Of a stretch of DNA of 64,000 nucleotides, positions 1 to 64,000 are shown one piece after another. Numbering within the stretch: position 1 is the first letter of the stretch; every line of letters starts with the position of its first letter. Below the pieces are notes generated by a model. That model made no database searches and was not told the origin of the DNA. It was given only the letters and a program-made list of their open reading frames with translations. This DNA is from Escherichia coli. GTDB taxonomy: Bacteria; Pseudomonadota; Gammaproteobacteria; Enterobacterales; Enterobacteriaceae. Both the position numbers and the translations under genes were made by a program. The stretch lies in NCBI RefSeq assembly GCF_041886205.1, contig NZ_CP169029.1. The stretch is one strand, 5' to 3'.

Positions 1-480
1 CTTGTCGCCTGTGGTTTTACGGGAGATCACCGCGCCTGCGTTGGATTCTGAACCGGTTGCTGGCAGCGTCAGCACACAGCCCATCGGGATGGCGCTTTTA
101 ATCTCTTTACCGCCCGTTTGCAGAATGTGCCACGGATCGATATTTTCCGGATAGTTAGCCGCTGCGGCGATAAATTTGGTGCCGTCCAGTACAGAACCGC
201 CGCCAACCGCCAGCAGGAAAGTCACTTTCTGTTCGCGAACCAGTTTCACGGCGTTCATCAGCGTTTCATAAGCCGGGTTTGGCTCAATACCGCCAAATTC
301 CAGCACGTCCATGCCTTTCAGGGCATCCAGAACTTGATCGAGAACGCCGGTTTTTTTCACGCTGCCGCCGCCGTAGGTAATCAATACGCGAGCATCGTGA
401 GGAATTTGTTCGCGTAAACCAGCGATTGCGCCTTTACAAAACAGAATGCGGGTTGGGGTGTGCAGATTAAAGTTGTTCAT
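1..480 (-). CDS. yqhD: NADPH-dependent aldehyde reductase YqhD, N-terminal 160 codons (gene continues past the window edge)
   Basis: Reverse complement of 451-480 reads ATG AAC AAC TTT AAT CTG CAC ACC CCA ACC ([10 protein letters not shown]), the recognised YqhD N-terminus. The frame stays open to position 1. Confidence 0.9.
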
Positions 481-616
481 TACTTGCTCCCTTTGCTGGG
501 CCAATATGAGGGCAGAGAACGATCTGCCTGATGTTTTTCATTGTGATCGCCAGCGCCCTGGCTCTCAATGCTCATTTCTGCCAATGTCTTGCCTATTTCT
601 CCAGAGTGCTGGAGAA

Positions 617-1573
617 ATGCTACAAAATTGCGCACAATCAAATTGCCGCATTATTCCTAAGAAATTACGCGATATGAAACGTGAAGAGATTTGCCGCTTG
701 CTGGCGGATAAAGTTAATAAACTGAAAAATAAAGAAAATAGTTTGTCAGAACTGTTGCCCGATGTGCGTTTGTTGTATGGCGAGACGCCTTTCGCACGTA
801 CACCGGTGATGTACGAGCCTGGCATCATAATTCTCTTTTCCGGGCATAAAATCGGTTATATCAATGAACGCGTGTTTCGTTATGATGCCAATGAATACCT
901 GCTGCTGACGGTGCCGTTGCCGTTTGAGTGCGAAACCTATGCCACGTCAGAGGTGCCGCTGGCAGGGTTGCGTCTCAATGTCGATATTTTGCAGTTACAG
1001 GAACTGTTGATGGACATTGGCGAAGATGAGCATTTCCAGCCGTCGATGGCAGCCAGCGGGATTAACTCCGCCACGTTATCAGAAGAGATTTTATGCGCGG
1101 CGGAGCGGTTACTCGACGTGATGGAGCGACCACTGGATGCGCGTATTCTCGGCAAACAGATCATCCGCGAAATTCTGTACTACGTGCTGACCGGACCTTG
1201 CGGCGGCGCGTTACTGGCGCTGGTCAGTCGCCAGACTCACTTCAGTCTGATTAGCCGCGTGCTGAAACGGATTGAGAATAAATACACCGAAAACCTGAGC
1301 GTCGAGCAACTGGCGGCAGAAGCCAACATGAGCGTATCGGCGTTCCACCATAATTTTAAGTCTGTCACCAGTACCTCGCCGTTGCAGTATTTGAAGAATT
1401 ACCGTCTGCATAAGGCGCGGATGATGATCATCCATGACGGCATGAAGGCCAGCGCAGCAGCGATGCGCGTCGGCTATGAAAGCGCATCGCAATTTAGCCG
1501 TGAGTTTAAACGTTACTTCGGTGTGACGCCGGGGGAAGATGCGGCAAGAATGCGGGCGATGCAGGGGAATTAA
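617..1573 (+). CDS. yqhC: AraC-family transcriptional activator YqhC (318 aa)
   Basis: Sits in ORF 446..1573. The internal ATG at 617 ([10 protein letters not shown]...) gives the recognised 318-aa protein. C-terminal AraC HTH region ([10 protein letters not shown]...[12 protein letters not shown]). Divergent from yqhD as in E. coli. Confidence 0.9.
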
Positions 1574-1612
1574 ATACGTTCCCGGTACAGCAACCGGGAA
1601 CAGGGAAAATCG

Positions 1613-2272
1613 TCAGGCGTTACAGTATTTTTTTTTAATCACCACAAACAGCGTGCCTAACAAGCCAGCGGTTAACAAGGCAATTGGCAGGATCATCAGG
1701 AACGTCATTACCTGATCTTCATGGCGTTTAACGAACGGAATCATACTTAAGGCATAGCCGAAACTGGTTACCACGCTGACCCACAGCAATCCGCTTAACC
1801 AGTTGAAAAACTGGAAACGGCGGTTTGGCAGACCGGAAATTCCCGCCATGGTTGGCAGCAGCGTACGGACAAATGCAAGAAAACGTCCAGCCAGCAGCGC
1901 CAGCAGACCGTGGCGGTCAAACATGCAGGTGGCGCGCTGGTGATATTTAGCAGGAAGCTGTGCCAGCCAGCCTTTCACCGTTTTGGTATTCCCTAACCAG
2001 CGCCCCTGAATATAACTTAGCCAGCAGCCCAGACTTGCTGCGGCGGTCAGAATCGCAATCGTAGGCAGAAAATCCATAACCCCCTGGGCAATCAATGCGC
2101 CTGCCAGTATCAACAAGCTGTCGCCTGGCAAAAATGAGGCGGGCAGCAGGCCGTTTTCTAAAAACAGCGTGGCAAACATGACAAAGTAAACAACGCTAAC
2201 AATATGAGGATCCGCCAGCGCGGCAAAGTCGTGTTGCCAGAGCGCAGCGATGATATCTTGAATAACAGCCAT
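1613..2272 (-). CDS. yghB: DedA-family inner membrane protein YghB (219 aa)
   Basis: 219-aa multi-TM ORF recognised as YghB, in conserved synteny between yqhC and metC. Confidence 0.9.
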
Positions 2273-2411
2273 GGACTTTCCTGTGGAACAGCGTTTAAGC
2301 CTTTATCTGCCTATTGTACTCCTGATTCGTCCGGGACGCCTTGATCCCGGACGCAACAATTTAAGACTTTTCACAATTAAATGTCTGCAAAATTGTCCAA
2401 AAGTGGCAATG

Positions 2412-3599
2412 TTATACAATTCGCGCAAAACCGGCGTCCAGATCGGCAATCAGATCGTCGACATCTTCCAGACCAATATGCAGGCGAATCAAGGTCCCGC
2501 TAAAATCGATCTCGCCTTGTGGGCGAATGGCGGCGATATGTTCTGGTTGATTCGCCAGGATCAACGATTCATACCCGCCCCACGAGTAGGCCATGCTGAA
2601 TAAACTGAAGTTATCCAGATAGTTCGCCAGCTCTTCATTACTGAGTTTTTTCTTAAGCACAAAGGAAAATAGCCCGCTGCTACCTGTAAAGTCTCGTTTC
2701 CAAAATTCGTGGCCTTTACTGCCAGGCAGAGCAGGGTGGTTAACTCGCGCAACTTGCGGATGTTCTGCCAGCCATTCAGCCACTTTCAGACTGCTTTCAT
2801 GATGTTGACGCAAACGCACACCTAATGTGCGCAGGCCACGGCTGGTTATATAGGCGGTATCGGCATCGACCATCTGGCCCATCAGATAGGCGTTTTCCCG
2901 TAGCTGCTCCCAGCAACGGGCATTGCACACGGCAGTGCCAATCATCGCATCTGAATGCCCAACCAGATATTTGGTGGCGGCTTGAATAGAAACATCGATG
3001 CCAAAATCCAGCGCCTTAAACAGCACACCGGCTGCCCAGGTGTTGTCGATCATAATGATGGCATCCGGCACCACACTGCGTACGGCGGCAACAATCGCCG
3101 GAACGTCGTGGACTTCCATGGTGATGGAGCCTGGCGATTCCAGAAACACGATTTTAGTGTTTGGCTGCAGATGCTTAACGATATCGGCACCAATCAGCGG
3201 ATCAAACCACGATGTCGTTACGCCCAGTTTGCTGAGGATTTTGCTACAGAAATCCTGACTCGGTTCATAGGCGGTGTTGGTCATCAACACATGATCGCCC
3301 TGTTCGACAAAAGCAAGAATCGAATTAGCAACCGCTGCCGCCCCGCAGGGAAATAGCGCGCAGCCTGCGCCACCTTCCAGTTCACACATCGCTTGTTGTA
3401 AGGAAAAATGGGTTAACGTTCCGCGCCGTCCATAGAACAACTCGCCATTGGCGCGATTGCGCGTCGCGTGCTTTTTGGCTTCCATACTCTCAAATACCAG
3501 CGAAGAAGCGCGCTGAATCACGCTATTTACCGCGCCAAGAGTGTATTTTTTGCTGCGTCCTGCATTCACCAGTTGAGTATCAAGCTTTTTGTCCGCCAT
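2412..3599 (-). CDS. metC: Cystathionine beta-lyase MetC (395 aa)
   Basis: Sits in ORF 2412..3734. The true start [15 protein letters not shown] is at 3599 (CAT at 3597-3599). PLP-enzyme sequence recognised as MetC; the longer ORF is a 5' over-extension. Confidence 0.93.
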
Positions 3600-3617
3600 G
3601 TCGGGATTCCTGTTTTT

Positions 3618-3641
3618 ATACGTCTGGATGTCTAAACTAGC
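3618..3641. promoter_or_regulatory. Candidate MetJ operator (tandem met boxes) upstream of metC
   Basis: Tandem 8-mers ATACGTCT GGATGTCT (plus a weaker AAACTAGC) resemble the AGACGTCT met-box consensus. They lie about 20-40 nt upstream of the metC start. Confidence 0.55.
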
Positions 3642-3850
3642 ATGAATATTCGCGGGCGCATCCTGAAGAATTGGCATAAAGCAGAAAATTTTCGCAAATG
3701 GCGTGCTGGTGACTTTTTTACTGCGTAAACGCAAGGAAAAGAAAGCAAAGGTACGGCAGTATGCAAATAGTAATGAGAACGACTATCAATTCGACGTCAT
3801 TTTGATATTATTATGCGCAGATTTTGTGACTTGCGTCCTGGAGATACACA

Positions 3851-4585
3851 GTGGGTAATAATTTGATGCAGACGGACCTTTCCGTCTGGGGTATGTATCA
3901 GCACGCCGATATTGTCGTTAAGTGCGTGATGATTGGGCTTATTTTGGCCTCCGTAGTCACTTGGGCAATCTTCTTCAGTAAGAGCGTAGAATTCTTCAAT
4001 CAGAAGCGTCGCCTTAAGCGCGAGCAGCAACTGCTGGCTGAAGCGCGTTCCTTAAACCAGGCCAACGATATCGCCGCTGATTTTGGTAGCAAAAGCTTAA
4101 GCCTGCATTTGCTCAATGAAGCGCAGAATGAGCTGGAACTGTCAGAAGGCAGCGACGATAACGAAGGTATTAAAGAACGTACCAGCTTCCGTCTGGAGCG
4201 TCGGGTCGCCGCAGTGGGTCGTCAAATGGGCCGCGGTAACGGCTATCTGGCAACCATCGGCGCGATTTCTCCGTTCGTTGGTCTGTTTGGTACGGTCTGG
4301 GGCATCATGAACAGCTTTATTGGTATCGCGCAAACGCAGACCACTAACCTGGCAGTCGTTGCGCCGGGTATCGCAGAAGCTCTGTTAGCAACGGCAATCG
4401 GCCTCGTGGCAGCGATTCCTGCGGTCGTTATCTATAACGTATTTGCACGCCAGATTGGCGGCTTTAAAGCGATGCTGGGTGATGTTGCAGCGCAGGTATT
4501 GTTGCTGCAAAGCCGTGACCTGGATCTGGAAGCCAGCGCCGCTGCGCATCCGGTTCGTGTCGCACAAAAATTACGCGCAGGATAA
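3851..4585 (+). CDS. exbB: TonB-system proton channel ExbB (244 aa, GTG start)
   Basis: MGNNLMQTDLSVWGMYQHADIVVKCVMIGL... recognised as ExbB. MotA/TolQ/ExbB family with 3 TM segments. Confidence 0.95.
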   Translation: MGNNLMQTDLSVWGMYQHADIVVKCVMIGLILASVVTWAIFFSKSVEFFNQKRRLKREQQLLAEARSLNQANDIAADFGSKSLSLHLLNEAQNELELSEGSDDNEGIKERTSFRLERRVAAVGRQMGRGNGYLATIGAISPFVGLFGTVWGIMNSFIGIAQTQTTNLAVVAPGIAEALLATAIGLVAAIPAVVIYNVFARQIGGFKAMLGDVAAQVLLLQSRDLDLEASAAAHPVRVAQKLRAG

Positions 4586-4591
4586 TATCCG

Positions 4592-5017
4592 ATGGCAATG
4601 CATCTTAACGAAAACCTCGACGATAACGGCGAAATGCATGATATCAACGTGACGCCGTTTATCGACGTGATGTTGGTTCTGCTGATTATCTTTATGGTGG
4701 CGGCACCGTTAGCGACGGTAGATGTGAAGGTGAACTTGCCTGCTTCTACCAGCACGCCGCAGCCGCGCCCGGAAAAACCGGTTTATCTGTCGGTGAAGGC
4801 AGACAACTCGATGTTTATCGGTAACGATCCGGTCACCGATGAAACAATGATTACGGCGTTGAATGCGTTAACCGAAGGCAAGAAAGACACCACCATCTTC
4901 TTCCGGGCGGACAAAACCGTCGATTACGAGACGTTGATGAAGGTAATGGATACGCTGCATCAGGCGGGTTACCTGAAGATAGGTCTGGTCGGCGAAGAAA
5001 CCGCCAAAGCGAAGTAA
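4592..5017 (+). CDS. exbD: TonB-system protein ExbD (141 aa)
   Basis: MAMHLNENLDDNGEMHDINVTPFIDVMLVLLIIFMV... recognised as ExbD, starting 6 nt after exbB. Confidence 0.95.
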   Translation: MAMHLNENLDDNGEMHDINVTPFIDVMLVLLIIFMVAAPLATVDVKVNLPASTSTPQPRPEKPVYLSVKADNSMFIGNDPVTDETMITALNALTEGKKDTTIFFRADKTVDYETLMKVMDTLHQAGYLKIGLVGEETAKAK

Positions 5018-5026
5018 AGTAGAATT

Positions 5027-5222
5027 GCCTGATGCGCTACGCTCATCAGGCCTACAAAATCTATTGCAACATGTTGAATCTTCGTGCGTTTGTAGGCCGG
5101 ATAAGGCGTTCACGACGCATCCGGCATTAGGTGCTCAATGCCTGATGCGCTACGCTTATCAGGCCTACAAAATCTATTGCAACATGTTGAATCTTCATGC
5201 GTTTGTAGGCGGATAAGGCGTT
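5027..5222. repeat. REP/BIME-type extragenic palindromic repeats: two near-identical ~83-bp units with a 113-bp period
   Basis: GCCTGATGCGCTACGCT(C/T)ATCAGGCCTACAAAATCTATTGCAACATGTTGAATCTTC(G/A)TGCGTTTGTAGGC(C)GGATAAGGCGTT occurs at 5027-5110 and 5140-5222, with a further GCATCCGGCA REP between the copies. Confidence 0.85.
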
Positions 5223-5256
5223 TTCGCCACATCAGGTAAGAGTGAATTCACAATGA

Positions 5257-5290
5257 TGCCCGGTTGCTTTTCACAACCGGGCATTTTTTT
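5257..5290 (+). terminator. Rho-independent terminator after exbBD (abuts the yghA stop)
   Basis: TGCCCGGTTG (5257-5266), loop CTTTTCA, CAACCGGGCA (5274-5283), followed by TTTTTTT (5284-5290). Confidence 0.7.
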
Positions 5291-6173
5291 AACCTAAATG
5301 CTCGCCGCCGCACACGCCGTGCACTTCTGCGGTGACGTAGCTCGACTCCTGACTTGCCAGATAAACATATACAGGGGCCAGTTCCGCCGGTTGCCCCGCA
5401 CGTTTCATCGGCGTTTGCTGACCAAACTGCGGGATCTTATCCTGCGTTTGTCCGCCGGAAATTTGCAGTGCTGTCCAGATCGGGCCTGGCGCGACAATAT
5501 TCACCCGAATACCTTTCTCCGCGACCTGTTTTGCCAAGCCACGGCTGTAGTTCAGAATCGCCGCCTTCGTAGCCGCATAGTCCAGTAAATGCGGACTTGG
5601 CTGGTATGCCTGGATTGACGAAGTGGTGATGATACTTGCACCTTTCGGTAGCAGGGGGATCGCTTCCTGGGTTAGCCAGAACAGCGCGAAAACGTTAATG
5701 GCAAAGGTCTTTTGAAACTGTTCGCTGGTGAGGTCTGCAATATCCGGAATGGCAACCTGTTTCCCGGCGACCAGCGCCATAATATCCAGCCCGCCTAACG
5801 CCTTGTGCGCTTCGTGAACCAGCGAACGGGCAAATTTCTCATCGCTTAAATCGCCTGGCAGCAGAACGGCTTTGCGTCCGCATTCTTCAATGATCTTTTT
5901 CACATCCTGAGCGTCTTCTTCTTCCACGGGAAGATAACTGATCGCCACGTCAGCCCCTTCACGCGCGTAAGCGATGGCGGCAGCGCGACCTATTCCGGAA
6001 TCGCCCCCTGTCACCAGTGCTTTACGATCTTTCAGGCGACCGCTACCAACATAGGTTTTCTCGCCGCAATCCGGTACCGGTGTCATCTTCGCCTGGATGC
6101 CTGGCGTCGGTTGTTTCTGTTTGGGATATTCACCAGTGTAATACTGCGTGGTCGGGTCTTTTAAATGAGACAT
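5289..6173 (-). CDS. yghA: Short-chain dehydrogenase/reductase YghA (294 aa)
   Basis: [10 protein letters not shown] Rossmann motif. Sequence recognised as YghA. Confidence 0.9.
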
Positions 6174-6294
6174 CGTTTTTCTCCCTTCAGGTTCAACGTC
6201 CTTTAAGGGTAGACGTTCTCGATGCGTTGATAAGGGAACCAGGAAGATCCCTAAACCTCAGAATTATGCGACAAAGGTTTAACGTATATGTTGA

Positions 6295-6858
<564 letters not shown>

Positions 6859-6897
6859 TCTGATTCGGGCGCGGTTCTCGCGCCCGTTATTAACAGG

Positions 6898-7938
6898 TCA
6901 TTTATCGGAAGACGCCTGCCACAGATTCAGCTCGCCATCGGCGATATGCTGATCAATCTGCGCCAGCTCCTCGGTGCTAAATGTCAGATTATTCAGCGCC
7001 TGCACGTTCTCCTCTAGTTGCTCCGCGCGGCTGGCACCAATCAATACCGACGTCACGCGATCATCTTTCAGCAACCAGCTTAACGCCATTTGCGCCATTG
7101 ATTGTCCACGCTGCTGTGCCATTTCATTCAATAAGCGCAGGCTGTTGAGGTTGGCTTCGGTAAGCATTTTCGGCGTCAGACCACGAACTTTATTCCCTTC
7201 ACGATGCATCCGTGAATCTTGCGGAATGCCGTTGAGATATTTTCCGGTCAGCAATCCCTGAGCCAGAGGAGTAAAGGCAATACAGCCCACGCCGTTATTT
7301 TGCAGGGTATCCAGCAGGCCGCTTTTATCCACCCAGCGGTTCAGTAAATTGTACGAAGGTTGATGAATTAAAAGCGGAATTTTCCACTCGTGCAGCAACT
7401 CGACCATTTTTTGCGTCCGCTCTGGCGAGTAAGAGGAGATCCCGACATACAGCGCCTTACCGCTTTGTACCGCATGAGCCAGCGCAGAGGCGGTTTCTTC
7501 CATCGGCGTATTTTCATCGACGCGATGAGAGTAAAAGATATCGACATACTCAAGCCCCATACGCTTCAGGCTTTGGTCGAGGCTGGCGAGCAGGTATTTA
7601 CGTGAACCGCCAGAGCCGTAAGGGCCGGGCCACATATCGTAGCCAGCCTTGGTAGAGATAATCAGTTCATCGCGATAAGCGGCAAAATCCTCCCGCAGCA
7701 GGCGACCAAAGTTCTCTTCTGCGCTTCCTGGAGGCGGCCCGTAATTGTTGGCTAAATCAAAGTGCGTAATGCCTAAATCAAACGCTTTACGCAGGATTGC
7801 ACGCTGTGATTCCAGCGCGTTAACGTGACCGAAATTGTGCCATAAACCGAGCGATAACGCGGGCAGGCGTAAACCACTTTTTCCGCAATAGCGGTATTGC
7901 ATCTGCCCGTAACGTTCGGGATTCGCTAACCAGACCAT
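6898..7938 (-). CDS. gpr: Aldo-keto reductase, L-glyceraldehyde-3-phosphate reductase Gpr/YghZ (346 aa)
   Basis: MVWLANPERYGQMQYRYCGKSGLRLPALSLGLWHNFG... recognised as YghZ. AKR family. Confidence 0.92.
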   Translation of the reverse strand: MVWLANPERYGQMQYRYCGKSGLRLPALSLGLWHNFGHVNALESQRAILRKAFDLGITHFDLANNYGPPPGSAEENFGRLLREDFAAYRDELIISTKAGYDMWPGPYGSGGSRKYLLASLDQSLKRMGLEYVDIFYSHRVDENTPMEETASALAHAVQSGKALYVGISSYSPERTQKMVELLHEWKIPLLIHQPSYNLLNRWVDKSGLLDTLQNNGVGCIAFTPLAQGLLTGKYLNGIPQDSRMHREGNKVRGLTPKMLTEANLNSLRLLNEMAQQRGQSMAQMALSWLLKDDRVTSVLIGASRAEQLEENVQALNNLTFSTEELAQIDQHIADGELNLWQASSDK

Positions 7939-8095
7939 GACCTCTCCTTTCCACCGTTCAATTTCGAAACAATGTTTCTAGTTTAGCGATTCGCCAGCGC
8001 GTATCCCGTAGTCTGGCTCACAGAGTGACGAAAAACTGGGCAAAAACACGTGCTTATGCTTTGCTTAAAAAAAACACCAACTGAGGAGTGCAACG

Positions 8096-8983
8096 ATGCC
8101 GCGTTTAACCGCCAAAGATTTCCCACAAGAGTTGCTGGATTACTATGACTATTACGCTCACGGGAAAATCTCGAAACGTGAGTTCCTCAACCTTGCGGCG
8201 AAGTATGCGGTAGGCGGGATGACGGCATTAGCGTTGTTTGATTTGCTCAAGCCAAATTATGCGCTGGCGACTCAGGTAGAGTTTACCGACCCGGAAATTG
8301 TTGCTGAGTACATCACGTATCCTTCGCCAAATGGTCACGGCGAGGTGCGGGGTTATCTGGTGAAGCCCGCAAAGATGAGCGGCAAAACGCCAGCCGTAGT
8401 GGTGGTGCATGAGAATCGTGGACTGAATCCGTATATCGAAGATGTGGCACGGCGAGTGGCGAAGGCGGGGTATATCGCCCTGGCACCTGACGGCTTAAGT
8501 TCCGTTGGAGGTTATCCGGGAAATGATGATAAAGGTCGTGAGCTGCAACAGCAGGTTGATCCAACCAAACTGATGAATGATTTCTTTGCCGCAATTGAGT
8601 TTATGCAACGCTATCCGCAAGCGACAGGCAAAGTGGGTATTACCGGATTTTGCTATGGCGGTGGCGTATCGAACGCGGCGGCTGTCGCGTATCCGGAACT
8701 GGCCTGCGCGGTGCCGTTTTATGGTCGTCAGGCACCCACTGCCGATGTGGCGAAGATTGAAGCGCCTTTACTACTCCACTTCGCGGAACTGGACACCCGA
8801 ATCAACGAGGGCTGGCCTGCTTACGAGGCGGCGTTGAAAGCCAATAATAAGGTTTATGAGGCGTATATCTATCCGGGGGTTAATCACGGATTCCATAATG
8901 ATTCCACGCCCCGTTATGACAAATCTGCCGCCGATCTTGCCTGGCAAAGGACACTGAAATGGTTCGATAAATATCTCTCCTGA
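8096..8983 (+). CDS. yghX: Dienelactone hydrolase-family protein, intact YghX (295 aa)
   Basis: A single uninterrupted 295-aa ORF with the alpha/beta-hydrolase nucleophile context GITGFCYGG and a C-terminal NHGFHND. Confidence 0.8.
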   Translation: MPRLTAKDFPQELLDYYDYYAHGKISKREFLNLAAKYAVGGMTALALFDLLKPNYALATQVEFTDPEIVAEYITYPSPNGHGEVRGYLVKPAKMSGKTPAVVVVHENRGLNPYIEDVARRVAKAGYIALAPDGLSSVGGYPGNDDKGRELQQQVDPTKLMNDFFAAIEFMQRYPQATGKVGITGFCYGGGVSNAAAVAYPELACAVPFYGRQAPTADVAKIEAPLLLHFAELDTRINEGWPAYEAALKANNKVYEAYIYPGVNHGFHNDSTPRYDKSAADLAWQRTLKWFDKYLS

Positions 8984-9101
8984 TAGGTTTATCTCTTACG
9001 GGATTACGTCTTAAACAAGCATGAAAAAATAGCGTGCGCAAAAGTCGTTCTTTGCCTAAAATATCGCTATATATGGCGATATATAGCGAATGAGGTGAAC
9101 G

Positions 9102-9389
9102 ATGAATAACCATTTTGGTAAAGGCTTAATGGCGGGATTAAAAGCAACGCATGCCGACAGTGCGGTTAATGTGACAAAATTCTGTGCCGATTATAAACGC
9201 GGTTTTGTATTAGGCTACTCACACCGGATGTACGAAAAGACCGGAGATCGCCAGCTTAGCGCCTGGGAAGCGGGTATTCTGACGCGCCGCTATGGACTGG
9301 ATAAAGAGATGGTAATGGATTTCTTTCGTGAGAATAATTCCTGTTCTACGTTGCGCTTTTTTATGGCCGGTTATCGCCTCGAAAATTGA
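9102..9389 (+). CDS. yghW: Small conserved protein YghW (95 aa)
   Basis: [35 protein letters not shown]... recognised as YghW. RBS GAGG 7 nt upstream. Confidence 0.85.
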
Positions 9390-9577
9390 TCAAACATACG
9401 TATTATCTTGCTTTAATTAATTACACTAATGCTTCTTCCCTTCGTTTTAGCGCCCCGCCGCAGTATCATGATATCGATAACCATAATAAATGTGTGGTAA
9501 ATGGCGCATCGATCGCATTATTGATTTTGCGATTGAGGCAAAATATATGCCAGGTCTTCGCAACGGAATAACTATAA

Positions 9578-10696
9578 ATGACTGGAGATAACACCCTCAT
9601 CCATTCTCACGGCATTAACCGTCGTGATTTCATGAAGCTTTGTGCAGCATTAGCCGCCACCATGGGGTTAAGTAGCAAAGCCGCTGCAGAGATGGCCGAA
9701 TCGGTTACTAACCCGCAGCGTCCGCCAGTTATCTGGATTGGCGCGCAGGAGTGCACCGGTTGTACGGAATCTCTGCTTCGTGCAACGCATCCAACGGTAG
9801 AAAACCTCGTACTGGAGACTATCTCTCTGGAGTATCACGAAGTGCTTTCCGCCGCCTTCGGTCATCAGGTCGAAGAGAACAAACATAACGCTCTCGAGAA
9901 GTACAAAGGGCAGTATGTGTTAGTGGTGGATGGTTCCATCCCATTAAAAGATAACGGTATTTATTGCATGGTTGCCGGTGAGCCGATTGTGGATCACATC
10001 CGCAAAGCGGCGGAAGGCGCAGCAGCCATTATCGCTATCGGTTCCTGCTCTGCGTGGGGCGGTGTTGCCGCAGCTGGAGTTAACCCAACTGGCGCAGTCA
10101 GCCTGCAAGAAGTTCTGCCAGGCAAAACCGTTATCAATATTCCGGGCTGCCCGCCGAACCCGCACAACTTCCTCGCGACCGTTGCGCACATCATCACTTA
10201 CGGCAAACCGCCGAAACTGGATGACAAAAACCGTCCGACCTTCGCCTATGGCCGTCTGATTCACGAACACTGCGAACGTCGCCCGCACTTCGATGCTGGT
10301 CGTTTTGCCAAAGAGTTCGGTGATGAAGGCCACCGCGAAGGCTGGTGCCTGTACCACCTCGGCTGTAAAGGGCCAGAAACTTACGGCAACTGCTCAACGC
10401 TGCAATTCTGCGATGTTGGCGGTGTGTGGCCGGTGGCGATTGGTCACCCGTGCTATGGCTGTAACGAAGAAGGTATCGGCTTCCATAAAGGCATCCATCA
10501 GCTTGCCAACGTCGAAAATCAAACTCCGCGTTCACAGAAACCGGATGTTAACGCTAAAGAGGGCGGCAACGTCTCTGCAGGCGCTATTGGTTTGCTCGGC
10601 GGTGTGGTTGGGTTGGTTGCCGGTGTCAGCGTGATGGCGGTGCGTGAACTGGGTCGTCAGCAAAAGAAAGATAACGCTGACTCACGGGGAGAATAA
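9578..10696 (+). CDS. hybO: Hydrogenase-2 small subunit HybO (372 aa)
   Basis: Tat signal [25 protein letters not shown]. FeS cysteine motifs (CTGC, GSC, GCPP). C-terminal TM anchor. Confidence 0.96.
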
Positions 10697-10698
10697 CC

Positions 10699-21881: not shown

Positions 21882-22595
21882 GTGAATCAACGTAATATGT
21901 CAATAATTAATTCCACGCCAGTGCGTGTTATTGCCATTGTAGGATGTGATGGTTCAGGTAAATCGACCCTCACGGCAAGCCTGGTAAATAAACTGGCAGC
22001 AAGAATGCCAACAGAACACATTTATCTCGGGCAATCGTCCGGGCGAATTGGCGAATGGATTTCACAGCTCCCTGTTATTGGCGCACCTTTTGGGCGTTAT
22101 TTGCGAAGTAAAGCGGCACATGTACACGAAAAGCCCTCAACACCGCCTGGCAATATTACTGCACTGGTTATCTATCTGCTTTCCTGCTGGCGGGCGTACA
22201 AGTTTCGCAAAATGTTGTGTAAAAGCCAGCAAGGCTATCTGCTCATCACCGACCGCTACCCGCAGGTTGAAGTGCCGGGTTTTCGCTTTGATGGCCCGCA
22301 ATTGGCAAAAACCACGGGCGGTAACGGTTGGATAAAAATGTTAAGGCAGCGCGAGTTGAAGCTGTACCAATGGATGGCGTCTTATTTACCCGTATTGTTG
22401 ATTCGTCTTGGCATTGATGAACAAACCGCGTTTGCGCGTAAACCTGACCACCAACTGGCAGCGTTACAGGAAAAAATCGCCGTTACGCCGCAACTGACGT
22501 TCAACGGTGCCAGGATCCTTGAACTGGATGGTCGGCAACCAGCCGATGAAATTCTGCAAGCGTCACTACGCGCAATTCACGCCGCGCTTTCCTGA
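21882..22595 (+). CDS. yghS: P-loop NTPase/kinase-like protein YghS (237 aa)
   Basis: Walker A IAIVGCDGSGKSTL. Contains DRYPQ and ARKPDH. Paralog of YghT and YghR. Confidence 0.88.
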   Translation: MNQRNMSIINSTPVRVIAIVGCDGSGKSTLTASLVNKLAARMPTEHIYLGQSSGRIGEWISQLPVIGAPFGRYLRSKAAHVHEKPSTPPGNITALVIYLLSCWRAYKFRKMLCKSQQGYLLITDRYPQVEVPGFRFDGPQLAKTTGGNGWIKMLRQRELKLYQWMASYLPVLLIRLGIDEQTAFARKPDHQLAALQEKIAVTPQLTFNGARILELDGRQPADEILQASLRAIHAALS

Positions 22596-22626
22596 TCACC
22601 AAAATGGATAGGGGATGATTTAACGA

Positions 22627-23385
22627 ATGGATGCACTACAAACACAAACTGTTAATAGTACAACCGCGCCGCAGCCCAACTACATTCCGGGGCTGATTGC
22701 GGTGGTCGGGTGTGATGGCACCGGTAAATCCACACTGACCACTGACCTGGTGAAATCGCTGCAACAACACTGGCAAACTGAGCGGCGCTATCTGGGGCTG
22801 CTCTCCGGCGAAGACGGCGACAAAATCAAACGATTGCCGTTGGTTGGCGTCTGGCTGGAACGGCGACTGGCGGCCAAATCCTCGAAAACCCAAAGCATGA
22901 AAACCAAATCTCCGGCGCTATGGGCGGCGGTGATTATGTACTGCTTTTCGCTGCGAAGAATGGCGAATCTACGCAAGGTTCAGCGACTGGCGCAAAGTGG
23001 CGTTCTGGTGGTCAGCGATCGCTTCCCGCAGGCTGAAATTTCGGGCTTTTATTATGACGGACCGGGGATCGGCGTCGAACGTGCGACCGGGAAAATCAGC
23101 ATGTTTCTGGCGCAGCGCGAACGGCGTTTATACCAAAAAATGGCGCAATACCGTCCTGAATTAATCATTCGTTTGGGGATTGATATTGATACTGCCATCT
23201 CCCGCAAGCCTGACCATGACTATGCCGAGCTGCAGGACAAAATCGGCGTCATGTCGACGATTGGCTATAACGGCACAAAAATTCTTGAGATTGATGCCAG
23301 AGCGCCCTACAGCGAAGTGCTGGAACAGGCACAGAAGGCGGTTTCTCTGGTTGCCATCGTTTCTGACCGCCGAAGTTTAACTTAA
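22627..23385 (+). CDS. yghR: P-loop NTPase/kinase-like protein YghR (252 aa)
   Basis: Walker A IAVVGCDGTGKSTL. Contains DRFPQ and SRKPDH. Paralog of YghS and YghT. Confidence 0.88.
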   Translation: MDALQTQTVNSTTAPQPNYIPGLIAVVGCDGTGKSTLTTDLVKSLQQHWQTERRYLGLLSGEDGDKIKRLPLVGVWLERRLAAKSSKTQSMKTKSPALWAAVIMYCFSLRRMANLRKVQRLAQSGVLVVSDRFPQAEISGFYYDGPGIGVERATGKISMFLAQRERRLYQKMAQYRPELIIRLGIDIDTAISRKPDHDYAELQDKIGVMSTIGYNGTKILEIDARAPYSEVLEQAQKAVSLVAIVSDRRSLT

Positions 23386-23430
23386 GGCTGGCGGGATACT
23401 TTTTACTATCAACGATAAGGTCAGGCTGAA

Positions 23431-24780
23431 TTGGCGGGTTTTAACATCAAACATTGGTTTGCAGATGGCGCGTTTCGCACCATTATTCGCAATAGCGCCT
23501 GGTTAGGCTCCAGTAATGTCGTGAGCGCCTTGCTGGGGCTGTTGGCGCTCTCGTGTGCCGGTAAAGGGATGACGCCCGCCATGTTTGGCGTACTGGTGAT
23601 TGTGCAATCGTACGCCAAGTCGATCAGCGATTTTATTAAGTTTCAGACATGGCAGTTGGTGGTGCAGTACGGAACGCCAGCCTTGACCAACAATAATCCG
23701 CAGCAATTTCGCAATGTCGTCTCATTTTCCTTCTCGCTGGATATCGTCAGCGGCGCGGTGGCGATTGTCGGCGGCATTGCCTTACTACCATTCCTTTCCC
23801 ATTCATTAGGTCTGGATGACCAAAGTTTTTGGCTGGCGGCGCTGTATTGCACGCTCATTCCTTCAATGGCTTCCTCCACGCCGACCGGCATTCTGCGTGC
23901 GGTAGATCGCTTCGATTTAATTGCTGTACAGCAGGCGACGAAACCTTTTCTGCGCGCAGCGGGGAGCGTCGTAGCCTGGTATTTTGACTTTGGTTTTGCG
24001 GGTTTTGTTATTGCCTGGTACGTGTCGAATCTGGTTGGCGGCACCATGTACTGGTGGTTTGCAGCGCGCGAATTACGCCGCAGAAATATCCATAATGCCT
24101 TCAAATTGAATCTGTTTGAGTCTGCCCGACACATCAAAGGCGCGTGGAGTTTTGTCTGGTCAACCAACATTGCCCACTCCATCTGGTCGGCGCGTAACTC
24201 GTGCAGCACAGTGCTGGTGGGGATCGTGTTAGGACCCGCTGCCGCCGGGTTATTTAAAATCGCCATGACATTCTTCGACGCCGCCGGAACGCCAGCGGGT
24301 TTGCTGGGTAAAAGTTTTTACCCAGAGGTGATGCGTTTAGATCCGCGCACCACCAGACCGTGGTTGTTAGGTGTGAAGTCCGGTTTACTGGCGGGCGGAA
24401 TCGGTATTCTGGTGGCGCTCGCGGTGTTGATCGCCGGCAAGTCGCTCATTTCGCTGGTGTTTGGCGTTAAGTATCTCGAAGCGTATGACCTGATTCAGGT
24501 GATGCTGGGCGCAATTGTGATTTCGATGCTGGGTTTCCCGCAGGAGTCATTGCTATTGATGGCGGGAAAACAGCGCGCTTTTCTCGTGGCGCAAACCATC
24601 GCCTCAATCGGCTACATCGTATTGCTGTTCATGTTCTGTCATCTGTTTGGTGTGCTGGGAGCAGCGTTTGCCTACTTCGGTGGGCAATGTCTGGATGTGG
24701 TGCTCTCGTTAATTCCAACTTTAAAGGCATTTTTTCAGCGTCATTCCTTGCTTTATAACGCAGCCGGAGAGAAATCCTGA
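23431..24780 (+). CDS. yghQ: Polytopic MOP/Wzx-like flippase-family membrane protein YghQ, full-length form (449 aa from a TTG start)
   Basis: About 12 hydrophobic segments throughout. The start is uncertain: TTG at 23431, with the next in-frame ATG in GKGMTPAMFG. Confidence 0.75.
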   Translation: MAGFNIKHWFADGAFRTIIRNSAWLGSSNVVSALLGLLALSCAGKGMTPAMFGVLVIVQSYAKSISDFIKFQTWQLVVQYGTPALTNNNPQQFRNVVSFSFSLDIVSGAVAIVGGIALLPFLSHSLGLDDQSFWLAALYCTLIPSMASSTPTGILRAVDRFDLIAVQQATKPFLRAAGSVVAWYFDFGFAGFVIAWYVSNLVGGTMYWWFAARELRRRNIHNAFKLNLFESARHIKGAWSFVWSTNIAHSIWSARNSCSTVLVGIVLGPAAAGLFKIAMTFFDAAGTPAGLLGKSFYPEVMRLDPRTTRPWLLGVKSGLLAGGIGILVALAVLIAGKSLISLVFGVKYLEAYDLIQVMLGAIVISMLGFPQESLLLMAGKQRAFLVAQTIASIGYIVLLFMFCHLFGVLGAAFAYFGGQCLDVVLSLIPTLKAFFQRHSLLYNAAGEKS

Positions 24781-25604
24781 TGATGAGAAAATATTTCCCG
24801 CTTGAGGCGAGCGAGCGTCTATTTGTTGCGATTGAGGAAGATGATGTCGTTGATGCCCAGGTCAGTTTGCCGCCGACTATTGCACTAAGTTGTACCACCG
24901 AAATCATCCATGATAATTACGCGTTATGCCTGCAGTTCTGGCTCAATGGCGTTAATCGTCAGGAGTTACTGCGTTTAATTCGCAAACAGACCAAAGGCGA
25001 TGAGCTGACGACAGACGAGCGCAAACAGTTTAAATACATGCGAGCGCGCTACAAGCATCTGCGTTTTGCGCAACGGCTATATTTAAAGAAGCATCAGGCC
25101 GGATTTTTATTCGGCAAAACGACCGTTTTTCTGGGGCGTTTTCAGGACGGCTTTCGTAACGGTAAGAAAAATATTGTGTCGTATTACGGTAACCTGTTAC
25201 GGATTTATTTAAGCTCTCCGGTCTGGTCGTTGGTGAACTATTCATTACGCCATAGCCAGTTAGAAAGCGTAAGCGGTTTTATTGCCTATCGGCAAAAGCA
25301 AATGCATGCCCTGAAAGAGATAATTGCCAAACCGCGACTAACCGGCAGGGAATTTCATGATGTGCGAAAAATCATCAGCCAGCAGGTTTCTTATTACGAC
25401 ACCTTAAGATCGCTTGATCCTGAAAATAAAGAGGCGTTACAGGTTTCCCGCTTCCTCGCCGCCATTAATGGCCTGATGGGGGATAAACACGACGACATGG
25501 TGGCGGATGATATGGAAAACCGCCAGTCGTATGATGCACCGGTGGCGCTGGATAGCGATATTCGCCAGCGCTTAGAGCTGCTGATTTCGCGTTTTCCGCT
25601 ATAA
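24780..25604 (+). CDS. Hypothetical soluble protein (274 aa), translationally coupled to yghQ
   Basis: Its ATG overlaps the yghQ TGA (TGATG). Basic and helical with no TM segments. I recognise no family. Confidence 0.6.
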   Translation: MMRKYFPLEASERLFVAIEEDDVVDAQVSLPPTIALSCTTEIIHDNYALCLQFWLNGVNRQELLRLIRKQTKGDELTTDERKQFKYMRARYKHLRFAQRLYLKKHQAGFLFGKTTVFLGRFQDGFRNGKKNIVSYYGNLLRIYLSSPVWSLVNYSLRHSQLESVSGFIAYRQKQMHALKEIIAKPRLTGREFHDVRKIISQQVSYYDTLRSLDPENKEALQVSRFLAAINGLMGDKHDDMVADDMENRQSYDAPVALDSDIRQRLELLISRFPL

Positions 25605-25612
25605 CCGGAGCA

Positions 25613-26176
25613 ATGATGTCATCTCGTTTGATTATTGCGCTGATTATCATGCTCTTAGCCCCGGGTGCGCAGGCACACAATTTCGTCACTGGCAAAACGG
25701 TTACCCCTGTTTATATTCAGGAAGGCGGCGAGCTGCTTCTGAATAGCGACGACGAAATTCACTACCAAAAGTGGAAAAGCACACAATTGGCGGGAAAAGT
25801 CCGCATTATTCAGTATATCGCCGGGCGTAAGTCGGCGAAGAAAAAGAACTCACTGTTAATTAAAGCGGTTGAAGCGGCAAACTTTCCGCAGGATCGTTTT
25901 CAGCCCACCACCATTGTGAACACCGATGATGCCATCTTTGGTACTGGCTATTTTGTTGTTGGCAAAATCGAAAAAAATAAACGCCGCTATCCGTGGGCGC
26001 AATTCGTTATTGACGGCAATGGACTGGGACGCATTGCCTGGCGCTTGCCGGAGCAGAGTTCAACCATTCTGGTGCTGAATAAAGCCGGGCAAATTCAGTG
26101 GGCAAAGGACGGCAGCCTGACGCCGGAAGAGGTAGATCATGTCATTGCGCTGGCGCAGAAGCTGATCAATGAATAA
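25613..26176 (+). CDS. YtfJ-like periplasmic protein with signal peptide (186-187 aa)
   Basis: Signal peptide MMSSRLIIALIIMLLAPGAQA/HN. The rest resembles the YtfJ family. The GGAG RBS favours the second ATG, at 25616. Confidence 0.7.
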   Translation: MMSSRLIIALIIMLLAPGAQAHNFVTGKTVTPVYIQEGGELLLNSDDEIHYQKWKSTQLAGKVRIIQYIAGRKSAKKKNSLLIKAVEAANFPQDRFQPTTIVNTDDAIFGTGYFVVGKIEKNKRRYPWAQFVIDGNGLGRIAWRLPEQSSTILVLNKAGQIQWAKDGSLTPEEVDHVIALAQKLINE

Positions 26177-26205
26177 AAATTCAAAGGATTGAGGGCGTTA
26201 GTGAG

Positions 26206-27276
26206 ATGAAGCTGGTTGAACACTACATCATGCGTGGTACGCGCCGTCTGGTGCTGATTATCGTCGGTTTTCTGATCTTTATTTTCGCCAGCTACTCCGC
26301 ACAGCGTTATCTGACCGAAGCGGCAAATGGGACATTAGCTCTTGATGTTGTGCTGGATATCGTTTTCTACAAAGTGCTGATTGCACTGGAGATGTTGTTA
26401 CCTGTTGGTCTGTATGTGTCAGTTGGCGTGACGCTAGGGCAGATGTATACCGACTCGGAAATTACCGCTATCTCTGCGGCGGGGGGCAGTCCGGGACGCT
26501 TGTACAAAGCCGTTCTTTATCTGGCGATACCGCTAAGTATTTTTGTCACCCTTCTGTCGATGTATGGTCGTCCGTGGGCTTATGCGCAGATTTATCAACT
26601 GGAGCAACAGTCGCAGTCGGAGCTGGATGTTCGCCAGTTGCGGGCAAAGAAATTTAACACTAACGATAACGGACGAATGATCCTTTCGCAGACGGTTGAT
26701 CAGGATAATAATCGCCTGACTGACGCGCTGATTTATACTTCTACTGCCAATCGAACCCGCATTTTCCGCGCCCGTTCGGTTGATGTGGTTGACCCATCAC
26801 CCGAGAAACCGACCGTTATGTTGCATAACGGGACCGCCTATCTTCTCGATCATCAGGGGCGTGACGACAACGAACAGATCTACCGTAATCTGCAATTACA
26901 TCTGAATCCGCTGGATCAAAGCCCTAACGTCAAACGCAAAGCAAAATCGGTCACGGAGCTGGCGCGCTCCGCCTTTCCTGCCGATCATGCCGAACTGCAA
27001 TGGCGACAAAGCCGTGGCCTGACAGCATTGTTGATGGCGCTGCTGGCCATTTCATTAAGTCGGGTAAAACTGCGGCAAGGGCGATTTTCAACATTATTGC
27101 CACTGACGTTGCTGTTTATTGCCATTTTTTATGGCGGCGACGTCTGCCGTACGCTGGTGGCTAACGGCGCGATTCCCCTCATTCCTGGTTTGTGGTTAGT
27201 ACCCGGACTCATGCTAATGGGCCTGCTGATGCTGGTCGCACGCGACTTCTCTTTGCTGCAGAAATTTTCCCGATGA
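26206..27276 (+). CDS. LptF/YjgP-family ABC-type permease paralog (356 aa)
   Basis: Three N-terminal TM segments, a ~150-aa periplasmic beta-rich insert and three C-terminal TM segments, which is the YjgP/YjgQ (LptF/LptG) topology. Confidence 0.75.
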   Translation: MKLVEHYIMRGTRRLVLIIVGFLIFIFASYSAQRYLTEAANGTLALDVVLDIVFYKVLIALEMLLPVGLYVSVGVTLGQMYTDSEITAISAAGGSPGRLYKAVLYLAIPLSIFVTLLSMYGRPWAYAQIYQLEQQSQSELDVRQLRAKKFNTNDNGRMILSQTVDQDNNRLTDALIYTSTANRTRIFRARSVDVVDPSPEKPTVMLHNGTAYLLDHQGRDDNEQIYRNLQLHLNPLDQSPNVKRKAKSVTELARSAFPADHAELQWRQSRGLTALLMALLAISLSRVKLRQGRFSTLLPLTLLFIAIFYGGDVCRTLVANGAIPLIPGLWLVPGLMLMGLLMLVARDFSLLQKFSR

Positions 27277-28352
27277 ATGTTTTCAGTCGCTATTTAATCC
27301 GTCATCTCTTTCTCGGTTTTGCCGCCGCCGCAGGGCTATTGCTGCCGCTTTTTACCACCTTCAACCTGATTAACGAACTGGATGATGTCAGCCCGGGCGG
27401 TTATCGCTGGACTCAGGCGGTGCTGGTGGTGCTAATGACCTTACCGCGCACACTGGTCGAACTTTCGCCATTTATCGCCTTATTGGGAGGGATTGTCGGC
27501 CTGGGGCAGTTATCGAAAAACAGTGAGCTTACCGCCATTCGCAGCATGGGGTTTTCTATCTTCCGTATTGCACTGGTGGCACTGGTTGCAGGGATATTGT
27601 GGACTGTTTCGTTAGGCGCGATAGATGAGTGGGTGGCGTCGCCATTGCAGCAACAGGCGTTGCAAATCAAATCGACCGCCACCGCGTTGGGGGAGGACGA
27701 TGACATTACCGGCAATATGCTGTGGGCCAGGCGTGGTAATGAATTTGTGACGGTGAAATCGCTGAACGAGCAGGGCCAGCCGGTGGGCGTGGAGATTTTT
27801 CATTATCGTGACGATCTCTCGCTCGAATCCTACATTTATGCACGCAGTGCCACCATTAAAGACGACAAAATGTGGATCCTGCATGGTGTGAATCATAAAA
27901 AATGGCTTAACGGTAAAGAAACGCTGGAAACATCAGATAATCTTGCCTGGCAATCTGCCTTCACCAGTATGGATCTTGAAGAGTTATCGATGCCGGGGAA
28001 TACTTTTTCTGTCTGTCAGCTTAATCATTACATCCATTATTTGCAGGAAACCGGGCAACCCAGCAGCGAATACCGCCTTGCACTGTGGGAAAAACTGGGG
28101 CAACCCATCCTGACCCTGGCGATGATTTTGCTGGCTGTACCGTTTACCTTTAGCGCCCCGCGCTCGCCAGGGATGGGTAGCCGTCTCGCTGTAGGCGTCA
28201 TCGTTGGCTTACTCACCTGGATCAGCTATCAAATCATGGTCAATCTGGGATTGCTATTTGCGTTAAGCGCACCTGTTACCGCGCTCGGTTTACCGATAGC
28301 GTTTGTGCTGGTGGCGTTGAGCCTGGTGTATTGGTATGACAGACAACATTAA
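27273..28352 (+). CDS. LptG/YjgQ-family ABC-type permease paralog (359 aa)
   Basis: Sits in ORF 27192..28352. The start MNVFSRYLIRHLFLGF at 27273 overlaps the upstream stop (ATGA). Same 3+3 TM topology with a central periplasmic domain. Confidence 0.75.
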   Translation: MNVFSRYLIRHLFLGFAAAAGLLLPLFTTFNLINELDDVSPGGYRWTQAVLVVLMTLPRTLVELSPFIALLGGIVGLGQLSKNSELTAIRSMGFSIFRIALVALVAGILWTVSLGAIDEWVASPLQQQALQIKSTATALGEDDDITGNMLWARRGNEFVTVKSLNEQGQPVGVEIFHYRDDLSLESYIYARSATIKDDKMWILHGVNHKKWLNGKETLETSDNLAWQSAFTSMDLEELSMPGNTFSVCQLNHYIHYLQETGQPSSEYRLALWEKLGQPILTLAMILLAVPFTFSAPRSPGMGSRLAVGVIVGLLTWISYQIMVNLGLLFALSAPVTALGLPIAFVLVALSLVYWYDRQH

Positions 28353-28353
28353 A

Positions 28354-28380
28354 CCCGCCGTGGCGCAACACCACGACGGG
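28354..28380. terminator. Hairpin in the 34-nt gap between the convergent operons
   Basis: CCCGCCGTGG (28354-28363), loop CGCAACA, CCACGACGGG (28371-28380). One mismatch and no strong T tract. Confidence 0.4.
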
Positions 28381-28386
28381 CTCACA

Positions 28387-29559
28387 TTACTGCTTCAGAG
28401 TAGCAAATGTCTGAATGATGGCATCGATTTGCTCACGACTGTGGGCAGCGTTTACGCTACAGCGCAGCAGCGTAATGCCCGCAGGCGCGGCAGGCGGCAG
28501 GATAAGATTCACATACACGCCCAGCGAGATAAGCTCGCGCCAGATGCGCAACCCTTCCTCTTTCGAACCGATTATTACCGGCACTACCGGGCTAATATGT
28601 GAACTTAACTCATAACCCAGTTTTTGCAGACCGTCATACAGATGGTTGGCGTTATCCATCAGCTTTTGCCGCAGCTCTGGTTGTGAGGCAATGGTTCTTA
28701 ACGATGAGCGCACGGTCGCAATGCAGGACGGAGAAGGAGAGGCGGTAAAAATATACGGGCGGCTGCCGTAGCGCAGCACTTCCATCGCTTCCGAACCGAC
28801 AGCAAAACCGCCAATCGAGGCCAGACTTTTACTGAAAGTACCAACGATAATATCCACATCATCTTCAACGCCGACAGCTTCAGCCAGTCCACGCCCCGTT
28901 GCACCTAACACGCCAAACGAATGCGCTTCATCGACAATCAAATAACCACCGAGACGACGTTTGATATCAACAATTTCCGCCAGCGGCGCAACGTCACCGA
29001 GCATGCTGTAGATGCCCTCAACGATGATAATCGCCTCTTTCGCCCGTTCACCGAGGCGAACCATGCGCCGTTCCAGATCTTTAGCATCGTTATGGCGGAA
29101 ACGAATAATTTCCGCGCCACCGAGAGAACAGGCGTCATAAATACTGGCGTGGCTGTCGGCATCCAGTAACACCACGGCGTTATGGTCGGCAAGTGCGCTG
29201 ATGACGCCTAAATTAGCGGTATAACCGGTTGAAAAAACGATAGCGGTAGGGCGATTGAAAAACTCGGCAATCTCTTTCTCTAACGCCAGGTGCGGCGCAT
29301 AACTGCCGTTTGCCATACGAGAACCGGTGGTGCCGGTGCCTTGGGCCGCTAACGCTGCCTGACCTTCGGCGATGGCATCATGATTAAAGGTTAAACCGAG
29401 ATAATTATTGGTCCCGGCCAGAATCACTTTTTTATTGCCGATCCGACCTTCGGTGGCGGAATACACTTCATCAATACAGGTGCCAAACGGTGTTAACCCG
29501 TTGTCACTAAATTGCAGTCGCTCGCCAGCAAGGCGCGCATATTTATCGTATAGCCCCAT
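28387..29559 (-). CDS. PLP-dependent alpha-oxoamine synthase, serine palmitoyltransferase-like (390 aa)
   Basis: AOS family (BioF/Kbl/SPT). The PLP-lysine motif GTFSKSLASIGGF is closest to the bacterial SPT-type GTFSKS signature. The start overlaps the ACP stop (TAATG). Confidence 0.85.
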   Translation of the reverse strand: MGLYDKYARLAGERLQFSDNGLTPFGTCIDEVYSATEGRIGNKKVILAGTNNYLGLTFNHDAIAEGQAALAAQGTGTTGSRMANGSYAPHLALEKEIAEFFNRPTAIVFSTGYTANLGVISALADHNAVVLLDADSHASIYDACSLGGAEIIRFRHNDAKDLERRMVRLGERAKEAIIIVEGIYSMLGDVAPLAEIVDIKRRLGGYLIVDEAHSFGVLGATGRGLAEAVGVEDDVDIIVGTFSKSLASIGGFAVGSEAMEVLRYGSRPYIFTASPSPSCIATVRSSLRTIASQPELRQKLMDNANHLYDGLQKLGYELSSHISPVVPVIIGSKEEGLRIWRELISLGVYVNLILPPAAPAGITLLRCSVNAAHSREQIDAIIQTFATLKQ

Positions 29560-29807
29560 TATTTATTCTCCAGCCATGGAAGTAGAGCTTCCATTAATTG
29601 CGCAGGGGTTTTGACATCCAGCAGAATATTAATAGGAATGGAAATATCGAATCTGTCTTCCAGCATCATTAAGAGATCCATCACTTTGATCGACTCCAGG
29701 CCAAGATCGTTGACGAGATCGCTGTCGGGCTTAATTTCCACACCGTTTTCGACCAAATCCTGTAAACAGGAAAGGATGTAATCCATTACTATTTCACGAT
29801 TTACCAT
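29559..29807 (-). CDS. Dedicated acyl carrier protein (82 aa)
   Basis: DLGLESIKVMDLLMMLE matches the ACP phosphopantetheine-attachment helix (DLGxDSLxxVEL) with the Ser retained. Small and acidic. Confidence 0.8.
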   Translation of the reverse strand: MVNREIVMDYILSCLQDLVENGVEIKPDSDLVNDLGLESIKVMDLLMMLEDRFDISIPINILLDVKTPAQLMEALLPWLENK

Positions 29808-29838
29808 AGAAACGTTAACACACCTTTAAACAAGACAA

Positions 29839-30753
29839 TCAAAATAGCCCGTTGCGTAATGCGTGTTCCAGGCTAATCCCGGGAAACCAATTAATATCTT
29901 CAGAAATACGGTTATTATTTGCCGACCAGTCGGCGTGGGTTAATTCACGAATTTTCGAGCGGGTCAGCATAGGTTCTTTACCTGCCAGGCGACTCAACGC
30001 AGTACTGATATCCGCAAGGCAGGTGAGTACCGGCAGAGGAATGCCAACCATCCGCACAGAACCACAACGGGCTTCGGCGGCAAGCTGTCGTACGCGTTGC
30101 CAGTCATAGCCGCCAGCGACGCCATCGCATAATTCATAGGTTTGCGTCTGTACAGTTTCGGCGCTTAACCACTGACCCACGGCTTGCGCGAAATCGGTGA
30201 CGTGCAGGAAAGAGAGCTGTGTATCTGGCGCACCAAGTCGTGGCAGCAGGCCGCGCAGCATCCAGTCAAACAGCGGTTTTAACTCTTTATCGCCTGGACC
30301 ATACACGGCTGTCGGGCGAAAAACGCCCAGCGTAATTTCATCAGCCATTGCAGTCAGCCGTTGTTCGGCGACGTGTTTGGAATTTGCGTACCAGGAGAGT
30401 TCGGGATGGCGCGCCGCCAGCGAAGAGATAAACAGAAAACGTTGGCAAAAGCCGCTCTCTTTTGCCGCTTGCATCAGGCGCAGGCTGCCGTCAACGTTAC
30501 AGCGGGTAAAAATCTCTTCTTTGTGCCCGCGCACTTGCCCGGCGCAATGGACCACCGCGCTGGCTCCGGCAACCAGTTCGCTAAGTGAATGAGTATCTTC
30601 CAGCGAACCGCGCACCCAGATGAGATTGTCATTGACGTGAGCGCGGGCAGTACGCGTCAATGCGCGAACGTGAAAGCCGCGGGCGAGCAGGTTATCGATA
30701 ATATATTTACCGATAAACCCGGTAGCGCCCGTCACCGCGACAGTTTGATTCAT
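29839..30753 (-). CDS. NAD(P)-dependent epimerase/dehydratase-family reductase (extended SDR, 304 aa)
   Basis: VTGATGFIGKYI Rossmann motif and YANSK (YxxxK) catalytic motif. The start overlaps the upstream stop (ATGA). Confidence 0.85.
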   Translation of the reverse strand: MNQTVAVTGATGFIGKYIIDNLLARGFHVRALTRTARAHVNDNLIWVRGSLEDTHSLSELVAGASAVVHCAGQVRGHKEEIFTRCNVDGSLRLMQAAKESGFCQRFLFISSLAARHPELSWYANSKHVAEQRLTAMADEITLGVFRPTAVYGPGDKELKPLFDWMLRGLLPRLGAPDTQLSFLHVTDFAQAVGQWLSAETVQTQTYELCDGVAGGYDWQRVRQLAAEARCGSVRMVGIPLPVLTCLADISTALSRLAGKEPMLTRSKIRELTHADWSANNNRISEDINWFPGISLEHALRNGLF

Positions 30754-32471
30754 GCCAGGGATTCCTGCACATGAAGGCTTTCAGCATAAGCCTTCTGATA
30801 ACGTTTTTTCGCTTCCGCATGGGCAGGCTTGCCGGAGGACGTTCGGGGAATACTGTGGGGCGGCAACAGATCGATAGCCGCGGTCACGCCAAATTCGCTT
30901 TGGATCCGTGCTGCCAGCGCGTGGATAAGCTGCCCGCGACGTTCTTCATCGCTGATCCGACACTGGATCTGCAAAATGATTTTTTCCTGGGCGGTAACAA
31001 AAGCAATCGCATCGCCAGAATGAATTTCCGGTTCCTGTTCCGCAATATATTCAATATCCTGCGGCCAGATATTACGGCCACGAATAATAATCAGATCTTT
31101 AATGCGTCCGGTGACATACAGATAACCGTCCAGCAGATAACCGAGGTCGCCGGTGTCTAACCAGCCCGTCGCGGCAATCTCGTCTTGCGAAGCCTGGTCG
31201 CCAAAGTAACCGCTCATCAGGCTAGGGCCGGAGATGCAAATATGGCCTACCACACGTTCCGCGACAGGTATACCTGCTTCATTGCGGATTTCAATGCCAT
31301 GTTCCGGCAACGCTTTACCGCAGTTGACGAAAGTCGATACGGCGCGTGTTTCAGCACCCGGCGCGACGGCTTTACCGTGGTATTCGAGGATGTCGCGATC
31401 CACTTCGTTAACCATAACCCCGGAGGTTTCATCAGAGAAGCTGACAGCCAGCGCATTTTCTGCCAGTCCGTAGCACGGCATGAAAGTTTTATCGTCAAAG
31501 TTAACCTGACGGAAACATTCAGCGAATTGATGGAGTTGTTCTGCGGAGATGGGTTCTGCACCAATACCAGCGACGCGCCAGGAGGAAAGATCCAGTTCTG
31601 CGAGATCTTTTTCATTCACGCGGCGCTGGCACAATTCATAGCCAAACGGCGGCGCAACGGAAACGGTGCCGCGATTTTTACTGATCAATTTAAGCCATTG
31701 CAGAGGACGCATGGCAAAATCCTGAGTGCGCAAATAATCTACTGAAAGCTGCGTGGCGACGGGGGTCAGGAGAAAGCCGACCAGTCCCATATCATGGTAG
31801 AAAGGCAGCCAGGAGACGCAGCGGTCGCCAGGGCGTAATTTAATGCCATCGTGGCTTATAGCACGTAGATTAGCCATCACTTCGCGATGGGTGATAATGA
31901 CGCCACGGGGAAAACGGGTGCTGCCGGAGGTGTATTGGAGGTAGGCGATATCGTCCGGAACTGGGCGCTGGAGCGCAACATCGGCTTCCGGTAATGCCTT
32001 AAACCAGGCGTGGCTTAAAACATGTAATTCGGGATTGTTATGCGTCGCAGCATTGACCAGCGGTAACCACTCATCACCAGTGATAATGGCTGCGGGCTGG
32101 CAACTTGCCAGTAAACCCTGCAGTTTGGCGCTCCAGGAATCCCGCTGACCGACGCCCATTGGAATCGCCAACGGGACGGCGACTAAGCCGGCATACTGGC
32201 AGGCAAAAAAAGCCTCTACGAACCCGCTACTGGTTTCGGCAATCAGCGCCACGCGATCGCCTTTTTTCAGGTTCAGCGATAACAACCGCTTCGCACCAGC
32301 TTCGGCACGCGCTTTTAACGTCTGATATTCCAGTTGATCTTCAAGTTGGCAACGTCTGTCATAAAAATTCATTCCATCGCTACTCAGAGCGGCGTAGTCC
32401 AAAGCATCAACCAGCGTTGGAAAATCGGCATAGCGCATAGGTAGGGAATGCGTAAAGATTTTATTAGACAT
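30750..32471 (-). CDS. Fatty acyl-AMP ligase / acyl-ACP synthetase-type adenylating enzyme (573 aa)
   Basis: Sits in ORF 30750..32498. Start MSNKIFTHSLPMRYADF at 32471. AMP-binding motif YLQYTSGSTRFPRGV. Overall FAAL-like layout. Confidence 0.85.
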   Translation of the reverse strand: MSNKIFTHSLPMRYADFPTLVDALDYAALSSDGMNFYDRRCQLEDQLEYQTLKARAEAGAKRLLSLNLKKGDRVALIAETSSGFVEAFFACQYAGLVAVPLAIPMGVGQRDSWSAKLQGLLASCQPAAIITGDEWLPLVNAATHNNPELHVLSHAWFKALPEADVALQRPVPDDIAYLQYTSGSTRFPRGVIITHREVMANLRAISHDGIKLRPGDRCVSWLPFYHDMGLVGFLLTPVATQLSVDYLRTQDFAMRPLQWLKLISKNRGTVSVAPPFGYELCQRRVNEKDLAELDLSSWRVAGIGAEPISAEQLHQFAECFRQVNFDDKTFMPCYGLAENALAVSFSDETSGVMVNEVDRDILEYHGKAVAPGAETRAVSTFVNCGKALPEHGIEIRNEAGIPVAERVVGHICISGPSLMSGYFGDQASQDEIAATGWLDTGDLGYLLDGYLYVTGRIKDLIIIRGRNIWPQDIEYIAEQEPEIHSGDAIAFVTAQEKIILQIQCRISDEERRGQLIHALAARIQSEFGVTAAIDLLPPHSIPRTSSGKPAHAEAKKRYQKAYAESLHVQESLA

Positions 32472-32842
32472 ATACACCACGAAAAAATTGGATATCAAAA
32501 ATAAAATGACAATAATGCGGTGGATTATATAGGCATAAAAGATAAATGAGATAGTATTTTCATCAGTGTGAAAATGAACATTGATTTATATAATGAGTTT
32601 GAGTTTTTTTGTTTTTATTGTGAATGATATTTAATTTATGAATATATTAAGAAGAAGCCTTGTCCGGTCGCCTTAAATCGACAAAAGGCATTGTGGCGCT
32701 TCTGTGTAGTCGCTGACCCTATCGTAATCATTAATAAATACTATTTATTCGTCGTTTGTATCCATTGGGTTGATTATTAAGGTGCCGTTCGTTGCTGTTG
32801 CAACCTGTTTGTCACCGTTAATTATTTGTTACCCACAGAACT

Positions 32843-33985
32843 ATGGAATGCGATCTGCTGATGATTAAAATTGAAAAAGTAATTAATAAAAATGACCTTA
32901 AGGCATTTATCGCTTTTCCGTCATCACTTTATCCCGACGATCCAAACTGGATACCCCCTTTATTCATTGAACGCAACGAGCATTTGTCTGCGAAAAATCC
33001 GGGGACGGACCATATCATCTGGCAGGCGTGGGTGGCAAAAAAAGCGGGGCAGATAGTTGGGCGTATTACCGCGCAAATAGATACCTTGCACCGCGAGCGT
33101 TACGGCAAAGATACCGGTCATTTCGGCATGATTGACGCCATTGATGATCCGCAGGTTTTTGCCGCGTTGTTTGGCGCAGCGGAAGCGTGGTTGAAGTCAC
33201 AAGGTGCAAGTAAGATCAGCGGTCCTTTCAGCCTGAATATCAATCAGGAAAGCGGATTACTGATTGAAGGTTTCGATACACCACCCTGTGCGATGATGCC
33301 GCACGGTAAACCGTGGTATGCCGCGCATATTGAACAATTGGGTTATCACAAAGGCATTGATTTACTGGCGTGGTGGATGCAGCGAACCGATCTCACTTTC
33401 TCTCCGGCGCTAAAAAAACTGATGGATCAGGTGCGTAAGAAGGTGACCATTCGCTGCATCAATCGCCAGCGGTTTGCCGAAGAGATGCAGATCCTGCGTG
33501 AGATTTTCAACTCTGGCTGGCAGCACAACTGGGGATTTGTGCCGTTTACCGAACATGAATTCGCGACCATGGGCGATCAACTTAAATATCTGGTGCCGGA
33601 CGATATGATCTACATCGCTGAGATTGATTCTGCACCCTGCGCGTTTATTGTCGGCTTGCCAAACATCAACGAGGCGATTGCCGATCTGAACGGATCGCTC
33701 TTTCCCTTCGGCTGGGCAAAATTGCTGTGGCGTTTGAAAGTCAGCGGTGTGCGAACTGCGCGAGTGCCGCTGATGGGCGTGCGGGACGAGTATCAGTTCA
33801 GCCGCATCGGCCCGGTGATTGCGCTGTTATTGATTGAAGCCTTACGCGATCCGTTTGCCCGCCGGAAGATCGATGCGCTGGAGATGTCATGGCTCCTCGA
33901 AACCAATACAGGCATGAATAACATGCTGGAACGCATTGGGGCAGAGCCGTACAAGCGTTACCGATTGTATGAAAAGCAAATTTAA
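32843..33985 (+). CDS. yghO: GNAT-like N-acyltransferase YghO, intact (374-380 aa)
   Basis: Recognised as YghO. The alternative start MIKIEKVINK is at 32861. Divergent from the FAAL operon across an AT-rich region. Confidence 0.8.
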   Translation: MECDLLMIKIEKVINKNDLKAFIAFPSSLYPDDPNWIPPLFIERNEHLSAKNPGTDHIIWQAWVAKKAGQIVGRITAQIDTLHRERYGKDTGHFGMIDAIDDPQVFAALFGAAEAWLKSQGASKISGPFSLNINQESGLLIEGFDTPPCAMMPHGKPWYAAHIEQLGYHKGIDLLAWWMQRTDLTFSPALKKLMDQVRKKVTIRCINRQRFAEEMQILREIFNSGWQHNWGFVPFTEHEFATMGDQLKYLVPDDMIYIAEIDSAPCAFIVGLPNINEAIADLNGSLFPFGWAKLLWRLKVSGVRTARVPLMGVRDEYQFSRIGPVIALLLIEALRDPFARRKIDALEMSWLLETNTGMNNMLERIGAEPYKRYRLYEKQI

Positions 33986-34061
33986 TACCAGATCCTGTTA
34001 AGCGCAGGGGCGGTCCCATCGCCCCTCGGGGAAAGGGTTAGGGTGAGGGGGAAAACTCTGC

Positions 34062-34832
34062 TCACATTCCCACCTTGTTCATCTCCAGCGGCACCGCCGA
34101 GCGAATCAAATGGTGGCCTTCCAGCTCGATATCGTGGAGATTCTTTTTCACGGTCCGCACATGATCGCGTGCTGCGCGCTGGGCGACGTGCGGCAGCCGC
34201 TGCAACACCGCGTTGTAGATCCGCGCATGCTGGCGATCGATCTGCTTTTTTTGCTGTGGTCGATGGTAGAGATTATTTACGCTGGCAAACACTGAATTAA
34301 ACATCAGATCGGTCAATGATTGCAGCGTAAACACCAGCACCTGATTGTGAGAAGCCTGACAAATGGCGAGATGGAAAGCGTGATCCAACTGAGCATGTTC
34401 GATCAGCGAAATCTCTTTGTTGTTCTCACTGGCGGCGAGCATTTTTTCATAACAGCGGGTTATCACAACAAAATCAGCCTGGGTTCCCAGCGTTGCCGCA
34501 AGCCTTGCCGATTCGCCCTCCAGCAATGCGCGAACGTCGAGCAGATCGTACAGCGTTCGCGGCTGCGTGCTGAACAGATGAATTAGCGGGCTGGTGTCCT
34601 GCACCCGATTAAGCCGTGCGACACGAGAATCGCGACCCTGCGCTGTTTCAATAATCCCGCGCCCGCGCAGCACGGTCAGTCCTTCACGCAGTGCGGAGCG
34701 TGAGAAGCCGAGCTTTTCACACAGTCGACGTTCCGAGGGAAGCGGCTGACCGACCTTCAGTACGCCGTCGATAATTAACCGTTCGATACTCTCTGCAACC
34801 ACTTCGCAAATAGGGCGACGTTCATCTTTCAT
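34062..34832 (-). CDS. glcC: GntR/FadR-family glycolate regulator GlcC
   Basis: Sits in ORF 34062..34901. Start MKDERRPICEVVAESIERLIIDGVLKVGQPLPSER at 34832, recognised as GlcC. Confidence 0.93.
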   Translation of the reverse strand: MKDERRPICEVVAESIERLIIDGVLKVGQPLPSERRLCEKLGFSRSALREGLTVLRGRGIIETAQGRDSRVARLNRVQDTSPLIHLFSTQPRTLYDLLDVRALLEGESARLAATLGTQADFVVITRCYEKMLAASENNKEISLIEHAQLDHAFHLAICQASHNQVLVFTLQSLTDLMFNSVFASVNNLYHRPQQKKQIDRQHARIYNAVLQRLPHVAQRAARDHVRTVKKNLHDIELEGHHLIRSAVPLEMNKVGM

Positions 34833-35082
34833 TCCCGGACCTCGTACACAGGTAGGACCAATTTTTCTGTTCTTAACTCGCAAAACACGCACATCACGCA
34901 AGTGATTATGTTACATCGATTTAACATTAAGTTAACCAAGACAAGGTCACAGAGCTGGAAAAAAAATGGTCTGACCGGTAGCTAAAGAGATAGACGAAAA
35001 CGAAAAGCCCGCTTAATAACTGTTCACAGAAGCAGCGCGCAAAAATCAGCTGCCACACAACACAACAAAGCGAAGCCTACTC

Positions 35083-36582
35083 ATGAGCATCTTGTACGAA
35101 GAGCGTCTTGATGGCGCTTTACCCGATGTCGACCGCACATCGGTACTGATGGCACTGCGTGAGCATGTCCCTGGACTTGAGATCCTGCATACCGATGAGG
35201 AGATCATTCCTTACGAGTGTGACGGGTTGAGCGCGTATCGCACGCGTCCATTACTGGTTGTTCTGCCTAAGCAGATGGAACAGGTGACAGCGATTCTGGC
35301 TGTCTGCCATCGCCTGCGTGTACCGGTGGTGACCCGTGGTGCAGGCACCGGGCTTTCTGGTGGCGCGCTGCCGCTGGAAAAAGGTGTGTTGTTGGTGATG
35401 GCGCGCTTTAAAGAGATCCTCGACATTAACCCCGTTGGTCGCCGCGCGCGCGTGCAGCCAGGCGTGCGTAACCTGGCGATCTCCCAGGCCGTTGCACCGC
35501 ATAATCTCTACTACGCACCGGACCCTTCCTCACAAATCGCCTGTTCCATTGGCGGCAACGTGGCAGAAAATGCCGGCGGCGTCCACTGCCTGAAATATGG
35601 TCTGACCGTACATAACCTGCTGAAAATTGAAGTGCAAACGCTGGACGGCGAGGCGCTGACGCTGGGATCGGACGCGCTGGATTCACCTGGTTTTGACCTG
35701 CTGGCGCTGTTCACCGGATCGGAAGGTATGCTCGGCGTGACCACCGAAGTGACGGTAAAACTGCTGCCGAAGCCGCCCGTGGCGCGGGTTCTGTTAGCCA
35801 GCTTTGACTCGGTAGAAAAAGCCGGACTTGCAGTTGGTGACATCATCGCCAATGGCATTATCCCCGGCGGGCTGGAGATGATGGATAACCTGTCGATCCG
35901 CGCGGCGGAAGATTTTATTCATGCCGGTTATCCCGTCGACGCCGAAGCAATTTTGTTATGCGAGCTGGACGGCGTGGAGTCTGACGTACAGGAAGACTGC
36001 GAGCGGGTTAACGACATCTTGTTGAAAGCGGGCGCGACTGACGTCCGTCTGGCACAGGACGAAGCAGAGCGCGTACGTTTCTGGGCCGGTCGCAAAAATG
36101 CGTTCCCGGCGGTAGGACGTATCTCCCCGGATTACTACTGCATGGATGGCACCATCCCGCGTCGCGCCCTGCCTGGCGTACTGGAAGGCATTGCCCGTTT
36201 ATCGCAGCAATATGATTTACGTGTTGCCAACGTCTTTCATGCCGGAGATGGCAACATGCACCCGTTAATCCTTTTCGATGCCAACGAACCCGGTGAATTT
36301 GCCCGCGCGGAAGAGCTGGGTGGGAAGATCCTCGAACTCTGCGTTGAAGTTGGCGGCAGCATCAGTGGGGAACATGGCATCGGGCGAGAAAAAATCAATC
36401 AAATGTGCGCCCAGTTCAACATCGATGAAATCACGACCTTCCATGCGGTCAAGGCGGCGTTTGACCCCGATGGTTTGCTGAACCCTGGGAAAAACATTCC
36501 CACGCTACACCGCTGTGCTGAATTTGGTGCCATGCATGTGCATCACGGTCATTTACCTTTCCCTGAACTGGAGCGTTTCTGA
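35083..36582 (+). CDS. glcD: Glycolate oxidase FAD-binding subunit GlcD (499 aa)
   Basis: MSILYEERLDGALPDVDRTSVLMALREHVPGLEILH... recognised as GlcD. Confidence 0.96.
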   Translation: MSILYEERLDGALPDVDRTSVLMALREHVPGLEILHTDEEIIPYECDGLSAYRTRPLLVVLPKQMEQVTAILAVCHRLRVPVVTRGAGTGLSGGALPLEKGVLLVMARFKEILDINPVGRRARVQPGVRNLAISQAVAPHNLYYAPDPSSQIACSIGGNVAENAGGVHCLKYGLTVHNLLKIEVQTLDGEALTLGSDALDSPGFDLLALFTGSEGMLGVTTEVTVKLLPKPPVARVLLASFDSVEKAGLAVGDIIANGIIPGGLEMMDNLSIRAAEDFIHAGYPVDAEAILLCELDGVESDVQEDCERVNDILLKAGATDVRLAQDEAERVRFWAGRKNAFPAVGRISPDYYCMDGTIPRRALPGVLEGIARLSQQYDLRVANVFHAGDGNMHPLILFDANEPGEFARAEELGGKILELCVEVGGSISGEHGIGREKINQMCAQFNIDEITTFHAVKAAFDPDGLLNPGKNIPTLHRCAEFGAMHVHHGHLPFPELERF

Positions 36583-37634
36583 TGCTACGCGAGTGTGATT
36601 ACAGCCAGGCGCTGCTGGAGCAGGTGAATCAGGCAATTAGCGATAAAACGCCGCTGGTGATTCAGGGCAGCAATAGCAAAGCCTTTTTAGGTCGCCCTGT
36701 CACCGGGCAAACGCTGGATGTGCGTTGTCATCGCGGCATTGTTAATTACGACCCGACCGAGCTGGTGATAACCGCGCGTGCCGGAACGCCGCTGGTGGCG
36801 ATTGAAGCGGCGCTGGAGAGCGCCGGGCAAATGCTCCCCTGCGAGCCGCCGCATTATGGTGAAGAAGCCACCTGGGGCGGGATGGTCGCCTGCGGGCTGG
36901 CGGGGCCGCGTCGCCCGTGGAGCGGTTCGGTCCGCGATTTTGTCCTCGGCACGCGCATCATTACCGGCGCTGGAAAACATCTGCGTTTTGGTGGCGAAGT
37001 GATGAAAAACGTTGCCGGATACGATCTCTCACGGTTAATGGCCGGAAGCTACGGTTGTCTTGGCGTGCTCACTGAAATCTCGATGAAAGTGTTACCGCGA
37101 CCGCGCGCCTCCCTGAGCCTGCGTCGGGAAATCAGCCTGCAAGAAGCCATGAACGAAATCGCCCAGTGGCAACTCCAGCCGCTACCCATTAGTGGCTTAT
37201 GTTACTTCGACAATGCGTTGTGGATCCGCCTTGAGGGCGGCGAAGGATCGGTAAAAGCGGCGCGTGAACTGCTGGGGGGCGAAGAGGTTGCCGGTCAGTT
37301 CTGGCAGCAATTGCGTGAACAACAACTGCCGTTCTTCTCGTTACCAGGTACCTTATGGCGCATTTCATTACCCAGCGATGCGCCGATGATGGATTTACCC
37401 GGCGAGCTACTGATCGACTGGGGCGGAGCGTTACGCTGGCTGAAATCGACAGCCGAGGACAATCAAATCCATCGCATCGCCCGCAACGCTGGCGGTCATG
37501 CGACCCGCTTTAGTGCCGGAGATGGTGGCTTTGCCCCGCTATCGGCTCCTTTATTCCGCTATCACCAGCAGCTTAAACAGCAGCTCGACCCTTGCGGCGT
37601 GTTTAACCCCGGTCGCATGTACGCGGAACTTTGA
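36582..37634 (+). CDS. glcE: Glycolate oxidase subunit GlcE (350 aa)
   Basis: MLRECDYSQALLEQVNQAISDKTPLVIQGSNSKAFLG... recognised as GlcE. Its start overlaps the glcD stop. Confidence 0.96.
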   Translation: MLRECDYSQALLEQVNQAISDKTPLVIQGSNSKAFLGRPVTGQTLDVRCHRGIVNYDPTELVITARAGTPLVAIEAALESAGQMLPCEPPHYGEEATWGGMVACGLAGPRRPWSGSVRDFVLGTRIITGAGKHLRFGGEVMKNVAGYDLSRLMAGSYGCLGVLTEISMKVLPRPRASLSLRREISLQEAMNEIAQWQLQPLPISGLCYFDNALWIRLEGGEGSVKAARELLGGEEVAGQFWQQLREQQLPFFSLPGTLWRISLPSDAPMMDLPGELLIDWGGALRWLKSTAEDNQIHRIARNAGGHATRFSAGDGGFAPLSAPLFRYHQQLKQQLDPCGVFNPGRMYAEL

Positions 37635-37644
37635 GGAGCAGGCT

Positions 37645-38868
37645 ATGCAAACCCAATTAACTGAAGAGATGCGGCAGAACGCGCGCGCGCTGGAAGCCGA
37701 CAGCATCCTGCGCGCCTGTGTTCACTGCGGATTTTGTACCGCAACCTGCCCAACCTATCAGCTTCTGGGCGATGAACTGGACGGGCCGCGTGGGCGCATC
37801 TATCTGATTAAACAGGTGCTGGAAGGCAACGAAGTCACGCTTAAAACACAGGAGCATCTCGATCGCTGCCTCACTTGCCGCAATTGTGAAACCACCTGTC
37901 CTTCTGGTGTGCGCTATCACAATTTGCTGGATATCGGGCGTGATATTGTCGAGCAGAAAGTGAAACGCCCACTGCCGGAGCGAATGCTGCGCGAAGGATT
38001 GCGCCAGGTAGTGCCGCGTCCGGCGGTCTTCCGTGCGCTGACGCAGGTAGGGCTGGTGCTGCGACCGTTTTTACCGGAACAGGTCAGAGCAAAACTGCCT
38101 GCTGAAACGGTGAAAGCTAAACCGCGTCCGCCGCTGCGCCATAAGCGTCGGGTTTTAATGCTGGAAGGCTGCGCCCAGCCTACGCTTTCGCCCAACACCA
38201 ACGCGGCAACTGCGCGAGTGCTGGATCGTCTGGGGATCAGCGTCATGTCAGCTAACGAAGCAGGCTGTTGTGGCGCGGTGGACTATCATCTTAATGCGCA
38301 GGAGAAAGGGCTGGCGCGGGCGCGCAATAATATTGATGCCTGGTGGCCCGCGATTGAAGCAGGTGCTGAGGCAATTTTGCAAACCGCCAGCGGTTGCGGC
38401 GCGTTTGTCAAAGAGTACGGGCAGATGCTGAAAAACGATGCGTTATATGCCGATAAAGCGCGTCAAGTCAGTGAACTGGCGGTCGATTTAGTCGAGCTTC
38501 TGCGCGAGGAACCGCTGGAAAAACTGGCAGTTCGCGGCGATAAAAAACTGGCCTTCCACTGCCCGTGTACCCTACAACATGCGCAAAAGCTGAACGGCGA
38601 AGTGGAAAAAGTGTTGCTTCGTCTTGGATTTACCTTAACGGACGTTCCCGACAGCCATCTGTGCTGCGGTTCAGCGGGAACATATGCGTTAACGCATCCC
38701 GATCTGGCACGCCAGCTGCGGGATAACAAAATGAATGCGCTGGAAAGCGGCAAACCGGAAATGATCGTCACCGCCAACATTGGTTGCCAGACGCATCTGG
38801 CGAGCGCCGGTCGTACCTCTGTGCGTCACTGGATTGAAATTGTAGAACAAGCCCTTGAAAAGGAATAA
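37645..38868 (+). CDS. glcF: Glycolate oxidase iron-sulfur subunit GlcF (407 aa)
   Basis: Sits in ORF 37498..38868. ATG at 37645 (MQTQLTEEMRQNARALEAD). CxxCxxCxxxCP motifs. Confidence 0.95.
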   Translation: MQTQLTEEMRQNARALEADSILRACVHCGFCTATCPTYQLLGDELDGPRGRIYLIKQVLEGNEVTLKTQEHLDRCLTCRNCETTCPSGVRYHNLLDIGRDIVEQKVKRPLPERMLREGLRQVVPRPAVFRALTQVGLVLRPFLPEQVRAKLPAETVKAKPRPPLRHKRRVLMLEGCAQPTLSPNTNAATARVLDRLGISVMSANEAGCCGAVDYHLNAQEKGLARARNNIDAWWPAIEAGAEAILQTASGCGAFVKEYGQMLKNDALYADKARQVSELAVDLVELLREEPLEKLAVRGDKKLAFHCPCTLQHAQKLNGEVEKVLLRLGFTLTDVPDSHLCCGSAGTYALTHPDLARQLRDNKMNALESGKPEMIVTANIGCQTHLASAGRTSVRHWIEIVEQALEKE

Positions 38869-38872
38869 CAAA

Positions 38873-39277
38873 ATGAAAACTAAAGTCATTCTTAGCCAGC
38901 AAATGGCGAGTGCAATTATTGCCGCAGGTCAGGAAGAGGCGCAGAAAAATAACTGGTCTGTTTCCATTGCTGTTGCCGATGACGGCGGTCATCTGCTGGC
39001 GTTAAGTCGCATGGACGATTGCGCGCCGATTGCGGCTTACATCTCCCAGGAGAAAGCGCGTACCGCCGCGCTGGGGCGTCGTGAAACTAAGGGCTATGAA
39101 GAGATGGTGAACAACGGACGTACCGCGTTCGTGACTGCGCCGTTATTAACGTCGCTGGAAGGCGGCGTACCGGTTGTTGTTGATGGGCAAATTATTGGTG
39201 CCGTGGGCGTTTCTGGTTTAACCGGAGCACAGGATGCGCAGGTCGCGAAAGCGGCAGCAGCGGTGTTGGCGAAATAA
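38873..39277 (+). CDS. glcG: GlcG (134 aa)
   Basis: Sits in ORF 38855..39277. Start MKTKVILSQQMASAIIAAGQEEA at 38873. Confidence 0.92.
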   Translation: MKTKVILSQQMASAIIAAGQEEAQKNNWSVSIAVADDGGHLLALSRMDDCAPIAAYISQEKARTAALGRRETKGYEEMVNNGRTAFVTAPLLTSLEGGVPVVVDGQIIGAVGVSGLTGAQDAQVAKAAAAVLAK

Positions 39278-39298
39278 GCGAAAACGAGGAGATAAACA

Positions 39299-41470
39299 AT
39301 GAGTCAAACCATAACCCAGGGCCGTTTACGCATTGACGCCAATTTTAAACGTTTTGTGGATGAAGAAGTTTTACCGGGAACAGGGCTGGACGCTGCGGCG
39401 TTCTGGCGCAATTTTGATGAGATCGTTCACGATCTGGCACCAGAAAATCGTCAGTTGCTGGCAGAACGCGATCGCATTCAGGCGGCGCTTGATGAGTGGC
39501 ATCGCAGCAATCCGGGGCCGGTAAAAGATAAAGCGGCCTATAAATCTTTCCTGCGTGAACTGGGCTACCTGGTGCCGCAACCGGAGCGCGTGACGGTGGA
39601 AACCACGGGCATTGACAGCGAAATCACCAGTCAGGCGGGGCCACAGCTGGTGGTTCCGGCAATGAACGCCCGCTACGCGCTGAACGCGGCGAACGCTCGC
39701 TGGGGCTCACTGTACGATGCGTTATACGGCAGCGACATCATCCCGCAGGAAGGGGCGGTGGTCAGCGGCTACGATCCGCAACGCGGTGAGCAGGTTATCG
39801 CCTGGGTTCGGCGTTTCCTCGATGAATCTCTACCGCTGGAAAACGGCAGCTATCAGGATGTGGTGGCGTTTAAGGTGGTCGATAAACAATTACGCATCCA
39901 GTTGAAAAATGGTAAAGAAACCACGTTACGTACCCCGGCGCAGTTTGTCGGTTACCGTGGCGATGCCGCTGCGCTGACCTGCATTTTGCTGAAAAATAAC
40001 GGCCTGCATATTGAACTGCAAATTGATGCCAACGGGCGGATTGGCAAAGACGATCCGGCGCACATCAACGATGTTATCGTCGAAGCGGCCATCAGTACCA
40101 TTCTCGACTGCGAAGATTCGGTCGCGGCGGTTGATGCGGAAGATAAAATCCTGCTGTACCGCAATCTGCTGGGCCTGATGCAGGGGACTCTGCAAGAGAA
40201 AATGGAGAAAAACGGTCGACAAATCGTGCGTAAACTGAATGACGATCGTCATTACACCGCCGCCGATGGCTCTGAAATTTCTCTGCACGGACGCTCGCTG
40301 CTGTTTATCCGCAACGTGGGTCATTTGATGACCATTCCTGTGATTTGGGACAGCGAAGGCAATGAAATCCCGGAAGGCATTCTTGATGGCGTCATGACTG
40401 GCGCGATTGCCCTCTATGATTTAAAAGTGCAGAAAAACTCGCGCACTGGCAGCGTCTATATTGTGAAACCGAAAATGCACGGTCCGCAGGAAGTGGCGTT
40501 CGCCAACAAACTGTTTACCCGCATTGAGACAATGCTCGGTATGGCACCGAATACCCTGAAAATGGGCATTATGGATGAAGAACGTCGGACCTCGCTGAAC
40601 TTGCGTAGCTGTATCGCTCAGGCGCGCAACCGCGTGGCGTTCATCAATACCGGTTTCCTCGACCGTACCGGCGATGAAATGCATTCGGTGATGGAAGCTG
40701 GCCCGATGCTGCGTAAAAATCAGATGAAATCGACGCCGTGGATCAAAGCCTACGAGCGTAATAACGTGCTTTCCGGCCTGTTCTGTGGGCTGCGCGGTAA
40801 AGCGCAAATCGGTAAAGGCATGTGGGCAATGCCGGACCTGATGGCAGACATGTACAGCCAGAAGGGCGACCAACTGCGTGCCGGGGCAAACACAGCCTGG
40901 GTTCCGTCACCAACCGCTGCTACGCTCCATGCGCTGCACTACCACCAAACCAACGTACAGAGCGTGCAAGCCAACATTGCCCAGACCGAGTTTAATGCTG
41001 AATTTGAACCGCTGCTGGACGATCTGCTGACTATTCCGGTTGCTGAAAACGCTAACTGGTCGGCGCAAGAGATCCAACAAGAGCTGGATAACAACGTGCA
41101 GGGGATTCTGGGGTACGTGGTGCGCTGGGTGGAGCAGGGGATTGGTTGTTCAAAAGTGCCGGATATTCACAATGTGGCGCTGATGGAAGACCGCGCAACG
41201 CTGCGTATCTCCAGCCAGCATATCGCCAACTGGTTACGTCACGGTATTCTGACCAAAGAACAGGTGCAGGCGTCGCTGGAGAATATGGCGAAAGTGGTTG
41301 ATCAGCAAAACGCTGGCGATCCGGCTTACCGTCCGATGGCGGGGAATTTCGCTAACTCGTGTGCTTTTAAAGCTGCCAGCGATTTGATCTTCCTCGGCGT
41401 GAAACAGCCAAACGGTTATACCGAACCGTTATTACACGCCTGGCGTTTACGCGAAAAAGAAAGTCATTAA
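39299..41470 (+). CDS. glcB: Malate synthase G (723 aa)
   Basis: [36 protein letters not shown]... recognised as GlcB. Confidence 0.97.
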
Positions 41471-41824
41471 TAGCGTCAAAAAAGCCCCGGCAAGTTTTAT
41501 TGTCGGGGCTATGATAGTAACTGCGGTAGTACATTTATCCCGGAAATAACCGGAGCGATTATCAGGGTTTAACAATATTAAATACCCGTAGCGCATTACT
41601 AGCGGGCCTAAAACAACAATATGGACATCTTAACGATACTCTGCGCCTGCGTGTGCGGAACAGAAACCCTTACCCGATATACTTGTTATGCCAGAGGTAG
41701 CAATTGCGTTAGCGGCGTACTGTTGCTGTAAAGTATAACGTCTATATTTTACAGTTCAGTCCTCTTTTGCTTATTACAACCTTAAGTATATCAAGCATAT
41801 AAAGATAATAAGAGACTGAACAAT

Positions 41825-43507
41825 ATGGTTACCTGGACCCAAATGTATATGCCAATGGGAGGACTGGGGCTATCCGCTCTGGTCGCCCTGATCCCGATAA
41901 TATTCTTCTTCGTTGCACTCGCGGTATTACGTCTGAAAGGACATGTCGCTGGAGCAATAACCCTTATATTATCTATCCTGATTGCAATATTCGCCTTTAA
42001 AATGCCGATTGATATGGCATTTGCTGCTGCGGGCTATGGCTTTATTTATGGATTATGGCCAATTGCGTGGATTATTGTCGCGGCGGTGTTCCTGTATAAA
42101 TTAACCGTTGCCAGCGGGCAGTTCGATATTATCCGCAGCTCGGTTATCTCCATCACCGACGATCAGCGTTTGCAGGTGTTACTGATTGGTTTCTCCTTTG
42201 GTGCGTTGCTGGAAGGAGCGGCTGGCTTTGGTGCTCCGGTGGCGATTACCGGTGCGCTGCTGGTGGGCCTGGGCTTCAAACCGTTATACGCGGCGGGGTT
42301 GTGTCTGATTGCCAACACTGCGCCAGTGGCGTTTGGTGCGTTGGGCGTGCCGATTCTGGTCGCCGGTCAGGTAACGGGAATCGATCCGTTCCACATTGGC
42401 GCAATGGCGGGACGCCAGTTACCGTTCCTGTCGGTTCTTGTGCCGTTCTGGCTGGTAGCAATGATGGACGGCTGGAAAGGGGTGAAAGAGACGTGGCCAG
42501 CGGCGCTGGTTGCTGGGGGAAGCTTTGCTGTCACTCAGTTCTTTACCTCTAACTATATTGGTCCGGAACTGCCGGATATTACTTCGGCGCTGGTGAGTAT
42601 CGTCTCACTCGCTTTATTCCTTAAAGTCTGGCGGCCGAAAAATACCGAAACGGCAATCAGCATGGGGCAATCCGCAGGTGCGATGGTGGTAAATAAGCCA
42701 TCTTCTGGCGGTCCCGTGCCTTCAGAATATAGTCTGGGGCAAATCATTCGTGCGTGGTCACCGTTTTTAATCTTAACGGTGCTGGTCACCATCTGGACCA
42801 TGAAGCCGTTTAAAGCGTTATTTGCTCCGGGCGGCGCGTTTTATTCACTGGTGATTAATTTCCAGATCCCTCATTTGCATCAACAAGTGTTGAAAGCGGC
42901 ACCCATTGTCGCCCAACCAACGCCAATGGATGCGGTGTTTAAATTCGACCCTCTCTCGGCTGGCGGCACCGCTATTTTTATTGCGGCGATTATCTCTATC
43001 TCCATCCTCGGTGTTGGGATCAAGAAAGGTATTGGCGTCTTTGCCGAAACGCTAATTAGCTTGAAGTGGCCGATACTGTCGATTGGCATGGTGCTGGCGT
43101 TCGCCTTCGTCACCAACTATTCTGGCATGTCCACCACGCTGGCGCTGGTACTGGCAGGTACAGGCGTGATGTTCCCGTTCTTCTCACCGTTTCTCGGCTG
43201 GCTGGGCGTATTCCTTACCGGCTCGGACACCTCCTCTAACGCCCTGTTTGGTTCACTGCAATCGACCACGGCGCAGCAAATCAACGTCTCTGACACTCTG
43301 CTGGTGGCAGCAAATACCAGCGGCGGCGTAACTGGCAAGATGATCTCCCCGCAATCTATCGCCGTGGCCTGCGCCGCGACGGGCATGGTGGGCCGGGAAT
43401 CTGAACTGTTCCGCTACACCGTGAAGCACAGTCTGATTTTTGCCAGCGTTATCGGCATTATCACGCTGTTGCAGGCGTATGTGTTTACCGGGATGTTGGT
43501 AAGTTAA
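41825..43507 (+). CDS. glcA: Glycolate/lactate:H+ permease GlcA (560 aa)
   Basis: [39 protein letters not shown]... LctP family. Confidence 0.96.
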
Positions 43508-43533
43508 TAGAATAGTTATGCCTGACGTTAATA

Positions 43534-43570
43534 CAAACCCAGTCTATCAGACTGGGTTTGTTAGTATTTC
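43534..43570 (+). terminator. Rho-independent terminator of glcA
   Basis: Perfect 12-bp stem CAAACCCAGTCT (43534-43545), loop ATC, AGACTGGGTTTG (43549-43560), followed by a T-rich tail TTAGTATTT. Confidence 0.65.
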
Positions 43571-43815
43571 CGATATCAGACAGGGAAAATGCCTGGTCAG
43601 AAATGGGGCGTAATTCGGTTTTCTCAAAAAAGTAAAAAACGCCTTGTGGGCGGGGGATTATCTTACGACATGTAATTTGTTCCATACTTTTAAACTCCCC
43701 ATTGTTATGAAGTAAAGGCGTTATCTTTTTATCCGTTCAAACTTTAGCTCAAATTTGTAGCATGCAGATTCCGGTATTTTTCCTGATACCAGAAAAAAGT
43801 CACTGGAGGAAAGGT

Positions 43816-43831
43816 TGTGATAAAAATCACA
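43816..43831. promoter_or_regulatory. Candidate CRP-cAMP site (TGTGA-N6-TCACA) upstream of the jet operon
   Basis: TGTGATAAAAATCACA has both consensus half-sites perfect with the correct 6-nt spacer. Its centre lies about 96 nt upstream of the jetA ATG. Confidence 0.45.
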
Positions 43832-43919
43832 AATTAAGTCAGGTTACTGGAGATAAAGTCTGCAACAGAGAATTATCGTAGTCTGTGTACCTCAACCAGT
43901 ATTTTAAAGGCTCTGTTAC

Positions 43920-45416
43920 ATGGAAGAAAACACAAGGCAGCGTACAGAAAATTATATTTCAGCAAAAAACCAGCATCCCGCCTGGATACTCCTTGCCACT
44001 CGCCGTGCTCCACTGGTATTGAGTTGCCTGAAAACGCTTTTTGAAAAATCACATGATGGCATTCCCCTTGAGGAAGCTATTCAGTCTCTTTCCAGTATTC
44101 TCATTGAGCATGTGAGTCAGGAACAGTATGACATTAATCAGGACAATCCATTTCTTCAGGCCAGTCGTGAACTGCGGGAGTGGATTAAACGCCGTTTAAT
44201 TGTCGAACGGGATGGCCGTATTTTTGCTACCGATGCGCTTGAGGTCGCGATTACGTTTGTAGAGTCTCTGGATAATCGTTTTATGACCTCTACGGCTTCC
44301 CGTTTGTCCACCGTTCAGCGAGAAATTGAAAACCTGGAAACACGGCTTAATCCTAACCCGGCAAACCGGGTTGCAACCTTACGTCGTCGTATTTCTGAAC
44401 TGGAACGCGAACTACAGGAGGCAGAAGCCGGGCATATTGAGGTGCTGGAAACGCACCAGGCGGTTGAGCATATTCGTGAGGTCTACAATTTAGCTTCCAG
44501 CCTGCGGGCTGACTTTCGTCGTGTTGAAGACTCCTGGCGTGAGGCTGACCGCGCTCTTCGCCAATCCATTATTGGTGAGCAATATCATCGCGGCGATATA
44601 GTAGAACGCCTGCTCAACGATCAGGACGCGCTGCTTAATACGCCGGAAGGAAGAGTTTTCGACAGCTTTCAGCAACAGCTCCGTCAATCTTCTGAACTTA
44701 AAGCGATGAGTGAACGATTACGTGTGATCCTTAGCCATCCTTCTGCTTCTGATGCGCTTAACCGTCTACAGCGTCACGATCTGCGCTGGCTGGTTAAACG
44801 TCTGGTCGATGAATCGCAAACTGTCCTCCAGGCTCGCGCCCGTAGCGAGCGTGATGTCCGTGGTTTCATGAAAACCGGTCTTGCTGCTGAACATCATCGT
44901 GTTGGTCATTTGCTTAATGAGTTTCTGAATCTGGCGTTAAAACTCGACTGGCAGCGCCAGATGATTCGTAAACAAGAGGTGCCGCTACCTGCCGTTGGTG
45001 TGGCGGTAACAGGCATCCCCGCTATTGAACGTTTACGTTTTAAAGAGGTGGATGATGAAGCAGAGCAGACGTTGGATCTCAGTAATCATGCGGCGGATTT
45101 AACGCAGATTGGCGATGATTTCTGGGATGCCTTCAATGGCCTCGATCGTGAGGTGTTGATTCAGCAGACGTTGCAGCTTCTTGCAAAAGAAAATCGCCCC
45201 GTTGGCCTGGCTGAACTGGCGGCGCTGTTACCCCCGGCTCACGATCTCGAAACATTCGCCGTCTGGATTGGTATGGCAAGAGAAGCGGGTATTGAGGTTA
45301 TTGATTCACAGCGTGAATTTGCAGAGCTTAGTGATGGGGAAGGTCGCCGCTGGCGATTTAATCTGCCCACCACCGGTCTGGAAAGTCAGGCATTAATGGA
45401 TATCGATTGGGAGTAA
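43920..45416 (+). CDS. jetA: Wadjet JetA (DUF3375-like, kleisin-like subunit, 498 aa)
   Basis: First gene of a 4-gene coupled operon. Helical protein of matching size, in the position of JetA/MksF-like DUF3375 proteins. Confidence 0.8.
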   Translation: MEENTRQRTENYISAKNQHPAWILLATRRAPLVLSCLKTLFEKSHDGIPLEEAIQSLSSILIEHVSQEQYDINQDNPFLQASRELREWIKRRLIVERDGRIFATDALEVAITFVESLDNRFMTSTASRLSTVQREIENLETRLNPNPANRVATLRRRISELERELQEAEAGHIEVLETHQAVEHIREVYNLASSLRADFRRVEDSWREADRALRQSIIGEQYHRGDIVERLLNDQDALLNTPEGRVFDSFQQQLRQSSELKAMSERLRVILSHPSASDALNRLQRHDLRWLVKRLVDESQTVLQARARSERDVRGFMKTGLAAEHHRVGHLLNEFLNLALKLDWQRQMIRKQEVPLPAVGVAVTGIPAIERLRFKEVDDEAEQTLDLSNHAADLTQIGDDFWDAFNGLDREVLIQQTLQLLAKENRPVGLAELAALLPPAHDLETFAVWIGMAREAGIEVIDSQREFAELSDGEGRRWRFNLPTTGLESQALMDIDWE

Positions 45417-45421
45417 CAGGT

Positions 45422-46171
45422 ATGACGGGCTTTTTTGACAGGCTGATTAACCGGAGCGTTACCGCAAATGCAGGCTGTGAACCAGAACCATCGGATGAGG
45501 AGGTTACCGATGAGTCGGTTGAAGAAAGTTTGGCCAGTAGTGAAACGCGGACGCTAAAAAAAATACGTGAAGCGACTCAGGAATTGCTCAAATACGGCCT
45601 GCTGGAAGAGGCCAGTAAGCCCAATCTGTACCGCATCGTACTGAGCCATCCTGAAGAGGTTACTCGTATTCTGGAGCCTCTCGATCTGGATATCGGCATT
45701 GATGAGATCCGTGGCCTGCTGTATGTCAAAGTCAGGCTTGATGAAACGCCTGCGCAGGATGAATGGGCCCACCCTCTGGTGAGGCGGCAACGACTAAACC
45801 TGGAACAATCTTTATTAGTTGCCATACTGCGCCAACATTTTGTGGCCTGGGAGCAGGAAAGCGGAACCGGTGCCAGTCAGGCACAGATCGCCATCGATGA
45901 TCTTCTCCCTCAACTCCAGATTTATCTTGGCGACCCGGGCAGTGAATCAAAAGAACGCACCCGATTGCTTACCCTGCTGGATCAATTAAAGGGGCATGGG
46001 CTGGTGACGTCGCCGGATGCACATGAGCGGATCGTCATCCGTCCGATCATTGCTCATCTTGCCGATCCGATCAATCTTCAGGCATTACTGGCATGGCTGC
46101 GAGAGCAAATTGCCCAGCAAACCTCTCCAAATGACGCGCGAGAAAAGGATAGCAGCGAGGAGGACGTATGA
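45422..46171 (+). CDS. jetB: Wadjet JetB (DUF4194-like, MksE/KITE-like subunit, 249 aa)
   Basis: Sits in ORF 45407..46171. ATG at 45422, 8 nt after a GGAG. Acidic N- and C-terminal tails (EPEPSDEEVTDESVEESL, DSSEEDV). Ends in an ATGA overlap with jetC. Confidence 0.8.
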   Translation: MTGFFDRLINRSVTANAGCEPEPSDEEVTDESVEESLASSETRTLKKIREATQELLKYGLLEEASKPNLYRIVLSHPEEVTRILEPLDLDIGIDEIRGLLYVKVRLDETPAQDEWAHPLVRRQRLNLEQSLLVAILRQHFVAWEQESGTGASQAQIAIDDLLPQLQIYLGDPGSESKERTRLLTLLDQLKGHGLVTSPDAHERIVIRPIIAHLADPINLQALLAWLREQIAQQTSPNDAREKDSSEEDV

Positions 46172-49100
46172 ATCAGGTATCTGGCCTGGCTGGAAAGGAA
46201 TCTTTCATTCTTACCCGTATTGAGTTGTTCAACTGGGGCGGTTTTCATGGATTGCATCAGGCAGCAATCCATCAGGATGGTACCGCCGTTATTGGCCCAA
46301 CCGGGAGCGGAAAAACAACGTTGGTCGATGCCCTGATGACTCTGCTTTGTGCCAATCCTCGCTACAATCTGGCCTCAACTGGCGGGCATGAAAGCGACAG
46401 GGATCTTATCTCTTACGTCCGCGGCGTATCCGGTCCTGGCGATGGCGGTGAAGGGCAATCGCATATTGCCAGACCAGGTAAAACCGTGACAGGTATTGCT
46501 GCTACGCTGGAGCGCGAAGGAAAACAGGTCCGTCTGGGGGCGTTATTGTGGTTTGATTCCACCAGTTCCAGCGTGACGGATATGAAAAGGCTCTGGCTGT
46601 TCAGCGATAATCCCGGGCAGACGCTGGAGCATTGGCTAAACGTTTACCATGAGGGAGGTACACGTTTGCTCCGACAGATGGAAAAAGAAGCCATCGGGCT
46701 CTGGACATACCCGAATAAAAAGCAGTATCTGGCGCGCCTGCGGGATTTCTTCGAGGTGGGGGAAAACGCGTTTACGTTGTTAAACCGGGCGGCAGGGTTA
46801 AAACAACTCAACAGTATTGATGAGATTTTTCGCGAGCTGGTGTTAGACGATCACTCCGCCTTTGATCGCGCGGCTGAAGTGGCCAATAGTTTTGATGGTC
46901 TGACTGAGATTCATCAGGAACTGGAAACCGCTCGCAAACAACAGCAGTCTTTACAACCTGTCGCCCTGAGCTGGGAGAAGTACCAAAAGCAAGAGCGTCA
47001 ACTGGCTGACTGGCAGACGCTGGAATCGCTGTTACCCCTCTGGTTTGCACAACAGGCAAACCACCTCTGGCGGGAAAAGATTAACCTTCTTAACGCAAGG
47101 CTCGCTGAGGCACAAACCAGCGAAGAACAGCTCCAGTCACAGCTTGATTTGCAAAAAAAGGTGGTTAGCGACTGTATGCAGCGTTATCTCCAGGTCGGCG
47201 GTGCCAATATTGATGAACTGAACGAGCGTATCAAGGACTGGCAAAAAACGCTCGGCAGTCGAGAGGCATTGGCGCGTCAATATCAACAGCTGACCCGTAA
47301 CCTTGGATTGCCGTCTGATCTGATCCAACCACAGCTGGAGGCGAATCAGCATGAAGCCGCGGCCCTATGTGAGCAGATCGCCGTTGATATAAAGTTGAAA
47401 CAGGAAGAAGCGTATCAAAAAGGTGCGCTTAGCCATCACATTACCGAAGAGCTTCGGGAACGGGAAAATGAACGCGCCGAGATCGCGCGTCGTCCGGATT
47501 CTAACCTTCCCGCACATTATCAGGCGTTTCGTAGCGAGCTGGCAAAAGCGTTGAACGTGGATGAGTCTGAACTGCCTTTCGTCGCTGAACTGATACAGGT
47601 TAAACCGGAAGAGGCGCAATGGCGCGGTGCGATTGAGCGTGCTGTCGGGAGTAACAGGCTGCGTATTCTGGTTGCGCCTGAATCGGCACAGGAAGCGCTG
47701 CGCTGGGTAAATCAGCGCAACAACCGTCTGCATGTGCGGCTACTGGAGGTCAAATTACCGCACTCTCCCGCCCGGTTCTTCGACGATGGCTTTACCCGCA
47801 AGCTGTTGTGGAAAGATCATCCGTGGCGAGAGGCCGTCAAAGCATTACTGGCCGAAAGCGACAGGCATTGTGTTGACAGCCCTGAACAACTGCGTGACAC
47901 GCCTCATGCTATGACGGTGCAGGGATTAATGTCTGGTAAACAGCGTTTTTATGACAAGCATGATCAGAAACGCCTTGATGAAGACTGGCTGACGGGATTC
48001 GATAACCGCGATCGCCTGAACTTCCTTGCTAAAGAAATTACCACGCTTCAGGAGCAGGTTAAAACCGCAAACGCGGCATTTGAGTTTGCGAAAGGCGAGG
48101 TGGGGATTTTGCAAAATCAGGCTGCTTCCTTCCAGAAAATAGAACAAATTGATTTCGATAGCATCGATGTTCCCGGCGCGAAGAGCCAACTGGACGCGCT
48201 CAGGGAGCGGCTGGAAAATCTGACCCGCCCGGATTCTGACGCCAGTGTAGCGAAAGCAAAACTTGATGAGGCTCAAACGGTTGAATCTGAACTCGATAAG
48301 CAGCTCAGAGCTGCCAATAAAGTCACTAACGTGCTGGATACAGAACTCACATCAGCCCGTGCCGCGGAACGTAAGGCCCAGCAAACTGCACAACAAGGTA
48401 TGAAGGAAGAAGAGCGAGAGTTGTGCGCGTCACATTTTCCAGTGGTGACTTTGGAGCAATTGCCTGACATTCGCGATTTAGAACGTCAACATGAGCGGGG
48501 AATTCAGCATGAAATTGAAAGAGTTAAAGCTGAACTACATCGACTGAACATTGAGTTGACCAAACGTATGTCTGAAGCCAAACGTGTGGATACCGGGGCG
48601 CTCGTTGAGGCAGGGACTGATTTGGACGATATTACTGTTTATTTACAGCGTTTGCAGGAACTGACCGAAGAAGCCCTGCCGGAAAAGCTCAATCGCTTCC
48701 TTGATTATCTTAACCGTTCATCCGATGACGGCGTAACACAACTGCTTAGCCATATTGAGCATGAGGTGCTGGTGATTGAGGAGCGCCTCAATGAACTCAA
48801 TGAAACTATGTTCAGGGTTGATTTTCAGCCGTATCGCTACCTGCGTCTGGATACCAAAAAAGTTGTCCATGAAAGCCTGCGCACGCTTGAAAAAGCACAG
48901 CGTCAGCTAAATGCCGCCCGATTTGTTGATGATAATGGCGAGAGCCATTATAAGGCTTTGCAGATACTGGTGGCGCAATTGCGGGATGCTTGTGAACGAA
49001 ACCGTACCCTGGGAGCAAAAGCGCTACTGGATCCCCGTTTTCGACTGGAGTTCGCCGTATCGGTGATGGATCGTCAGAGCGGAAATGTGATTGAGTCTCG

Positions 49101-49455
49101 TACCGGCTCACAGGGTGGTAGCGGTGGAGAAAAAGAGATTATCGCTTCTTACGTGTTAACAGCTTCACTTAGCTACGCACTTTGTCCTGCGGGGAGCCGT
49201 TATCCGCTTTTCGGTACCATTATCCTTGATGAAGCCTTCTCCCGCAGTTCTCATGCGGTGGCGGGTAGGATCATTGCCGCGCTTAGAGAATTTGGCTTAC
49301 ATGCAGTATTTATCACCCCCAATAAGGAAATGCGCCTGCTGCGTGACCATACTCGTTCGGCGATTGTTGTCCACCGGCGCGGTCAGAATTCCAATATGGC
49401 TTCTCTGAGCTGGGAAGAGCTTGAACGACACTACCAGCGACGGGGGAACGCGTAG
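46168..49455 (+). CDS. jetC: Wadjet JetC (SMC/MukB-like ABC ATPase, 1095 aa)
   Basis: Walker A GPTGSGKTT (nt 46294-46320). About 800 aa of E/Q/L/R-rich coiled coil. C-terminal signature-like GGSGGEKE and Walker B TIILDEAF. Confidence 0.88.
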   Translation: MNQVSGLAGKESFILTRIELFNWGGFHGLHQAAIHQDGTAVIGPTGSGKTTLVDALMTLLCANPRYNLASTGGHESDRDLISYVRGVSGPGDGGEGQSHIARPGKTVTGIAATLEREGKQVRLGALLWFDSTSSSVTDMKRLWLFSDNPGQTLEHWLNVYHEGGTRLLRQMEKEAIGLWTYPNKKQYLARLRDFFEVGENAFTLLNRAAGLKQLNSIDEIFRELVLDDHSAFDRAAEVANSFDGLTEIHQELETARKQQQSLQPVALSWEKYQKQERQLADWQTLESLLPLWFAQQANHLWREKINLLNARLAEAQTSEEQLQSQLDLQKKVVSDCMQRYLQVGGANIDELNERIKDWQKTLGSREALARQYQQLTRNLGLPSDLIQPQLEANQHEAAALCEQIAVDIKLKQEEAYQKGALSHHITEELRERENERAEIARRPDSNLPAHYQAFRSELAKALNVDESELPFVAELIQVKPEEAQWRGAIERAVGSNRLRILVAPESAQEALRWVNQRNNRLHVRLLEVKLPHSPARFFDDGFTRKLLWKDHPWREAVKALLAESDRHCVDSPEQLRDTPHAMTVQGLMSGKQRFYDKHDQKRLDEDWLTGFDNRDRLNFLAKEITTLQEQVKTANAAFEFAKGEVGILQNQAASFQKIEQIDFDSIDVPGAKSQLDALRERLENLTRPDSDASVAKAKLDEAQTVESELDKQLRAANKVTNVLDTELTSARAAERKAQQTAQQGMKEEERELCASHFPVVTLEQLPDIRDLERQHERGIQHEIERVKAELHRLNIELTKRMSEAKRVDTGALVEAGTDLDDITVYLQRLQELTEEALPEKLNRFLDYLNRSSDDGVTQLLSHIEHEVLVIEERLNELNETMFRVDFQPYRYLRLDTKKVVHESLRTLEKAQRQLNAARFVDDNGESHYKALQILVAQLRDACERNRTLGAKALLDPRFRLEFAVSVMDRQSGNVIESRTGSQGGSGGEKEIIASYVLTASLSYALCPAGSRYPLFGTIILDEAFSRSSHAVAGRIIAALREFGLHAVFITPNKEMRLLRDHTRSAIVVHRRGQNSNMASLSWEELERHYQRRGNA

Positions 49456-49456
49456 G

Positions 49457-50605
49457 ATGTATTCCCCAGATGAATTGCGTGAAAAGCTTGCCCGGCAGTG
49501 GGATAGCGCAAAACTTCGGGCTGAACGCTTACTGTCCCCCGGTAACTGGCCGCTCTGCCTGCCTATTGGTAAACCTTCCACGAAAATATTTGCAGAGCAG
49601 ACTCAGCGCGTTTTGCAGCACGTACAGCGATGGAGGCAAGTTGCGGTTGGGCACGTGGAATGGGAAGCGGTGAGTTATCGGGCAAGTGATACATCAGTAT
49701 TAATGCCGTTGCGCTGGATTCTGAATAGCCCTTCTGAGTGGATCAACGCCGCTGCGGATCCGGTTGTGAGCCGGGAATTTCGCTTGCTGGAAGGAATTAT
49801 TGAACAAGTTAATCCCATTTTTCACCCGCTGTTGGTAAAGCATCGCTCTCTCTGGCGGCACAAAGATCCGCAGGGCGTCATCAGCGCCGCCACGCTGGCC
49901 TGCCGATTAGAGCCGGGCTGCGCAAAAGGGCTGCCGTTAAGATTGCTTTCCGGGCAAGGAGTGGATACCAAATTTATCGAGAATAATATTTCGTTATTAA
50001 CCCGACTGTTAGACGTGCGGTTTTCAGGAGAAGCCAGCGAGCAGGGATTAACAACTTTTCTTGATGCTTTTGATGAGTCCAGTCACTGGGTTTTAGTTGT
50101 ACCATTATCACCCGGCTTACTTCCTTTTAAAAAATGCCGGGTAACAACGGCGGAACTGGCAGAAACAACATTACCTGCGTCGCAAGTACTGGTGGTTGAA
50201 AATGAGCAGTGTCTGCATCATCTTCCAGCATTATCTGACACTATCGCGATTTTAGGCTGTGGCCTGGACGTGCAATGGCTATCCAGTTCTGTTCTGGATG
50301 AAAAACGCGTTGCTTATTGGGGGGACATGGATAGCTGGGGATTACTGATGCTGGCGAGAGCCAGGCGCTGTCGTCCGACGCTTGATGCCCTGCTCATGAA
50401 CCGTGAGTTGTTTGAGCAGTATGCCAGTCATAGCGCCGTTCCAGAACCGGTCATAGCGAAGGAAGCTGTACCTGATGGCTTGCTTAACGAAGAGGCCGAT
50501 TTTTATCGCTACTTAACCCGTTTACCGTGTGGTCGTCTGGAGCAGGAGTTTTTGCCAGTGGGGATTGCGGAAGAGGTGCTTCTCAGGTGGGGAAAAGAGA
50601 GTTAA
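49457..50605 (+). CDS. jetD: Wadjet JetD (DUF3322/DUF2220-like Toprim nuclease subunit, 382 aa)
   Basis: Sits in ORF 49421..50605. ATG at 49457, 1 nt after the jetC TAG. C-terminal Toprim signature: VVENEQ (around nt 50197) and YWGDMDSWG (DxD, around nt 50331-50351). Confidence 0.85.
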   Translation: MYSPDELREKLARQWDSAKLRAERLLSPGNWPLCLPIGKPSTKIFAEQTQRVLQHVQRWRQVAVGHVEWEAVSYRASDTSVLMPLRWILNSPSEWINAAADPVVSREFRLLEGIIEQVNPIFHPLLVKHRSLWRHKDPQGVISAATLACRLEPGCAKGLPLRLLSGQGVDTKFIENNISLLTRLLDVRFSGEASEQGLTTFLDAFDESSHWVLVVPLSPGLLPFKKCRVTTAELAETTLPASQVLVVENEQCLHHLPALSDTIAILGCGLDVQWLSSSVLDEKRVAYWGDMDSWGLLMLARARRCRPTLDALLMNRELFEQYASHSAVPEPVIAKEAVPDGLLNEEADFYRYLTRLPCGRLEQEFLPVGIAEEVLLRWGKES

Positions 50606-50963
50606 AAAAGTCATGCTTGCTCTGGAAGGTTATTTACGCGGTATTTTGTAGTGGTTGTTGCGAAAGTCTGCGTTGATGGTCCTGATACCTTACCGGGTAG
50701 AGGGACTTTCCATCAGTCAGTTTAGATACTGTGGCAACTGTCGCCTTTAGGTGGACAAATGCATAAATTATTAAACTATTAAATTTCTTGTTTTCAGGCA
50801 GCAGAGAGAAGGTATATCAGAGGGTACTGAGGTGTATAAACGTCACGAACATCCGTGAAAAGGCGAAAAAAACCAGCCAATAGATAATGCTTTGCAATGG
50901 CCAGAAATCTACCGTAGCCAGAAAGTGAAAAAGCCCCGCTTTGCAGCGAGGCCTTATGAATAG

Positions 50964-50985
50964 TGGTGCCGGACTCGGAATCGAA
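50964..50985 (-). other. tRNA-Phe 3'-end fragment: distal att repeat of a pheV/pheU-type genomic island
   Basis: The minus strand reads TTCGATTCCGAGTCCGGCACCA. The E. coli tRNA-Phe 3' end is TTCGATTCCGAGTCCGGGCACCA, so the fragment matches over all 22 nt and lacks one G of the 23-nt tRNA end. No upstream tRNA body is present. Confidence 0.8.
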
Positions 50986-51382
50986 GAATGCTTCTATCAT
51001 GTTGATATTATTTTATTTTGTTTGGTTTGGTGAAATATGTACCCTCTTTTGTACCCGCAGTCCCTTTTGATATCGAAAGGGAATCAAACTCGGGGTCAGG
51101 CTGAGAGCACAGAAGGAAAGTGCCTGGCTATTATATCGTTAATTCTGTCAATCAGCTCCAGCCTTTTGAAAGTGATGTGTGCAGATCCACCCTTCTTAAA
51201 GTATTTAATGATGAACATCTCATCTTCATAGCGTCCTTTACCCTGAACGGACTGTATGTGGTCATCCAGATTAATGGTGATATTCCCTCGGTTGTCGGGG
51301 ATCGGTTTACCGCTGAGCAGATGCAACATTCTTTCCAGGTCAGCCAGGCGATCTGCCTGCATTCCACTGATAAGATGAAATC

Positions 51383-52736
51383 TATGGTCACCCCCGTTTT
51401 TGCAACACTGATTTTTGATTAATGGTTGGCTTGCTTAAATCTATCCGGCGTCTCTGTGGGCAAGGATGCCCGCGCCCCGATGAGTTCCGCACCTGATAAT
51501 CCTAAAAATCCCCTCGGCTTCAGTGAGCCATTTCATCTGTTAGGTTTTTAATCAGGTCGATTTGCCGTTCATGTCATCAATAATCAGTCTTCGCAAAACC
51601 AGAAAGGTAACTTGTATCTTATTGTTTAAAATAAACTAATTGAGTTATATCAGCATCTATATCAGGCCTGATATTCTTTTTTCTGAGTAGTGATTGCCCA
51701 GGCAATTCGAGCCAGTTTATTTGCCAGAGCGCAGGTAACCACATTCGAATGCTTCTTGTTGAGTTGCTCCCGAACCCACTCAGCAAGTTTTCCATGCTTG
51801 CGTTCAAGTCGCATTATGAATGAGCGGGCACACTGAACCAGTAACCGGCGTAAATTTTTATCACCTCGCTTACTGATACCCAACAGAGTCGATTTTCCTC
51901 CAGTGCTATACTGCCGGGGAACAAGTCCTGTGGAAGCTGCAAAATCCCTGCTGCATGAGAACTGTTTCCCGTCACCAAGTTGCGACGATAGTAAGCTGGC
52001 AGTAATCGGACCAACACCAGGAATTGTCATAATGCGCTGAGCGGTATCATCAGCGTTGATTGACTGACTTAATTCTGATTCCAGCTCTGCTATTTGCTCA
52101 ACAAGGTAAAAGTAGTGGGTATGCAACCTCACCAAAAGGCGGCTCAGATATTCGGGGATTTCGTGTTCAGCCAACACGAGAGACAACCGTTTTATTACAG
52201 CATCACCTATCGGCAGGCTGATTCCAAATTCCAGCAAGAAACCGTGGATCTGGTTGGTTGTTTTCACTTTATCTCTGATGAGCGATTCTCTGACCCGGTG
52301 TAACGCCCTCATGGCCTGCTGGGTCTCAGTTCTTGGCTGGACAAAACGCATTGATGGTCGTGAAGCCGCTTCGCATATGGCTTCTGCATCAACAAAATCA
52401 TTCTTATTACTTTTGACAAACGGGCGAACGAACTGTGGAGAAATCAGCTTAGTTTCATGCCCAAAATCAGAGATACAGCGAGCCATAAAGTGTGCACCCG
52501 CACAGGCTTCCATTACAACAACTGAGGGCGGACATGTCGCCAGAAACTGCATCAGTTTAGTACGGGTAAATTTTTTACGCAGAAGAGCCTTACCAGACTT
52601 GTCTTGACAATGAATGTGGAAGGAGTGCTTTCCGAGATCGATACCAATAAGTGTGATGTTCTGCATGATGGTCTCTCCGTTAAAGGGATTTACCTTAACA
52701 GCGTACTGCTGTTAAGGTGGGGGTGACCATATCATT
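51383..52736 (-). mobile_element. IS110-family insertion sequence (~1.35 kb, IS1111-like layout with a long 3' non-coding end)
   Basis: Perfect 13-bp inverted repeats TATGGTCACCCCC (51383-51395) and GGGGGTGACCATA (52719-52731). ATC sits on both flanks (51380-82 and 52737-39). Single DEDD-type transposase ORF. Confidence 0.85.
51662..52666 (-). CDS. IS110-family DEDD transposase/recombinase (334 aa)
   Basis: N-terminal LIGIDLGKHSFH (RuvC-like DEDD). C-terminal IPGVGPITASLL...GLVPRQYSTGGKSTLLGISKRGDKNLRRLL, typical of IS110/IS1111 transposases. Confidence 0.9.
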   Translation of the reverse strand: MQNITLIGIDLGKHSFHIHCQDKSGKALLRKKFTRTKLMQFLATCPPSVVVMEACAGAHFMARCISDFGHETKLISPQFVRPFVKSNKNDFVDAEAICEAASRPSMRFVQPRTETQQAMRALHRVRESLIRDKVKTTNQIHGFLLEFGISLPIGDAVIKRLSLVLAEHEIPEYLSRLLVRLHTHYFYLVEQIAELESELSQSINADDTAQRIMTIPGVGPITASLLSSQLGDGKQFSCSRDFAASTGLVPRQYSTGGKSTLLGISKRGDKNLRRLLVQCARSFIMRLERKHGKLAEWVREQLNKKHSNVVTCALANKLARIAWAITTQKKEYQA

Positions 52737-53121
52737 ATCCCCACTGGTCCCATCTCACCAGATTGTTGACGATAATTTTACTGCCAAATTTACAGGGTGA
52801 GTTGGTTTTGTAATCCCAGCTCAGCCCTTTGAAGACGTTGATCACTCCCCGTTCAAACACTTCATCTTTGTTCTGGTGCAGTTGTTCAAATGTGCTCAGA
52901 ATGTTCGCTTCGCTGATTTCCGGAAAATTATCATATTCCAGTGACCTGGACCTGACTGAGGTGGAGCAGATAACGTCCGTATTCTCGTTGACCACTTCCG
53001 GACGGGAGACTGTGATTTCAGACATAATCGATATTCCTTTTTGCAGATAAATGAAAACGCCAGCCGTGTTCAGGCTGGCGTCAGTGGAATGAAGTCTGGT
53101 GAGTGAGATGATGAGTGAGAC

Positions 53122-53319
53122 TCACCGGTTCTGGTGCTGAAGCTGCAGTTGGCGCAGGGTACGGATATCCTCTCTGGCCTGTTCGATACAGGGCAACAGT
53201 GCTGCTGAATCCGTTTTATCCTCATTGTTGTCAAAGATAATTCCCGATTCGCAGTCGATATTGTCCTGCAGCCACGCAATCAGAATATCCAGCGCTGTTT
53301 CCGTGGTTAATGATTTCAT
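53122..53319 (-). CDS. DUF957-like small island protein (65 aa)
   Basis: Sits in ORF 53122..53364. Start MKSLTTETALDILIAWLQDNIDCESGIIFDNNEDK at 53319. Common at the end of CP4-type islands. Confidence 0.65.
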   Translation of the reverse strand: MKSLTTETALDILIAWLQDNIDCESGIIFDNNEDKTDSAALLPCIEQAREDIRTLRQLQLQHQNR

Positions 53320-53330
53320 GTTGTTTCTGG

Positions 53331-53819
53331 TTACCAGTCGAAAGTGGGTAAACCCGGCAGGCATTCAGCGCTGGCATCCAGATGAATGAGACTGACGCCA
53401 TAACGTCGGGTAAGTGTGACAACCAGACGGCGGAACGTTTTTGACAGCCCCAGGCGTTTAAGCCGCAGAACCGGGTATGACCACGCATCGGTACGTAACA
53501 GATATCCGCTACCTGTGAAATGAATCCATTCTGATTCGCCGGTGTCATTCGTCTGATGTGACAGCGAGTACAGCCAGGCGTTGTCCTTTGCAGTGATATG
53601 CGCGGTACTGCAGCGTATGCCGGTCAGGGCAGCAAATGGTGGCGTGCAGTCTGTTGAGACCCGGTCAGATTCATCAACAACACGAAGGGAGTGGCCATTG
53701 TCGCAGACCACGTTAATCAGTTCAGCGAGATTAACACCATCGACGTCAACGACAATTCGTCCCATGTTCAGCGCCTGCACGTTAACGCTGTCTGCTTCCA
53801 GCGTCAGAGTCAGTTTCAT
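53331..53819 (-). CDS. YeeW-like island protein (162 aa)
   Basis: Lies immediately downstream of and overlapping the CbtA-like toxin gene, where yeeW homologs sit in CP4-44-type islands. Confidence 0.65.
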
Positions 53820-54193
53820 TGTTTCGCCTCCGGATGCTTCCCCTGGGTAATGTTATTTACCGTTCTGTAATTGTCGCGGGTCATCAGGCCGGTCGCCCTG
53901 CGAGCCCGGAGGATATCGATGCTGTTTATTAACTGAGAACGGGTACAGGCACTGAATTCCGGCTGGTCGGTACGCACCAGTGCGTATTTTTCAACAAGAA
54001 AGTTCACTGCATCGCACAGTGAAATGCCAGCTTCAATATGCTGCTCAATCACACATTCATCGGCAAACGGTGTGTCATTCAGTGTGAGGCCATAATGCTG
54101 GTCCAGCAGTCGGATGAGCAGTGTCTGCCAGATGGTGACGGGAGACGGGCAGCGAGATACCTCCCGTACATGTGTGTCGGATAATGTTTTCAT
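53816..54193 (-). CDS. CbtA/YkfI/YpjF-family type IV toxin (125 aa)
   Basis: Sits in ORF 53816..54337. Start [45 protein letters not shown] at 54193. Confidence 0.85.
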
Positions 54194-54239
54194 CTTAAGT
54201 TCTCTGTAACTGGTAGTGCTAAAGGTGAGAGCTTCGGGG

Positions 54240-54614
54240 TTATGAGGTGGTTGCGGGTGTCTGTGCCGGATAAACAGCCAGATAAACGTAACCACAGGAG
54301 CCGAGGGTGTCGGCTTCGCAGGTCTGCCCTTTTGCATACAGCGTGACGGTATGCTGATTTCGGGGATTCAGTTCACCGCTGGTGAGCATGAGCTCCAGTT
54401 GTTTCATCAGCAGCGGAAAGGCCTGGTCCAGATGGTATGCATCTGCGTCGCTGAAGCGGCCTCTGATACCGGCGCGGTCGGCAAGGTAATGCAGGCGGTT
54501 ACCCTCCTGCACCAGACGGGCACCAAAACAGGGCCTCACTGTGCAGGGAAGCCCCCACCAGGGGCGGTCGTGATTGTCGTCGGGATGAGTTATCCCGGAG
54601 AGTTTGTCTGACAC
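54240..54614 (-). CDS. CbeA/YeeU-family type IV antitoxin (124 aa)
   Basis: [49 protein letters not shown]... recognised as the YeeU/YfjZ/YafW family. Lies directly upstream of the toxin. Confidence 0.88.
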
Positions 54615-54776
54615 GATAAAATCCTCTCTGAAAAGTGGTTAAGAATGGTTTAACGATGACAGGTCAGCCGGCGCGCTGACCGGTTTCGGTGAAGATGTAT
54701 GCATTGACAAGAATGGCCTCATCCACAGCGGCGTCTGAGTCCATCTGGTCGTACTCGTTTTCCGGGTGACGGAACA

Positions 54777-54998
54777 TCAGTTCAGGGTGACGCTCATCAG
54801 CCGGACATACGGGCCAAAACTGTCCTTATGGCGTTCAGCAAACACGGCCAGCACACCGGGAATATCCTGCACTTCACGACCGGTATACGCTTCAGTGCTG
54901 CCGTGCCAGCGGTATTTGCCGGTACAGAAAGGAAAAAGACGGGATGCCGGATGTTGTTGGTGAATACGCATGGCTTCACCACGGGTGATGATTTTCAT
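54777..54998 (-). CDS. YeeT/DUF987-family protein (73 aa)
   Basis: MKIITRGEAMRIHQQHPASRLFPFCTGKYRWHGS... recognised as the YeeT family. Confidence 0.8.
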   Translation of the reverse strand: MKIITRGEAMRIHQQHPASRLFPFCTGKYRWHGSTEAYTGREVQDIPGVLAVFAERHKDSFGPYVRLMSVTLN

Positions 54999-55060
54999 AG
55001 TGGGATACCTCTGAAGACAGAAGATAAAAGTGAAAACAGGTGTGATGTGGTTGTGACGGG

Positions 55061-55537
55061 TTAAAGCAGACCATGTTCGGCAAAGGAGAAAACCTGGTTG
55101 CCACCGACTATCAGATGGTCCGGCACCCGGATATCCACCAGGGCCAGTGCCTGTACCAGACGTTCGGTGATAAGCCGGTCTGCCTTACTGGGTGTGACTT
55201 CACCGGACGGGTGATTGTGTGCCAGCACCACGGCAGCGGCATTGTGATACAGGGCGCGTTTAATCACTTCCCGGGGATGGACTTCCGTGCGGTTGATGGT
55301 GCCGGTGAAGAGGGTTTCACCGGCAATCAGCTGATTCTGGTTGTTCAGATACAGCACCCGGAACTCTTCACGCTCCAGTCCCGCCATGTTCAGAATCAGC
55401 CATTCTCGTGCCGCACGGGTGGAGGTGAAGGCCACGCCGGGTTCATGAAGATGGCGGTCCAGGGTTTTCAGGGCCCGTTGAATGAGACTGCGCTCGCCGG
55501 GCGTCATTTCTCCGGGCAGAAAGGAAAGCTGCTGCAT
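55061..55537 (-). CDS. RadC-like JAB-domain protein (YeeS/YkfG/YfjY family, 158 aa)
   Basis: Sits in ORF 55061..55552. Start MQQLSFLPGEMTPGERSLIQRAL. JAMM motif HNHPSGEVTPSKAD. Confidence 0.85.
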   Translation of the reverse strand: MQQLSFLPGEMTPGERSLIQRALKTLDRHLHEPGVAFTSTRAAREWLILNMAGLEREEFRVLYLNNQNQLIAGETLFTGTINRTEVHPREVIKRALYHNAAAVVLAHNHPSGEVTPSKADRLITERLVQALALVDIRVPDHLIVGGNQVFSFAEHGLL

Positions 55538-55552
55538 TGTCCCTGCCTCCAT

Positions 55553-56038
55553 TCAGTCGATGATGCGCATAATGGCGCTGCATTCCGGATGCTGCAGGGC
55601 GTAATCCCGCAGCCGGTAATAATGGACCGTCATGGCATAACACTCCGTACGACAGGCGTGATGACTGTACGTCATCAGACAGGCAGCAATGCCGGCGGCT
55701 TCCGGGCTCATTTCAGCGCGGTTGCCGTTCATGGCATTGAACAGTACCCATGTTTCGTCATCATCGTCATCCGGTTCGGGGGCCATAAATGCCCCGCCGT
55801 TGTTCAGAGTGTACAGATTCCAGATACCACCGCAGTAGTCTTCGCACAGACGGTCCATCCAGCCGAAAACACGGGGCTCCAGGGTCACCCACTGTGGAAT
55901 GAGGCCAAAATGCTGCGGCCAGAAGCTGATGCGCTGTTCATCAGGGACTATGGTGGCAACCAACTGAGGCTGGTCATTCCCTGATGCAGCGGTTACGGAA
56001 ACAGAAGATGTGGTGGAATTATGTGAAATGGTTTTCAT
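55553..56038 (-). CDS. Antirestriction protein (KlcA/ArdB-like, YfjX/YafX family, 161 aa)
   Basis: Sequence and position (between the DUF932 and radC-like genes) match the antirestriction genes of CP4-type islands. Confidence 0.75.
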   Translation of the reverse strand: MKTISHNSTTSSVSVTAASGNDQPQLVATIVPDEQRISFWPQHFGLIPQWVTLEPRVFGWMDRLCEDYCGGIWNLYTLNNGGAFMAPEPDDDDDETWVLFNAMNGNRAEMSPEAAGIAACLMTYSHHACRTECYAMTVHYYRLRDYALQHPECSAIMRIID

Positions 56039-56092
56039 GAAATGACTCCTTAAAGGACAAATAAATGCGTGGTTTTCAGGGTAATGGCTGAA

Positions 56093-56911
56093 TCAGCGCA
56101 GGCTCTCCAGCAGGGTTTCCGCCATCACCCACAATGCGCGGTTGAGCTTAATGTCAGTGTCAATGCTGTGAATGGCACGGGTATGGATACGTTTTCCTTT
56201 AGCGCTGCGACCTGAAATTCCGCCTTTCAGCATATTCTCCTGAATGGTCTGATAAGCACTCCACAGGTCCTTACCGTAATCCTCCCGGCGTCGTGGCGTC
56301 AGAATGTCGGCGGTGGTGACGGGCTGATGTTCGTCACCATAACGGTAAGTCAGTGCCGCCTGTGCCAGCGCCTGGCGTGCCGGTGGCGGCAGAATCAGCG
56401 ACTGCATGGCATCACGCTTTTCCTCAATCCGGTCAAAAACCCCCACCACCTCGTAAGCCCCTTCAATGACTCTGTCCACCACATTTCCCCGGTGCGGAAC
56501 ACGCACTTCCCCCAGAGACTGACCACAGACGCATCCGTTCTGGCAGACGAACCTGAAGTAACCCGGCAGCATCTGGTAGCTGGAGGTACCGTCATGAGAG
56601 TTGAGCAGAATAATTTCAGGGACATGTTCTCCGTTTATCTCTCCGGCCCGCCGCAGACGCAGCATGTGTTTTGTGTATCCCCGGCGGCCCGGGTCGCGCA
56701 CACGGGTCTGGCAGGCGAAGAATGGCTGAAAGCCTTCCCGCTGCAGGCTTTCCAGTACGGTGATGGTGGGGATGTACGTATAGTTCTGGCTTCGGGACGT
56801 GTGTTTATCTTCCCCGAAAATCCCCGGCACATAGTGCATCAGTTCTTTGTGTGTCAGCGGACGGTCACGGCGTATCTGGTTCGCATAACCAAAACGACTG
56901 GCTAGTCGCAT
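56093..56911 (-). CDS. DUF932-family protein (YfjQ/YafZ-like, 272 aa)
   Basis: MRLASRFGYANQIRRDRPLTHKELMHYVPGIFGEDKHTSRS... recognised as the YfjQ family. Confidence 0.8.
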   Translation of the reverse strand: MRLASRFGYANQIRRDRPLTHKELMHYVPGIFGEDKHTSRSQNYTYIPTITVLESLQREGFQPFFACQTRVRDPGRRGYTKHMLRLRRAGEINGEHVPEIILLNSHDGTSSYQMLPGYFRFVCQNGCVCGQSLGEVRVPHRGNVVDRVIEGAYEVVGVFDRIEEKRDAMQSLILPPPARQALAQAALTYRYGDEHQPVTTADILTPRRREDYGKDLWSAYQTIQENMLKGGISGRSAKGKRIHTRAIHSIDTDIKLNRALWVMAETLLESLR

Positions 56912-57010
56912 AATTTGCTCCTTATCGGTGGTTAAGATTTACTGGTGTAATAAATGAAAAAGCCACGTCTCCCGGAGAAGACGCGGCCTGATGGGTGAAA
57001 TGAATGACGT

Positions 57011-57244
57011 TTATTGTCTGAGAAGACCGTCACTGGCGAGCCGCGTATTAAGCACCTTTCCGGCATCGGGTTCAGAATTCCGGCAGCACCAGCGTCGCTG
57101 ACCTTCCGCGTTGCGGATAACCCGACGGAAATGCATTCCCGGGTCATCCTGGATAAACACATTGCGGTAAGCGGTTATGACAGCAACCGCCTGCCCGTAT
57201 GAGAAAGATCCTTCAGCCAGGACATACTCTGTGTAACCCGGCAT
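57011..57244 (-). CDS. DUF905-family small protein (77 aa)
   Basis: [45 protein letters not shown]... resembles the YkfF/YpjJ family. Confidence 0.7.
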
Positions 57245-57322
57245 ATCGGTTTTCTCCTGATAAATAAAAAGCCTCTGCCACGCGTTGTGACAGAGGCTGA
57301 AGCATGAAACTGACTTCAGGGA

Positions 57323-57778
57323 TCAGTTAACGTTTTTTCCGGAAACGGTAATCAGCAGTGGATGGTAGTCCTGGGGATTGAAAACCGATAACGGCAGACT
57401 GACACGATGGCCGTTACTTTCTTCAGTTGCTTTAATGATTTCGGTTGTGGCGACATTTTCCACGCACTCCGTTTCCAGAAATGCGTCTGTGGTTCGCGTG
57501 GCATTACTGTCACCAAAAGCTTCCGTTTCCATTTTTCTGGTCACCAGCGTCTGACCATATTTGTCTTTGAGTTGCAGAGTGATGGTGAGGGGGCCAAATC
57601 CTTCATCGTTTCCGCCATTATCCAGCCGGAACTGGTAAGCACAAATATTTCCCGGGAGCCATATCCTATCTGTATTGCGTATACTGATGTAACGTTGATC
57701 CTGTGCCCGGAGTGGGGCAGACCACGTTAACCCCAGAATGAAGGCGGTAATCATGCAGGTTTTGAACAGGTGAATCAT
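57323..57778 (-). CDS. Small exported protein (151 aa) with signal peptide
   Basis: Signal peptide MIHLFKTCMITAFILGLTWSAPLRA/QD with a beta-rich mature part. I cannot assign the family confidently. Confidence 0.6.
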   Translation of the reverse strand: MIHLFKTCMITAFILGLTWSAPLRAQDQRYISIRNTDRIWLPGNICAYQFRLDNGGNDEGFGPLTITLQLKDKYGQTLVTRKMETEAFGDSNATRTTDAFLETECVENVATTEIIKATEESNGHRVSLPLSVFNPQDYHPLLITVSGKNVN

Positions 57779-57853
57779 GGTATTTACCTCTCTGAGTCAT
57801 GACGATGACACTGACAAATCAGGTGATAAAGCGTAAAAGGCGCAGAATAGCCG

Positions 57854-60376
57854 TTATGCCGGTAACTCCGGGGGTAATGCTTCTTCCAGTCGGTTAACCA
57901 TATTGCCGAGATGGGATGCATCATATTCCATGACGGGGCGTTGCCTGATGATACTGACCACCAGTGGTTTGATTAACATATTGGTCGCGGCCCGTTGTTG
58001 TATACCGGCGGCGAAAATGATCTCCAGAGCATTCTGATCGATAACACGGGCCAGATTCTCGTTCAGATTTTCAATCTCATGTCCGGTCAGCAGGAAACTG
58101 CCGGCAAGCCATGTCACCTGCTCCTGAATCATTGCCAGAATTTTGACGCGATCTTCTTCAACCAGCGCTCCGGCAATTTTTCCTGATACAGCGGAGGCAA
58201 TCATTCCCCCCAGAACACCGCCAACCACACGCCCTGTCAGTGCACCAAATGGTCCCAGTGGACTGAACAGTATCCCGCCCGCCACTGACCCGACAGCTCC
58301 ACCTGCCACACCGGAAGATGCCACGGCAAGATTCCTGATGAACTGCGTACCGGAGATCCGTCCCCGCAACATTTTGATCATGTCAGGGCCGGTTGTGACA
58401 GCTACCAGTGCCAGAGATGTCACCAGCGTACCCTTCATCACTTTGTTCAGGGCACTGATATTTCCTGCACCGGTCCCCTTCTGAAGAGCCAGTCGGACAG
58501 TCGGGCTGGCAGTCGAAAAATCAATGTGCTTCAGCATACCCTGAACAACACTGAGCCGGTGGAGTTGCTGGGTTGTGACGTAGACAGCCAGTGTGCGGGT
58601 GAAGGTTTTTCCTGCCTGGACAGCAGCTGTCTGCAGGGCAGCATCGCGATCGCCGGTGCTGAGCCAGAAGACCGATGCCGTCAGGGCAAAACTGATCCCT
58701 CCGGCCGCCAGACTGACAACCGAACCCTCGGCAATATCATAAGTGACCGATTCGATGGTCCCGAACCGGGTGATATTACGGGCCTGAGTATAAGTCAGAT
58801 GTCCCCGACGAATCAGCCGGGACGCTTCTGCGGGATCGGTTACACCGGGTACTTTACCTTCGCGGATCTTATTCCTCATGGTTTCAACAGCGCCGGCATA
58901 CTGATCACGGGGGACTTCCAGTTGCATGGGGCCATTATTTCCCATGTAACGATACTGTCCGTTTTGTCCGTCGAATGCCGCACCGACGCTACGGGCTGCA
59001 GTTGAACAATATTTCGTCTGGATTTCTGTTCCGCTGACCAGTCTGTCTGCTCCATTTCTGGCATTATTATCACCGAGGATCCGTGCGTTTTTCAGACGGA
59101 CTCTGTCGACAATATGGTTTCCCCGTTCAGCGGCAAACCCATGTCCCTGCCCTCCGGAAGCAAACATTTTCTCATTTGTACTCCAGGTTTCCGGCAGTTT
59201 CATGAGAATCAGACCATTCGCCGTTGCATCGGAAATAAAGCTGTTGTAAGGGCGTTCATAAATTTCCTGACACAGTGTTTCTGTTTCGCGACAAAGAGAG
59301 GAGCAGTACCATTCCGGATCCGGCTTATGATTTTCCGGGGCATGATGTACTTCTGTCAGCCCGCAGGAGGCACAGATACGAAGCTCATCCACGTGATGGA
59401 ATGATACAAAACGGCGACCTTCTGAAAAGGGATACCAGTCACCGCCGTCCAGGCAACGATCGAGAAAATCGTCATTCGCTTCCGGTGATAAATTCAGGCG
59501 GTTCCGGAAGAGCGTTTTCAGTTCATCAGGTGTGAATGACAGGTTCTCTTTCAACTGTTCGTTAAACCCTGCCATGTTTCTTTCATACCAGGCATTGTTC
59601 AGTAACCAGTTTCCGTCTGCCAGTTCAAATTCCCTCAGCTCTCCCCGGGAAATCCGTTGAGAAATGAGCGTCAGCCAGATGCGCTCCGTCAGTGAGTCAG
59701 GAAGGCTGTAATCGTTTTGCAAACTGGTCAGCCACGATTTACTGTTGAGCACCGGTTGTTCTTCCAGTGTCTGGCTGATGGCACAGGTCAGTTTTTTCAG
59801 CGCCTGGATCTGGCTGGCCGCCCATAGCAGCGTCACTAATGCAGCCAGCCAGTACAACAACCCGCCCCACCACATCAGTGACGGTGAAATATCGTACTGT
59901 AACGCGATCAATGGTGCGCATGCAGAACACGCCATAAGGAAAAAGGCAGTATAAAAACAGCAGTAATACCCGTTAATTTCCTTGCTGATATCTTCTGGTG
60001 TGATCCCGTTCTGCTGAATGTTTTTGATCTGCAGGGGAACAGCCAGCAGACCACCGGCGAGAGCGGTGGTCAGAATAAATTTCACAGAGTCAAAGGTGTG
60101 AGCCTCCAGCGCGATATGTTTACCATCAAGTCCCCACATGAAGCTGATGATCATTCCGGCAATCGTCAGAAATACGCCTGCCAGCCAGCGAATATGGAAC
60201 AACCGGGTTATGCGTTCGGTGATATAGCCAGCCAGTAAGGCCGGGCCGAACAGACACAGCAATATGAGCCCTGCCAGCGCAGAAGCCGTGCTGATTAATG
60301 CTCTGAACAAAAGGCGAAGAATGGCAAATCCTGCGATCAGCAGGATCAGCGCGCCGACTATCTGTAACATAGTCAC
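57854..60376 (-). CDS. Large YeeR-like inner membrane protein (840 aa)
   Basis: At least 6 N-terminal TM segments. Central Cys cluster CASCGLTEVHHAPENHKPDPEWYCSSLC. C-terminal glycine-zipper hydrophobic segments (GVAGGAVGSVAGGILF...GGVLGGMIASAVSG). Sits next to Ag43 like yeeR. Confidence 0.75.
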   Translation of the reverse strand: MTMLQIVGALILLIAGFAILRLLFRALISTASALAGLILLCLFGPALLAGYITERITRLFHIRWLAGVFLTIAGMIISFMWGLDGKHIALEAHTFDSVKFILTTALAGGLLAVPLQIKNIQQNGITPEDISKEINGYYCCFYTAFFLMACSACAPLIALQYDISPSLMWWGGLLYWLAALVTLLWAASQIQALKKLTCAISQTLEEQPVLNSKSWLTSLQNDYSLPDSLTERIWLTLISQRISRGELREFELADGNWLLNNAWYERNMAGFNEQLKENLSFTPDELKTLFRNRLNLSPEANDDFLDRCLDGGDWYPFSEGRRFVSFHHVDELRICASCGLTEVHHAPENHKPDPEWYCSSLCRETETLCQEIYERPYNSFISDATANGLILMKLPETWSTNEKMFASGGQGHGFAAERGNHIVDRVRLKNARILGDNNARNGADRLVSGTEIQTKYCSTAARSVGAAFDGQNGQYRYMGNNGPMQLEVPRDQYAGAVETMRNKIREGKVPGVTDPAEASRLIRRGHLTYTQARNITRFGTIESVTYDIAEGSVVSLAAGGISFALTASVFWLSTGDRDAALQTAAVQAGKTFTRTLAVYVTTQQLHRLSVVQGMLKHIDFSTASPTVRLALQKGTGAGNISALNKVMKGTLVTSLALVAVTTGPDMIKMLRGRISGTQFIRNLAVASSGVAGGAVGSVAGGILFSPLGPFGALTGRVVGGVLGGMIASAVSGKIAGALVEEDRVKILAMIQEQVTWLAGSFLLTGHEIENLNENLARVIDQNALEIIFAAGIQQRAATNMLIKPLVVSIIRQRPVMEYDASHLGNMVNRLEEALPPELPA

Positions 60377-60490
60377 TCCGTGATGAATATCATGTTATTG
60401 TTAATGCCAGCGAATGTGGCGTTGAATATCCGTTGCGCCGGTCCGGGTCCCGATCATGATGACCGGGACCACAGAGAGGCGATGGTTCTG

Positions 60491-63400
60491 TCAGAAGGTC
60501 ACATTCAGCGTGGCCTGACCGTTATAGCCTTCAGCGCTGCTGCCGCTGACGCTGTGGACATAACCTGCCTGAACGCCCAGGGTGATATTTTCCCGGACAC
60601 GGGCTTCCAGTCCGGCCTGCAGGTCCAGTGACGTACCATTCTGTGACGGTGAGAACGTCATGTTACTGCCGGCTGCGGCTGTACCCATGCTCATGTCCCC
60701 CCGGGAGCTGAAGGTGCGGATAACAGAAGGCTGTACCCACCAGTTCACCGGCAGTTCACGCACACTGTGTTTGGCACTGCCGCGCAGGGTGTCACGGGAT
60801 GAGGTGCCTTTACCAAAGTTCATATCGTGGTGGCTGCCCAGACGGAAGCCGGCACGCACATGTTGTGCACTGCCATGCCCGAACTTCACATAACCGGCGT
60901 TGTCCTTACCGTCATCCAGGGAAAGTCCCTGCCAGGTATACTGCAGTTGTGGCTCCAGCATCAGGTTGTCAGTGATACTGAAGGGCAGACCGGTTTCCAG
61001 TGAACCCAGCCAGCCCCAACCCCGGGCGCGGAAGTCGTTATTGTCCGTTGACGCTTTCATGCTGTGGCGGGTTCCCAGGGCCACAATGTCAGCCCACAGT
61101 CCGGAGGCGTTGTGTATCAGATTCAGGTATCCGCCCAGGCTGCCGGCATCATCCCGGACCGTGCCGGCACGGGAGCCGTCATCATCCTTAACATCAACGG
61201 AAGAATGGCCAGCAGCACCATATATCCCCGCGGTCACAGACATACCGGCAACCTCTGTTCTCATCAGGTCACCCTCCAGACGGACGAATCCATAGCTGCC
61301 GCTGCTTTCCGGCGTGGCCCCACGGGCAATACCGCCGTTGTTATCGTGACCGAGATGGCCGCCCTGAATGCTGAGACGGACGCTGTTATTTTCACCGTTT
61401 ACACCGGTCTGATGGCTGCGTGAGCCTGCCAGAATCCGGTCATAGTCCATTGCCTGTGTCAGCATGGAGGCATACAGGGGGACTTCTGCACGATAAGCAT
61501 TTTCACTGCGCAGATACCAGCTCTCATCACTGTCCCGGTTGAGGGAGTAGTTAAAGGCACCGGCCTGCAGCTTATTCCCCTGGATAAAGGCCCCTTCCTC
61601 CGTGGTGGCACCGTTAATGGCTTCCACCACCTGAATACCCTTACCGCTGGTCGCCAGCCCCGACGCACTGTTGCCGGCGTTCACCAGGTTCAGGATGGTT
61701 TTTCCGGTTGCCCTGCCACCGTCAATGACCAGTCTGTCAGCATTGTTCTGTGCCATATCCGGGCGTACACGCAGGCTGATGGTGCCATTCTGTCCGTTCA
61801 GGTTTTTCACTTTCAGGGTTGCCGGTACGAACTTCCCTGTGCGGGTGGAGGTGAAATGAATCTGTCCGGCATGGCTGAGGTCATCCACCACCGACTGCAC
61901 CGTGGCGTTATCGGGAATATTCCAGGTGGCACCAGAGGCGAGAGTGACATTCGTGGGGTCAATGGCACCGTTCAGCACAGTGCTGCCGGTCAGCTTCAGG
62001 GCTGTACCGCGCTGAGCAATGACATCCGTGGTGACGGTACTGTCGTTCAGCGTCAGCGTGCCTTCATTCAGGTTGACGGCTTTCTGGGTGAGTGTGGTGT
62101 TGCTGACAGTGAGTGTGCCACTTCCTGATTTTTCCACGCTGCCGTTACCGGTGAGAGAGCCTCCCTGCAGGAGTGCATCGCCTTCACGGATGGTCAGGGT
62201 ATCGTTGTTCACCGTCTTCCCGGAAAGGGTAAGTATGGCGCCGTTATTCAGCGTGGTGGTGCCCGCCAGTGTGCCGCCCCTGGCGGTGAACAGTCCGCCA
62301 TTTACCGTGGTATCCGTGGCCGTATCACCGGCGTTCAGCGTGAATGAACTGCCTTTTTCCAGCATCAGGGCATCCGCCTGACCACCTCCGATACTGAATG
62401 CCTTTCCGTCGCTCCGGGTACCACTGACAGCGGCACCGGAATCGGCCAGCAGTACACCGCCATTTCCCATGGATACGGTGGTGGCGGTGCCACCGTTGCG
62501 GACATCCAGCGTTCCGCCATCATCCACGCGGGTATTAGTGGCTGTGTGTCCGGTCAGCACATCCAGGCGTCCGCCATTTTCCAGTACGACATTATCAGCT
62601 TTACCCTCCACAACAGAGAATGCTCCCAGGCGGTTTATGCCGGTAACGGTTGCAGCCGTACTGGTAACCAGTGCGCCGCCCTGCTTCAGGGTGACATTCG
62701 TGGCTGTACCACCGGCGTCCACCTGCAGTCTGCCCTTCTGATTAACGGTGGTATTCCCGGCCACACCCCCGTTTTTGACAATCTGCCAGCCGTCACTGTT
62801 TACAACAGTGCCAGACGCCGTACCGCCGTTGTGCACATACTGGTACCCCCCATTCAGCGTGGTATCCAGTGCGTGACCATGTACAGTCTGGTCGCCGCCG
62901 GCATAAACCACAGTGGTATTTGCCGTTCCTTCAGCAGCCACAATCTGACGACCATTTTTATTGATGGTGGTGCGTACGGCATCTCCGTAGACGGTCTGCC
63001 CGGTATCACCATTTTCCGCATCCGGTCCCCCTTCCGCGCCGGTATTCACAACCGTGTCGGTTGCCACTGCGCCGGATTTGATGGCCTGCCAGCCCTTCTC
63101 ATTAATGACGGTACCCGTTGCAATCCCGCCTTCATGTACCCACTGCTCACCGCCGTTCAGAGTGGTGTTCACTGCCTGCCCCTGAAGGCTCTGTCCGCCT
63201 CCGGCACTGATAACCGTGTCTGAAACGCTTCCTCCGGCATTCACTCTCTGAAGACCACCACCGGTGACAGTAGTGTTGTTGGCGATACCGCCATTTTGTA
63301 TCCATTGTCCGCCGGTATTGGCCTCGTTATCCGGCCCATACTCCAGACCGGTACTGATGGTCATTCCGTTGGCCGTACCGAGGACAATCTGGTTGTCATG

Positions 63401-63610
63401 ATTTGTCAGTGTTCCGTCGTTCACGGTTTCTCCCGCCTGTACAACCTTGTCAGCAGCCAGTGCCGGGACTGATGTGACAGCAGCAAGAGACAGCGCAACC
63501 GCCACACCGGCGCCTTTTCCCCGTGAGCGGGCCAGTTCGGAGGCCACCACCAGGGTGCCCGTAATGTGATTCCATACCAGCCTGTAGCTGGTGTTCAGAT
63601 GTCGTTTCAT
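60491..63610 (-). CDS. flu: Antigen 43 self-associating autotransporter (1039 aa)
   Basis: Sits in ORF 60491..63685. Start MKRHLNTSYRLVWNHITGTLVVASELARSRGK (extended signal peptide) at 63610. Repetitive beta-helix passenger. Beta-barrel ending ...GQATLNVTF. Confidence 0.93.
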   Translation of the reverse strand: MKRHLNTSYRLVWNHITGTLVVASELARSRGKGAGVAVALSLAAVTSVPALAADKVVQAGETVNDGTLTNHDNQIVLGTANGMTISTGLEYGPDNEANTGGQWIQNGGIANNTTVTGGGLQRVNAGGSVSDTVISAGGGQSLQGQAVNTTLNGGEQWVHEGGIATGTVINEKGWQAIKSGAVATDTVVNTGAEGGPDAENGDTGQTVYGDAVRTTINKNGRQIVAAEGTANTTVVYAGGDQTVHGHALDTTLNGGYQYVHNGGTASGTVVNSDGWQIVKNGGVAGNTTVNQKGRLQVDAGGTATNVTLKQGGALVTSTAATVTGINRLGAFSVVEGKADNVVLENGGRLDVLTGHTATNTRVDDGGTLDVRNGGTATTVSMGNGGVLLADSGAAVSGTRSDGKAFSIGGGQADALMLEKGSSFTLNAGDTATDTTVNGGLFTARGGTLAGTTTLNNGAILTLSGKTVNNDTLTIREGDALLQGGSLTGNGSVEKSGSGTLTVSNTTLTQKAVNLNEGTLTLNDSTVTTDVIAQRGTALKLTGSTVLNGAIDPTNVTLASGATWNIPDNATVQSVVDDLSHAGQIHFTSTRTGKFVPATLKVKNLNGQNGTISLRVRPDMAQNNADRLVIDGGRATGKTILNLVNAGNSASGLATSGKGIQVVEAINGATTEEGAFIQGNKLQAGAFNYSLNRDSDESWYLRSENAYRAEVPLYASMLTQAMDYDRILAGSRSHQTGVNGENNSVRLSIQGGHLGHDNNGGIARGATPESSGSYGFVRLEGDLMRTEVAGMSVTAGIYGAAGHSSVDVKDDDGSRAGTVRDDAGSLGGYLNLIHNASGLWADIVALGTRHSMKASTDNNDFRARGWGWLGSLETGLPFSITDNLMLEPQLQYTWQGLSLDDGKDNAGYVKFGHGSAQHVRAGFRLGSHHDMNFGKGTSSRDTLRGSAKHSVRELPVNWWVQPSVIRTFSSRGDMSMGTAAAGSNMTFSPSQNGTSLDLQAGLEARVRENITLGVQAGYVHSVSGSSAEGYNGQATLNVTF

Positions 63611-63827
63611 CAGCTTTTCCTTACAGAGGGTGAATAAAAAAGCCGGTACCCACAAATGTGGATACCGGCAGGTACAAAACAGCATGGTCAGATAAAGTGG
63701 TTTTTCCCGGACATAAATGCTTCCCCTCTCTCATCCGCCAGAGAAGTATCAGTCCGTTGTGTGCAATTCCGTTCTGCATGATGAAGAGATTCAGCTGCCT
63801 TTTCGCAGACCATTAACCACTATAAAC

Positions 63828-63897
63828 GATCGATAGTAACGATCGATACCTGTTTTATCGATCGTTTTATTCTATTGACAGCAAAGCGGTCACGCAA
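63828..63897 (-). promoter_or_regulatory. flu (agn43) promoter plus the Dam/OxyR phase-variation switch
   Basis: Three GATC sites at 63828, 63841 and 63860 within CGATCGAT-type repeats. On the minus strand, TTGCGT (63897-63892), a 17-nt spacer and TAGAAT (63874-69) lie just upstream of them. Confidence 0.8.
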
Positions 63898-64000
63898 GAG
63901 AAACAGGAGGGGGATGAGGGGTTTGTGTCATGTTTTCAGTTGGTTAACGCAATGTAATCAGGCATTTCCCCTGGCAGAGTGTTCAGAAGAAAATCCAGTT

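What the first reader, a model, noticed from the sequence alone, without database searches (positions are those of the whole stretch)
23431..28352. A second LptF/LptG-type permease pair with a flippase and a YtfJ-like periplasmic protein, but no ABC ATPase
**Seen in the sequence**
- One plus-strand operon encodes, in order, a Wzx/MOP-like polytopic protein and an unknown 274-aa protein, coupled by a TGATG overlap. A signal-peptide YtfJ-like protein follows.
- It ends with two coupled (ATGA overlap) permeases with a 3-TM, periplasmic domain, 3-TM layout, typical of the YjgP/YjgQ (LptF/LptG) family.
- No ABC nucleotide-binding subunit is encoded anywhere in 21-34 kb. The three P-loop proteins nearby lack an LSGGQ-type signature.

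**Inference**
- The pair either borrows housekeeping LptB or uses a different energy source.
- Because the operon is convergent with the SPT-like lipid operon, it is a plausible extraction and export route carrying that lipid to the outer membrane. That would parallel LPS transport.
Basis: partly seen in the sequence, partly recalled or inferred. Interest (0 to 1): 0.62.

Follow-up and report, generated by a model that had tools for sequence, protein, structure and literature searches.

The report
E. coli sphingolipid-locus LptF/LptG paralogues
Most E. coli strains, though not K-12, carry a second LptF/LptG membrane-permease pair inside their ceramide-synthesis gene cluster; it most likely uses the housekeeping LptB ATPase to pull a sphingolipid out of the inner membrane, a model already published for Caulobacter, so the finding is real and well read but not new.

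Summary
The window is E. coli chromosome (gss-pitB-yghTSR ... yghO-glcC). Positions 23431-28352 encode YghQ (a MOP/Wzx-type flippase), a 274-aa protein, a YtfJ-family periplasmic protein, and an LptF/LptG pair. The pair is only 28-30% identical to housekeeping LptF/LptG. No ABC ATPase is encoded anywhere in the 64 kb.

The housekeeping pair is in 5425 of 5426 complete E. coli genomes and this extra pair in 4091. K-12 lost it through an IS5-associated deletion.

In 77 of 80 species-level loci the pair lies within 10 kb of spt-acpR-cerR-aasR-yghO (ceramide synthesis). Both coupling-helix glutamates that dock LptB are conserved. The LptG lysines that bind lipid A phosphates (K34, K40, K41) are replaced by N/D/E.

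Olea-Ozuna 2024 proposed LptF2/G2 as sphingolipid transporters. Uchendu, Isom and Klein (bioRxiv, April 2026) showed that Caulobacter LptF2G2 bind LptB, and they draw the E. coli UTI89 locus.

New here: the 274-aa protein has a predicted CHAD fold. YtfJ2 has a predicted cysteine-free thioredoxin fold. The flippase/CHAD/YtfJ triad is specific to Enterobacterales; in Pseudomonas and Azotobacter an MsbA-like exporter and CPG-type head-group genes stand in its place.

The parts
21016..21708 (-). yghT, a P-loop protein weakly related to dTMP kinase. It is part of the enterobacterial version of the cluster.
   Evidence: Has a Walker A motif and no LSGGQ. Weak Thymidylate_kin/TIGR00041 matches below cut-off. 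RefSeq names it yghT. Co-located with the cluster in 34 of 49 loci with a complete triad.
21882..22595 (+). yghS, a P-loop paralogue of yghT and yghR.
   Evidence: The three paralogues cross-hit one another.
22627..23385 (+). yghR, a P-loop paralogue.
23431..24780 (+). yghQ, a MOP/Wzx-type polytopic membrane protein and the candidate flippase for the cluster's lipid.
   Evidence: PF01943 Polysacc_synt E=3e-10, 40.4 bits against a cut-off of 28.2. Same family (IPR002797) as the Caulobacter candidate sphingolipid flippase CC_1166. Truncated by IS5 in K-12. dN/dS 0.02-0.03.
24780..25604 (+). 274-aa cytoplasmic all-helical protein with a predicted CHAD-like fold, translationally coupled to yghQ.
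25613..26176 (+). ytfJ2, a secreted YtfJ-family protein with a predicted thioredoxin-like fold and no cysteine.
26206..27276 (+). lptF2, an LptF-type permease (6 TM plus a periplasmic domain).
   Evidence: TIGR04407 314 bits against 230; PF03739 covers 2-352 of 353. Aligns over residues 4-353 to the solved LptF 6mjp_F. 29.6% identical to K-12 LptF. The E84 equivalent is kept.
27273..28352 (+). lptG2, an LptG-type permease in an ATGA overlap with lptF2.
   Evidence: TIGR04408 306 bits against 240. Aligns over residues 3-351 to E. coli LptG 6mhu_G. 27.9% identical to K-12 LptG. The E88 equivalent is kept; K34/K40/K41 become N/D/D.
28350..28384 (.). Hairpin with a 16-bp stem in the 34-nt gap between the convergent lptG2 and spt genes; a likely bidirectional terminator.
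   Evidence: Best terminator-like hit of the region: 16 pairs, 9 of them G-C. This is a consensus scan only.
28387..29559 (-). spt, serine palmitoyltransferase.
   Evidence: NF047599 599.7 bits against a cut-off of 500. The BL21 orthologue ECD_02854 makes 3-oxo-sphinganine (PMC9386255).
29559..29807 (-). acpR, the specialised acyl carrier protein.
   Evidence: PP-binding E=9e-14. PMC9386255.
29839..30753 (-). cerR/epi, an SDR-type reductase.
   Evidence: Epimerase/NmrA families. PMC9386255 Fig. 9 legend.
30750..32498 (-). aasR, an acyl-AcpR synthetase (fatty acyl-AMP ligase).
   Evidence: NF006624 870 bits. PMC9386255. RefSeq uses a later start, giving 562 aa.
32843..33985 (+). yghO, equated in the literature with aca/bCerS (the N-acyltransferase).
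   Evidence: No Pfam hit. PMC9386255 lists yghO ECD_02850 as aca. Present in most loci.

Best explanation
lptF2-lptG2 are the membrane subunits of a second, non-essential LptB2FG-type extractor dedicated to the sphingolipid made by the adjacent cluster (spt-acpR-cerR-aasR plus yghO). The proposed sequence is as follows.
- Ceramide is made on the cytoplasmic face, and its head group is built by cluster-specific enzymes. In Enterobacterales these are probably the P-loop proteins YghR/S/T and the CHAD-like 274-aa protein.
- The lipid is flipped across the inner membrane by the MOP-type YghQ.
- LptF2G2 then bind it in the outer leaflet and expel it towards the outer membrane, powered by the housekeeping LptB dimer docked on their conserved coupling helices.
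- It probably continues over the shared LptC/A/D/E bridge.

Shown here: gene content, paralogy, genomic linkage, conservation of the LptB-docking glutamates, and loss of the lipid A phosphate-binding lysines.

Inferred: the use of LptB, the direction and substrate of transport, and the roles of YghQ, YtfJ2 and the CHAD-like protein.
For: **Family membership**
- Full-length matches to the LptF and LptG equivalog models, above cut-off.
- Alignment to solved LptF/LptG chains over almost the whole length, including the periplasmic domain.
- A 3+3 TM layout.

**Accessory paralogue**
- Housekeeping lptFG is in 5425/5426 E. coli genomes and this pair in 4091.
- K-12 lost it through an IS5-associated deletion.

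**Linkage to ceramide synthesis**
- 77/80 loci, in at least four arrangements.

**No linked LptB-type ATPase**
- None in either locus architecture.
- LptF E84 and LptG E88 equivalents are kept in 79/79 and 79/80 orthologues.
- The coupling-helix stretches are 12/21 and 9/21 identical to K-12, against 24-28% overall in the same alignment (85/347 for LptF, 98/355 for LptG).

**Substrate differs from LPS**
- Tang 2019 (PMC6744409) lists the LPS contacts.
- LptG K34 becomes N/D/T, K40 becomes D/E, K41 becomes D and R133 becomes L/Q/M. LptF K322 becomes N.
- LptG K62 (as R), LptG R136 (as K/R), LptF R33 and LptF K317 (as R/K) stay basic.
- K34E is lethal in the housekeeping LptG.

**Flippase role of YghQ**
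- Loci without the YghQ triad have an MsbA-like fused ABC exporter next to spt instead.
- Caulobacter CC_1166 belongs to the same Polysacc_synt family and shows cofitness with CC_1156, its LptF2.

**Experiments elsewhere**
- Caulobacter LptF2/G2 bind each other and LptB, and can be deleted only when spt or cpgB is absent.
- E. coli BL21 Spt, AcpR and AasR make 3-oxo-sphinganine when expressed.

**Purifying selection**
- All five genes have low dN/dS.
Against: - No sphingolipid has been reported from wild-type E. coli in the papers I found. BL21 carries the cluster, yet empty-vector controls showed no 3-oxo-sphinganine. The locus may therefore be silent under laboratory conditions.
- Interaction with LptB is extrapolated from an alphaproteobacterium. 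Its LptF2/G2 are only about 24-33% identical to the sphingolipid-locus pairs of other taxa.
- The E. coli locus has no LptC2 and none of the CPG head-group genes, so the substrate is unknown.
- LptG2 carries an acidic patch where LptG is basic. How that would fit an anionic phosphosphingolipid is unexplained.
- No 3-D model of the LptF2G2 complex was made here.
Confidence: 0.75

Rival explanations
1. The pair is a redundant or specialised LPS exporter, as the RefSeq names 'LPS export ABC transporter permease LptF/LptG' imply. It might, for example, serve a modified LPS.
For: Both proteins pass the NCBIfam equivalog cut-offs for LptF and LptG and are annotated that way in RefSeq. Several cavity residues are kept: LptF R33, F26 and K317 (as R); LptG R136 (as K) and Y257.
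Against: - The TM1 lysine cluster of LptG that contacts both lipid A phosphates and the inner core is replaced by N/D/E in all 80 orthologues. K34E is lethal in LptG.
- The pair is dispensable: it is absent from K-12 and from about a quarter of E. coli genomes.
- It travels with spt rather than with LPS genes.
Confidence: 0.07
2. The locus is an evolutionary remnant in E. coli. It would be transcriptionally silent or non-functional, and the permeases would do nothing.
For: No native E. coli sphingolipid is reported in the papers found. BL21 controls make no 3-oxo-sphinganine. K-12 and many other strains have lost the locus.
Against: - dN/dS is 0.02-0.14 for all genes across Escherichia species, with no internal stops.
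- All 13 genes of the enterobacterial cluster (three P-loop genes, triad, lptF2G2, five ceramide genes) are present within 10 kb in 18 of 80 loci (the E. coli-type arrangement). The triad and lptF2G2 are present in all 53 enterobacterial loci.
- The E. coli enzymes are active when expressed.
Confidence: 0.1
3. The pair is energised by something other than LptB. Candidates are the neighbouring P-loop proteins YghR/S/T; alternatively it could be a passive scaffold.
For: Three P-loop genes sit immediately upstream in E. coli. No NBD is encoded in the locus.
Against: - YghR/S/T resemble nucleoside-monophosphate kinases, not ABC NBDs. They have no signature motif and no full ABC_tran match.
- They are missing within 10 kb of the pair in the Rosenbergiella loci and in most Pseudomonas and Azotobacter loci.
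- The conserved coupling-helix glutamates point to a canonical NBD partner.
- The Caulobacter homologues bind LptB.
Confidence: 0.04

Closest known systems
Caulobacter crescentus LptF2/LptG2 (CCNA_01214/CCNA_01213; CC_1156/CC_1155), with LptC2 and the candidate flippase CC_1166
   Same: - A second LptF/LptG pair inside the sphingolipid locus, with no lptB of its own.
- A Polysacc_synt (MOP) flippase candidate sits in the same locus.
- The E. coli UTI89 locus is drawn beside it in Fig. 2B of the 2026 preprint.
   Different: - The E. coli locus has no LptC2.
- It has none of the CPG head-group genes: no cpgB-type DAGK-like ceramide kinase, CDP-OH transferase or MobA-like NTP transferase (no window hits).
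- Instead it has three P-loop proteins, a CHAD-like protein and YtfJ2.
- Direct sequence comparison with the Caulobacter proteins could not be made here.
Canonical LptB2FGC LPS extractor of E. coli, Shigella and Enterobacter (PDB 6MHU, 6S8H, 6MIT)
   Same: - Same family and same 6-TM plus periplasmic-domain layout.
- Conserved coupling-helix Glu.
- Some cavity residues are kept.
   Different: - Only 28-30% identity.
- The LptG K34/K40/K41/R133 and LptF K322 contacts to lipid A phosphates and core are lost or charge-reversed.
- Non-essential and strain-variable.
- Linked to spt rather than to pepA/holC.
CPG-type sphingolipid loci of Azotobacter vinelandii, Pseudomonas luteola and Nitrosomonas eutropha (Olea-Ozuna et al. 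2024)
   Same: - LptG2 is 46-59% identical to the E. coli protein.
- Same spt-acpR-cerR-aasR-yghO core next to lptF2G2.
   Different: These loci carry an MsbA-like fused ABC exporter, NTP_transf_3, CDP-OH_P_transf and a DAGK_cat kinase. They lack YghQ, the CHAD-like protein and YtfJ2.
Sphingomonas wittichii sole LptFG (Swit_3905/3906)
   Same: An LptFG pair next to sphingolipid genes, proposed to move sphingolipid rather than LPS.
   Different: It is the only LptFG in an organism without LPS. In E. coli the pair coexists with a housekeeping LPS pair.

Membership tests
LptF/LptG (YjgP/YjgQ) permease family, PF03739 | Full-length match to the family and to the LptF- and LptG-specific equivalog models, above curated cut-offs | tested here: met
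   PF03739 E=3e-53 and 3e-69, covering 2-352 and 1-352 of 353. TIGR04407 314 bits against 230. TIGR04408 306 bits against 240.
LptF/LptG (YjgP/YjgQ) permease family, PF03739 | Six TM helices (3+3) around a periplasmic beta-jellyroll domain | tested here: met
   Hydropathy gives 3+3 segments with a hydrophilic insert of about 150 aa, as in K-12 LptF/G. Residues 4-353 and 3-351 align to the solved chains 6mjp_F and 6mhu_G across the periplasmic domain. The jellyroll itself is inferred from homology; no 3-D model was built.
LptF/LptG (YjgP/YjgQ) permease family, PF03739 | Coupling helix with the conserved glutamate that docks into LptB (LptF E84, LptG E88; residue roles from my own knowledge of the Lpt literature) | tested here: met
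   LptF2 E85 and LptG2 E85 align to E84 and E88. Kept in 79/79 and 79/80 orthologues.
Functional LPS exporter (LptB2FG sensu stricto) | Basic residues that bind the lipid A 1'- and 4'-phosphates and the inner core (LptG K34, K40, K41, K62, R133, R136; LptF R33, K317, K322; Tang 2019) | tested here: not met
   K34 becomes N/D/T, K40 becomes D/E, K41 becomes D, R133 becomes L/Q/M, and LptF K322 becomes N in all or nearly all of 80 orthologues. Only K62 (as R), R136 (as K/R), LptF R33 and K317 (as R/K) remain basic.
Functional LPS exporter (LptB2FG sensu stricto) | Essential and universally present in the species | tested here: not met
   Intact in 4091 of 5426 complete E. coli genomes, against 5425 for housekeeping lptFG. 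Deleted in K-12.
Sphingolipid-locus LptF2/LptG2 (Olea-Ozuna 2024; Uchendu, Isom and Klein 2026) | An extra LptF/LptG pair encoded within or next to the spt/bcerS/cerR locus | tested here: met
   Convergent with spt across a 34-nt gap in the window. 77/80 related loci have ceramide genes within 10 kb.
Sphingolipid-locus LptF2/LptG2 (Olea-Ozuna 2024; Uchendu, Isom and Klein 2026) | No dedicated LptB paralogue in the locus | tested here: met
   No ABC NBD in the 64-kb window. In the other loci the only linked NBD belongs to a fused MsbA-like exporter.
Sphingolipid-locus LptF2/LptG2 (Olea-Ozuna 2024; Uchendu, Isom and Klein 2026) | Physical interaction with housekeeping LptB; deletion tolerated only when sphingolipid synthesis is off | not testable with these tools
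   Shown for Caulobacter only.
Sphingolipid-locus LptF2/LptG2 (Olea-Ozuna 2024; Uchendu, Isom and Klein 2026) | Orthology by sequence to CCNA_01213/01214 | not tested
   The Caulobacter sequences could not be fetched. The link is indirect: the E. coli protein is 46-48% identical to the A. vinelandii and P. luteola LptG2, whose loci that paper aligns with the Caulobacter cluster.
YtfJ_HI0045 family (PF09695) | Full-length HMM match above cut-off | tested here: met
   199 bits against 24. TIGR01626 214 bits against 151. 54% identical to K-12 YtfJ.
CHAD domain (PF05235) | Sequence match to the Pfam model | tested here: not met
   No CHAD hit even at E<=10.
CHAD domain (PF05235) | Two-bundle all-helical CHAD fold | tested here: met

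The most novel reading that the evidence does not exclude
The enterobacterial version of the locus makes and exports a sphingolipid with a head group unlike Caulobacter's ceramide (di)phosphoglycerate. In this reading:
- the head group is built by three nucleotide-kinase-like P-loop proteins (YghR/S/T) and a divergent CHAD-fold protein, a fold otherwise known as a polyphosphate-binding module;
- the lipid is flipped by YghQ;
- it is handled in the periplasm by a cysteine-free thioredoxin-fold protein (YtfJ2), which has a basic AGRxSAKKxN pocket where CxxC would sit;
- it is then extracted by LptF2G2 with LptB.

This would mean that about three quarters of E. coli strains can place a so far unseen phosphorylated sphingolipid in their outer membrane. 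It would also give the YtfJ family its first function.
Probability: 0.25. Interest if true: 0.7.

Novelty: already known. Interest (0 to 1): 0.38.

Why it matters
- How bacteria move sphingolipids to the outer membrane was an open question until 2024-2026.
- The locus shows that the best-studied bacterium carries the same machinery in most natural strains. K-12 lost it to an IS5-associated deletion, which explains why it was overlooked.
- E. coli could serve as a tractable system for three questions: LptB sharing between two extractors, substrate selection by the TM1 cluster of LptG, and whether LptC/A/D/E are shared.
- RefSeq names both pairs 'LPS export permease', which is probably wrong for this pair.
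- The identity of the E. coli lipid, the conditions under which it is made, and the roles of YtfJ2 and the CHAD-like protein remain open.

Tried and rejected
- **Housekeeping lptFG with lptB elsewhere.** I first suspected this, which would have made the finding trivial. It is rejected: the housekeeping pair is at another locus in 5425/5426 genomes, and this pair is only 28-30% identical to it.
- **YghR/S/T as homologues of the Caulobacter ceramide kinase CpgB.** Rejected. CpgB is a DAGK-type kinase with a GGDG motif, and DAGK_cat genes occur only in the Pseudomonas/Azotobacter loci.
- **YtfJ2 as an LptC/LptA-like jellyroll.** Rejected. The model is thioredoxin-like, though its confidence is only moderate (pLDDT 73, and the five models disagree).
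Rejected. It is a fused TMD-NBD type I exporter, and it occurs where YghQ is absent, which fits a flippase role.
- **Searches that led nowhere.** PDB sequence search for YtfJ2 found nothing meaningful. Pfam found nothing for the 274-aa protein or for YghO. Literature searches for yghQ and YtfJ found no functional study.
- The afdb50 fold library was not available.
- **Reaching Caulobacter or Sphingomonas LptG2.** The representative search gave mostly unnamed metagenomic proteins. Only Pseudomonas and Methyloversatilis were named, so no family tree was built.
- **Promoter scan.** It gave no more hits than shuffled sequence.

Full report
**Identity of the window.** The region 23431-28352 is 100% identical to E. 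coli strain 6EVA and 95-99% identical to thousands of other E. coli chromosomes. The gene order is hyb - yghU - gss - pitB - yghT - yghS - yghR - [finding] - spt operon - yghO - glcC - glcDEFGBA. The finding therefore lies in the yghQ-yghO interval. In K-12 that interval is occupied by an IS5 element flanked by a truncated yghQ and by yghO. K-12 has lost everything from the 3' end of yghQ through aasR.

**Check of the observation.** Five co-directional genes are present as described.
- yghQ (449 aa) matches Polysacc_synt. Its stop overlaps the start of a 274-aa ORF as TGATG.
- A YtfJ-family protein follows, with an N-terminal signal sequence.
- LptF-type and LptG-type permeases come next, overlapping as ATGA.
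- Both permeases exceed the NCBIfam equivalog cut-offs. They align over nearly their whole length to solved LptF/LptG chains and have the 3-TM / periplasmic domain / 3-TM layout.
- No ABC nucleotide-binding domain is present in the whole 64 kb. The three upstream P-loop proteins (YghT/S/R) resemble dTMP kinases only weakly and lack an ABC signature.

**Is it really a second pair?** Yes.
- K-12 lptF-lptG lie next to pepA. That DNA is found in 5425 of 5426 complete E. coli genomes.
- The pair in the window is found intact in 4091 genomes.
- It is only 29.6% (F) and 27.9% (G) identical to the housekeeping proteins.
- dN/dS between Escherichia species is 0.04-0.06 (lptF2), 0.05 (lptG2), 0.02-0.03 (yghQ), 0.07-0.10 (274-aa gene) and 0.10-0.14 (ytfJ2). 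The genes are therefore maintained by selection.

**Genomic context across species.** A scan of one genome per species returned 80 loci with LptG2 relatives, 46-97% identical.
- In 77 of them at least one ceramide-synthesis gene (spt, acpR, cerR, aasR, yghO) lies within 10 kb. Two of the three exceptions are truncated by contig ends.
- Architecture A covers the 53 enterobacterial loci: Escherichia, Shimwellia, Sodalis, Serratia, Pluralibacter, Pseudocitrobacter, Citrobacter, Erwinia, Pantoea, Mangrovibacter, Klebsiella indica, Rahnella, Tatumella and Rosenbergiella. Here yghQ, the 274-aa gene and ytfJ2 always travel as one unit. The unit occurs in at least four positions and orientations relative to lptF2G2 and spt, so the single operon seen in E. 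coli is only one arrangement.
- Architecture B covers the 27 loci from Pseudomonas, Azotobacter, Azomonas, Stutzerimonas, a Xanthomonas sp., an Azorhizophilus, and Porticoccaceae and unclassified Pseudomonadota MAGs. Profile searches find none of the three triad genes.
- Instead, architecture B has an MsbA/HepA-like fused ABC exporter directly downstream of spt. A MobA-like NTP transferase lies between yghO and lptF2. A CDP-alcohol phosphatidyltransferase and a DAGK-type kinase lie just after lptG2.
- This is the ceramide-phosphoglycerate type of locus that Olea-Ozuna et al. 2024 described for A. vinelandii, P. luteola and N. eutropha.
- Neither architecture encodes a stand-alone LptB-type ATPase.
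- A MOP flippase and an MsbA-like exporter occupy equivalent places in loci that otherwise share the core. That is the best argument here that YghQ is the flippase of the system.
- Caulobacter's candidate flippase CC_1166 belongs to the same Polysacc_synt family and shows cofitness with its LptF2.

**Sequence features bearing on mechanism.**
- The coupling-helix glutamates (LptF E84, LptG E88) are aligned and conserved: E85 in both window proteins, and 79/79 and 79/80 orthologues.
- The surrounding helix is more conserved than the protein as a whole (12/21 and 9/21 identical). This fits docking of a canonical NBD.
- The cavity differs. Tang et al. 2019 list the residues that contact lipid A phosphates and the inner core.
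- Of these, LptG K34, K40, K41 and R133 and LptF K322 are replaced by N/D/T, D/E, D, L/Q/M and N respectively throughout the clade. LptG I66 becomes D/E/N.
- LptG K62 (as R), LptG R136 (as K/R), LptF R33 and LptF K317 (as R/K) remain basic.
- K34E is lethal in housekeeping LptG, so LptG2 is unlikely to carry LPS.
- The retained basic residues would still suit a lipid with one anionic group. I cannot explain the acidic TM1 patch.

**The two uncharacterised proteins.**
- The 274-aa protein has no family match. It has about 343 homologues; all but one of the source-named ones among the 120 listed are enterobacterial.
- It has no hydrophobic segment. It also carries invariant His, Arg and Lys residues.
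- By analogy with CHAD domains, which are known as polyphosphate-binding modules (my own knowledge), it may bind a phosphate-rich ligand. This is a lead, not a result.
- YtfJ2 is 54% identical to K-12 YtfJ. Its model has moderate confidence (pLDDT 73, and the five models disagree).
- The invariant A-G-R-x-S-A-K-K-x-N motif lies at the strand-helix junction where such proteins carry CxxC. It is not a jellyroll like LptA or LptC.
- I found no functional study of the YtfJ family.

**Literature.**
- The E. coli BL21 genes ECD_02850-02854 (yghO, aasR, epi/cerR, acpR, spt) were studied by the Geiger laboratory. Co-expressed Spt, AcpR and AasR make 3-oxo-sphinganine (PMC9386255).
- Olea-Ozuna et al. 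2024 named second versions of LptC, LptF and LptG plus a flippase in the Caulobacter locus. They proposed that these move phosphosphingolipids to the outer membrane (PMC11324152).
- Uchendu, Isom and Klein (bioRxiv 10.64898/2026.04.12.717747) showed that lptF2, lptG2 and lptC2 can be deleted only when spt or cpgB is absent.
- They also showed that LptF2 and LptG2 form a complex and that both bind the single LptB.
- Their Fig. 2B shows the E. coli UTI89 locus. They state that lptF2/G2 occur in many alpha- and gammaproteobacterial sphingolipid loci, while lptC2 is confined to Caulobacter.

**Verdict.** It is already known in kind, and this very locus has been depicted. I score interest as modest.

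Three things are not in the papers I found:
- the enterobacterial accessory module (YghQ, the CHAD-like protein and YtfJ2, usually with YghR/S/T) and its replacement by other genes in Pseudomonadales;
- the clade-wide loss of the lipid A-binding lysines of LptG;
- the predicted folds of the two unknown proteins.

The unknowns are the E. coli lipid itself, when it is made, and what YtfJ2 does.

Noticed in passing
window 43920-50605 (+): A complete Wadjet (JetABCD) anti-plasmid system: DUF3375, DUF4194, a 1095-aa SMC-like ATPase, and DUF3322 plus JetD_C. It lies downstream of glcA and is absent from strain 6EVA at this position. The window therefore comes from another strain carrying an island here.
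   Followed up: partly
window 51662-52666 (-), 56093-56911 (-), 60491-63685 (-): An IS110-family transposase, a DUF932 protein and an AIDA/Ag43-type autotransporter with an ESPR signal. These are island-type cargo following the Wadjet genes.
   Followed up: no
L090 (K-12 MG1655 3130146-3132408), equivalent to window ~24500-32800: In K-12 an IS5 (insH9) sits between a 1068-nt yghQ remnant and yghO. This IS5-associated deletion removed the 274-aa gene, ytfJ2, lptF2, lptG2, spt, acpR, cerR and aasR.
   Followed up: yes
window 21016-23385: YghT, YghS and YghR are three mutually related P-loop proteins, only weakly similar to dTMP kinase and named 'dTMP kinase' in RefSeq. They accompany the sphingolipid cluster in 34 of the 49 loci with a complete triad, and copies also occur in some Pseudomonas loci. 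They are not homologues of the DAGK-type ceramide kinase CpgB. They may be lipid or head-group kinases.
   Followed up: partly
window 28350-28384: A strong 16-bp-stem hairpin fills the 34-nt gap between the convergent lptG2 and spt genes. It is probably a bidirectional terminator.
   Followed up: no
window 28387-29559 (-): The E. coli serine palmitoyltransferase scores best against the NCBIfam model named for Betaproteobacteria: NF047599 at 600 bits, against 430 for the alpha-type model. LptG2 also has a 44%-identical relative in Methyloversatilis. This hints at exchange of the locus between beta- and gammaproteobacteria.
   Followed up: no
proteins P0022, P0153 and P0259: Some E. coli records hold chimeric proteins: GspC fused to LptG2, GspM fused to the 274-aa protein, and YtfJ fused to LptF. 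These suggest strain-specific deletions joining the nearby type II secretion genes to this locus, or annotation artefacts.
   Followed up: no
L051 (E. coli ECMA0423, CP178302.1): Every gene of the locus is broken into many short ORFs. This looks like an error-rich assembly rather than real decay.
   Followed up: no
RefSeq annotation of the locus: PGAP names both this pair and the housekeeping pair 'LPS export ABC transporter permease LptF/LptG'. The equivalog models do not separate the sphingolipid-locus clade, so the name is probably misleading for this pair.
   Followed up: partly

Follow-up and report, generated by a model that had tools for sequence, protein, structure and literature searches.

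A probable dihydroceramide biosynthesis locus carried by three quarters of sequenced Escherichia coli strains and lost from K-12

Five genes in the window, the whole 64,000-nucleotide stretch of Escherichia coli DNA that was analysed, very probably form the locus at which E. coli encodes synthesis of dihydroceramide, the sphingolipid core, and are orthologous to Caulobacter aasR, cerR, acpR, spt and bcerS. E. coli is the reference organism of membrane lipid biology and textbooks credit it with no sphingolipids. The significance of the locus is that an intact ceramide pathway is found in three quarters of sequenced E. coli strains and is absent from K-12 by loss. The identity of these ceramide genes is already known, the same five having been named in E. 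coli BL21(DE3), where the ceramide-pathway reading was proposed and partly demonstrated (Padilla-Gomez et al. 2022, PMC9386255). The gene name spt is also already given in the RefSeq annotation. The initial annotation had presented the cluster as cryptic and unreported, which the 2022 publication and the RefSeq label contradict, and with the central point already in print and in part demonstrated, the five-gene finding by itself adds little.

The five ORFs were each confirmed in the window sequence at positions 28387-33985, as were all the motifs quoted for them, so that the FAAL, extended SDR, ACP, SPT-type synthase and divergent yghO first described there are all present (Table 1). Matches to Pfam families (Aminotran_1_2, PP-binding, Epimerase, AMP-binding) and NCBIfam models (SPT, FAAL) indicate that the ORFs are real genes rather than chance. 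The description of a translationally coupled operon holds at two of its junctions, where the acpR stop overlaps the spt start by 1 nt (TAATG) and the FAAL and SDR genes overlap by 4 nt, but not at the third, where SDR and ACP genes lie 31 nt apart.

Table 1. Features of the ceramide locus and its conserved neighbours (window positions)
Feature	Position	Strand	Remarks
yghT, paralogue of yghR and yghS	21016..21708	-	moves with the cluster in Serratia, Erwinia, Sodalis
yghS, paralogue of yghR	21882..22595	+	
yghR, thymidylate-kinase-like P-loop protein	22627..23385	+	Walker A, DRYPQ and RKPDH motifs
yghQ, MOP-superfamily flippase, full length (shortened in K-12)	23431..24780	+	Pfam Polysacc_synt 3e-10
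orf274, putative CHAD-fold protein, 274 aa	24780..25604	+	family confined to Enterobacterales
YtfJ-family protein	25616..26176	+	Pfam PF09695 4e-59; N-terminal signal-like hydrophobic segment, residues 1-19
lptF2, second LptF-type permease	26206..27276	+	TIGR04407 314.3 bits
lptG2, second LptG-type permease	27273..28352	+	Pfam LptF_LptG 2.7e-69; TIGR04408 305.6 bits
terminator-like hairpin, 16-bp stem	28350..28384	-	between convergent lptG2 and spt stop codons
spt, serine palmitoyltransferase	28387..29559	-	390 aa; PLP Lys244 in GTFSKS
acpR, dedicated acyl carrier protein	29559..29807	-	82 aa; Ser39 in DLGLESI at 29688-29708
cerR-like extended SDR reductase	29839..30753	-	304 aa; GATGFIG 30709-30729; YANSK 30376-30390 (Y122-x3-K126)
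aasR / EcFAAL, fatty acyl-AMP ligase	30750..32438	-	562 aa, RefSeq start; longest ORF 30750-32498, TTG at 32498
divergent AT-rich intergenic region, 404 bp, presumed promoters of operon and yghO	32439..32842	.	GC about 0.42 (flanks about 0.52)
yghO, bacterial ceramide synthase (bCerS/Aca) orthologue	32843..33985	+	380 aa; 44% to Caulobacter bCerS

The synthase carries the PLP-lysine motif GTFSKSLASIGGF at 28804-28842 (Lys244) and matches Pfam Aminotran_1_2 at 2e-51. It passes the NCBIfam SPT equivalog NF047599 with 599.7 bits (cutoff 500) and falls below the cutoff of each rival curated model (bioF 333.8 against 426, Kbl 296 against 460, CqsA-type 221 against 428, ALAS 217 against 338). PDB ranking also puts SPTs first, with Sphingomonas SPT (2jg2/2x8u) at 375 bits ahead of Bacteroidetes SPT (265), Kbl (about 200), BioF (about 180), ALAS (about 160) and CqsA (125). 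Both measures place the synthase with characterised SPTs rather than with BioF, Kbl, ALAS or CqsA. The enzymes of Sphingomonas paucimobilis and S. wittichii (PDB 2JG2, 2X8U) are the closest solved relatives of E. coli Spt and have the catalytic residues in common with it; in the alignment to 2jg2 the equivalents of Lys265, Asp231, His234 and Arg390 are all kept. The E. coli enzyme differs in having Leu at the position of Arg378. This was considered as a hint of another substrate and rejected, since Caulobacter-type SPT likewise has Leu and the residue is not diagnostic. Spt in the window differs from BL21 ECD_02854 at 4 of 390 residues, and the BL21 enzyme, given L-[14C]serine and palmitoyl-AcpR, forms a product co-migrating with 3-oxo-sphinganine on TLC, palmitoyl-AcpR being the substrate preferred by SPT_Ec (PMC9386255). 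The amino-acid substrate, initially held to be unreadable, is thus set as serine by experiment on the BL21 orthologue.

The two proteins that supply the acyl chain are also close to characterised counterparts. AcpR matches Pfam PP-binding (PF00550) at 9e-14, differs from BL21 ECD_02853 at 1 of 82 residues, and has the features of a Rhodobacterial AcpR, namely a small PP-binding protein with a conserved Ser encoded directly upstream of spt in one operon; BL21 AcpR (AcpR_Ec) carries 4'-phosphopantetheine (PMC9386255). The FAAL, with the motif YTSGSTRFPRGV at 31899-31934, matches Pfam AMP-binding at 6e-60 and passes the NCBIfam FAAL model NF006624 (869.7 bits, cutoff 600). It is the same protein as the crystallised E. 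coli FAAL, PDB 3PBK (Zhang et al. 2011, as cited in PMC8460268), with about 97% identity and 1248.8 bits over all 562 residues. EcFAAL refuses CoA and acylates stand-alone holo-EcACP in vitro (PMC8460268), AasR_Ec functions with AcpR_Ec in vivo, and E. coli AasR, AcpR and Spt together make 3-oxo-sphinganine from L-serine (PMC9386255). The SDR matches Pfam Epimerase at 3e-23 and has the features of a CerR-type reductase, with a GxxGxxG Rossmann motif, a catalytic YxxxK and nearest relatives in the NDUFA9 family (the top PDB relatives are an NAD-dependent epimerase/dehydratase and NDUFA9 subunits). A published comparison with Caulobacter CC_1164 (CerR) puts the identity at 34% (E 7e-38). Within the YxxxK motif the window has N124 and BL21 has K124.

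Published experiments on near-identical E. coli proteins show the first two steps of the pathway. A free fatty acid is adenylated by AasR/EcFAAL, which passes it to the 4'-phosphopantetheine arm of AcpR rather than to CoA, and Spt joins the acyl-AcpR to L-serine, releasing CO2 and yielding 3-oxo-sphinganine. By orthology, YghO (bCerS) would add the amide-linked acyl chain and the NDUFA9-like SDR (CerR) would reduce the 3-keto group. The order of N-acylation and 3-keto reduction is disputed in Caulobacter.

Whether the pathway operates in nature is a separate matter. Under laboratory culture conditions the locus seems to be silent. A first alternative, which we consider unlikely, is that the enzymes are correctly identified but E. 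coli retains them as an evolutionary relic, a silent locus that has no meaningful expression and makes no lipid in nature. BL21 with empty vectors makes no 3-oxo-sphinganine (PMC9386255), and this lack of sphingolipid is what a relic would give; the literature likewise reports no sphingolipid for unmodified E. coli. K-12 also grows normally after losing 8.4 kb of the locus, and the AT-rich divergent promoter region is of a DNA type usually silenced in E. coli, so that silencing may be inferred; a promoter and terminator scan of 28300-34100 found no enrichment over shuffles. Against a relic, BL21 fed 3-oxo-sphinganine produced sphinganine- and ceramide-like spots attributed to chromosomal ECD_02852 and ECD_02850, which implies expression of chromosomal cerR and yghO; products in the BL21 work were identified by TLC co-migration (PMC9386255). 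Published work describing sphingosine as SPT-dependent in Enterobacter hormaechei (PMC11413220) was set aside as unusable, its 'SPT homologues' being generic BLASTP matches and its effects less than 2-fold.

Conservation also counts against a relic. Of 5426 complete E. coli genomes, 4063-4067 (75%) carry the 8.4 kb segment, with all ORFs intact and, in 4063 of them, at 95-99% identity, and the term accessory cluster used initially does not fit a locus this common. K-12 lacks the locus because of an IS5-associated deletion, mapped to window positions 24500-32882 (8.4 kb); similarity to K-12 yghQ ends at 24499. Beyond the species, eight neighbours (yghT, yghS, yghR, yghQ, orf274, the YtfJ-like gene, lptF2 and lptG2) are kept with the five ceramide genes in Serratia, Erwinia and Sodalis, although the gene order takes three different forms there. 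The maintenance of 13 genes together through rearrangements in other genera argues for selection.

A second alternative is that the product is not a sphingolipid at all, with candidates including an amino-ketone derived from glycine or alanine and a lipopeptide- or polyketide-type metabolite primed by the FAAL and ACP. Lipopeptide or polyketide pathways are the usual role of FAALs paired with stand-alone ACPs, and the FAAL literature does not tie EcFAAL to sphingolipid synthesis, a term absent from PMC8460268. Such a product is nonetheless highly improbable given that no NRPS or PKS gene lies beside the operon in the window, that Spt passes the SPT model and fails its rivals, and that the BL21 enzyme puts L-[14C]serine into a 3-oxo-sphinganine-like product.

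The dihydroceramide assignment is completed by YghO, which aligns over its full length of 380 aa with the genetically defined ceramide synthase CCNA_01212 / CC_1154, sharing 44% identity and 62% positives with Caulobacter vibrioides bCerS (L003:2150-3304; E 3e-113); a published table gives the same identity figure. Together with the grouping of Spt among SPTs and the BL21 experiments, this supports the ceramide-pathway reading of the initial annotation. The GNAT-like label that it gives to YghO is tentative. Weak matches to GNAT PF00583 occur in 13 of 24 close YghO homologues (best E 2.3e-5) and in Caulobacter bCerS (E 0.029), whereas window YghO has no Pfam or NCBIfam match of its own. Nor did hhalign find a match between the N- and C-terminal halves as expected of a double-GNAT duplication, and a PDB sequence search with YghO gave no meaningful match. 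The AF2 model reached a pLDDT of 55.8, too low to confirm a GNAT fold, from a shallow alignment whose members are all at least 79% identical. That YghO is unrelated to the operon, acting as a protein lysine acetyltransferase or DNA-binding regulator, is scarcely credible: older K-12 annotation calls it a 'putative DNA-binding transcriptional regulator YghO' and a screen for lysine acetyltransferases took it in as one of its GNAT candidates, but it is reportedly not among the acetyltransferases which that screen yielded, domain searches found no DNA-binding domain in it, its homology to bCerS is full length, and yghO adjoins the operon in every genus examined (Serratia, Erwinia, Sodalis).

More tentatively, the five ceramide genes may be the core of a 13-gene Enterobacterales island, whose product could possibly be a sphingolipid with a phosphorylated, perhaps oligophosphate, head group unlike ceramide-phosphoglycerate, exported to the outer membrane via a dedicated LptF2G2. 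The gene neighbourhood suggests that the conserved genes alongside might decorate the ceramide, flip it and take it to the outer membrane, with synteny pointing to yghT/S/R (kinase-like), orf274 (putative CHAD fold), the YtfJ-like protein, the YghQ flippase and LptF2/LptG2 as candidate helpers. YghR is 44% identical to YghS and shows weak TMPK similarity. PDB sequence searches with YghR and with the YtfJ-like protein gave no meaningful match; the YtfJ-like gene is kept in the cluster across genera. YghR/S/T were rejected as homologues of the ceramide kinase CpgB, which is of LCB5/DAG-kinase type and has no similarity to these P-loop proteins. CHAD domains are defined by two four-helix bundles, a basic His-rich surface and polyphosphate binding. 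The sequence similarity of orf274 to CHAD polyphosphate-binding domains (PDB 6QV5, 3E0S, 6RN5; PMC6537752) is marginal, with a Pfam CHAD match in 1 of 34 family members (E 0.0033) and a Foldseek E-value of 0.13. LptF2, at only 29% identity to K-12 LptF, is not a recent duplicate of the housekeeping gene, and in Serratia and Sodalis lptG2 is still found with the cluster. Neither the yghQ variants of K-12 adapted to chlorhexidine (PMC8170033) nor a silkworm screen that included yghQ-T knockouts (PMC9278758) proved informative on the cluster.

Were the island to function in this way, most E. coli strains would have a sphingolipid with which to remodel the outer membrane, and the K-12 orphans yghO, yghQ, yghR, yghS and yghT would be stumps left by the IS5-associated deletion. 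If a second LptFG pair delivers the lipid to the outer membrane, tolerance of detergent, bile or polymyxin could change, as could recognition by the host. The pathway link gives these unexplained K-12 genes a testable context.

The window locus is the same as ECD_02850-ECD_02854 of BL21(DE3) (PMC9386255), with identical gene order and proteins that differ by 0.3-3% (97-99.7% identity), representing strain-level polymorphisms only. The Caulobacter crescentus pathway (PMC9386255, PMC11087976, PMC11324152) comprises the same five families one-to-one, as AasR CC_1165, CerR CC_1164, AcpR CC_1163, Spt CC_1162 and bCerS/Aca CC_1154. The native lipid has been demonstrated in Caulobacter, whereas the E. 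coli locus is known from its genes and from expression experiments in BL21. The two systems also diverge beyond the ceramide core. In tblastn and tblastx searches of the window against the Caulobacter loci, matches were confined to bcerS, lptF2, lptG2 and spt, and the head-group genes CC_1152, CC_1153 and CC_1157-1161 (including the ceramide kinase CpgB, CC_1160) have no E. coli homologue. The window therefore lacks the gene complement for a Caulobacter-type ceramide-phosphoglycerate (CPG/CPG2) head group, and the final E. coli lipid is probably different. In place of the head-group genes, the E. coli locus has YghR/S/T, the putative CHAD-fold protein and the YtfJ-like protein; nothing equivalent to LptC2 was seen in it. 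The acpR-spt operon structure is common to E. coli and Caulobacter, and in both a second LptF/LptG pair lies near the ceramide genes, with Caulobacter LptG2 adjoining bcerS.

The ceramide locus of this E. coli is a confirmed observation with a supported interpretation, and it is already known. As the initial annotation described, four minus-strand genes lie divergent from yghO, here across an AT-rich gap of 404 bp, and all the motifs it quoted are found; overwhelming domain matches mark the five ORFs as real genes. The translational coupling it proposed is consistent with the overlaps of ACP with spt (one base, TAATG) and of FAAL with SDR (four bases), but is partial since SDR and ACP are 31 nt apart. 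lptG2 and spt converge, and the 34 nt between their stop codons are taken up by a hairpin with a 16-bp stem (28350-28384), which is plausible as a candidate bidirectional terminator.

Positions of the core genes, selected neighbours and the DgkA-type genes of related loci
Feature	Position	Strand	Description
yghT, yghS, yghR	21016-23385	-, +, +	paralogous thymidylate-kinase-like P-loop proteins, 34-44% identical; Walker A, DRYPQ and RKPDH motifs
orf274	24780-25604	+	274 aa
lptF2, lptG2	26206-28352	+	distant paralogues of the essential pair; plainly 'lptF', 'lptG' in RefSeq
spt (oxoamine synthase)	28387-29559	-	390 aa
ACP	29559-29807	-	82 aa
Extended SDR	29839-30753	-	304 aa
FAAL (adenylating enzyme)	30750-32498 (longest ORF)	-	RefSeq start 32438, 562 aa
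yghO	32843-33985	+	380 aa
DgkA-type (DAGK_prokar), Serratia liquefaciens	L006 11354-11716		119-120 aa, directly downstream of yghO
DgkA-type, Erwinia billingiae	L008 11323-11682		as above
DgkA-type, Sodalis	L016 17823-18182		as above

Placement against other oxoamine synthases, a check the initial annotation had called for, favours a serine palmitoyltransferase. The protein exceeds the cutoff of the NCBI curated SPT equivalog model (NF047599, 599.7 bits against 500) and falls below those of the BioF, Kbl, CqsA-type and ALAS models. Among solved structures, Sphingomonas SPT scores highest (375 bits), followed by Sphingobacterium SPT (265), cysteate acyltransferase (203), Kbl (about 200), BioF (about 180), ALAS (157-170) and CqsA (125). 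The PLP lysine and the equivalents of Asp231, His234 and Arg390 are kept, while the Arg378 equivalent is Leu, which says nothing on substrate because a Caulobacter-type SPT also has Leu. The amino acid, initially held to be unreadable, is L-serine, given the published incorporation of L-[14C]serine with SPT_Ec, an enzyme that prefers palmitoyl-AcpR over palmitoyl-CoA (PMC9386255).

The ceramide-pathway reading of the initial annotation is therefore correct but not new, since both the gene list and the experiments were published for BL21(DE3) (Padilla-Gomez et al. 2022, PMC9386255) and RefSeq labels the gene in E. coli genomes 'spt: serine palmitoyltransferase'. That study identified ECD_02850 (yghO, 'aca'), 02851 (aasR), 02852 (epi), 02853 (acpR) and 02854 (spt) as Caulobacter ceramide orthologues, and its identity table agrees with the identities computed here. 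For the grouping of rhodobacterial SPTs in trees it refers to earlier reviews (Geiger et al. 2010, 2019), and its introduction names E. coli B strains as carriers. AcpR_Ec carries 4'-phosphopantetheine, and AasR_Ec, AcpR_Ec and SPT_Ec together formed 3-oxo-sphinganine in vivo; sphinganine- and ceramide-like spots were credited by the authors to chromosomal ECD_02852 and ECD_02850, and BL21 with empty vectors yielded no sphingolipid under the conditions used. BL21 shares the window's gene order, and the proteins differ little (Spt 4/390, AcpR 1/82, SDR 10/304, FAAL 17/562, YghO 1/380). One residue within the SDR catalytic YxxxK (30376-30390, residues 122-126) varies by strain: the window has YANSK, BL21(DE3) YAKSK.

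Published experiments on near-identical proteins show that FAAL adenylates a free fatty acid and loads holo-AcpR, and that Spt joins acyl-AcpR and L-serine into 3-oxo-sphinganine. The ligase exceeds its FAAL model cutoff (869.7 bits against 600) and shares ~97% identity along its whole length with the E. coli FAAL of crystal structure PDB 3PBK, an enzyme that loads stand-alone E. coli holo-ACP in vitro. Orthology suggests 3-keto reduction by the SDR, whose closest solved relatives belong to the NDUFA9 family, and N-acylation by YghO, in an order disputed between two Caulobacter groups. YghO itself has no Pfam or NCBIfam match, and its predicted structure is a poor-quality model. It shares 44% identity over 380 residues (E 3e-113) with Caulobacter bCerS, located via a published primer. 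PF00583 (GNAT) matches 13 of 24 close YghO homologues and Caulobacter bCerS at E 0.029, leaving GNAT membership only weakly visible in sequence.

The cluster, termed accessory at first, is not rare: of 5426 complete E. coli genomes, 4067 cover at least 80% of the 5.6-kb five-gene region, and carriers have it as a single chromosomal copy, 95-99% identical. K-12 MG1655 (NC_000913.3 3130146-3131340) lacks window 24500-32882, an 8.4-kb stretch at least 80% covered in 4063 of the 5426. IS5 (insH9) lies at the junction, where yghQ is truncated and the first 40 nt of yghO are replaced, so that K-12 yghQ and yghO are deletion stumps and yghR/S/T are orphaned.

Elsewhere in the window, downstream of glcA, four consecutive ORFs (43920-50605, +; 498, 254, 1095 and 394 aa) are annotated in the matching RefSeq genome as DUF3375, DUF4194, SbcC/MukB-like and DUF3322, which matches the JetABCD (Wadjet) anti-plasmid layout. 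The third, split into fragments by RefSeq, is one intact ORF here. Beyond these (about 52000-61000) the matching annotation shows IS debris (IS1, IS3/IS911, IS30, ISKpn26-type IS5) and truncated genes.

Remaining interest lies in a putative native product in E. coli and in the accessory genes. Eight flanking genes accompany the five: yghT, yghS, yghR, yghQ (a MOP flippase), orf274, a YtfJ-family gene whose product has a signal-like N-terminus, and lptF2 and lptG2, which encode a second LptF/LptG pair. Serratia proteamaculans and Sodalis each carry all 13, in orders differing from E. coli and from each other. The loci of Serratia liquefaciens and Erwinia billingiae are shorter and, as far as they reach, carry the same genes in Serratia order; that the set stays together despite rearrangement speaks for a single functional unit. 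RefSeq calls two of YghR/S/T 'dTMP kinase' at 25-31 bits, where the cutoff is 83. Since the three accompany the spt operon in other genera, they seem more likely to act as kinases on a lipid or head group than to serve nucleotide metabolism. LptF2 shares only 29% identity with housekeeping LptF, and no LptB or LptC gene lies beside the pair. In vitro, E. coli DgkA accepts ceramide as a substrate for phosphorylation; the DgkA-type gene following yghO in relatives, absent from that position in E. coli, hints at ceramide-1-phosphate formation.

The figure legend of a 2024 comparative cluster survey names seven genera, E. coli not among them. The Caulobacter ceramide cluster likewise contains LptF2/LptG2, as well as a putative flippase. 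No homologue of its head-group genes (CpgB ceramide kinase, CC_1152, 1153, 1158, 1159, 1161) occurs in the window. On synteny and fold, the accessory genes suggest that the head group would be phosphorylated and that export would be of the Lpt type, both unlike those of Caulobacter.

What the first reader, a model, noticed from the sequence alone, without database searches (positions are those of the whole stretch)
43573..50985. The jet operon fills the glcA-to-pheV variable locus, outside the att repeat of the neighbouring island
**Seen in the sequence**
- A 22-nt fragment at 50964-50985 (minus strand) matches the tRNA-Phe 3' end apart from one missing G.
- It has the same polarity as the island genes to its right.

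**Inference**
- The fragment is the distal att repeat of a CP4-44-like island integrated at a phe tRNA gene lying beyond the window.
- The jet operon lies between that repeat and the glcA terminator, so it is not cargo of that island.

**From memory**
- K-12 carries the yghD-yghJ (T2SS/sslE) genes between pheV and glcA. None of them is present here.

**Open question**
- Either the jet operon replaced that block, or it is an older tandem island whose own distal repeat has decayed. I found no second copy of the repeat in 43573-43919.
Basis: partly seen in the sequence, partly recalled or inferred. Interest (0 to 1): 0.55.

Follow-up and report, generated by a model that had tools for sequence, protein, structure and literature searches.

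The report
Wadjet island remnant beside pheV
The anti-plasmid jetABCD operon between glcA and the 22-base tRNA-Phe repeat is the stranded remnant of an older island inserted at the pheV tRNA gene, and a second, unrelated CP4-44-like island later inserted next to it; this is ordinary genome-island biology at a known hotspot.

Summary
Window 50964-50985 (minus strand) is the last 23 nt of tRNA-Phe minus one G, and it is the only copy in 64 kb (0 expected by chance).

- The island to its right recurs at 99.7% identity in strain ZYB39, where it abuts the type II secretion gene yghD instead of jet.
- Strains GF4-3 and FHI_NMBU_11 carry jet directly against an intact pheV, with no island.

So jet and the CP4-44-like island are independent.

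The open question resolves towards an older tandem island.
- In Klebsiella grimontii, Pluralibacter and Cedecea, the same jet module has its own tRNA-Phe repeat about 145 bp to its left.
- In K. grimontii that repeat is preceded by the native pheV terminator flank.
- The window keeps a relic of that flank (43628-43654), but about 179 bp including the repeat are replaced by 6 bases.
- No integrase remains.
- Jet is 85-95% identical across genera, while neighbouring speC is 77%. This indicates horizontal transfer to the same site.

The operon is intact and 98-99.6% identical in protein to the characterised E. coli GF4-3 JetABCD. The finding is sound but unsurprising.

The parts
41825..43507 (+). 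glcA (glycolate permease). Its last three codons (from about 43498) already belong to the jet-linked haplotype.
   Evidence: Pfam Lactate_perm. Homology to about 4,350 K-12-type genomes stops at 43497-43500. The GlcA C-terminus is identical (LVS*), but the codons are TTG GTA AGT versus TTA GTC TCG in K-12.
43533..43561 (+). glcA terminator hairpin of the jet-linked haplotype.
   Evidence: 13-pair stem followed by a T-rich tail. The interval 43501-43919 occurs in only 13 of 5,426 E. coli genomes, always at this locus.
43628..43654 (-). Relic of the native pheV 3' terminator flank, displaced to the left of jet.
   Evidence: 25 of 28 positions match the K-12/ZYB39 flank AAAAGCAAAAACCCGCCTTGTGGGCGGG. 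Score 39 versus 18.1 +/- 2.4 in shuffles, reached by 0 of 500. The same flank precedes the jet island's own att repeat in K. grimontii, and lies next to tRNA-Phe in E. bugandensis, Kosakonia and Enterobacter MGH24.
43655..43660 (.). Deletion joint. Six bases (GGATTA) stand where K. grimontii has about 179 nt, comprising the end of the flank, the 23-nt att repeat and a roughly 145-nt distal island arm.
   Evidence: Alignments of the window against L014, L015 and L020.
43661..43919 (+). Left end of the jet module shared between genera, including the jetA upstream region.
   Evidence: 78-82% identity for 43661-43733 (L014, L015, L020), and 87-90% from 43729 onward in those three plus Enterobacter and Kluyvera; Kosakonia and Mangrovibacter align only from about 43795 and 43864.
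43920..45416 (+). jetA (kleisin-like subunit, DUF3375).
   Evidence: Pfam E=3e-106. 496 of 498 residues identical to GF4-3 JetA.
45422..46171 (+). jetB (DUF4194). The mechanical ORF starts at a TTG at 45407.
   Evidence: Pfam. 244 of 249 residues identical to GF4-3.
46168..49455 (+). jetC (SMC-like ATPase, 1,095 aa, intact).
   Evidence: Pfam AAA_29 and SbcC_Walker_B. Walker A motif GPTGSGKT at residue 43. 1081 of 1095 residues identical to GF4-3.
49457..50605 (+). jetD (DUF3322 plus Toprim nuclease domain). The mechanical ORF starts at 49421.
   Evidence: Pfam. PDB 8q72 JetD(E248A) matches at E=3e-257. 378 of 382 residues identical to GF4-3, and E248 is present.
50687..50778 (-). Relic resembling the 5' end of an abiEi gene that lies between jetD and tRNA-Phe in Kluyvera.
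   Evidence: 83% identity to L021 18562-18652, E=6e-21. The Kluyvera ORF is Pfam AbiEi_3. The protein-level match is weak: 18 aa, E=0.007.
50804..50963 (-). tRNA-proximal arm of the jet block (the 'b' flank). It carries the terminator that serves pheV in island-free strains.
   Evidence: Hairpin 50955-50930 with 11 pairs on the minus strand. The arm directly abuts intact tRNA-Phe in MB53, GF4-3 and FHI_NMBU_11. About 190 other E. coli genomes have 80-86% versions beside pheV or a distal att, next to varied acquired DNA. The core is homologous to the Kosakonia jetD-to-tRNA arm.
50964..50985 (-). 22-nt att repeat (tRNA-Phe 3' end minus one G). It is the distal boundary of the CP4-44-like island.
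50986..64000 (-). Distal 13 kb of a CP4-44-like island, continuing beyond the window. It contains a DUF4942 gene split by ISSfl8 (transposase 51662-52666), DUF5983, cbtA/cbeA, radC, an antirestriction gene, DUF932, irmA, an 840-aa ORF and Ag43.
   Evidence: Pfam. 99.7% identical to the ZYB39 island, where it adjoins yghD.

Best explanation
**What it is.** Window 43655-50963 is the immobilised remnant of a small genomic island specific for the 3' end of the tRNA-Phe gene pheV. Its cargo is an intact type I Wadjet (JetABCD) anti-plasmid system.

**Steps shown by the sequence comparisons**
1. The island inserted between pheV and its native terminator flank. That pushed the flank to the left of jet, where a relic survives at 43628-43654.
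2. About 179 bp were then lost at the left end, including the island's own distal att repeat.
3. Nothing recognisable as an integrase remains on the right. What is left there is an abiEi-like relic and a 160-bp tRNA-proximal arm that supplies the pheV terminator. The block is therefore fixed in place, as in strains GF4-3 and FHI_NMBU_11.
4. In the window's lineage, a CP4-44-like island later integrated into pheV again. This duplicated the 22-nt core (50964-50985) and separated jet from the tRNA gene, producing a tandem array.

**Steps inferred**
- The jet-linked haplotype, which begins inside the last codons of glcA, is an alternative to the T2SS (yghD-sslE) haplotype. It is not a deletion derivative of it. 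It probably moves within E. coli by homologous recombination in the flanks.
- By near-identity to the GF4-3 complex, the encoded SMC-like JetABC motor would scan DNA by loop extrusion. JetD would then cleave small circular DNA (plasmids under about 100 kb).
For: **Independence from the neighbouring island**
- ZYB39 has the same island beside yghD.
- GF4-3 and FHI_NMBU_11 have jet beside an intact pheV.
- MB53 has a jet deletion derivative beside an intact pheV.

**Island origin of jet**
- jet lies in the same orientation upstream of tRNA-Phe in four other genera. In Kosakonia and Enterobacter MGH24 that tRNA is followed by yqgA and speC, so it is the orthologous pheV. In Kluyvera and Mangrovibacter only the tRNA-Phe itself was seen.
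- Pluralibacter, K. grimontii and Cedecea keep a tRNA-Phe att repeat about 145 nt left of the point where homology to the window begins.
- In K. grimontii that repeat is preceded by the native flank seen in K-12.
- The window retains 25 of 28 positions of that flank at 43628-43654, reached by 0 of 500 shuffles.
- Integrase remnants lie at the tRNA-proximal end in Mangrovibacter, and downstream of jetD in E. bugandensis.

**Horizontal transfer**
- jet genes are 85-95% identical in nucleotides between genera, with third-codon-position identity of 0.75-0.78.
- Adjacent speC is 77% identical (third position 0.515), and yqgA is 68-72%.

**Rarity**
- 8 of 5,426 complete E. coli genomes have the full operon.
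- 13 have the left intergenic region.
- 24 have the right intergenic region.

**Function**
- Pfam architecture.
- 98-99.6% protein identity to GF4-3 JetABCD, with the Walker A motif and JetD E248 intact.
- GF4-3 JetABCD activity is described in bioRxiv 10.1101/2022.10.04.510915.
Against: - The window has no integrase gene or fragment in either flank of jet (tblastn).
- The window has no second att repeat. The island status of the E. coli copy therefore rests on comparison with other genera.
- The GC content of jet (0.49-0.53) is no different from the backbone.
- jet divergence between E. coli backgrounds (about 1.5% between the window and GF4-3) is similar to that of glcA (1.3%). The acquisition is therefore old, or the spread within E. 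coli is by homologous recombination. The direction of change relative to the T2SS haplotype is not established.
- In Kosakonia, Kluyvera and Enterobacter MGH24 the flank next to the tRNA also looks like the native terminator. The origin of the 'b' arm is therefore not proven.
- pheV and an integrase beyond position 64000 were not seen for the source genome itself.
Confidence: 0.8

Rival explanations
1. jet is an ancient chromosomal resident of the region downstream of pheV. It was inherited vertically in Enterobacteriaceae and lost from most E. coli. It never was a mobile island.
For: - The position and orientation are the same in five genera.
- GC content matches the backbone.
- Kosakonia shows a type VI secretion (T6SS) VasL gene, then jet, then pheV. 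This mirrors E. coli strains that have a T6SS cluster, a truncated jetD and pheV.
- jet-positive E. coli have different yqgA alleles, which suggests long residence.
Against: - jet third-codon-position identity is 0.75-0.78, against 0.515 for the adjacent speC.
- tRNA-Phe att repeats lie to the left of jet in three genera.
- Integrase remnants are present in two genera.
- The genes between jetD and the tRNA differ by genus: Fic, AbiEi, or a Schlafen/HATPase protein.
Confidence: 0.08
2. jet is simply an allelic replacement of the T2SS block. The whole segment from the end of glcA to pheV was imported by homologous recombination from a diverged relative, and this alone explains the locus without invoking any integration at the tRNA.
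For: - The breakpoint lies inside glcA. The last three codons are synonymous but divergent.
- The interval 43501-43627 is found in no other E. coli genome.
- jet-positive strains fall in different backgrounds.
Against: - It does not explain the displaced native terminator relic at 43628-43654.
- It does not explain the att-bounded copies in other genera.
- This reading is compatible with the best explanation as a later, within-species spreading step.
- No donor was found. The metagenome scan returned only one E. coli-like contig.
Confidence: 0.1
3. jet and the CP4-44-like genes are parts of one larger island whose outer repeat lies elsewhere.
For: They are adjacent, and both are accessory DNA at pheV.
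Against: - The same island occurs without jet in ZYB39.
- jet occurs without any island in GF4-3 and FHI_NMBU_11.
- The 22-nt repeat separates the two blocks.
- No further repeat exists in the window.
Confidence: 0.02

Closest known systems
E. coli GF4-3 JetABCD (type I Wadjet / JET nuclease; PDB 8q72; Liu et al., bioRxiv 10.1101/2022.10.04.510915)
   Same: - Same four-gene operon at the same chromosomal locus: glcA, jetABCD, pheV.
- Protein identity is 98.0-99.6% for the four subunits, and the catalytic residues are kept.
   Different: - In GF4-3 the operon abuts an intact pheV.
- In the window, a CP4-44-like island has been inserted between them, leaving the 22-nt repeat.
Defence hotspot #5 (yghD / tRNA-Phe / yqgA) of the E. 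coli pan-genome survey (Hochhauser et al. 2023, PMC10121019)
   Same: - Same integration site, pheV.
- That survey reports AbiE at this hotspot. This fits the abiEi-like relic in the window.
   Different: - That survey reports Wadjet mainly at hotspot #37.
- Hotspot #5 is defined there by the flanking genes yghD and yqgA. Here yghD is absent and glcA is the left neighbour.
Pathogenicity islands at pheV bounded by 23-bp imperfect repeats of the tRNA 3' end (e.g. LAA, PMC5539235)
   Same: An integrase lies next to pheV, an imperfect 23-bp direct repeat marks the far end, and yqgA and yghD are the flanking genes. The CP4-44-like island in the window follows this pattern.
   Different: The jet block has lost both its integrase and its distal repeat.
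Tandem accretion of tRNA-integrated islands, and integrase-less cis-mobilisable elements (recalled from the literature on streptococcal ICEs; not re-read here)
   Same: - Arrays built by repeated integration at one att site.
- Older members are left without an integrase. Other E. coli examples at pheV are MRY15-117 and O103:H2 12009.
   Different: The window's jet block lacks the outer att site, so it could not be co-excised.

Membership tests
Type I Wadjet (JetABCD) | Four-gene operon: jetA (DUF3375), jetB (DUF4194), jetC (SMC-like ATPase with Walker A and B) and jetD (DUF3322 plus Toprim C-terminal domain). | tested here: met
   Pfam hits for all four ORFs. Walker A GPTGSGKT and JetD E248 are present.
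Type I Wadjet (JetABCD) | Close sequence relationship to an experimentally characterised complex. | tested here: met
   PDB 8q72 JetD matches at E=3e-257. Identity to GF4-3 subunits is 98.0-99.6%.
Type I Wadjet (JetABCD) | ATP-dependent cleavage of small circular DNA (plasmid restriction). | not testable with these tools
   Shown for the GF4-3 homologue in the literature. Not assayed for this copy.
tRNA-integrated genomic island (applied to the jet block) | Lies at the 3' end of a tRNA gene. | tested here: met
   The block directly abuts intact tRNA-Phe in GF4-3, FHI_NMBU_11 and MB53, and in Kosakonia.
tRNA-integrated genomic island (applied to the jet block) | Bounded by direct repeats of the tRNA 3' end. 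| tested here: not met
   There is no repeat to the left of jet in the window. The repeat is present in the orthologous elements of K. grimontii, Pluralibacter and Cedecea. Relative to these, the window has a deletion of about 179 nt.
tRNA-integrated genomic island (applied to the jet block) | Encodes a tyrosine integrase next to the tRNA. | tested here: not met
   No integrase similarity in 50500-51100 or 43400-44000. Remnants exist in Mangrovibacter and E. bugandensis.
tRNA-integrated genomic island (applied to the jet block) | Sporadic distribution and evidence of horizontal transfer. | tested here: met
   8 of 5,426 genomes. jet is far less diverged between genera than the flanking speC and yqgA.
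CP4-44-like island at pheV (the right-hand neighbour) | Characteristic gene set: Ag43, DUF932, antirestriction, radC, cbeA/cbtA, DUF5983, DUF4942. | tested here: met
   Pfam. RefSeq annotation of the 99.7%-identical ZYB39 island.
CP4-44-like island at pheV (the right-hand neighbour) | Distal att repeat, plus an integrase and pheV at the far end. | tested here: inconclusive
   The distal repeat is present. The far end lies beyond position 64000. It is present in the relative wlxctx60 as integrase, tRNA-Phe, yqgA. It was not reached within 96 kb in ZYB39.

The most novel reading that the evidence does not exclude
The jet module may be a hitch-hiking defence cassette of tRNA-Phe islands across Enterobacteriaceae.

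- It would travel between genera bounded by att sites, using integrases of its own (now decayed) or of tandem neighbours.
- It would then be repeatedly 'domesticated' by loss of the distal att site. The window (E. coli) and Enterobacter MGH24 show different deletions, both starting at the displaced native terminator flank.
- A corollary can be tested. A resident nuclease that cuts small DNA circles sits at a hotspot where excised island circles integrate. Yet at least three CP4-44-like variants inserted beside it. Either such islands evade Wadjet, or they arrive as linear DNA.
Probability: 0.25. Interest if true: 0.45.

Novelty: new member of a known kind. Interest (0 to 1): 0.25.

Why it matters
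- It gives the genomic context of the E. coli Wadjet system used for the structural and biochemical work on the GF4-3 JetABCD complex. That system is a rare (8 of 5,426 genomes), immobilised remnant of a pheV island, and an alternative to the T2SS/sslE haplotype.
- It shows how repeated integration at one tRNA gene builds tandem arrays in which older defence cargo becomes fixed.
- Surveys that define this hotspot by yghD and yqgA may not capture this configuration, because yghD is absent here (inference).
- None of this changes current understanding of Wadjet or of tRNA-linked islands.

Tried and rejected
- **Degenerate tRNA-Phe repeat left of jet.** Local alignment over 43480-43960 found only 10-nt chance matches. 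A fuzzy search of the whole window allowing 3 errors found one copy only.
- **Integrase, YghD, VasL or Fic remnants.** tblastn in both intergenic regions gave nothing below E of about 0.4. An 18-aa AbiEi match reached E=0.007.
- **Composition.** It does not mark jet as foreign.
- **Plasmid carriage of the jet module.** No match in 72,556 plasmids.
- **Donor of the jet-linked glcA terminator.** One metagenome scan returned a single human-gut contig that is simply the same E. coli locus, at 99.94%.
- **Is the 'b' arm inside an att-bounded island in strain NT1F10?** No distal repeat was found within 48 kb, so the test is inconclusive.
- **Far end of the ZYB39 island.** Not reached after 96 kb.
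- **Literature search for pheV + glcA + island.** No paper.
- **Apparent split of jetC in RefSeq annotations.** Considered as a pseudogene and rejected: the ORF is uninterrupted in the window and in GF4-3.
Full report
**1. The observation**

Window 50964-50985 is TGGTGCCGGACTCGGAATCGAA. On the minus strand this is the last 23 nt of E. coli tRNA-Phe with one G of the GGG run missing. It is unique in the window at up to three mismatches, with 0.00 matches expected from shuffles (fuzzy search). ARAGORN finds no tRNA gene in the window.

To its left lie glcB (39299-41470), glcA (41825-43507) and a four-gene operon with these Pfam families:
- jetA: DUF3375
- jetB: DUF4194
- jetC: AAA_29 plus SbcC_Walker_B
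- jetD: DUF3322 plus JetD_C

To its right all ORFs are on the minus strand and form a CP4-44-like set:
- a DUF4942 gene split by an IS110-family element
- DUF5983, cbtA/cbeA and radC
- an antirestriction gene, DUF932 and IrmA
- an 840-aa ORF and Ag43

K-12 does carry yghD-yghJ between pheV and glcA. None of those genes is present here.

**2. The repeat belongs to the right-hand island, and jet does not**

Evidence on the island's far end:
- The window from 23000 to 51094 is 99.886% identical and colinear with E. coli wlxctx60, with only 2 mismatches across 43501-50963.
- In that genome the order is glcA, jetABCD, repeat, island, tyrosine integrase, tRNA-Phe, yqgA, speC.

Evidence that the island and jet are separate:
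- The window's own island (50953-64000) is 99.7% identical to one in strain ZYB39. There it abuts yghD of an intact type II secretion cluster, through the same 22-nt repeat.
- GF4-3 and FHI_NMBU_11 have jetABCD directly against an intact pheV, with no island.
- MB53 has an internal jet deletion (window 44010-49586 missing), also against an intact pheV.
- Jet-positive genomes carry at least three different CP4-44-like variants: CX12, wlxctx60 and JNEC-KY202.

The one-G-short form of the repeat recurs in the distal repeats of CX12, ZYB39 and O103:H2 12009. It travels with this island family and is not local decay.

**3. Where the jet-specific DNA begins and ends**

On the left:
- About 4,350 K-12-type genomes match the window only up to 43497-43500.
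- The encoded GlcA C-terminus is unchanged (…GMLVS*). The last three codons differ (TTG GTA AGT versus TTA GTC TCG), and the downstream sequence is unrelated apart from faint similarity over about 35 nt.
- The 419-bp glcA-jetA spacer exists in only 13 of 5,426 genomes, always at this locus.
- The jet-linked haplotype is therefore not a deletion derivative of the T2SS haplotype. It carries a diverged copy of the very end of glcA and its own terminator at 43533-43561.

On the right:
- The 358-bp jetD-to-repeat spacer is found complete in 24 genomes.

The full operon is present in 8 genomes.

**4. Evidence that jet is itself an old pheV island**

(a) Same site in other genera. A search of species-representative genomes found the same operon at 85-95% nucleotide identity in Pluralibacter, Klebsiella grimontii, Kosakonia, Enterobacter, Cedecea, Kluyvera and Mangrovibacter. 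In four of them a tRNA-Phe gene lies 0.2-4 kb beyond jetD, in the same orientation. In Kosakonia and Enterobacter MGH24 it is followed by yqgA and speC, so it is the orthologous pheV.

(b) Horizontal transfer.

| Gene | Nucleotide identity, E. coli vs Kosakonia/Enterobacter | Third-codon-position identity |
|---|---|---|
| jetA | 90-91% | 0.76-0.78 |
| jetC | 88-89% | 0.75-0.77 |
| speC (adjacent core gene) | 77% | 0.515 |
| yqgA (adjacent core gene) | 68-72% | not computed |

The operon has therefore moved between genera long after they diverged, yet it landed at the same tRNA.

(c) The distal repeat survives elsewhere. In Pluralibacter, K. grimontii and Cedecea a tRNA-Phe 3' repeat, TGGTGCC(C)GGACTCGGAATCATA, lies on the minus strand about 145 nt to the left of the point where homology to the window begins. 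That point is window 43661, at TCTTACGAC.

(d) The native flank has been displaced. In K. grimontii that repeat is preceded by AAAAGCAAAAACCCGCCTTGTGGGCGGGTTCTTTAAATAG. This is the native pheV terminator flank seen next to pheV in K-12 and E. bugandensis. The window keeps AAAAGTAAAAA-ACGCCTTGTGGGCGGG at 43628-43654: 25 of 28 positions, score 39 against 18 ± 2.4, reached by 0 of 500 shuffles. It is followed by six bases and then TCTTACGAC. Relative to K. grimontii, about 179 nt have been lost. These comprise the end of the flank, the repeat and the distal arm. That is why no second repeat can be found. Enterobacter MGH24 shows a different deletion starting at the same flank.

(e) Integrase remnants. 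Mangrovibacter has the first 50 codons of a P4-type integrase (78% identity) next to tRNA-Phe. E. bugandensis has a fragment downstream of jetD. The window has none.

(f) Mosaic spacer to the right of jetD:
- 50687-50778 resembles the 5' end of the abiEi gene that Kluyvera carries between jetD and tRNA-Phe.
- 50804-50963 is a flank ('b') with a strong minus-strand terminator at 50955-50930.
- About 190 other E. coli genomes have 80-86% versions of 'b' beside pheV or beside a distal repeat. The neighbouring DNA includes integrase-bearing islands (NT1F10, MRY15-117), the LEE (O103:H2) and IS-rich DNA.
- O157:H7 TR01 has its last 64 nt at 100% identity between pheV and a P4-type integrase.
- Its core is homologous to the Kosakonia jetD-tRNA arm.

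MRY15-117 and O103:H2 12009 show the same tandem layout as the window: an older element, then the 'b' arm, then a repeat, then a CP4-44-like island.

**5. Function**

The four proteins are 496/498, 244/249, 1081/1095 and 378/382 identical to those of GF4-3. The JetC Walker A motif and JetD E248 are intact. JetD matches PDB 8q72 at E=3e-257.

GF4-3 JetABCD restricts circular DNA up to about 100 kb in vivo. [quoted passage not shown] By inference this copy does the same. That has not been tested.

**6. What remains uncertain**

- The far end of the window's island is outside the window.
- The direction of change between the jet and T2SS haplotypes is unresolved. So is whether jet spread within E. 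coli vertically or by recombination. Jet-positive strains have yqgA alleles differing by 30 of 708 positions. Jet itself differs by about 1.5% between the window and GF4-3, close to the 1.3% seen for glcA.
- The origin of the 'b' arm (island-borne, or a variant native flank) is not proven, because in three genera the tRNA-side flank looks native.
- No donor for 43498-43627 was found.
- The module is not on any plasmid in PLSDB.

**7. Comparison with what is known, and verdict**

- pheV is a classic island site with 23-bp imperfect repeats, flanked by yqgA and yghD (PMC5539235).
- It is hotspot #5 of the E. coli defence-island survey. That survey lists Wadjet mainly at another hotspot (PMC10121019).
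- The operon is the well-studied type I Wadjet.

The result is a tidy but ordinary case of tandem accretion at a tRNA hotspot, with an immobilised defence cargo.

Noticed in passing
window 46168-49455; L049 6169-9456; L002 and L003 23169-26456: RefSeq (PGAP) annotates jetC in GF4-3, CX12 and wlxctx60 as two fragments: a 156-nt 'ATP-binding protein, incomplete' and a 448-aa 'SbcC/MukB-like Walker B' protein. The ORF is in fact uninterrupted (1,095 aa, no stops) in the window and in GF4-3. This looks like an annotation artefact.
   Followed up: partly
window 50008-50985; L012 8101-9103; L013 7978-8981: Several E. coli genomes carry a T6SS cluster (tssB/C/K, tssE/J/G, VasL) joined to a truncated jetD starting at window position 50008. 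This is followed by the same 'b' flank and then pheV or a repeat. Kosakonia has T6SS VasL about 2 kb upstream of an intact jet operon at pheV. The history linking T6SS and jet at this locus was not worked out.
   Followed up: partly
L001 4903-6030 (equivalent to window 43920-44009 joined to 49587-50605): In MB53 and W444, a clean deletion of window 44010-49586 joins the 5' end of jetA to the 3' part of jetD. RefSeq annotates one CDS across the joint (L001 4903-6030), named 'JetD domain-containing protein'.
   Followed up: partly
window about 23430-32440 (by colinearity with L003 432-9439): Upstream of yghO and the glc operon, the relative wlxctx60 (and by colinearity the window) carries a cluster annotated as serine palmitoyltransferase (spt), acyl carrier protein, epimerase, fatty acyl-AMP ligase, LptF/LptG paralogues, YtfJ and an LPS biosynthesis protein. 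The same genes occur in CX12 and NT1F10. Not examined further.
   Followed up: no
window 51096-53025: The DUF4942 gene at the distal end of the CP4-44-like island is split into two fragments (51096-51362 and 52735-53025) by an ISSfl8-like IS110 element (transposase 51662-52666). The same insertion is present in ZYB39.
   Followed up: partly
window 50953-50963 and the flanks aligned: All versions of the sequence just downstream of tRNA-Phe share a motif of the form CTTAnGAAT(n)AG immediately after the tRNA end. This holds for the native flank, the 'b' flank and the arm next to P4-type integrases. Matches to islands in other contexts begin at 50953, not at 50964. The functional att core may therefore extend about 10 nt beyond the tRNA gene.
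   Followed up: no
L017 9676-9715 and 18380-18417: In Enterobacter sp. MGH 24, the jet-Fic block is flanked by two direct copies of the roughly 40-nt native-type pheV terminator flank. One lies left of jet with no tRNA repeat, and one lies next to tRNA-Phe.
   Followed up: no
L018 19546-19760: E. bugandensis has a truncated tRNA-Phe (the 3' half, about 49 nt) preceded by the native flank, plus a further 12-nt att-like fragment next to an integrase remnant. This points to several rounds of integration and decay there.
   Followed up: no
L055 (human gut metagenome contig, 12,819 nt): Positions 1-11537 match window 50468-38932 at 99.94%. The remaining 1.3 kb does not match the window upstream of 38932, which suggests a rearrangement or insertion near glcG/glcB in that strain.
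   Followed up: no

What the first reader, a model, noticed from the sequence alone, without database searches (positions are those of the whole stretch)
43920..50605. Four-gene SMC-type operon (JetABCD / Wadjet-like) next to glcA: candidate anti-plasmid DNA-sensing system
**Seen in the sequence**
- Four co-directional ORFs are tightly coupled: a 5-nt gap with a GGAG RBS, an ATGA overlap, and a TAGgATG junction.
- The third protein (1095 aa) has an N-terminal Walker A GPTGSGKTT. About 800 aa of heptad-like E/Q/L/R-rich sequence follow, and it ends with GGSGGEKE and the Walker B IILDEAF. That is an SMC/MukB/Rad50 architecture.
- The fourth protein ends in a Toprim signature, VVENEQ followed by GDMDSWG (E ... 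DxD).
- The second protein is small with acidic tails, and the first is helical and about 500 aa.

**Established knowledge**
- This order and these sizes match DUF3375, DUF4194, SMC ATPase and DUF3322/DUF2220, which is the Wadjet (JetABCD, MksBEFG/EptABCD-like) system.
- In that system JetABC loop-extrudes DNA to recognise small circular molecules, and JetD then cleaves them.

**Inference**
- The operon is accessory and is not chromosome-maintenance machinery. It sits in a variable locus beside a genomic island.
- It would have been unrecognisable as an immune system from annotation alone, since all four products carry only DUF or ATPase labels.
Basis: partly seen in the sequence, partly recalled or inferred. 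Interest (0 to 1): 0.92.

Follow-up and report, generated by a model that had tools for sequence, protein, structure and literature searches.

The report
Known E. coli Wadjet anti-plasmid operon

Summary
Window 43920-50605 (+) holds four tightly coupled genes: jetA (498 aa), jetB (249 aa), jetC (1095 aa) and jetD (382 aa).

Pfam gives DUF3375, DUF4194, AAA_29 plus SbcC_Walker_B, and DUF3322 plus JetD_C. PADLOC type I models JetA1, JetB1, JetC1 and JetD1 match over essentially their full length.

All four proteins match solved PDB chains of E. coli GF4-3 JetABCD (8as8, 8bfn, 8q72 and others) end to end. Amino-acid identity to GF4-3 is 98.0-99.6%. JetC K49 and E1022 and JetD E248, D290 and D292 are all present.

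Published work on the GF4-3 system shows ATP-dependent cleavage of circular DNA. Linear DNA is spared. In vivo, JetABCD systems restrict circles up to about 100 kb. No effect was seen on the five phages tested.

The operon lies between glcA and the pheV tRNA site, just outside a pheV-integrated island. Full-length copies occur in 8 of 5426 complete E. coli genomes. Three of the six I translated carry jetA W206*, and 18 other genomes keep only remnants.

Verdict: already known, an allele of the model system. Native expression in this strain is untested.

The parts
43533..43561 (+). Terminator-like hairpin after glcA (13-bp stem followed by a T-rich tail). It probably insulates jetABCD from glcA transcription.
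   Evidence: (pattern scan only) and the sequence.
43562..43919 (+). Upstream non-coding region in which the native jet promoter is presumed to lie. No promoter was identified. The whole 412-nt glcA-jetA spacer (43508-43919) occurs only in E. coli genomes that carry jet or a jet remnant.
   Evidence: the spacer is found in 13 of 5426 genomes; no consensus sigma-70 site inside this stretch.
43920..45416 (+). jetA, the kleisin subunit (498 aa, DUF3375). No internal stop.
   Evidence: PF11855, E = 3e-106. JetA1 model, 903 bits over 1-498. PDB 8q72_E and 8as8_E; 2 of 498 residues differ from GF4-3.
45422..46171 (+). jetB, the KITE subunit (249 aa, DUF4194, MukE-like), with acidic N- and C-terminal tails. 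It starts at the ATG 5 nt after the jetA stop.
   Evidence: 5 of 249 residues differ from GF4-3.
46168..49455 (+). jetC, the SMC ATPase (1095 aa). It has Walker A K49, signature GGSGGEKE at 983 and Walker B D1021-E1022. None of the 14 residues that differ from GF4-3 is a hinge-channel residue (R524, K591, K601). Its start overlaps the jetB stop as ATGA.
   Evidence: PDB 8as8_A, residues 1-1095, 2413 bits; 14 of 1095 residues differ from GF4-3; 13 lie at 283-889, the fourteenth is the conservative I933V, and none touches a motif.
49457..50605 (+). jetD, the nuclease subunit (382 aa): an N-terminal DUF3322 domain plus a C-terminal Toprim domain (JetD_C) carrying E248, D290 and D292. It starts 1 nt after the jetC stop.
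   Evidence: PDB 8q72_M JetD(E248A), residues 1-382; 4 of 382 residues differ from GF4-3, including a private S80.
50606..50962 (.). Spacer between jetD and pheV. It is shared with GF4-3 and with jet-remnant genomes. It contains a minus-strand terminator-like hairpin at 50955-50930, which would serve pheV.
50963..50984 (-). A 22-nt partial copy of the 3' end of tRNA-Phe (pheV), TGGTGCCGGACTCGGAATCGAA. This is the distal direct repeat of a pheV-integrated island that begins here. It marks the right-hand limit of the jet module, so the jet operon lies outside the island.
   Evidence: alignment with GF4-3, where the complete pheV gene starts at this exact point. GF4-3 annotation; no complete tRNA gene in the window.

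Best explanation
Window 43920-50605 encodes an intact type I Wadjet (JetABCD, 'JET') system. It is an allele of the E. coli GF4-3 system.

Mechanism, as established for the GF4-3 proteins and inferred here from 98-99.6% identity:
1. JetA (kleisin), JetB (KITE) and JetC (SMC ATPase) assemble as a dimer of dimers with two oppositely oriented DNA motor units.
2. The complex loads on DNA and extrudes it using ATP.
3. On a small circular molecule, the two motors consume the whole circle and stall against each other.
4. The stalled complex rearranges and bends the last unextruded DNA segment.
5. The JetD Toprim nuclease dimer binds this state and cuts the DNA, so the plasmid is lost.
6. Linear DNA and the chromosome never reach this state and are spared.

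Shown here: gene content, order, intactness, family membership, near-identity to the characterised proteins, conservation of the catalytic residues, and accessory distribution.

Inferred: the proteins of this strain behave like the GF4-3 proteins, and the operon is expressed from its native promoter.
For: Family and structure:
- Pfam matches are far above their cut-offs.
- PADLOC JetA1, JetB1, JetC1 and JetD1 match over essentially their full length, at 903, 386, 1624 and 639 bits.
- All four proteins align end to end with PDB JetA, JetB, JetC and JetD of 8as8, 8bfn, 8q72 and the 9qx series.

Similarity to GF4-3:
- DNA identity is 98.6%.
- Protein identity is 99.6%, 98.0%, 98.7% and 99.0% for JetA-D, with no internal stops.
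- K49, E1022, E248, D290 and D292 are present.
- The hinge-channel residues R524, K591 and K601 are not among the differences.
- dN/dS against GF4-3 is 0.11, which indicates purifying selection.

Published experiments on GF4-3 JetABCD (bioRxiv 10.1101/2022.10.04.510915):
- Six circular plasmids were lost within ten generations.
- The linear plasmid pJAZZ was stable.
- JetC(E1022Q) and JetD(E248A) were inactive.
- There was no effect on T4, T6, T7, P1 or lambda plaques.

The stalled-motor, bent-DNA cleavage state is described in 10.1101/2023.11.03.565488.

Distribution: full-length copies in 8 of 5426 genomes, all chromosomal.
Against: - Nothing contradicts the family assignment.
- Native expression is unproven. 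The published in vivo work used an arabinose promoter in K-12, and the simple scan found no consensus promoter in the 358 nt upstream of jetA.
- JetD in the window has a private serine at position 80, where all six compared alleles have proline. Its effect is unknown.
- The locus is decaying in E. coli generally: jetA W206* in 3 of 6 full-length copies translated, and remnants only in 18 genomes. Loss of function is evidently tolerated or favoured.
Confidence: 0.96

Rival explanations
1. The operon is intact in sequence but silent or non-functional in its native host. On this reading it is a cryptic locus on the way to being lost.
For: - Most E. coli copies are inactivated. Three of the six full-length loci translated carry jetA W206*. 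Eighteen genomes retain only fragments, including a 5.6-kb internal deletion in W444.
- No consensus sigma-70 promoter was found upstream of jetA.
- JetD carries a private P80S change.
Against: - All four ORFs are open and all catalytic residues are retained.
- dN/dS against GF4-3 is 0.11, which is not the signature of a pseudogene.
- The upstream spacer differs from that of GF4-3 at 1 of 412 positions.
- A simple consensus scan cannot exclude a weak or regulated promoter.
Confidence: 0.15
2. It is a housekeeping MukBEF/MksBEF-type condensin that organises or segregates the chromosome, rather than a defence system.
For: - JetABC is structurally related to MukBEF.
- The authors of the GF4-3 study speculate that JET might also contribute to chromosome organisation while scanning DNA ('Evolutionary implications' section).
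Against: - It is present in only 8 of 5426 complete E. coli genomes and is often pseudogenised or deleted.
- It carries the Wadjet-specific Toprim nuclease JetD.
- From established knowledge, E. coli has its own MukBEF encoded elsewhere.
- JetC finds no MukB chain in the PDB at E <= 0.001.
Confidence: 0.02
3. Its main role is anti-phage defence rather than plasmid restriction.
For: Wadjet was found in a screen for anti-phage systems, and databases label it as 'Wadjet anti-phage system' (RefSeq product names).
Against: The GF4-3 system had no obvious effect on plaque formation by T4, T6, T7, P1 or lambda. Bacillus Wadjet likewise gave no effect on phages in B. subtilis.
Confidence: 0.04

Closest known systems
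E. coli GF4-3 JetABCD ('ecJET', type I Wadjet). PDB 8as8, 8bfn, 8q72 and the 9qxr-9qxx series. Liu et al. 2022 (bioRxiv 10.1101/2022.10.04.510915); Roisne-Hamelin et al. 2023 (bioRxiv 10.1101/2023.11.03.565488).
   Same: - Same species and same chromosomal site, between glcA and pheV.
- Same four genes with the same lengths and junctions.
- 98.6% DNA identity and 98.0-99.6% protein identity.
- All mutated or functional residues reported for ecJET (E1022, E248, D290, D292, R524, K591, K601) are unchanged.
   Different: - There are 25 amino-acid substitutions: JetA 2, JetB 5, JetC 14, JetD 4. Thirteen of the 14 in JetC lie between residues 283 and 889. The fourteenth is the conservative I933V.
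- In the window a pheV island is inserted just downstream, so a partial pheV repeat follows jetD instead of the intact tRNA.
Pseudomonas aeruginosa PA14 JetABCD (type I Wadjet). PDB 8dk1, 8dk2, 8dk3 and 7til.
   Same: Same four-subunit architecture. Full-length alignments: JetC 1567 bits, JetA 756 bits, JetB 309 bits, JetD 494 bits.
   Different: It is a clearly more distant orthologue from a different genus. The PA14 chains score well below the GF4-3 chains in the same searches: 1567 against 2413 bits for JetC and 494 against 856 bits for JetD.
Corynebacterium glutamicum MksBEFG (MksG nuclease, PDB 8b7f)
   Same: An SMC-based plasmid defence system with a Toprim nuclease partner. JetD matches MksG weakly (E = 6e-10).
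   Different: It is a distant relative. Only the nuclease shows detectable similarity in the PDB search.
E. coli MukBEF (housekeeping condensin)
   Same: SMC-kleisin-KITE dimer-of-dimers architecture, as described in the literature.
   Different: MukBEF has no nuclease subunit. From established knowledge it is part of the E. coli core genome, whereas jet is in 0.15% of genomes. There is no significant sequence match between JetC and any MukB chain in the PDB search.

Membership tests
Wadjet type I (JetABCD) | A four-gene co-directional operon in the order jetA-jetB-jetC-jetD | tested here: met
   ORFs. Junctions of 5 nt, a 4-nt overlap and 1 nt.
Wadjet type I (JetABCD) | JetA kleisin with a DUF3375 (PF11855) domain | tested here: met
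   356.5 bits against a cut-off of 28.6, covering 4-472 of 474 profile positions. JetA1 model, 903 bits.
Wadjet type I (JetABCD) | JetB KITE subunit with a DUF4194 (PF13835) domain | tested here: met
   98.5 bits against a cut-off of 32.7. JetB1 model, 386 bits.
Wadjet type I (JetABCD) | JetC SMC-type ATPase of about 1100 aa with an N-terminal Walker A, long coiled coils plus a hinge, and a C-terminal signature motif and Walker B | tested here: met
   AAA_29 and SbcC_Walker_B. JetC1 model, 1624 bits over residues 3-1093; motif positions K49, GGSGGEKE at 983 and E1022; end-to-end match to the solved JetC chain.
Wadjet type I (JetABCD) | [quoted passage not shown] | tested here: met
   151.5 and 141.3 bits against cut-offs of 22. 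E248, D290 and D292 are present; end-to-end match to 8q72_M.
Wadjet type I (JetABCD) | Type I rather than type II or III | tested here: met
   every significant PADLOC Jet match is to a type 1 model, except one JetC2 hit at 16 bits (E = 4e-4). The closest solved relatives, GF4-3 and PA14, are described as type I in PMC10586767.
Wadjet type I (JetABCD) | ATP-dependent, JetD-dependent cleavage of small circular DNA and loss of plasmids in vivo | not testable with these tools
   This was shown experimentally for the GF4-3 proteins, which are 98-99.6% identical. It has not been measured for this allele or at native expression.
MukBEF/MksBEF housekeeping condensin | A conserved core-genome complex without a nuclease partner | tested here: not met
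   Full-length copies in 8 of 5426 genomes, with frequent inactivation. The JetD nuclease gene is present and translationally coupled.

The most novel reading that the evidence does not exclude
The most novel reading left open concerns evolution, not mechanism. In E. coli the glcA-pheV jetABCD module looks like an old, vertically inherited resident. Its divergence and GC content match those of its core-gene flanks. It is being inactivated repeatedly and independently, through jetA W206*, a 5.6-kb internal deletion, and replacement by T6SS or IS elements. This could reflect selection to admit useful plasmids. The one nonsense-mutant strain whose plasmids I could list carries a 34-kb plasmid as well as plasmids of 109 and 114 kb. 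If this held up across a phylogeny, the locus would be a natural experiment on the cost of anti-plasmid immunity. A further open possibility is that the native operon has a second role in chromosome handling.
Probability: 0.3. Interest if true: 0.3.

Novelty: already known. Interest (0 to 1): 0.08.

Why it matters
It matters little as a discovery. The system, its mechanism and its structures are published, and this allele differs by only 25 residues, none of them in a known functional site.

It has modest practical value in three ways:
- It flags a strain that probably resists small circular plasmids. This is relevant to cloning in the strain and to its uptake of resistance plasmids.
- It shows that RefSeq mis-annotates jetC as a fragment plus a truncated CDS, even in the reference strain.
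- It shows that intact copies are very rare in E. coli, while decayed ones at the same locus are more common.

Tried and rejected
- Rfam scan of the whole window. There are no RNA families inside or immediately flanking the operon. The nearest is the known C0719 sRNA between glcB and glcA.
- Promoter and terminator pattern scan of 43400-51100. Counts are no higher than in shuffled sequence, and there is no consensus promoter in the 358 nt upstream of jetA. The native promoter therefore remains unidentified.
- NCBIfam. No curated family names any of the four proteins. The only hits are sub-threshold SMC and SCO6880 matches. This explains the uninformative RefSeq product names.
- tRNA scan. There is no complete tRNA in the window. 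The pheV relationship emerged only from alignment with GF4-3.
- Plasmid collection, protein mode with JetC. The best matches are at most 50% identical (Cupriavidus, and Ralstonia megaplasmids), so there is no sign that this operon travels on enterobacterial plasmids.
- Looking up plasmids of jet-bearing strains by neighbouring accession numbers. This was informative only for FHI_NMBU_11. The other accessions were different strains or absent, so no statement about plasmid content can be made for the intact-jet strains.
- I did not run the large protein-database searches, structure prediction or fold searches. Solved structures of near-identical proteins made them unnecessary.
- The housekeeping-condensin and anti-phage readings were considered and rejected (see the rival explanations).
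Full report
**1. What is there**

The mechanical ORF list shows four co-directional open reading frames filling window 43920-50605 on the + strand, downstream of glcB (39299-41470) and glcA (41825-43507).

Reading the junctions directly gives the following:
- jetA ends ...GGGAG TAA and is followed by caggt and then ATG at 45422. The gap is 5 nt, with GGAG 8 nt upstream of the start.
- The jetB stop and the jetC start overlap as ATGA at 46168-46171, preceded by GAGGAGGA.
- The jetC TAG at 49453-49455 is followed by one g and then the jetD ATG at 49457.

The ORF list's longer TTG-initiated versions of jetB (45407) and jetD (49421) are not the real starts. The solved GF4-3 JetB and JetD chains begin at the ATG-encoded methionines.

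The gene products are therefore JetA 498 aa, JetB 249 aa, JetC 1095 aa and JetD 382 aa. None has an internal stop.

- JetC GPTGSGKTT at 43-51, so the Walker A lysine is K49.
- JetC GGSGGEKE at 983.
- JetC IILDEAF at 1018, so D1021 and E1022.
- JetD VVENEQ at 246, so E248.
- JetD GDMDSWG at 289, so D290 and D292.

**2. What it is**

Pfam assigns:
- DUF3375 to protein 1 (E = 3e-106).
- DUF4194 to protein 2 (E = 4e-28).
- AAA_29 and SbcC_Walker_B to the two ends of protein 3.
- DUF3322 plus 'Wadjet protein JetD, C-terminal' (PF09983) to protein 4.

The PADLOC defence-system models for type I Wadjet match over essentially their full length, at 903 bits (JetA1), 386 bits (JetB1), 1624 bits (JetC1) and 639 bits (JetD1). 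The only hit to a type II model is a 16-bit JetC2 match.

Against the Protein Data Bank, all four proteins align end to end with chains named JetA, JetB, JetC and JetD from entries 8as8, 8bfn, 8q72 and the 9qx series. The next-best matches are the Pseudomonas aeruginosa chains of 8dk1-3 and 7til.

A search of complete E. coli genomes shows that the 8as8-type proteins come from strain GF4-3. Its chromosome carries the same operon at 98.6% DNA identity.

Translating both copies gives:
- JetA: 2 differences in 498 residues.
- JetB: 5 in 249.
- JetC: 14 in 1095. Thirteen lie between residues 283 and 889. The other is the conservative I933V.
- JetD: 4 in 382.

None of the residues known to matter differs. 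These are JetC E1022, JetD E248, D290 and D292, and the hinge-channel residues R524, K591 and K601.

Across the operon there are 67 synonymous and 25 non-synonymous differences, so dN/dS is 0.11. Both alleles have therefore been under purifying selection.

**3. How it works**

The mechanism does not have to be guessed, because it was worked out on the GF4-3 proteins.

Liu et al. (bioRxiv 10.1101/2022.10.04.510915) put the GF4-3 operon under an arabinose promoter in E. coli K-12 and reported:
- Six circular plasmids with different origins were essentially eliminated within ten generations.
- The linear plasmid pJAZZ was stable for 50 generations.
- JetC(E1022Q) and JetD(E248A) abolished restriction.
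- Plaque formation by T4, T6, T7, P1 and lambda was not obviously affected.
- The purified complex cleaved circular but not linear DNA, at random positions, and only with ATP.
- The upper size limit for restriction was about 100 kb.
- The JetABC core is a dimer of dimers with two oppositely oriented motor units.

Roisne-Hamelin et al. (bioRxiv 10.1101/2023.11.03.565488) showed what happens next. After nearly all of a circle has been extruded, the two motors stall against each other and rearrange. They hold a U-shaped residual DNA segment, which the JetD dimer kinks and cuts.

For the window, near-identity and intact catalytic residues are shown. The activity itself is inferred, and native expression is untested.

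**4. Genomic setting**

In GF4-3 the order is glcDEFGBA, then jetABCD, then 357 nt of spacer, then tRNA-Phe (pheV, minus strand), then yqgA.

The window aligns with GF4-3 through the whole spacer. At the point where pheV begins in GF4-3, the window has only a 22-nt partial copy of the tRNA 3' end (50963-50984). Unrelated DNA follows, and there is no complete tRNA anywhere in the window.

That unrelated DNA is the far end of a typical pheV-integrated island. It contains:
- a DUF4942 gene split by an IS110-family ISSfl8 element;
- a DUF5983 gene;
- the CbtA/CbeA toxin-antitoxin pair;
- RadC;
- an antirestriction protein;
- a DUF932 gene;
- Ag43.

The operon is not compositionally foreign. Its GC content is 51.2%, against 51.8% for the window. 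Its 1.4% divergence from GF4-3 is similar to that of glcA (1.25%) and glcB (0.74%).

The 412-nt glcA-jetA spacer exists only in 13 genomes, all of which carry jet or a jet remnant. The variable segment therefore runs from the glcA stop codon to pheV.

**5. Distribution and decay**

Of 5426 complete E. coli genomes, 26 have any match, all chromosomal, and 8 have the full length.

I translated six of the eight full-length copies:
- wlxctx60, CX12 and GF4-3 are intact.
- FHI_NMBU_11, JNEC-KY202 and CFIAFB20190167 share a nonsense mutation, jetA W206*.

The other 18 genomes hold fragments at the same locus:
- A 5.6-kb internal deletion corresponding to window 44010-49586 (W444; MB53 gives the same two-piece match).
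- The last roughly 600-640 nt of jetD, which in PapRG-06-5 lies next to a type VI secretion cluster.
- The first 322 nt of jetA, which in LHM10-1 lies next to an IS3 element.

The core-genome neighbours most similar to the window are themselves jet-bearing or remnant-bearing strains. This pattern fits vertical inheritance within a lineage with repeated loss. It firmly supports 'accessory, not housekeeping'.

One anecdote is worth recording. FHI_NMBU_11 has the nonsense allele and carries plasmids of 114, 109 and 34 kb. This is compatible with an inactive system, but it is a single case.

**6. Caveats**

- No consensus sigma-70 promoter was found between the glcA terminator-like hairpin (43533-43561) and jetA. 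Native transcription is therefore not established.
- JetD of the window has serine at position 80, where all six compared alleles have proline. JetC has a private I647. Neither is a known functional residue.

**7. Comparison with what is known, and verdict**

This is a member of type I Wadjet by every sequence-level criterion tested (see the membership table). It is an allele of the best-characterised representative.

It is not MukBEF. It is rare, it carries a nuclease partner, and JetC finds no MukB chain in the PDB search.

The suggested experiments (Walker A or Walker B mutants, Toprim mutants, circular versus linear replicons, small versus large replicons) have largely been published for the GF4-3 allele.

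Novelty: already known. Interest is low. What remains of interest is evolutionary (repeated inactivation in E. coli) and practical (the annotation error in jetC).

Noticed in passing
window 46168-49455; L001 17249-20536; L002 14249-17536: RefSeq (PGAP) annotates the uninterrupted 1095-codon jetC ORF as two features: a 156-nt 'incomplete' ATP-binding pseudogene and a separate 448-aa 'SbcC/MukB-like Walker B domain-containing protein'. About 1.8 kb between them is left unannotated. This occurs in every genome examined, including GF4-3, whose full-length JetC has been purified and solved. It is an annotation artefact.
   Followed up: yes
L013, L014, L016 (jetA codon 206); remnants in L003, L004, L005: Three of the six full-length E. 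coli jet loci translated carry the same nonsense mutation, jetA W206*. Eighteen further genomes keep only fragments at the glcA-pheV site. In W444 the deletion corresponds to window 44010-49586. Inactivated copies outnumber intact ones.
   Followed up: partly
window 49694-49696 (JetD codon 80): JetD has serine at residue 80, where all six compared E. coli alleles, including GF4-3, have proline. JetC I647 is likewise private to the window. The functional effect of either is unknown.
   Followed up: no
window 50963-64000: A 22-nt partial pheV 3' end (50963-50984) marks the distal repeat of a pheV-integrated island that runs past the end of the window. The island holds a DUF4942 gene split into 51096-51362 and 52735-53025 by an ISSfl8 (IS110-family) insertion, whose transposase is at 51662-52666. 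It also holds a DUF5983 gene, the CbtA/CbeA toxin-antitoxin pair, RadC, an antirestriction protein and a DUF932 gene. Two large minus-strand ORFs lie at 57854-60376 and 60491-63685, in the stretch that related genomes annotate as Ag43.
   Followed up: partly
NZ_CP045712-CP045715 (strain FHI_NMBU_11): This strain has the jetA W206* allele and carries circular plasmids of 114, 109 and 34 kb. The 34-kb plasmid is well inside the size range that an active JET system restricts. This is a single anecdote.
   Followed up: partly
window 41525-41746 (-): Rfam C0719 sRNA (294 bits) lies in the glcB-glcA intergenic region.
   Followed up: no
window 5095-5165 and 16139-16215: Rfam naRNA4 (nucleoid-associated non-coding RNA 4) matches. 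The second site scores on both strands.
   Followed up: no
window 63629-63865 (-): An Rfam 'IS102 RNA' match (74.6 bits) lies immediately upstream of the large minus-strand ORF 60491-63685 in the Ag43 region.
   Followed up: no
window about 28387-32498 (-): In the near-identical wlxctx60 genome, a cluster upstream of yghO and glcC is annotated as serine palmitoyltransferase, acyl carrier protein, NAD-dependent epimerase/dehydratase and fatty acyl-AMP ligase. This looks like a small lipid or sphingolipid-like biosynthetic cluster. It was not examined.
   Followed up: no

What the first reader, a model, noticed from the sequence alone, without database searches (positions are those of the whole stretch)
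51380..52739. IS110-family element precisely splitting the DUF4942 gene: 13-bp inverted repeats, ATC on both flanks, long non-coding 3' end
**Seen in the sequence**
- The DUF4942 reading frame stops at ...VRWDQWG (52738) and resumes in frame as FHLISGMQADRL... (51380). Removing 51383-52739 recreates GATGAAATCCCCACTGG and one continuous ORF.
- The element has perfect 13-bp inverted repeats. TATGGTCACCCCC sits exactly at one end. GGGGGTGACCATA sits 5 nt (TCATT) from the other end, so that repeat is subterminal.
- The trinucleotide ATC is present on both sides.
- The single ORF is a DEDD (IS110-type) recombinase.
- Only about 70 nt lie upstream of the ORF. They include a perfect 10-bp hairpin, CCTTAACAGC-GTACT-GCTGTTAAGG, at 52693-52717. 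About 280 nt of non-coding DNA lie downstream (51383-51661).

**Established knowledge**
- Subterminal inverted repeats and a long 3' non-coding region characterise the IS1111 subgroup.
- Elements of this family insert site-specifically.
Basis: partly seen in the sequence, partly recalled or inferred. Interest (0 to 1): 0.5.

Follow-up and report, generated by a model that had tools for sequence, protein, structure and literature searches.

The report
ISSfl8 insertion sequence in DUF4942 gene
This is an intact copy of the catalogued insertion sequence ISSfl8, an RNA-guided IS110/IS1111-type element, sitting at its usual target inside a DUF4942 gene; it is a clear but ordinary example of a mechanism described in 2024.

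Summary
The element is a 1357-bp copy of ISSfl8 (IS110 family, IS1111 group). It is 100% identical to copies that NCBI annotates under that name. It splits a DUF4942 gene between a Gly and a Phe codon, and thousands of E. coli genomes carry the uninterrupted site.

One detail needs correcting. About 55 relatives and three uninterrupted sites place the conserved termini at TAATGA...CCATAGA (window 52737 to 51381). Both inverted repeats are therefore subterminal and there is no target duplication. The repeated ATC/GAT exists only because this target reads GA before the one base (T) that donor and target share.

The 3' non-coding region encodes a two-domain structured RNA of the seekRNA/bridge-RNA type. 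Two loop segments, AGATGAAAT and GGGGATTT, match opposite strands of the DUF4942 site across the insertion point. In 34 non-redundant relatives with other targets, these segments change to match their own targets (0 of 20,000 permutations did as well). The stems show compensatory changes.

Near-identical ISSfl8 copies lie at the same position in DUF4942 paralogs whose flanks are only about 78% identical, so insertion has recurred.

Verdict: an already known element and a known mechanism. Interest is low.

The parts
52738..53025 (-). 5' part of the interrupted DUF4942 gene. It ends ...TGG GGA, and the element's first three bases (TAA) supply a stop codon.
   Evidence: ORF list. The joined halves match PF13708 at E 8e-54. 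The uninterrupted site is found.
51381..52737 (-). ISSfl8 element, 1357 bp, with termini TAATGA...CCATAGA. The equivalent placement 51380-52736 is equally valid because one T is shared with the target.
   Evidence: [quoted passage not shown] Termini come from about 55 relatives and uninterrupted sites.
52732..52737 (-). Left terminal extension TAATGA, outside the left subterminal repeat. TAAT forms part of the predicted -10 box once the ends are joined.
   Evidence: Conserved as TAATGAG or TAATGGG in relatives. Junction promoter prediction.
52719..52731 (-). Left subterminal inverted repeat TATGGTCACCCCC (sense strand).
   Evidence: The core ATGGTCACC is conserved, with matching changes in the right repeat in relatives.
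52692..52718 (-). Left-end hairpin ACCTTAACAGC-AGTAC-GCTGTTAAGGT, lying between the repeat and the ribosome-binding site.
   Evidence: Compensatory changes in relatives (columns 25-31 with 41-47). Function not established.
51662..52666 (-). Transposase gene, 334 aa. The D10, E53, D90, D93 and T255-G256 motifs are intact.
   Evidence: PF01548 and PF02371. NF033542 'IS110 family RNA-guided transposase', 351 bits against a cut-off of 140. Aligned to IS621 and ISCro4 transposase structures. Residue numbers.
51492..51556 (-). Predicted seekRNA/bridge-RNA domain 1, the target-binding loop. It has outer stem P1 (CCTGAT/ATCAGG), stem P2 (CCTAA/TTAGG), an internal loop carrying the two guides, and hairpin P3.
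   Evidence: Fold. RNAalifold and pair counts on 42 sequences: 97.4% of cells paired against 25-40% when slid, and 88 double changes against 30.6 in shuffles.
51530..51538 (-). Guide T, AGATGAAAT. It is complementary to the target top strand ATTTCATCT (right side of the insertion point).
   Evidence: Longest exact match between the non-coding region and the target. This position is hypervariable in relatives and tracks their right flanks.
51516..51529 (-). Hairpin P3, GGCTCACTGAAGCC, separating the two guides.
   Evidence: column pair 38-51 is GC in 35 sequences and AU in 6.
51506..51513 (-). Guide B, GGGGATTT. It is identical to the target top strand across the insertion point and so complementary to the bottom strand.
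   Evidence: Its two variable bases equal the two bases left of TAATGA in relatives.
51434..51486 (-). RNA domain 2. It has stems P4 (GGCG/CGCC) and P5 (a hairpin with compensatory changes), flanked by invariant loops AACUCAUCG and GGAUAGAUUUAAG. It is a candidate donor-binding domain.
   Evidence: all four pairs of helix 6 show double changes. The loops match left-end ATGAG and right-end ATAGA+T, but loops and ends are all invariant, so there is no covariation test.
51400..51405 (-). TTGCAA, the predicted -35 box of a promoter completed only when the ends are joined (TTGCAA, 17 nt, GATAAT).
   Evidence: The same boxes and spacing occur in 47 of 54 relatives. The function is inferred from ISEc11/ISEc21 in PMC11187229.
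51383..51395 (-). Right subterminal inverted repeat GGGGGTGACCATA (sense strand), followed by the terminal bases GA (51382-51381).
51096..51380 (-). 3' part of the interrupted DUF4942 gene. It resumes TTT CAT CTT...

Best explanation
**What it is**

Window 51381-52737 (minus strand) is an intact, probably active copy of ISSfl8. ISSfl8 is an IS1111-group member of the IS110 family, in the IS4321/IS5075/IS1328 clade.

**How it most likely works**

- It moves by the RNA-guided DEDD-recombinase route described in 2024.
- Its 3' non-coding region gives rise to a structured RNA (seekRNA/bridge RNA). An internal loop in that RNA carries two short guides.
- AGAUGAAAU pairs with the top strand to the right of the insertion point. 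GGGGAUUU pairs with the bottom strand across it.
- Together the guides specify the sequence GGGGA|TTTCATCT, which lies in DUF4942 genes of CP4-type islands.
- The recombinase exchanges strands at the single T shared by this target and the joined element ends (CCATAGA-T-AATGA). The element is therefore inserted in one orientation with no duplication.

**Shown here**

- The identity of the element, its boundaries and the empty site.
- The guide-target matches and their co-variation across relatives.
- The RNA stems with compensatory changes.
- Recurrent insertion at the same site.

**Inferred from the literature on relatives**

- The RNA is made and bound by the transposase.
- A circular intermediate forms, with a junction promoter TTGCAA-17-GATAAT.
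- The second RNA domain reads the element ends.
For: **Identity**
- The copy is 100% or 99.9% identical to copies annotated ISSfl8. 84 records carry copies at 99% identity or more, nearly all inside DUF4942 genes.
- The protein matches PF01548 and PF02371 and NF033542 'IS110 family RNA-guided transposase'. The catalytic D/E/D/D residues and the T-G motif align with IS621.
- A supplement of PMC11187229 places the ISSfl8 transposase at about 70% identity to IS4321/IS5075.

**Boundaries**
- Termini are conserved in about 55 relatives.

**Guides**
- The two longest exact matches between the non-coding region and the target (9 and 8 nt) both span the insertion point and flank a hairpin. By chance, 0.07 and 0.29 such matches would be expected anywhere in the region.
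- The non-coding region of relatives is nearly invariant except at these two segments.
- In 34 non-redundant loci, guides scored against their own targets total 14.9 of 21 positions. Permuted pairings score 9.8 +/- 0.45, and 0 of 20,000 reach the observed value.
- The guide complementary to the top strand lies 5' of the one complementary to the bottom strand. This is the order reported for IS1111 seekRNAs (PMC11187229).

**Structure**

**Recurrence**
- Near-identical elements lie at the same position in paralogs whose flanks are 77-79% identical, at different chromosomal loci.
- The target is kept, or differs by 1-2 bases, in empty paralogs.
Against: - There is no experimental evidence here for the RNA, the circle or activity.
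- Rfam 15 has no matching family, so the RNA assignment rests on my own comparative analysis.
- Folding of the 136-nt region alone is not unusually stable (z = -1.5).
- Donor-end recognition by domain 2 is untested. Its loops and the element ends are all invariant. In this copy the left end reads TAATGAT rather than TAATGAG, which removes one of only five proposed pairs.
- One relative (L002) has a guide B that mismatches its site at one of the two variable bases. Its transposase is a pseudogene.
Confidence: 0.9

Rival explanations
1. The element is 51383-52736, and ATC/GAT is a 3-bp target-site duplication or a fixed recombination core. One inverted repeat would be exactly terminal.
For: GAT is present on both sides. 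Removing the element plus one GAT restores the gene. Within this one copy the boundary cannot be fixed more closely than 3 nt.
Against: All relatives end ...CCATAGA and begin TAATGA, while the two bases to the left vary: GC, CC, TC, TT and others. The uninterrupted sites of L003 and L004 equal left flank plus right flank with no duplicated bases. The IS4321-like loci rebuild a continuous sequence, CTTTATT|TTCCGTTTTCTGAGACGACCCC. From memory, that sequence is the Tn21-family terminal repeat. The variable two bases co-vary with guide B, so they are target bases.
Confidence: 0.04
2. Target choice is made by the protein alone. The conserved 3' non-coding region would then serve other purposes, such as a promoter, a terminator or end binding.
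For: The region also holds the -35 box and the right repeat. No Rfam family matches. Donor recognition by RNA is not demonstrated here.
Against: The only hypervariable positions in an otherwise conserved region match each element's own target on both strands. The stems show compensatory changes. Experiments on the relatives ISEc11, ISKpn4 and ISPa11 show that the non-coding RNA is essential and programmable (PMC11187229).
Confidence: 0.04
3. All ISSfl8-in-DUF4942 copies descend from one ancestral insertion that spread with the island by duplication or horizontal transfer. There would be no repeated targeting.
For: CP4-type islands are mobile and duplicated. A published analysis treated a shared ISSfl8-like insertion as a mark of common ancestry (PMC7371111). 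Many of the 84 near-identical copies probably are inherited.
Against: The element is 99.9-100% identical between copies whose DUF4942 flanks are only 77-79% identical, and the copies lie at different loci: near setC/yicL, at tRNA-Ser/infA and near cadC. This implies arrival long after the paralogs diverged. Relatives with other guides sit in other targets.
Confidence: 0.08

Closest known systems
ISSfl8 (ISfinder entry from Shigella flexneri; IS110 family, IS1111 group)
   Same: [quoted passage not shown] In the Shigella SRL island, the ISSfl8 transposase gene also lies beside a DUF4942 gene (PMC6980539).
   Different: None was found. I could not compare directly with the ISfinder nucleotide entry, so the recorded ends may differ from the TAATGA...CCATAGA termini derived here.
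IS4321 / IS5075 (IS1111 group; target the terminal repeats of Tn21-family transposons)
   Same: Transposase about 70% identical. Identical termini TAATGAG...CCATAGA, the same subterminal repeats, the same two-domain RNA architecture and no duplication.
   Different: The guides read AAAACGGAA and TATATTTTC and match the transposon terminal repeat instead of DUF4942.
ISEc11, ISKpn4 and ISPa11 seekRNA systems (Siddiquee et al. 2024, PMC11187229)
   Same: The non-coding region lies 3' of tnp. [quoted passage not shown] A junction promoter forms on circularisation. There is no duplication.
   Different: The ISEc11 transposase is only about 35% identical to ISSfl8's. Nothing has been tested experimentally for ISSfl8. 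The RNA ends are unknown.
IS621 bridge RNA and recombinase (Durrant et al. 2024, PMC11208160; structures 8wt6-8wt9)
   Same: DEDD/RuvC-like domain plus a C-terminal domain with the S/T-G motif. The RNA has separate target and (predicted) donor domains. Both target strands are read.
   Different: The IS621 RNA lies in the 5' end and its repeats are very short. It uses a CT dinucleotide core shared by donor and target, whereas here only a single T is shared. The two proteins align only weakly (E about 1e-14).

Membership tests
IS110 family | DEDD (RuvC-like) N-terminal catalytic domain | tested here: met
   PF01548 at E 2e-20. D10, E53, D90 and D93 align with the IS621 catalytic positions.
IS110 family | C-terminal PF02371 domain with a G--P----S/T-G motif | tested here: met
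   PF02371 at E 6e-23. GLVPRQYSTG at residues 247-256. The motif is as defined in PMC11187229.
IS110 family | Curated whole-protein model for the family | tested here: met
   NF033542 'IS110 family RNA-guided transposase', 351 bits against a cut-off of 140.
IS1111 group | Subterminal inverted repeats of 7-17 bp | tested here: met
   A 13-bp perfect repeat, set 6 nt in from the left end and 2 nt in from the right end.
IS1111 group | The longer non-coding region lies downstream of tnp | tested here: met
   281 nt downstream against 71 nt upstream.
IS1111 group | Site-specific insertion without target duplication | tested here: met
   Empty sites. The same position is used in diverged paralogs.
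seekRNA / bridge-RNA guided elements | The non-coding region contains two segments complementary to opposite strands of the target, overlapping at the insertion point, with the top-strand match 5' in IS1111 types | tested here: met
   The co-variation test across 34 loci gave 0 of 20,000 permutations reaching the observed score.
seekRNA / bridge-RNA guided elements | The guides sit in loops of a conserved RNA secondary structure | tested here: met
   Helices 1, 3 and 6 show compensatory changes.
seekRNA / bridge-RNA guided elements | The RNA is expressed, binds the transposase and is needed for movement | not testable with these tools
   This needs RNA sequencing, pull-down and transposition assays.
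seekRNA / bridge-RNA guided elements | A donor-binding loop complementary to the element ends | tested here: inconclusive
   The domain 2 loops contain CUCAU (matching left-end ATGAG) and AUAGAU (matching right-end ATAGA+T). Loops and ends are all invariant, so there is no co-variation. This copy has ATGAT at that position.
seekRNA / bridge-RNA guided elements | A circular intermediate whose junction creates a promoter | tested here: inconclusive
   Joining the ends in silico gives TTGCAA-17 nt-GATAAT, conserved in 47 of 54 relatives. The circle itself was not observed.
ISSfl8 (named element) | At least 95% nucleotide identity to the ISfinder reference | not tested
   ISfinder is not available here. 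The name rests on NCBI annotation of the identical protein.

The most novel reading that the evidence does not exclude
The ISSfl8/IS4321/IS1328 clade may be a natural reprogramming series in which a full two-domain bridge RNA reads both target and donor. Its invariant second domain (loops ACUCAUCG and GGAUAGAUUU) would recognise the fixed ends TAATGAG and CCATAGA. Recombination would need only a single shared T rather than a dinucleotide core. The constant U-run of the guides would confine every target in the clade to N5-6|T(TT)N6-8. A left-end fold-back (GAUGGU in the repeat pairing with ACCAUC before the AUG), together with a co-varying hairpin, might also restrict transposase translation to transcripts made from the circle-junction promoter.
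Probability: 0.3. Interest if true: 0.4.

Novelty: already known. Interest (0 to 1): 0.2.

Why it matters
- **For annotation.** The split DUF4942 gene is one gene interrupted by a mobile element. The 281 nt after the transposase gene are a functional RNA region, not spacer.
- **For comparative genomics.** ISSfl8 re-inserts at the same codon junction in different DUF4942 paralogs. A shared ISSfl8 insertion is therefore a weak marker of common ancestry between islands, although it has been used that way (PMC7371111).
- **For the field.** The clade offers more than 20 naturally retargeted guide/target pairs with fixed ends. These could be useful comparative data for the design rules of IS1111-type guides. 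The principle itself is not new.

Tried and rejected
- **Rfam.** A scan of 51000-53100 at E up to 1 gave no hit.
- **ATTATC as a donor guide.** I first read ATTATC (51495-51500) as a guide complementary to the circle junction GATAAT. I rejected this because it is the 3' half of outer stem P1, which shows many compensatory changes.
- **L001 as a counter-example.** L001 seemed to contradict guide T, matching at only 5 of 11 positions. Its uninterrupted site has two more T bases than the occupied site, and the guide matches that site over 8 contiguous nt.
- **Orphan guide RNAs.** I checked partial matches for copies of the RNA region without a transposase.
  - H69 is a degenerate relative with a frameshifted transposase.
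  - H81 is a right end truncated by an IS4 element.
  - H88 is a 60-bp left-end remnant followed by a deletion.
- **Co-variation for donor loops.** I looked for relatives with altered ends. All have TAATGAG/TAATGGG and CCATAGA. Three loci have an unresolved left boundary.
- **Partridge and Hall 2003.** This paper on the IS4321/IS5075 ends is not held in the library.
- **Other target copies in the window.** A search for the target motif found only one 2-mismatch hit, which is at chance level.
Full report

Yes.
- The perfect 13-bp inverted repeats lie at 51383-51395 and 52719-52731. The hairpin lies at 52692-52718, with arms of 11 bp.
- The only long ORF, 51662-52666 on the minus strand (334 aa), matches PF01548 (DEDD_Tnp_IS110) and PF02371. 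It also matches NCBIfam NF033542 'IS110 family RNA-guided transposase' at 351 bits against a cut-off of 140.
- D10, E53, D90, D93 and T255-G256 align with the catalytic positions of the solved IS621 transposase.
- The two DUF4942 fragments, once joined, give a full-length PF13708 match.
- The joined 276-nt flank occurs uninterrupted at 100% identity in an annotated DUF4942 gene. At least 80% of it is found in 3621 of 5426 complete E. coli genomes.

**2. What is it?**

- The 1357-bp element is 100% identical to a copy in E. coli ZYB39 and 99.9% identical to dozens of others. [quoted passage not shown]
- 84 records hold copies at 99% identity or more, and nearly all lie within DUF4942 genes.
- The transposase-identity table in the supplement of Siddiquee et al. 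2024 lists ISSfl8 at about 70% identity to IS4321/IS5075 and 78% to ISPlu13.
- The Shigella SRL island, where ISSfl8 was named, has the same gene order: DUF4942 followed by the ISSfl8 transposase (PMC6980539).
- This is a known element at a known location.

**3. Boundaries**

- Within this copy the repeated GAT (ATC on the plus strand) makes the ends ambiguous by 3 nt.
- I fetched four E. coli relatives at 84-96% identity and 80 loci from other species.
- All 50 or so loci where both repeats are recognisable begin TAATGA(G) or TAATGG(G), just before ATGGTCACC. They end GGTGACCAT-AGA. Three loci with an unresolved left boundary are the exception.
- The two bases to the left of TAATGA vary from locus to locus.
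- For two relatives I found the uninterrupted site: a plasmid methyltransferase gene and an IS3-family transposase gene. Each equals left flank plus right flank exactly, GCGGGCC|TTTTCCC and CCGGGTC|TTTTTTATG.
- The IS4321-like loci likewise rebuild a continuous sequence, CTTTATT|TTCCGTTTTCTGAGACGACCCC. From memory, this is the Tn21-type terminal repeat.
- The element is therefore TAATGA...CCATAGA, window 52737 to 51381. One T is shared with the target, so 52736-51380 is an equivalent placement.
- Both repeats are subterminal, set 6 nt and 2 nt in from the ends. Nothing is duplicated.

**4. The 3' non-coding region encodes a guide RNA**

*Guide matches in this copy*
- The two longest exact matches between the 279-nt region and a 42-nt window around the empty site are AGATGAAAT and GGGGATTT.
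  - AGATGAAAT (51538-51530) is the complement of the top strand ATTTCATCT.
  - GGGGATTT (51513-51506) is identical to the top strand.
- Both span the insertion point. About 0.07 and 0.29 such matches would be expected by chance.
- They sit on either side of the hairpin GGCTCACTGAAGCC, inside stems CCTAA/TTAGG and CCTGAT/ATCAGG.

*Co-variation with targets in relatives*
- When the region is aligned across relatives, it is almost invariant except at exactly these two segments.
- The variable bases follow each element's own flanks. Guide B reads GGG-GA/GC/CC/TC-TTT where the left flank ends GGG-GA/GC/CC/TC.
- Further examples:

| Locus | Guide T | Target sequence it pairs with |
|---|---|---|
| L032 | AGCATGAAAAT | TTTTCATGCT |
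| L065 | GTAGTTCAAAT | TTTGAACT |
| IS4321-like loci | AAAACGGAA | TTCCGTTTT |

- I scored 34 non-redundant loci in a fixed register.
  - Guides against their own targets matched at 6.8 of 11 positions (guide T) and 8.1 of 10 (guide B). Against other loci's targets, both averaged 4.8.
  - The summed score was 14.9, against 9.8 +/- 0.45 for permuted pairings. None of 20,000 permutations reached the observed value.
  - The test is conservative, because several distant loci are offset by one register.
- L001 was the one apparent outlier. Its uninterrupted site carries two more T bases, and its guide matches that site over 8 contiguous nt.

*Secondary structure*
- The consensus from 42 sequences pairs 97.4% of cells, against 25-40% when partners are slid.
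- It has 88 doubly changed cells, against 30.6 in shuffles, and 0 of 500 shuffles reach the observed values.
- Compensatory changes are concentrated in P1, P3 and the domain 2 hairpin.

*Agreement with published work*
- The order of the guides, with the top-strand match 5' of the bottom-strand match, and their overlap at the insertion point are what Siddiquee et al. report for IS1111-type seekRNAs.
- Durrant et al. predicted bridge RNAs in the right end of 93% of IS1111 elements.

**5. Recurrent targeting**

- Copies that are 99.9-100% identical lie at the same position in DUF4942 genes near setC/yicL, at tRNA-Ser/infA and near cadC.
- The first two have flanks only 77-79% identical to the window's.
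- Unoccupied paralogs at 85-87% identity keep the 13-mer exactly or with 1-2 changes.
- The element has therefore entered this site more than once.

**6. Mechanism**

*Shown here*
- Identity, boundaries, empty site, guide-target complementarity and its co-variation, RNA stems, and repeated use of the site.

*Inferred from experiments on relatives* (PMC11187229, PMC11208160, PMC13626964)
- The RNA is processed from a transcript of the element and bound by the transposase.
- The element excises as a circle. The abutted ends create the promoter TTGCAA-17 nt-GATAAT, and these boxes and their spacing are conserved in 47 of 54 relatives.
- The recombinase-RNA complex pairs the guides with both strands of GGGGA|TTTCATCT and exchanges strands at the shared T.

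*Unresolved*
- It is not clear how the ends are read.
- Domain 2 has invariant loops containing CUCAU (left-end ATGAG) and AUAGAU (right-end ATAGA+T). Neither the loops nor the ends vary, so there is no test.
- This copy has ATGAT at the left end.

**7. Comparison and novelty**

- Every defining feature of the IS110 family and IS1111 group that can be tested by sequence is met.
- The guide-RNA features that can be tested by sequence are also met.
- Expression, binding and the circle are not testable here.
- The element is catalogued and the mechanism was published in 2024.
- To my knowledge the guide-target assignment for ISSfl8 has not been spelled out. I found no paper that does so among the nine that mention ISSfl8. 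It is, however, a direct application of known rules.
- I rate this 'already known', with low interest.

**8. Dead ends**

- Rfam gave no hit.
- My first candidate donor guide, ATTATC, proved to be half of stem P1.
- Apparent 'orphan' copies of the RNA region were degenerate or truncated elements.
- The 2003 paper on the IS4321/IS5075 ends is not held in the library.

Noticed in passing
window 49421-50605 (+): A 394-aa ORF matches DUF3322 plus JetD_C. It is the JetD component of a Wadjet anti-plasmid system, and it lies a few hundred bases beyond the end of the island arm that carries DUF4942.
   Followed up: partly
window 52667-52672 and 52725-52730 (minus strand): ACCATC, immediately 5' of the transposase ATG, is complementary to GATGGT inside the left subterminal repeat. 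RNAalifold pairs them in 24 of 26 relatives, but the pairs never co-vary. This could be a fold-back that blocks translation of read-through transcripts.
   Followed up: partly
window 52692-52718; relatives in alignment A2: The left-end hairpin keeps its pairing through compensatory changes. In most relatives it is followed by a U-rich run, like an intrinsic terminator placed just before the transposase ribosome-binding site. In this copy the run is weaker.
   Followed up: partly
window 51583-51600 with 51396-51412: A possible long-range stem, GGTTTTGCGAAGACTGAT with ATCAGTGTTGCAAAAAC, would enclose the whole guide RNA region and overlap the -35 box. The CTGAT/ATCAG pairing becomes CTGGA/TCCAG in L043.
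   Followed up: partly
L001 2857-2870 versus L090: A 96%-identical relative lies next to tssE. Its occupied site lacks two T bases at the right junction, compared with the uninterrupted site GGGGCTTTTATTTTCGG.
   Followed up: yes
L009, L031, L033 (left ends): Three Xenorhabdus/Photorhabdus relatives have ATACAAG instead of TAATGAG before the left repeat. The 25 nt further left are identical in all three species and do not match their guide B. Their true left boundary is unresolved.
   Followed up: no
L037 around 2700: A Symbiopectobacterium relative carries a 23-nt internal duplication inside the guide RNA domain.
   Followed up: no
L002 (plasmid p48B2a): Guide B reads GGGGC while the occupied site reads GGGTC. 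The transposase there is a pseudogene. L004, in the same IS3-family site, has the matching guide GGGTC.
   Followed up: partly
L072-L084, domain 2 of the RNA: In the IS4321-like loci the 3' loop of domain 2 reads ATAGATTC and their right flank starts TTCCG. In most other relatives the loop reads ATAGATTT and the flank starts TTT. This is a weak hint of a 'handshake'-type contact, and other lineages do not follow it.
   Followed up: partly
L091 2501-2560; L092 2001-2145: There are remnants of ISSfl8-type elements. One is a 60-bp left end in a DUF4942 gene, followed by a deletion reaching an integrase remnant beside cadC. The other is a 145-bp right end cut by an IS4-family element.
   Followed up: yes
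literature, PMC7371111: A shared ISSfl8-like insertion was used as evidence that two ST58 pathogenicity islands descend from one island. Site-specific re-insertion weakens that argument.
   Followed up: no
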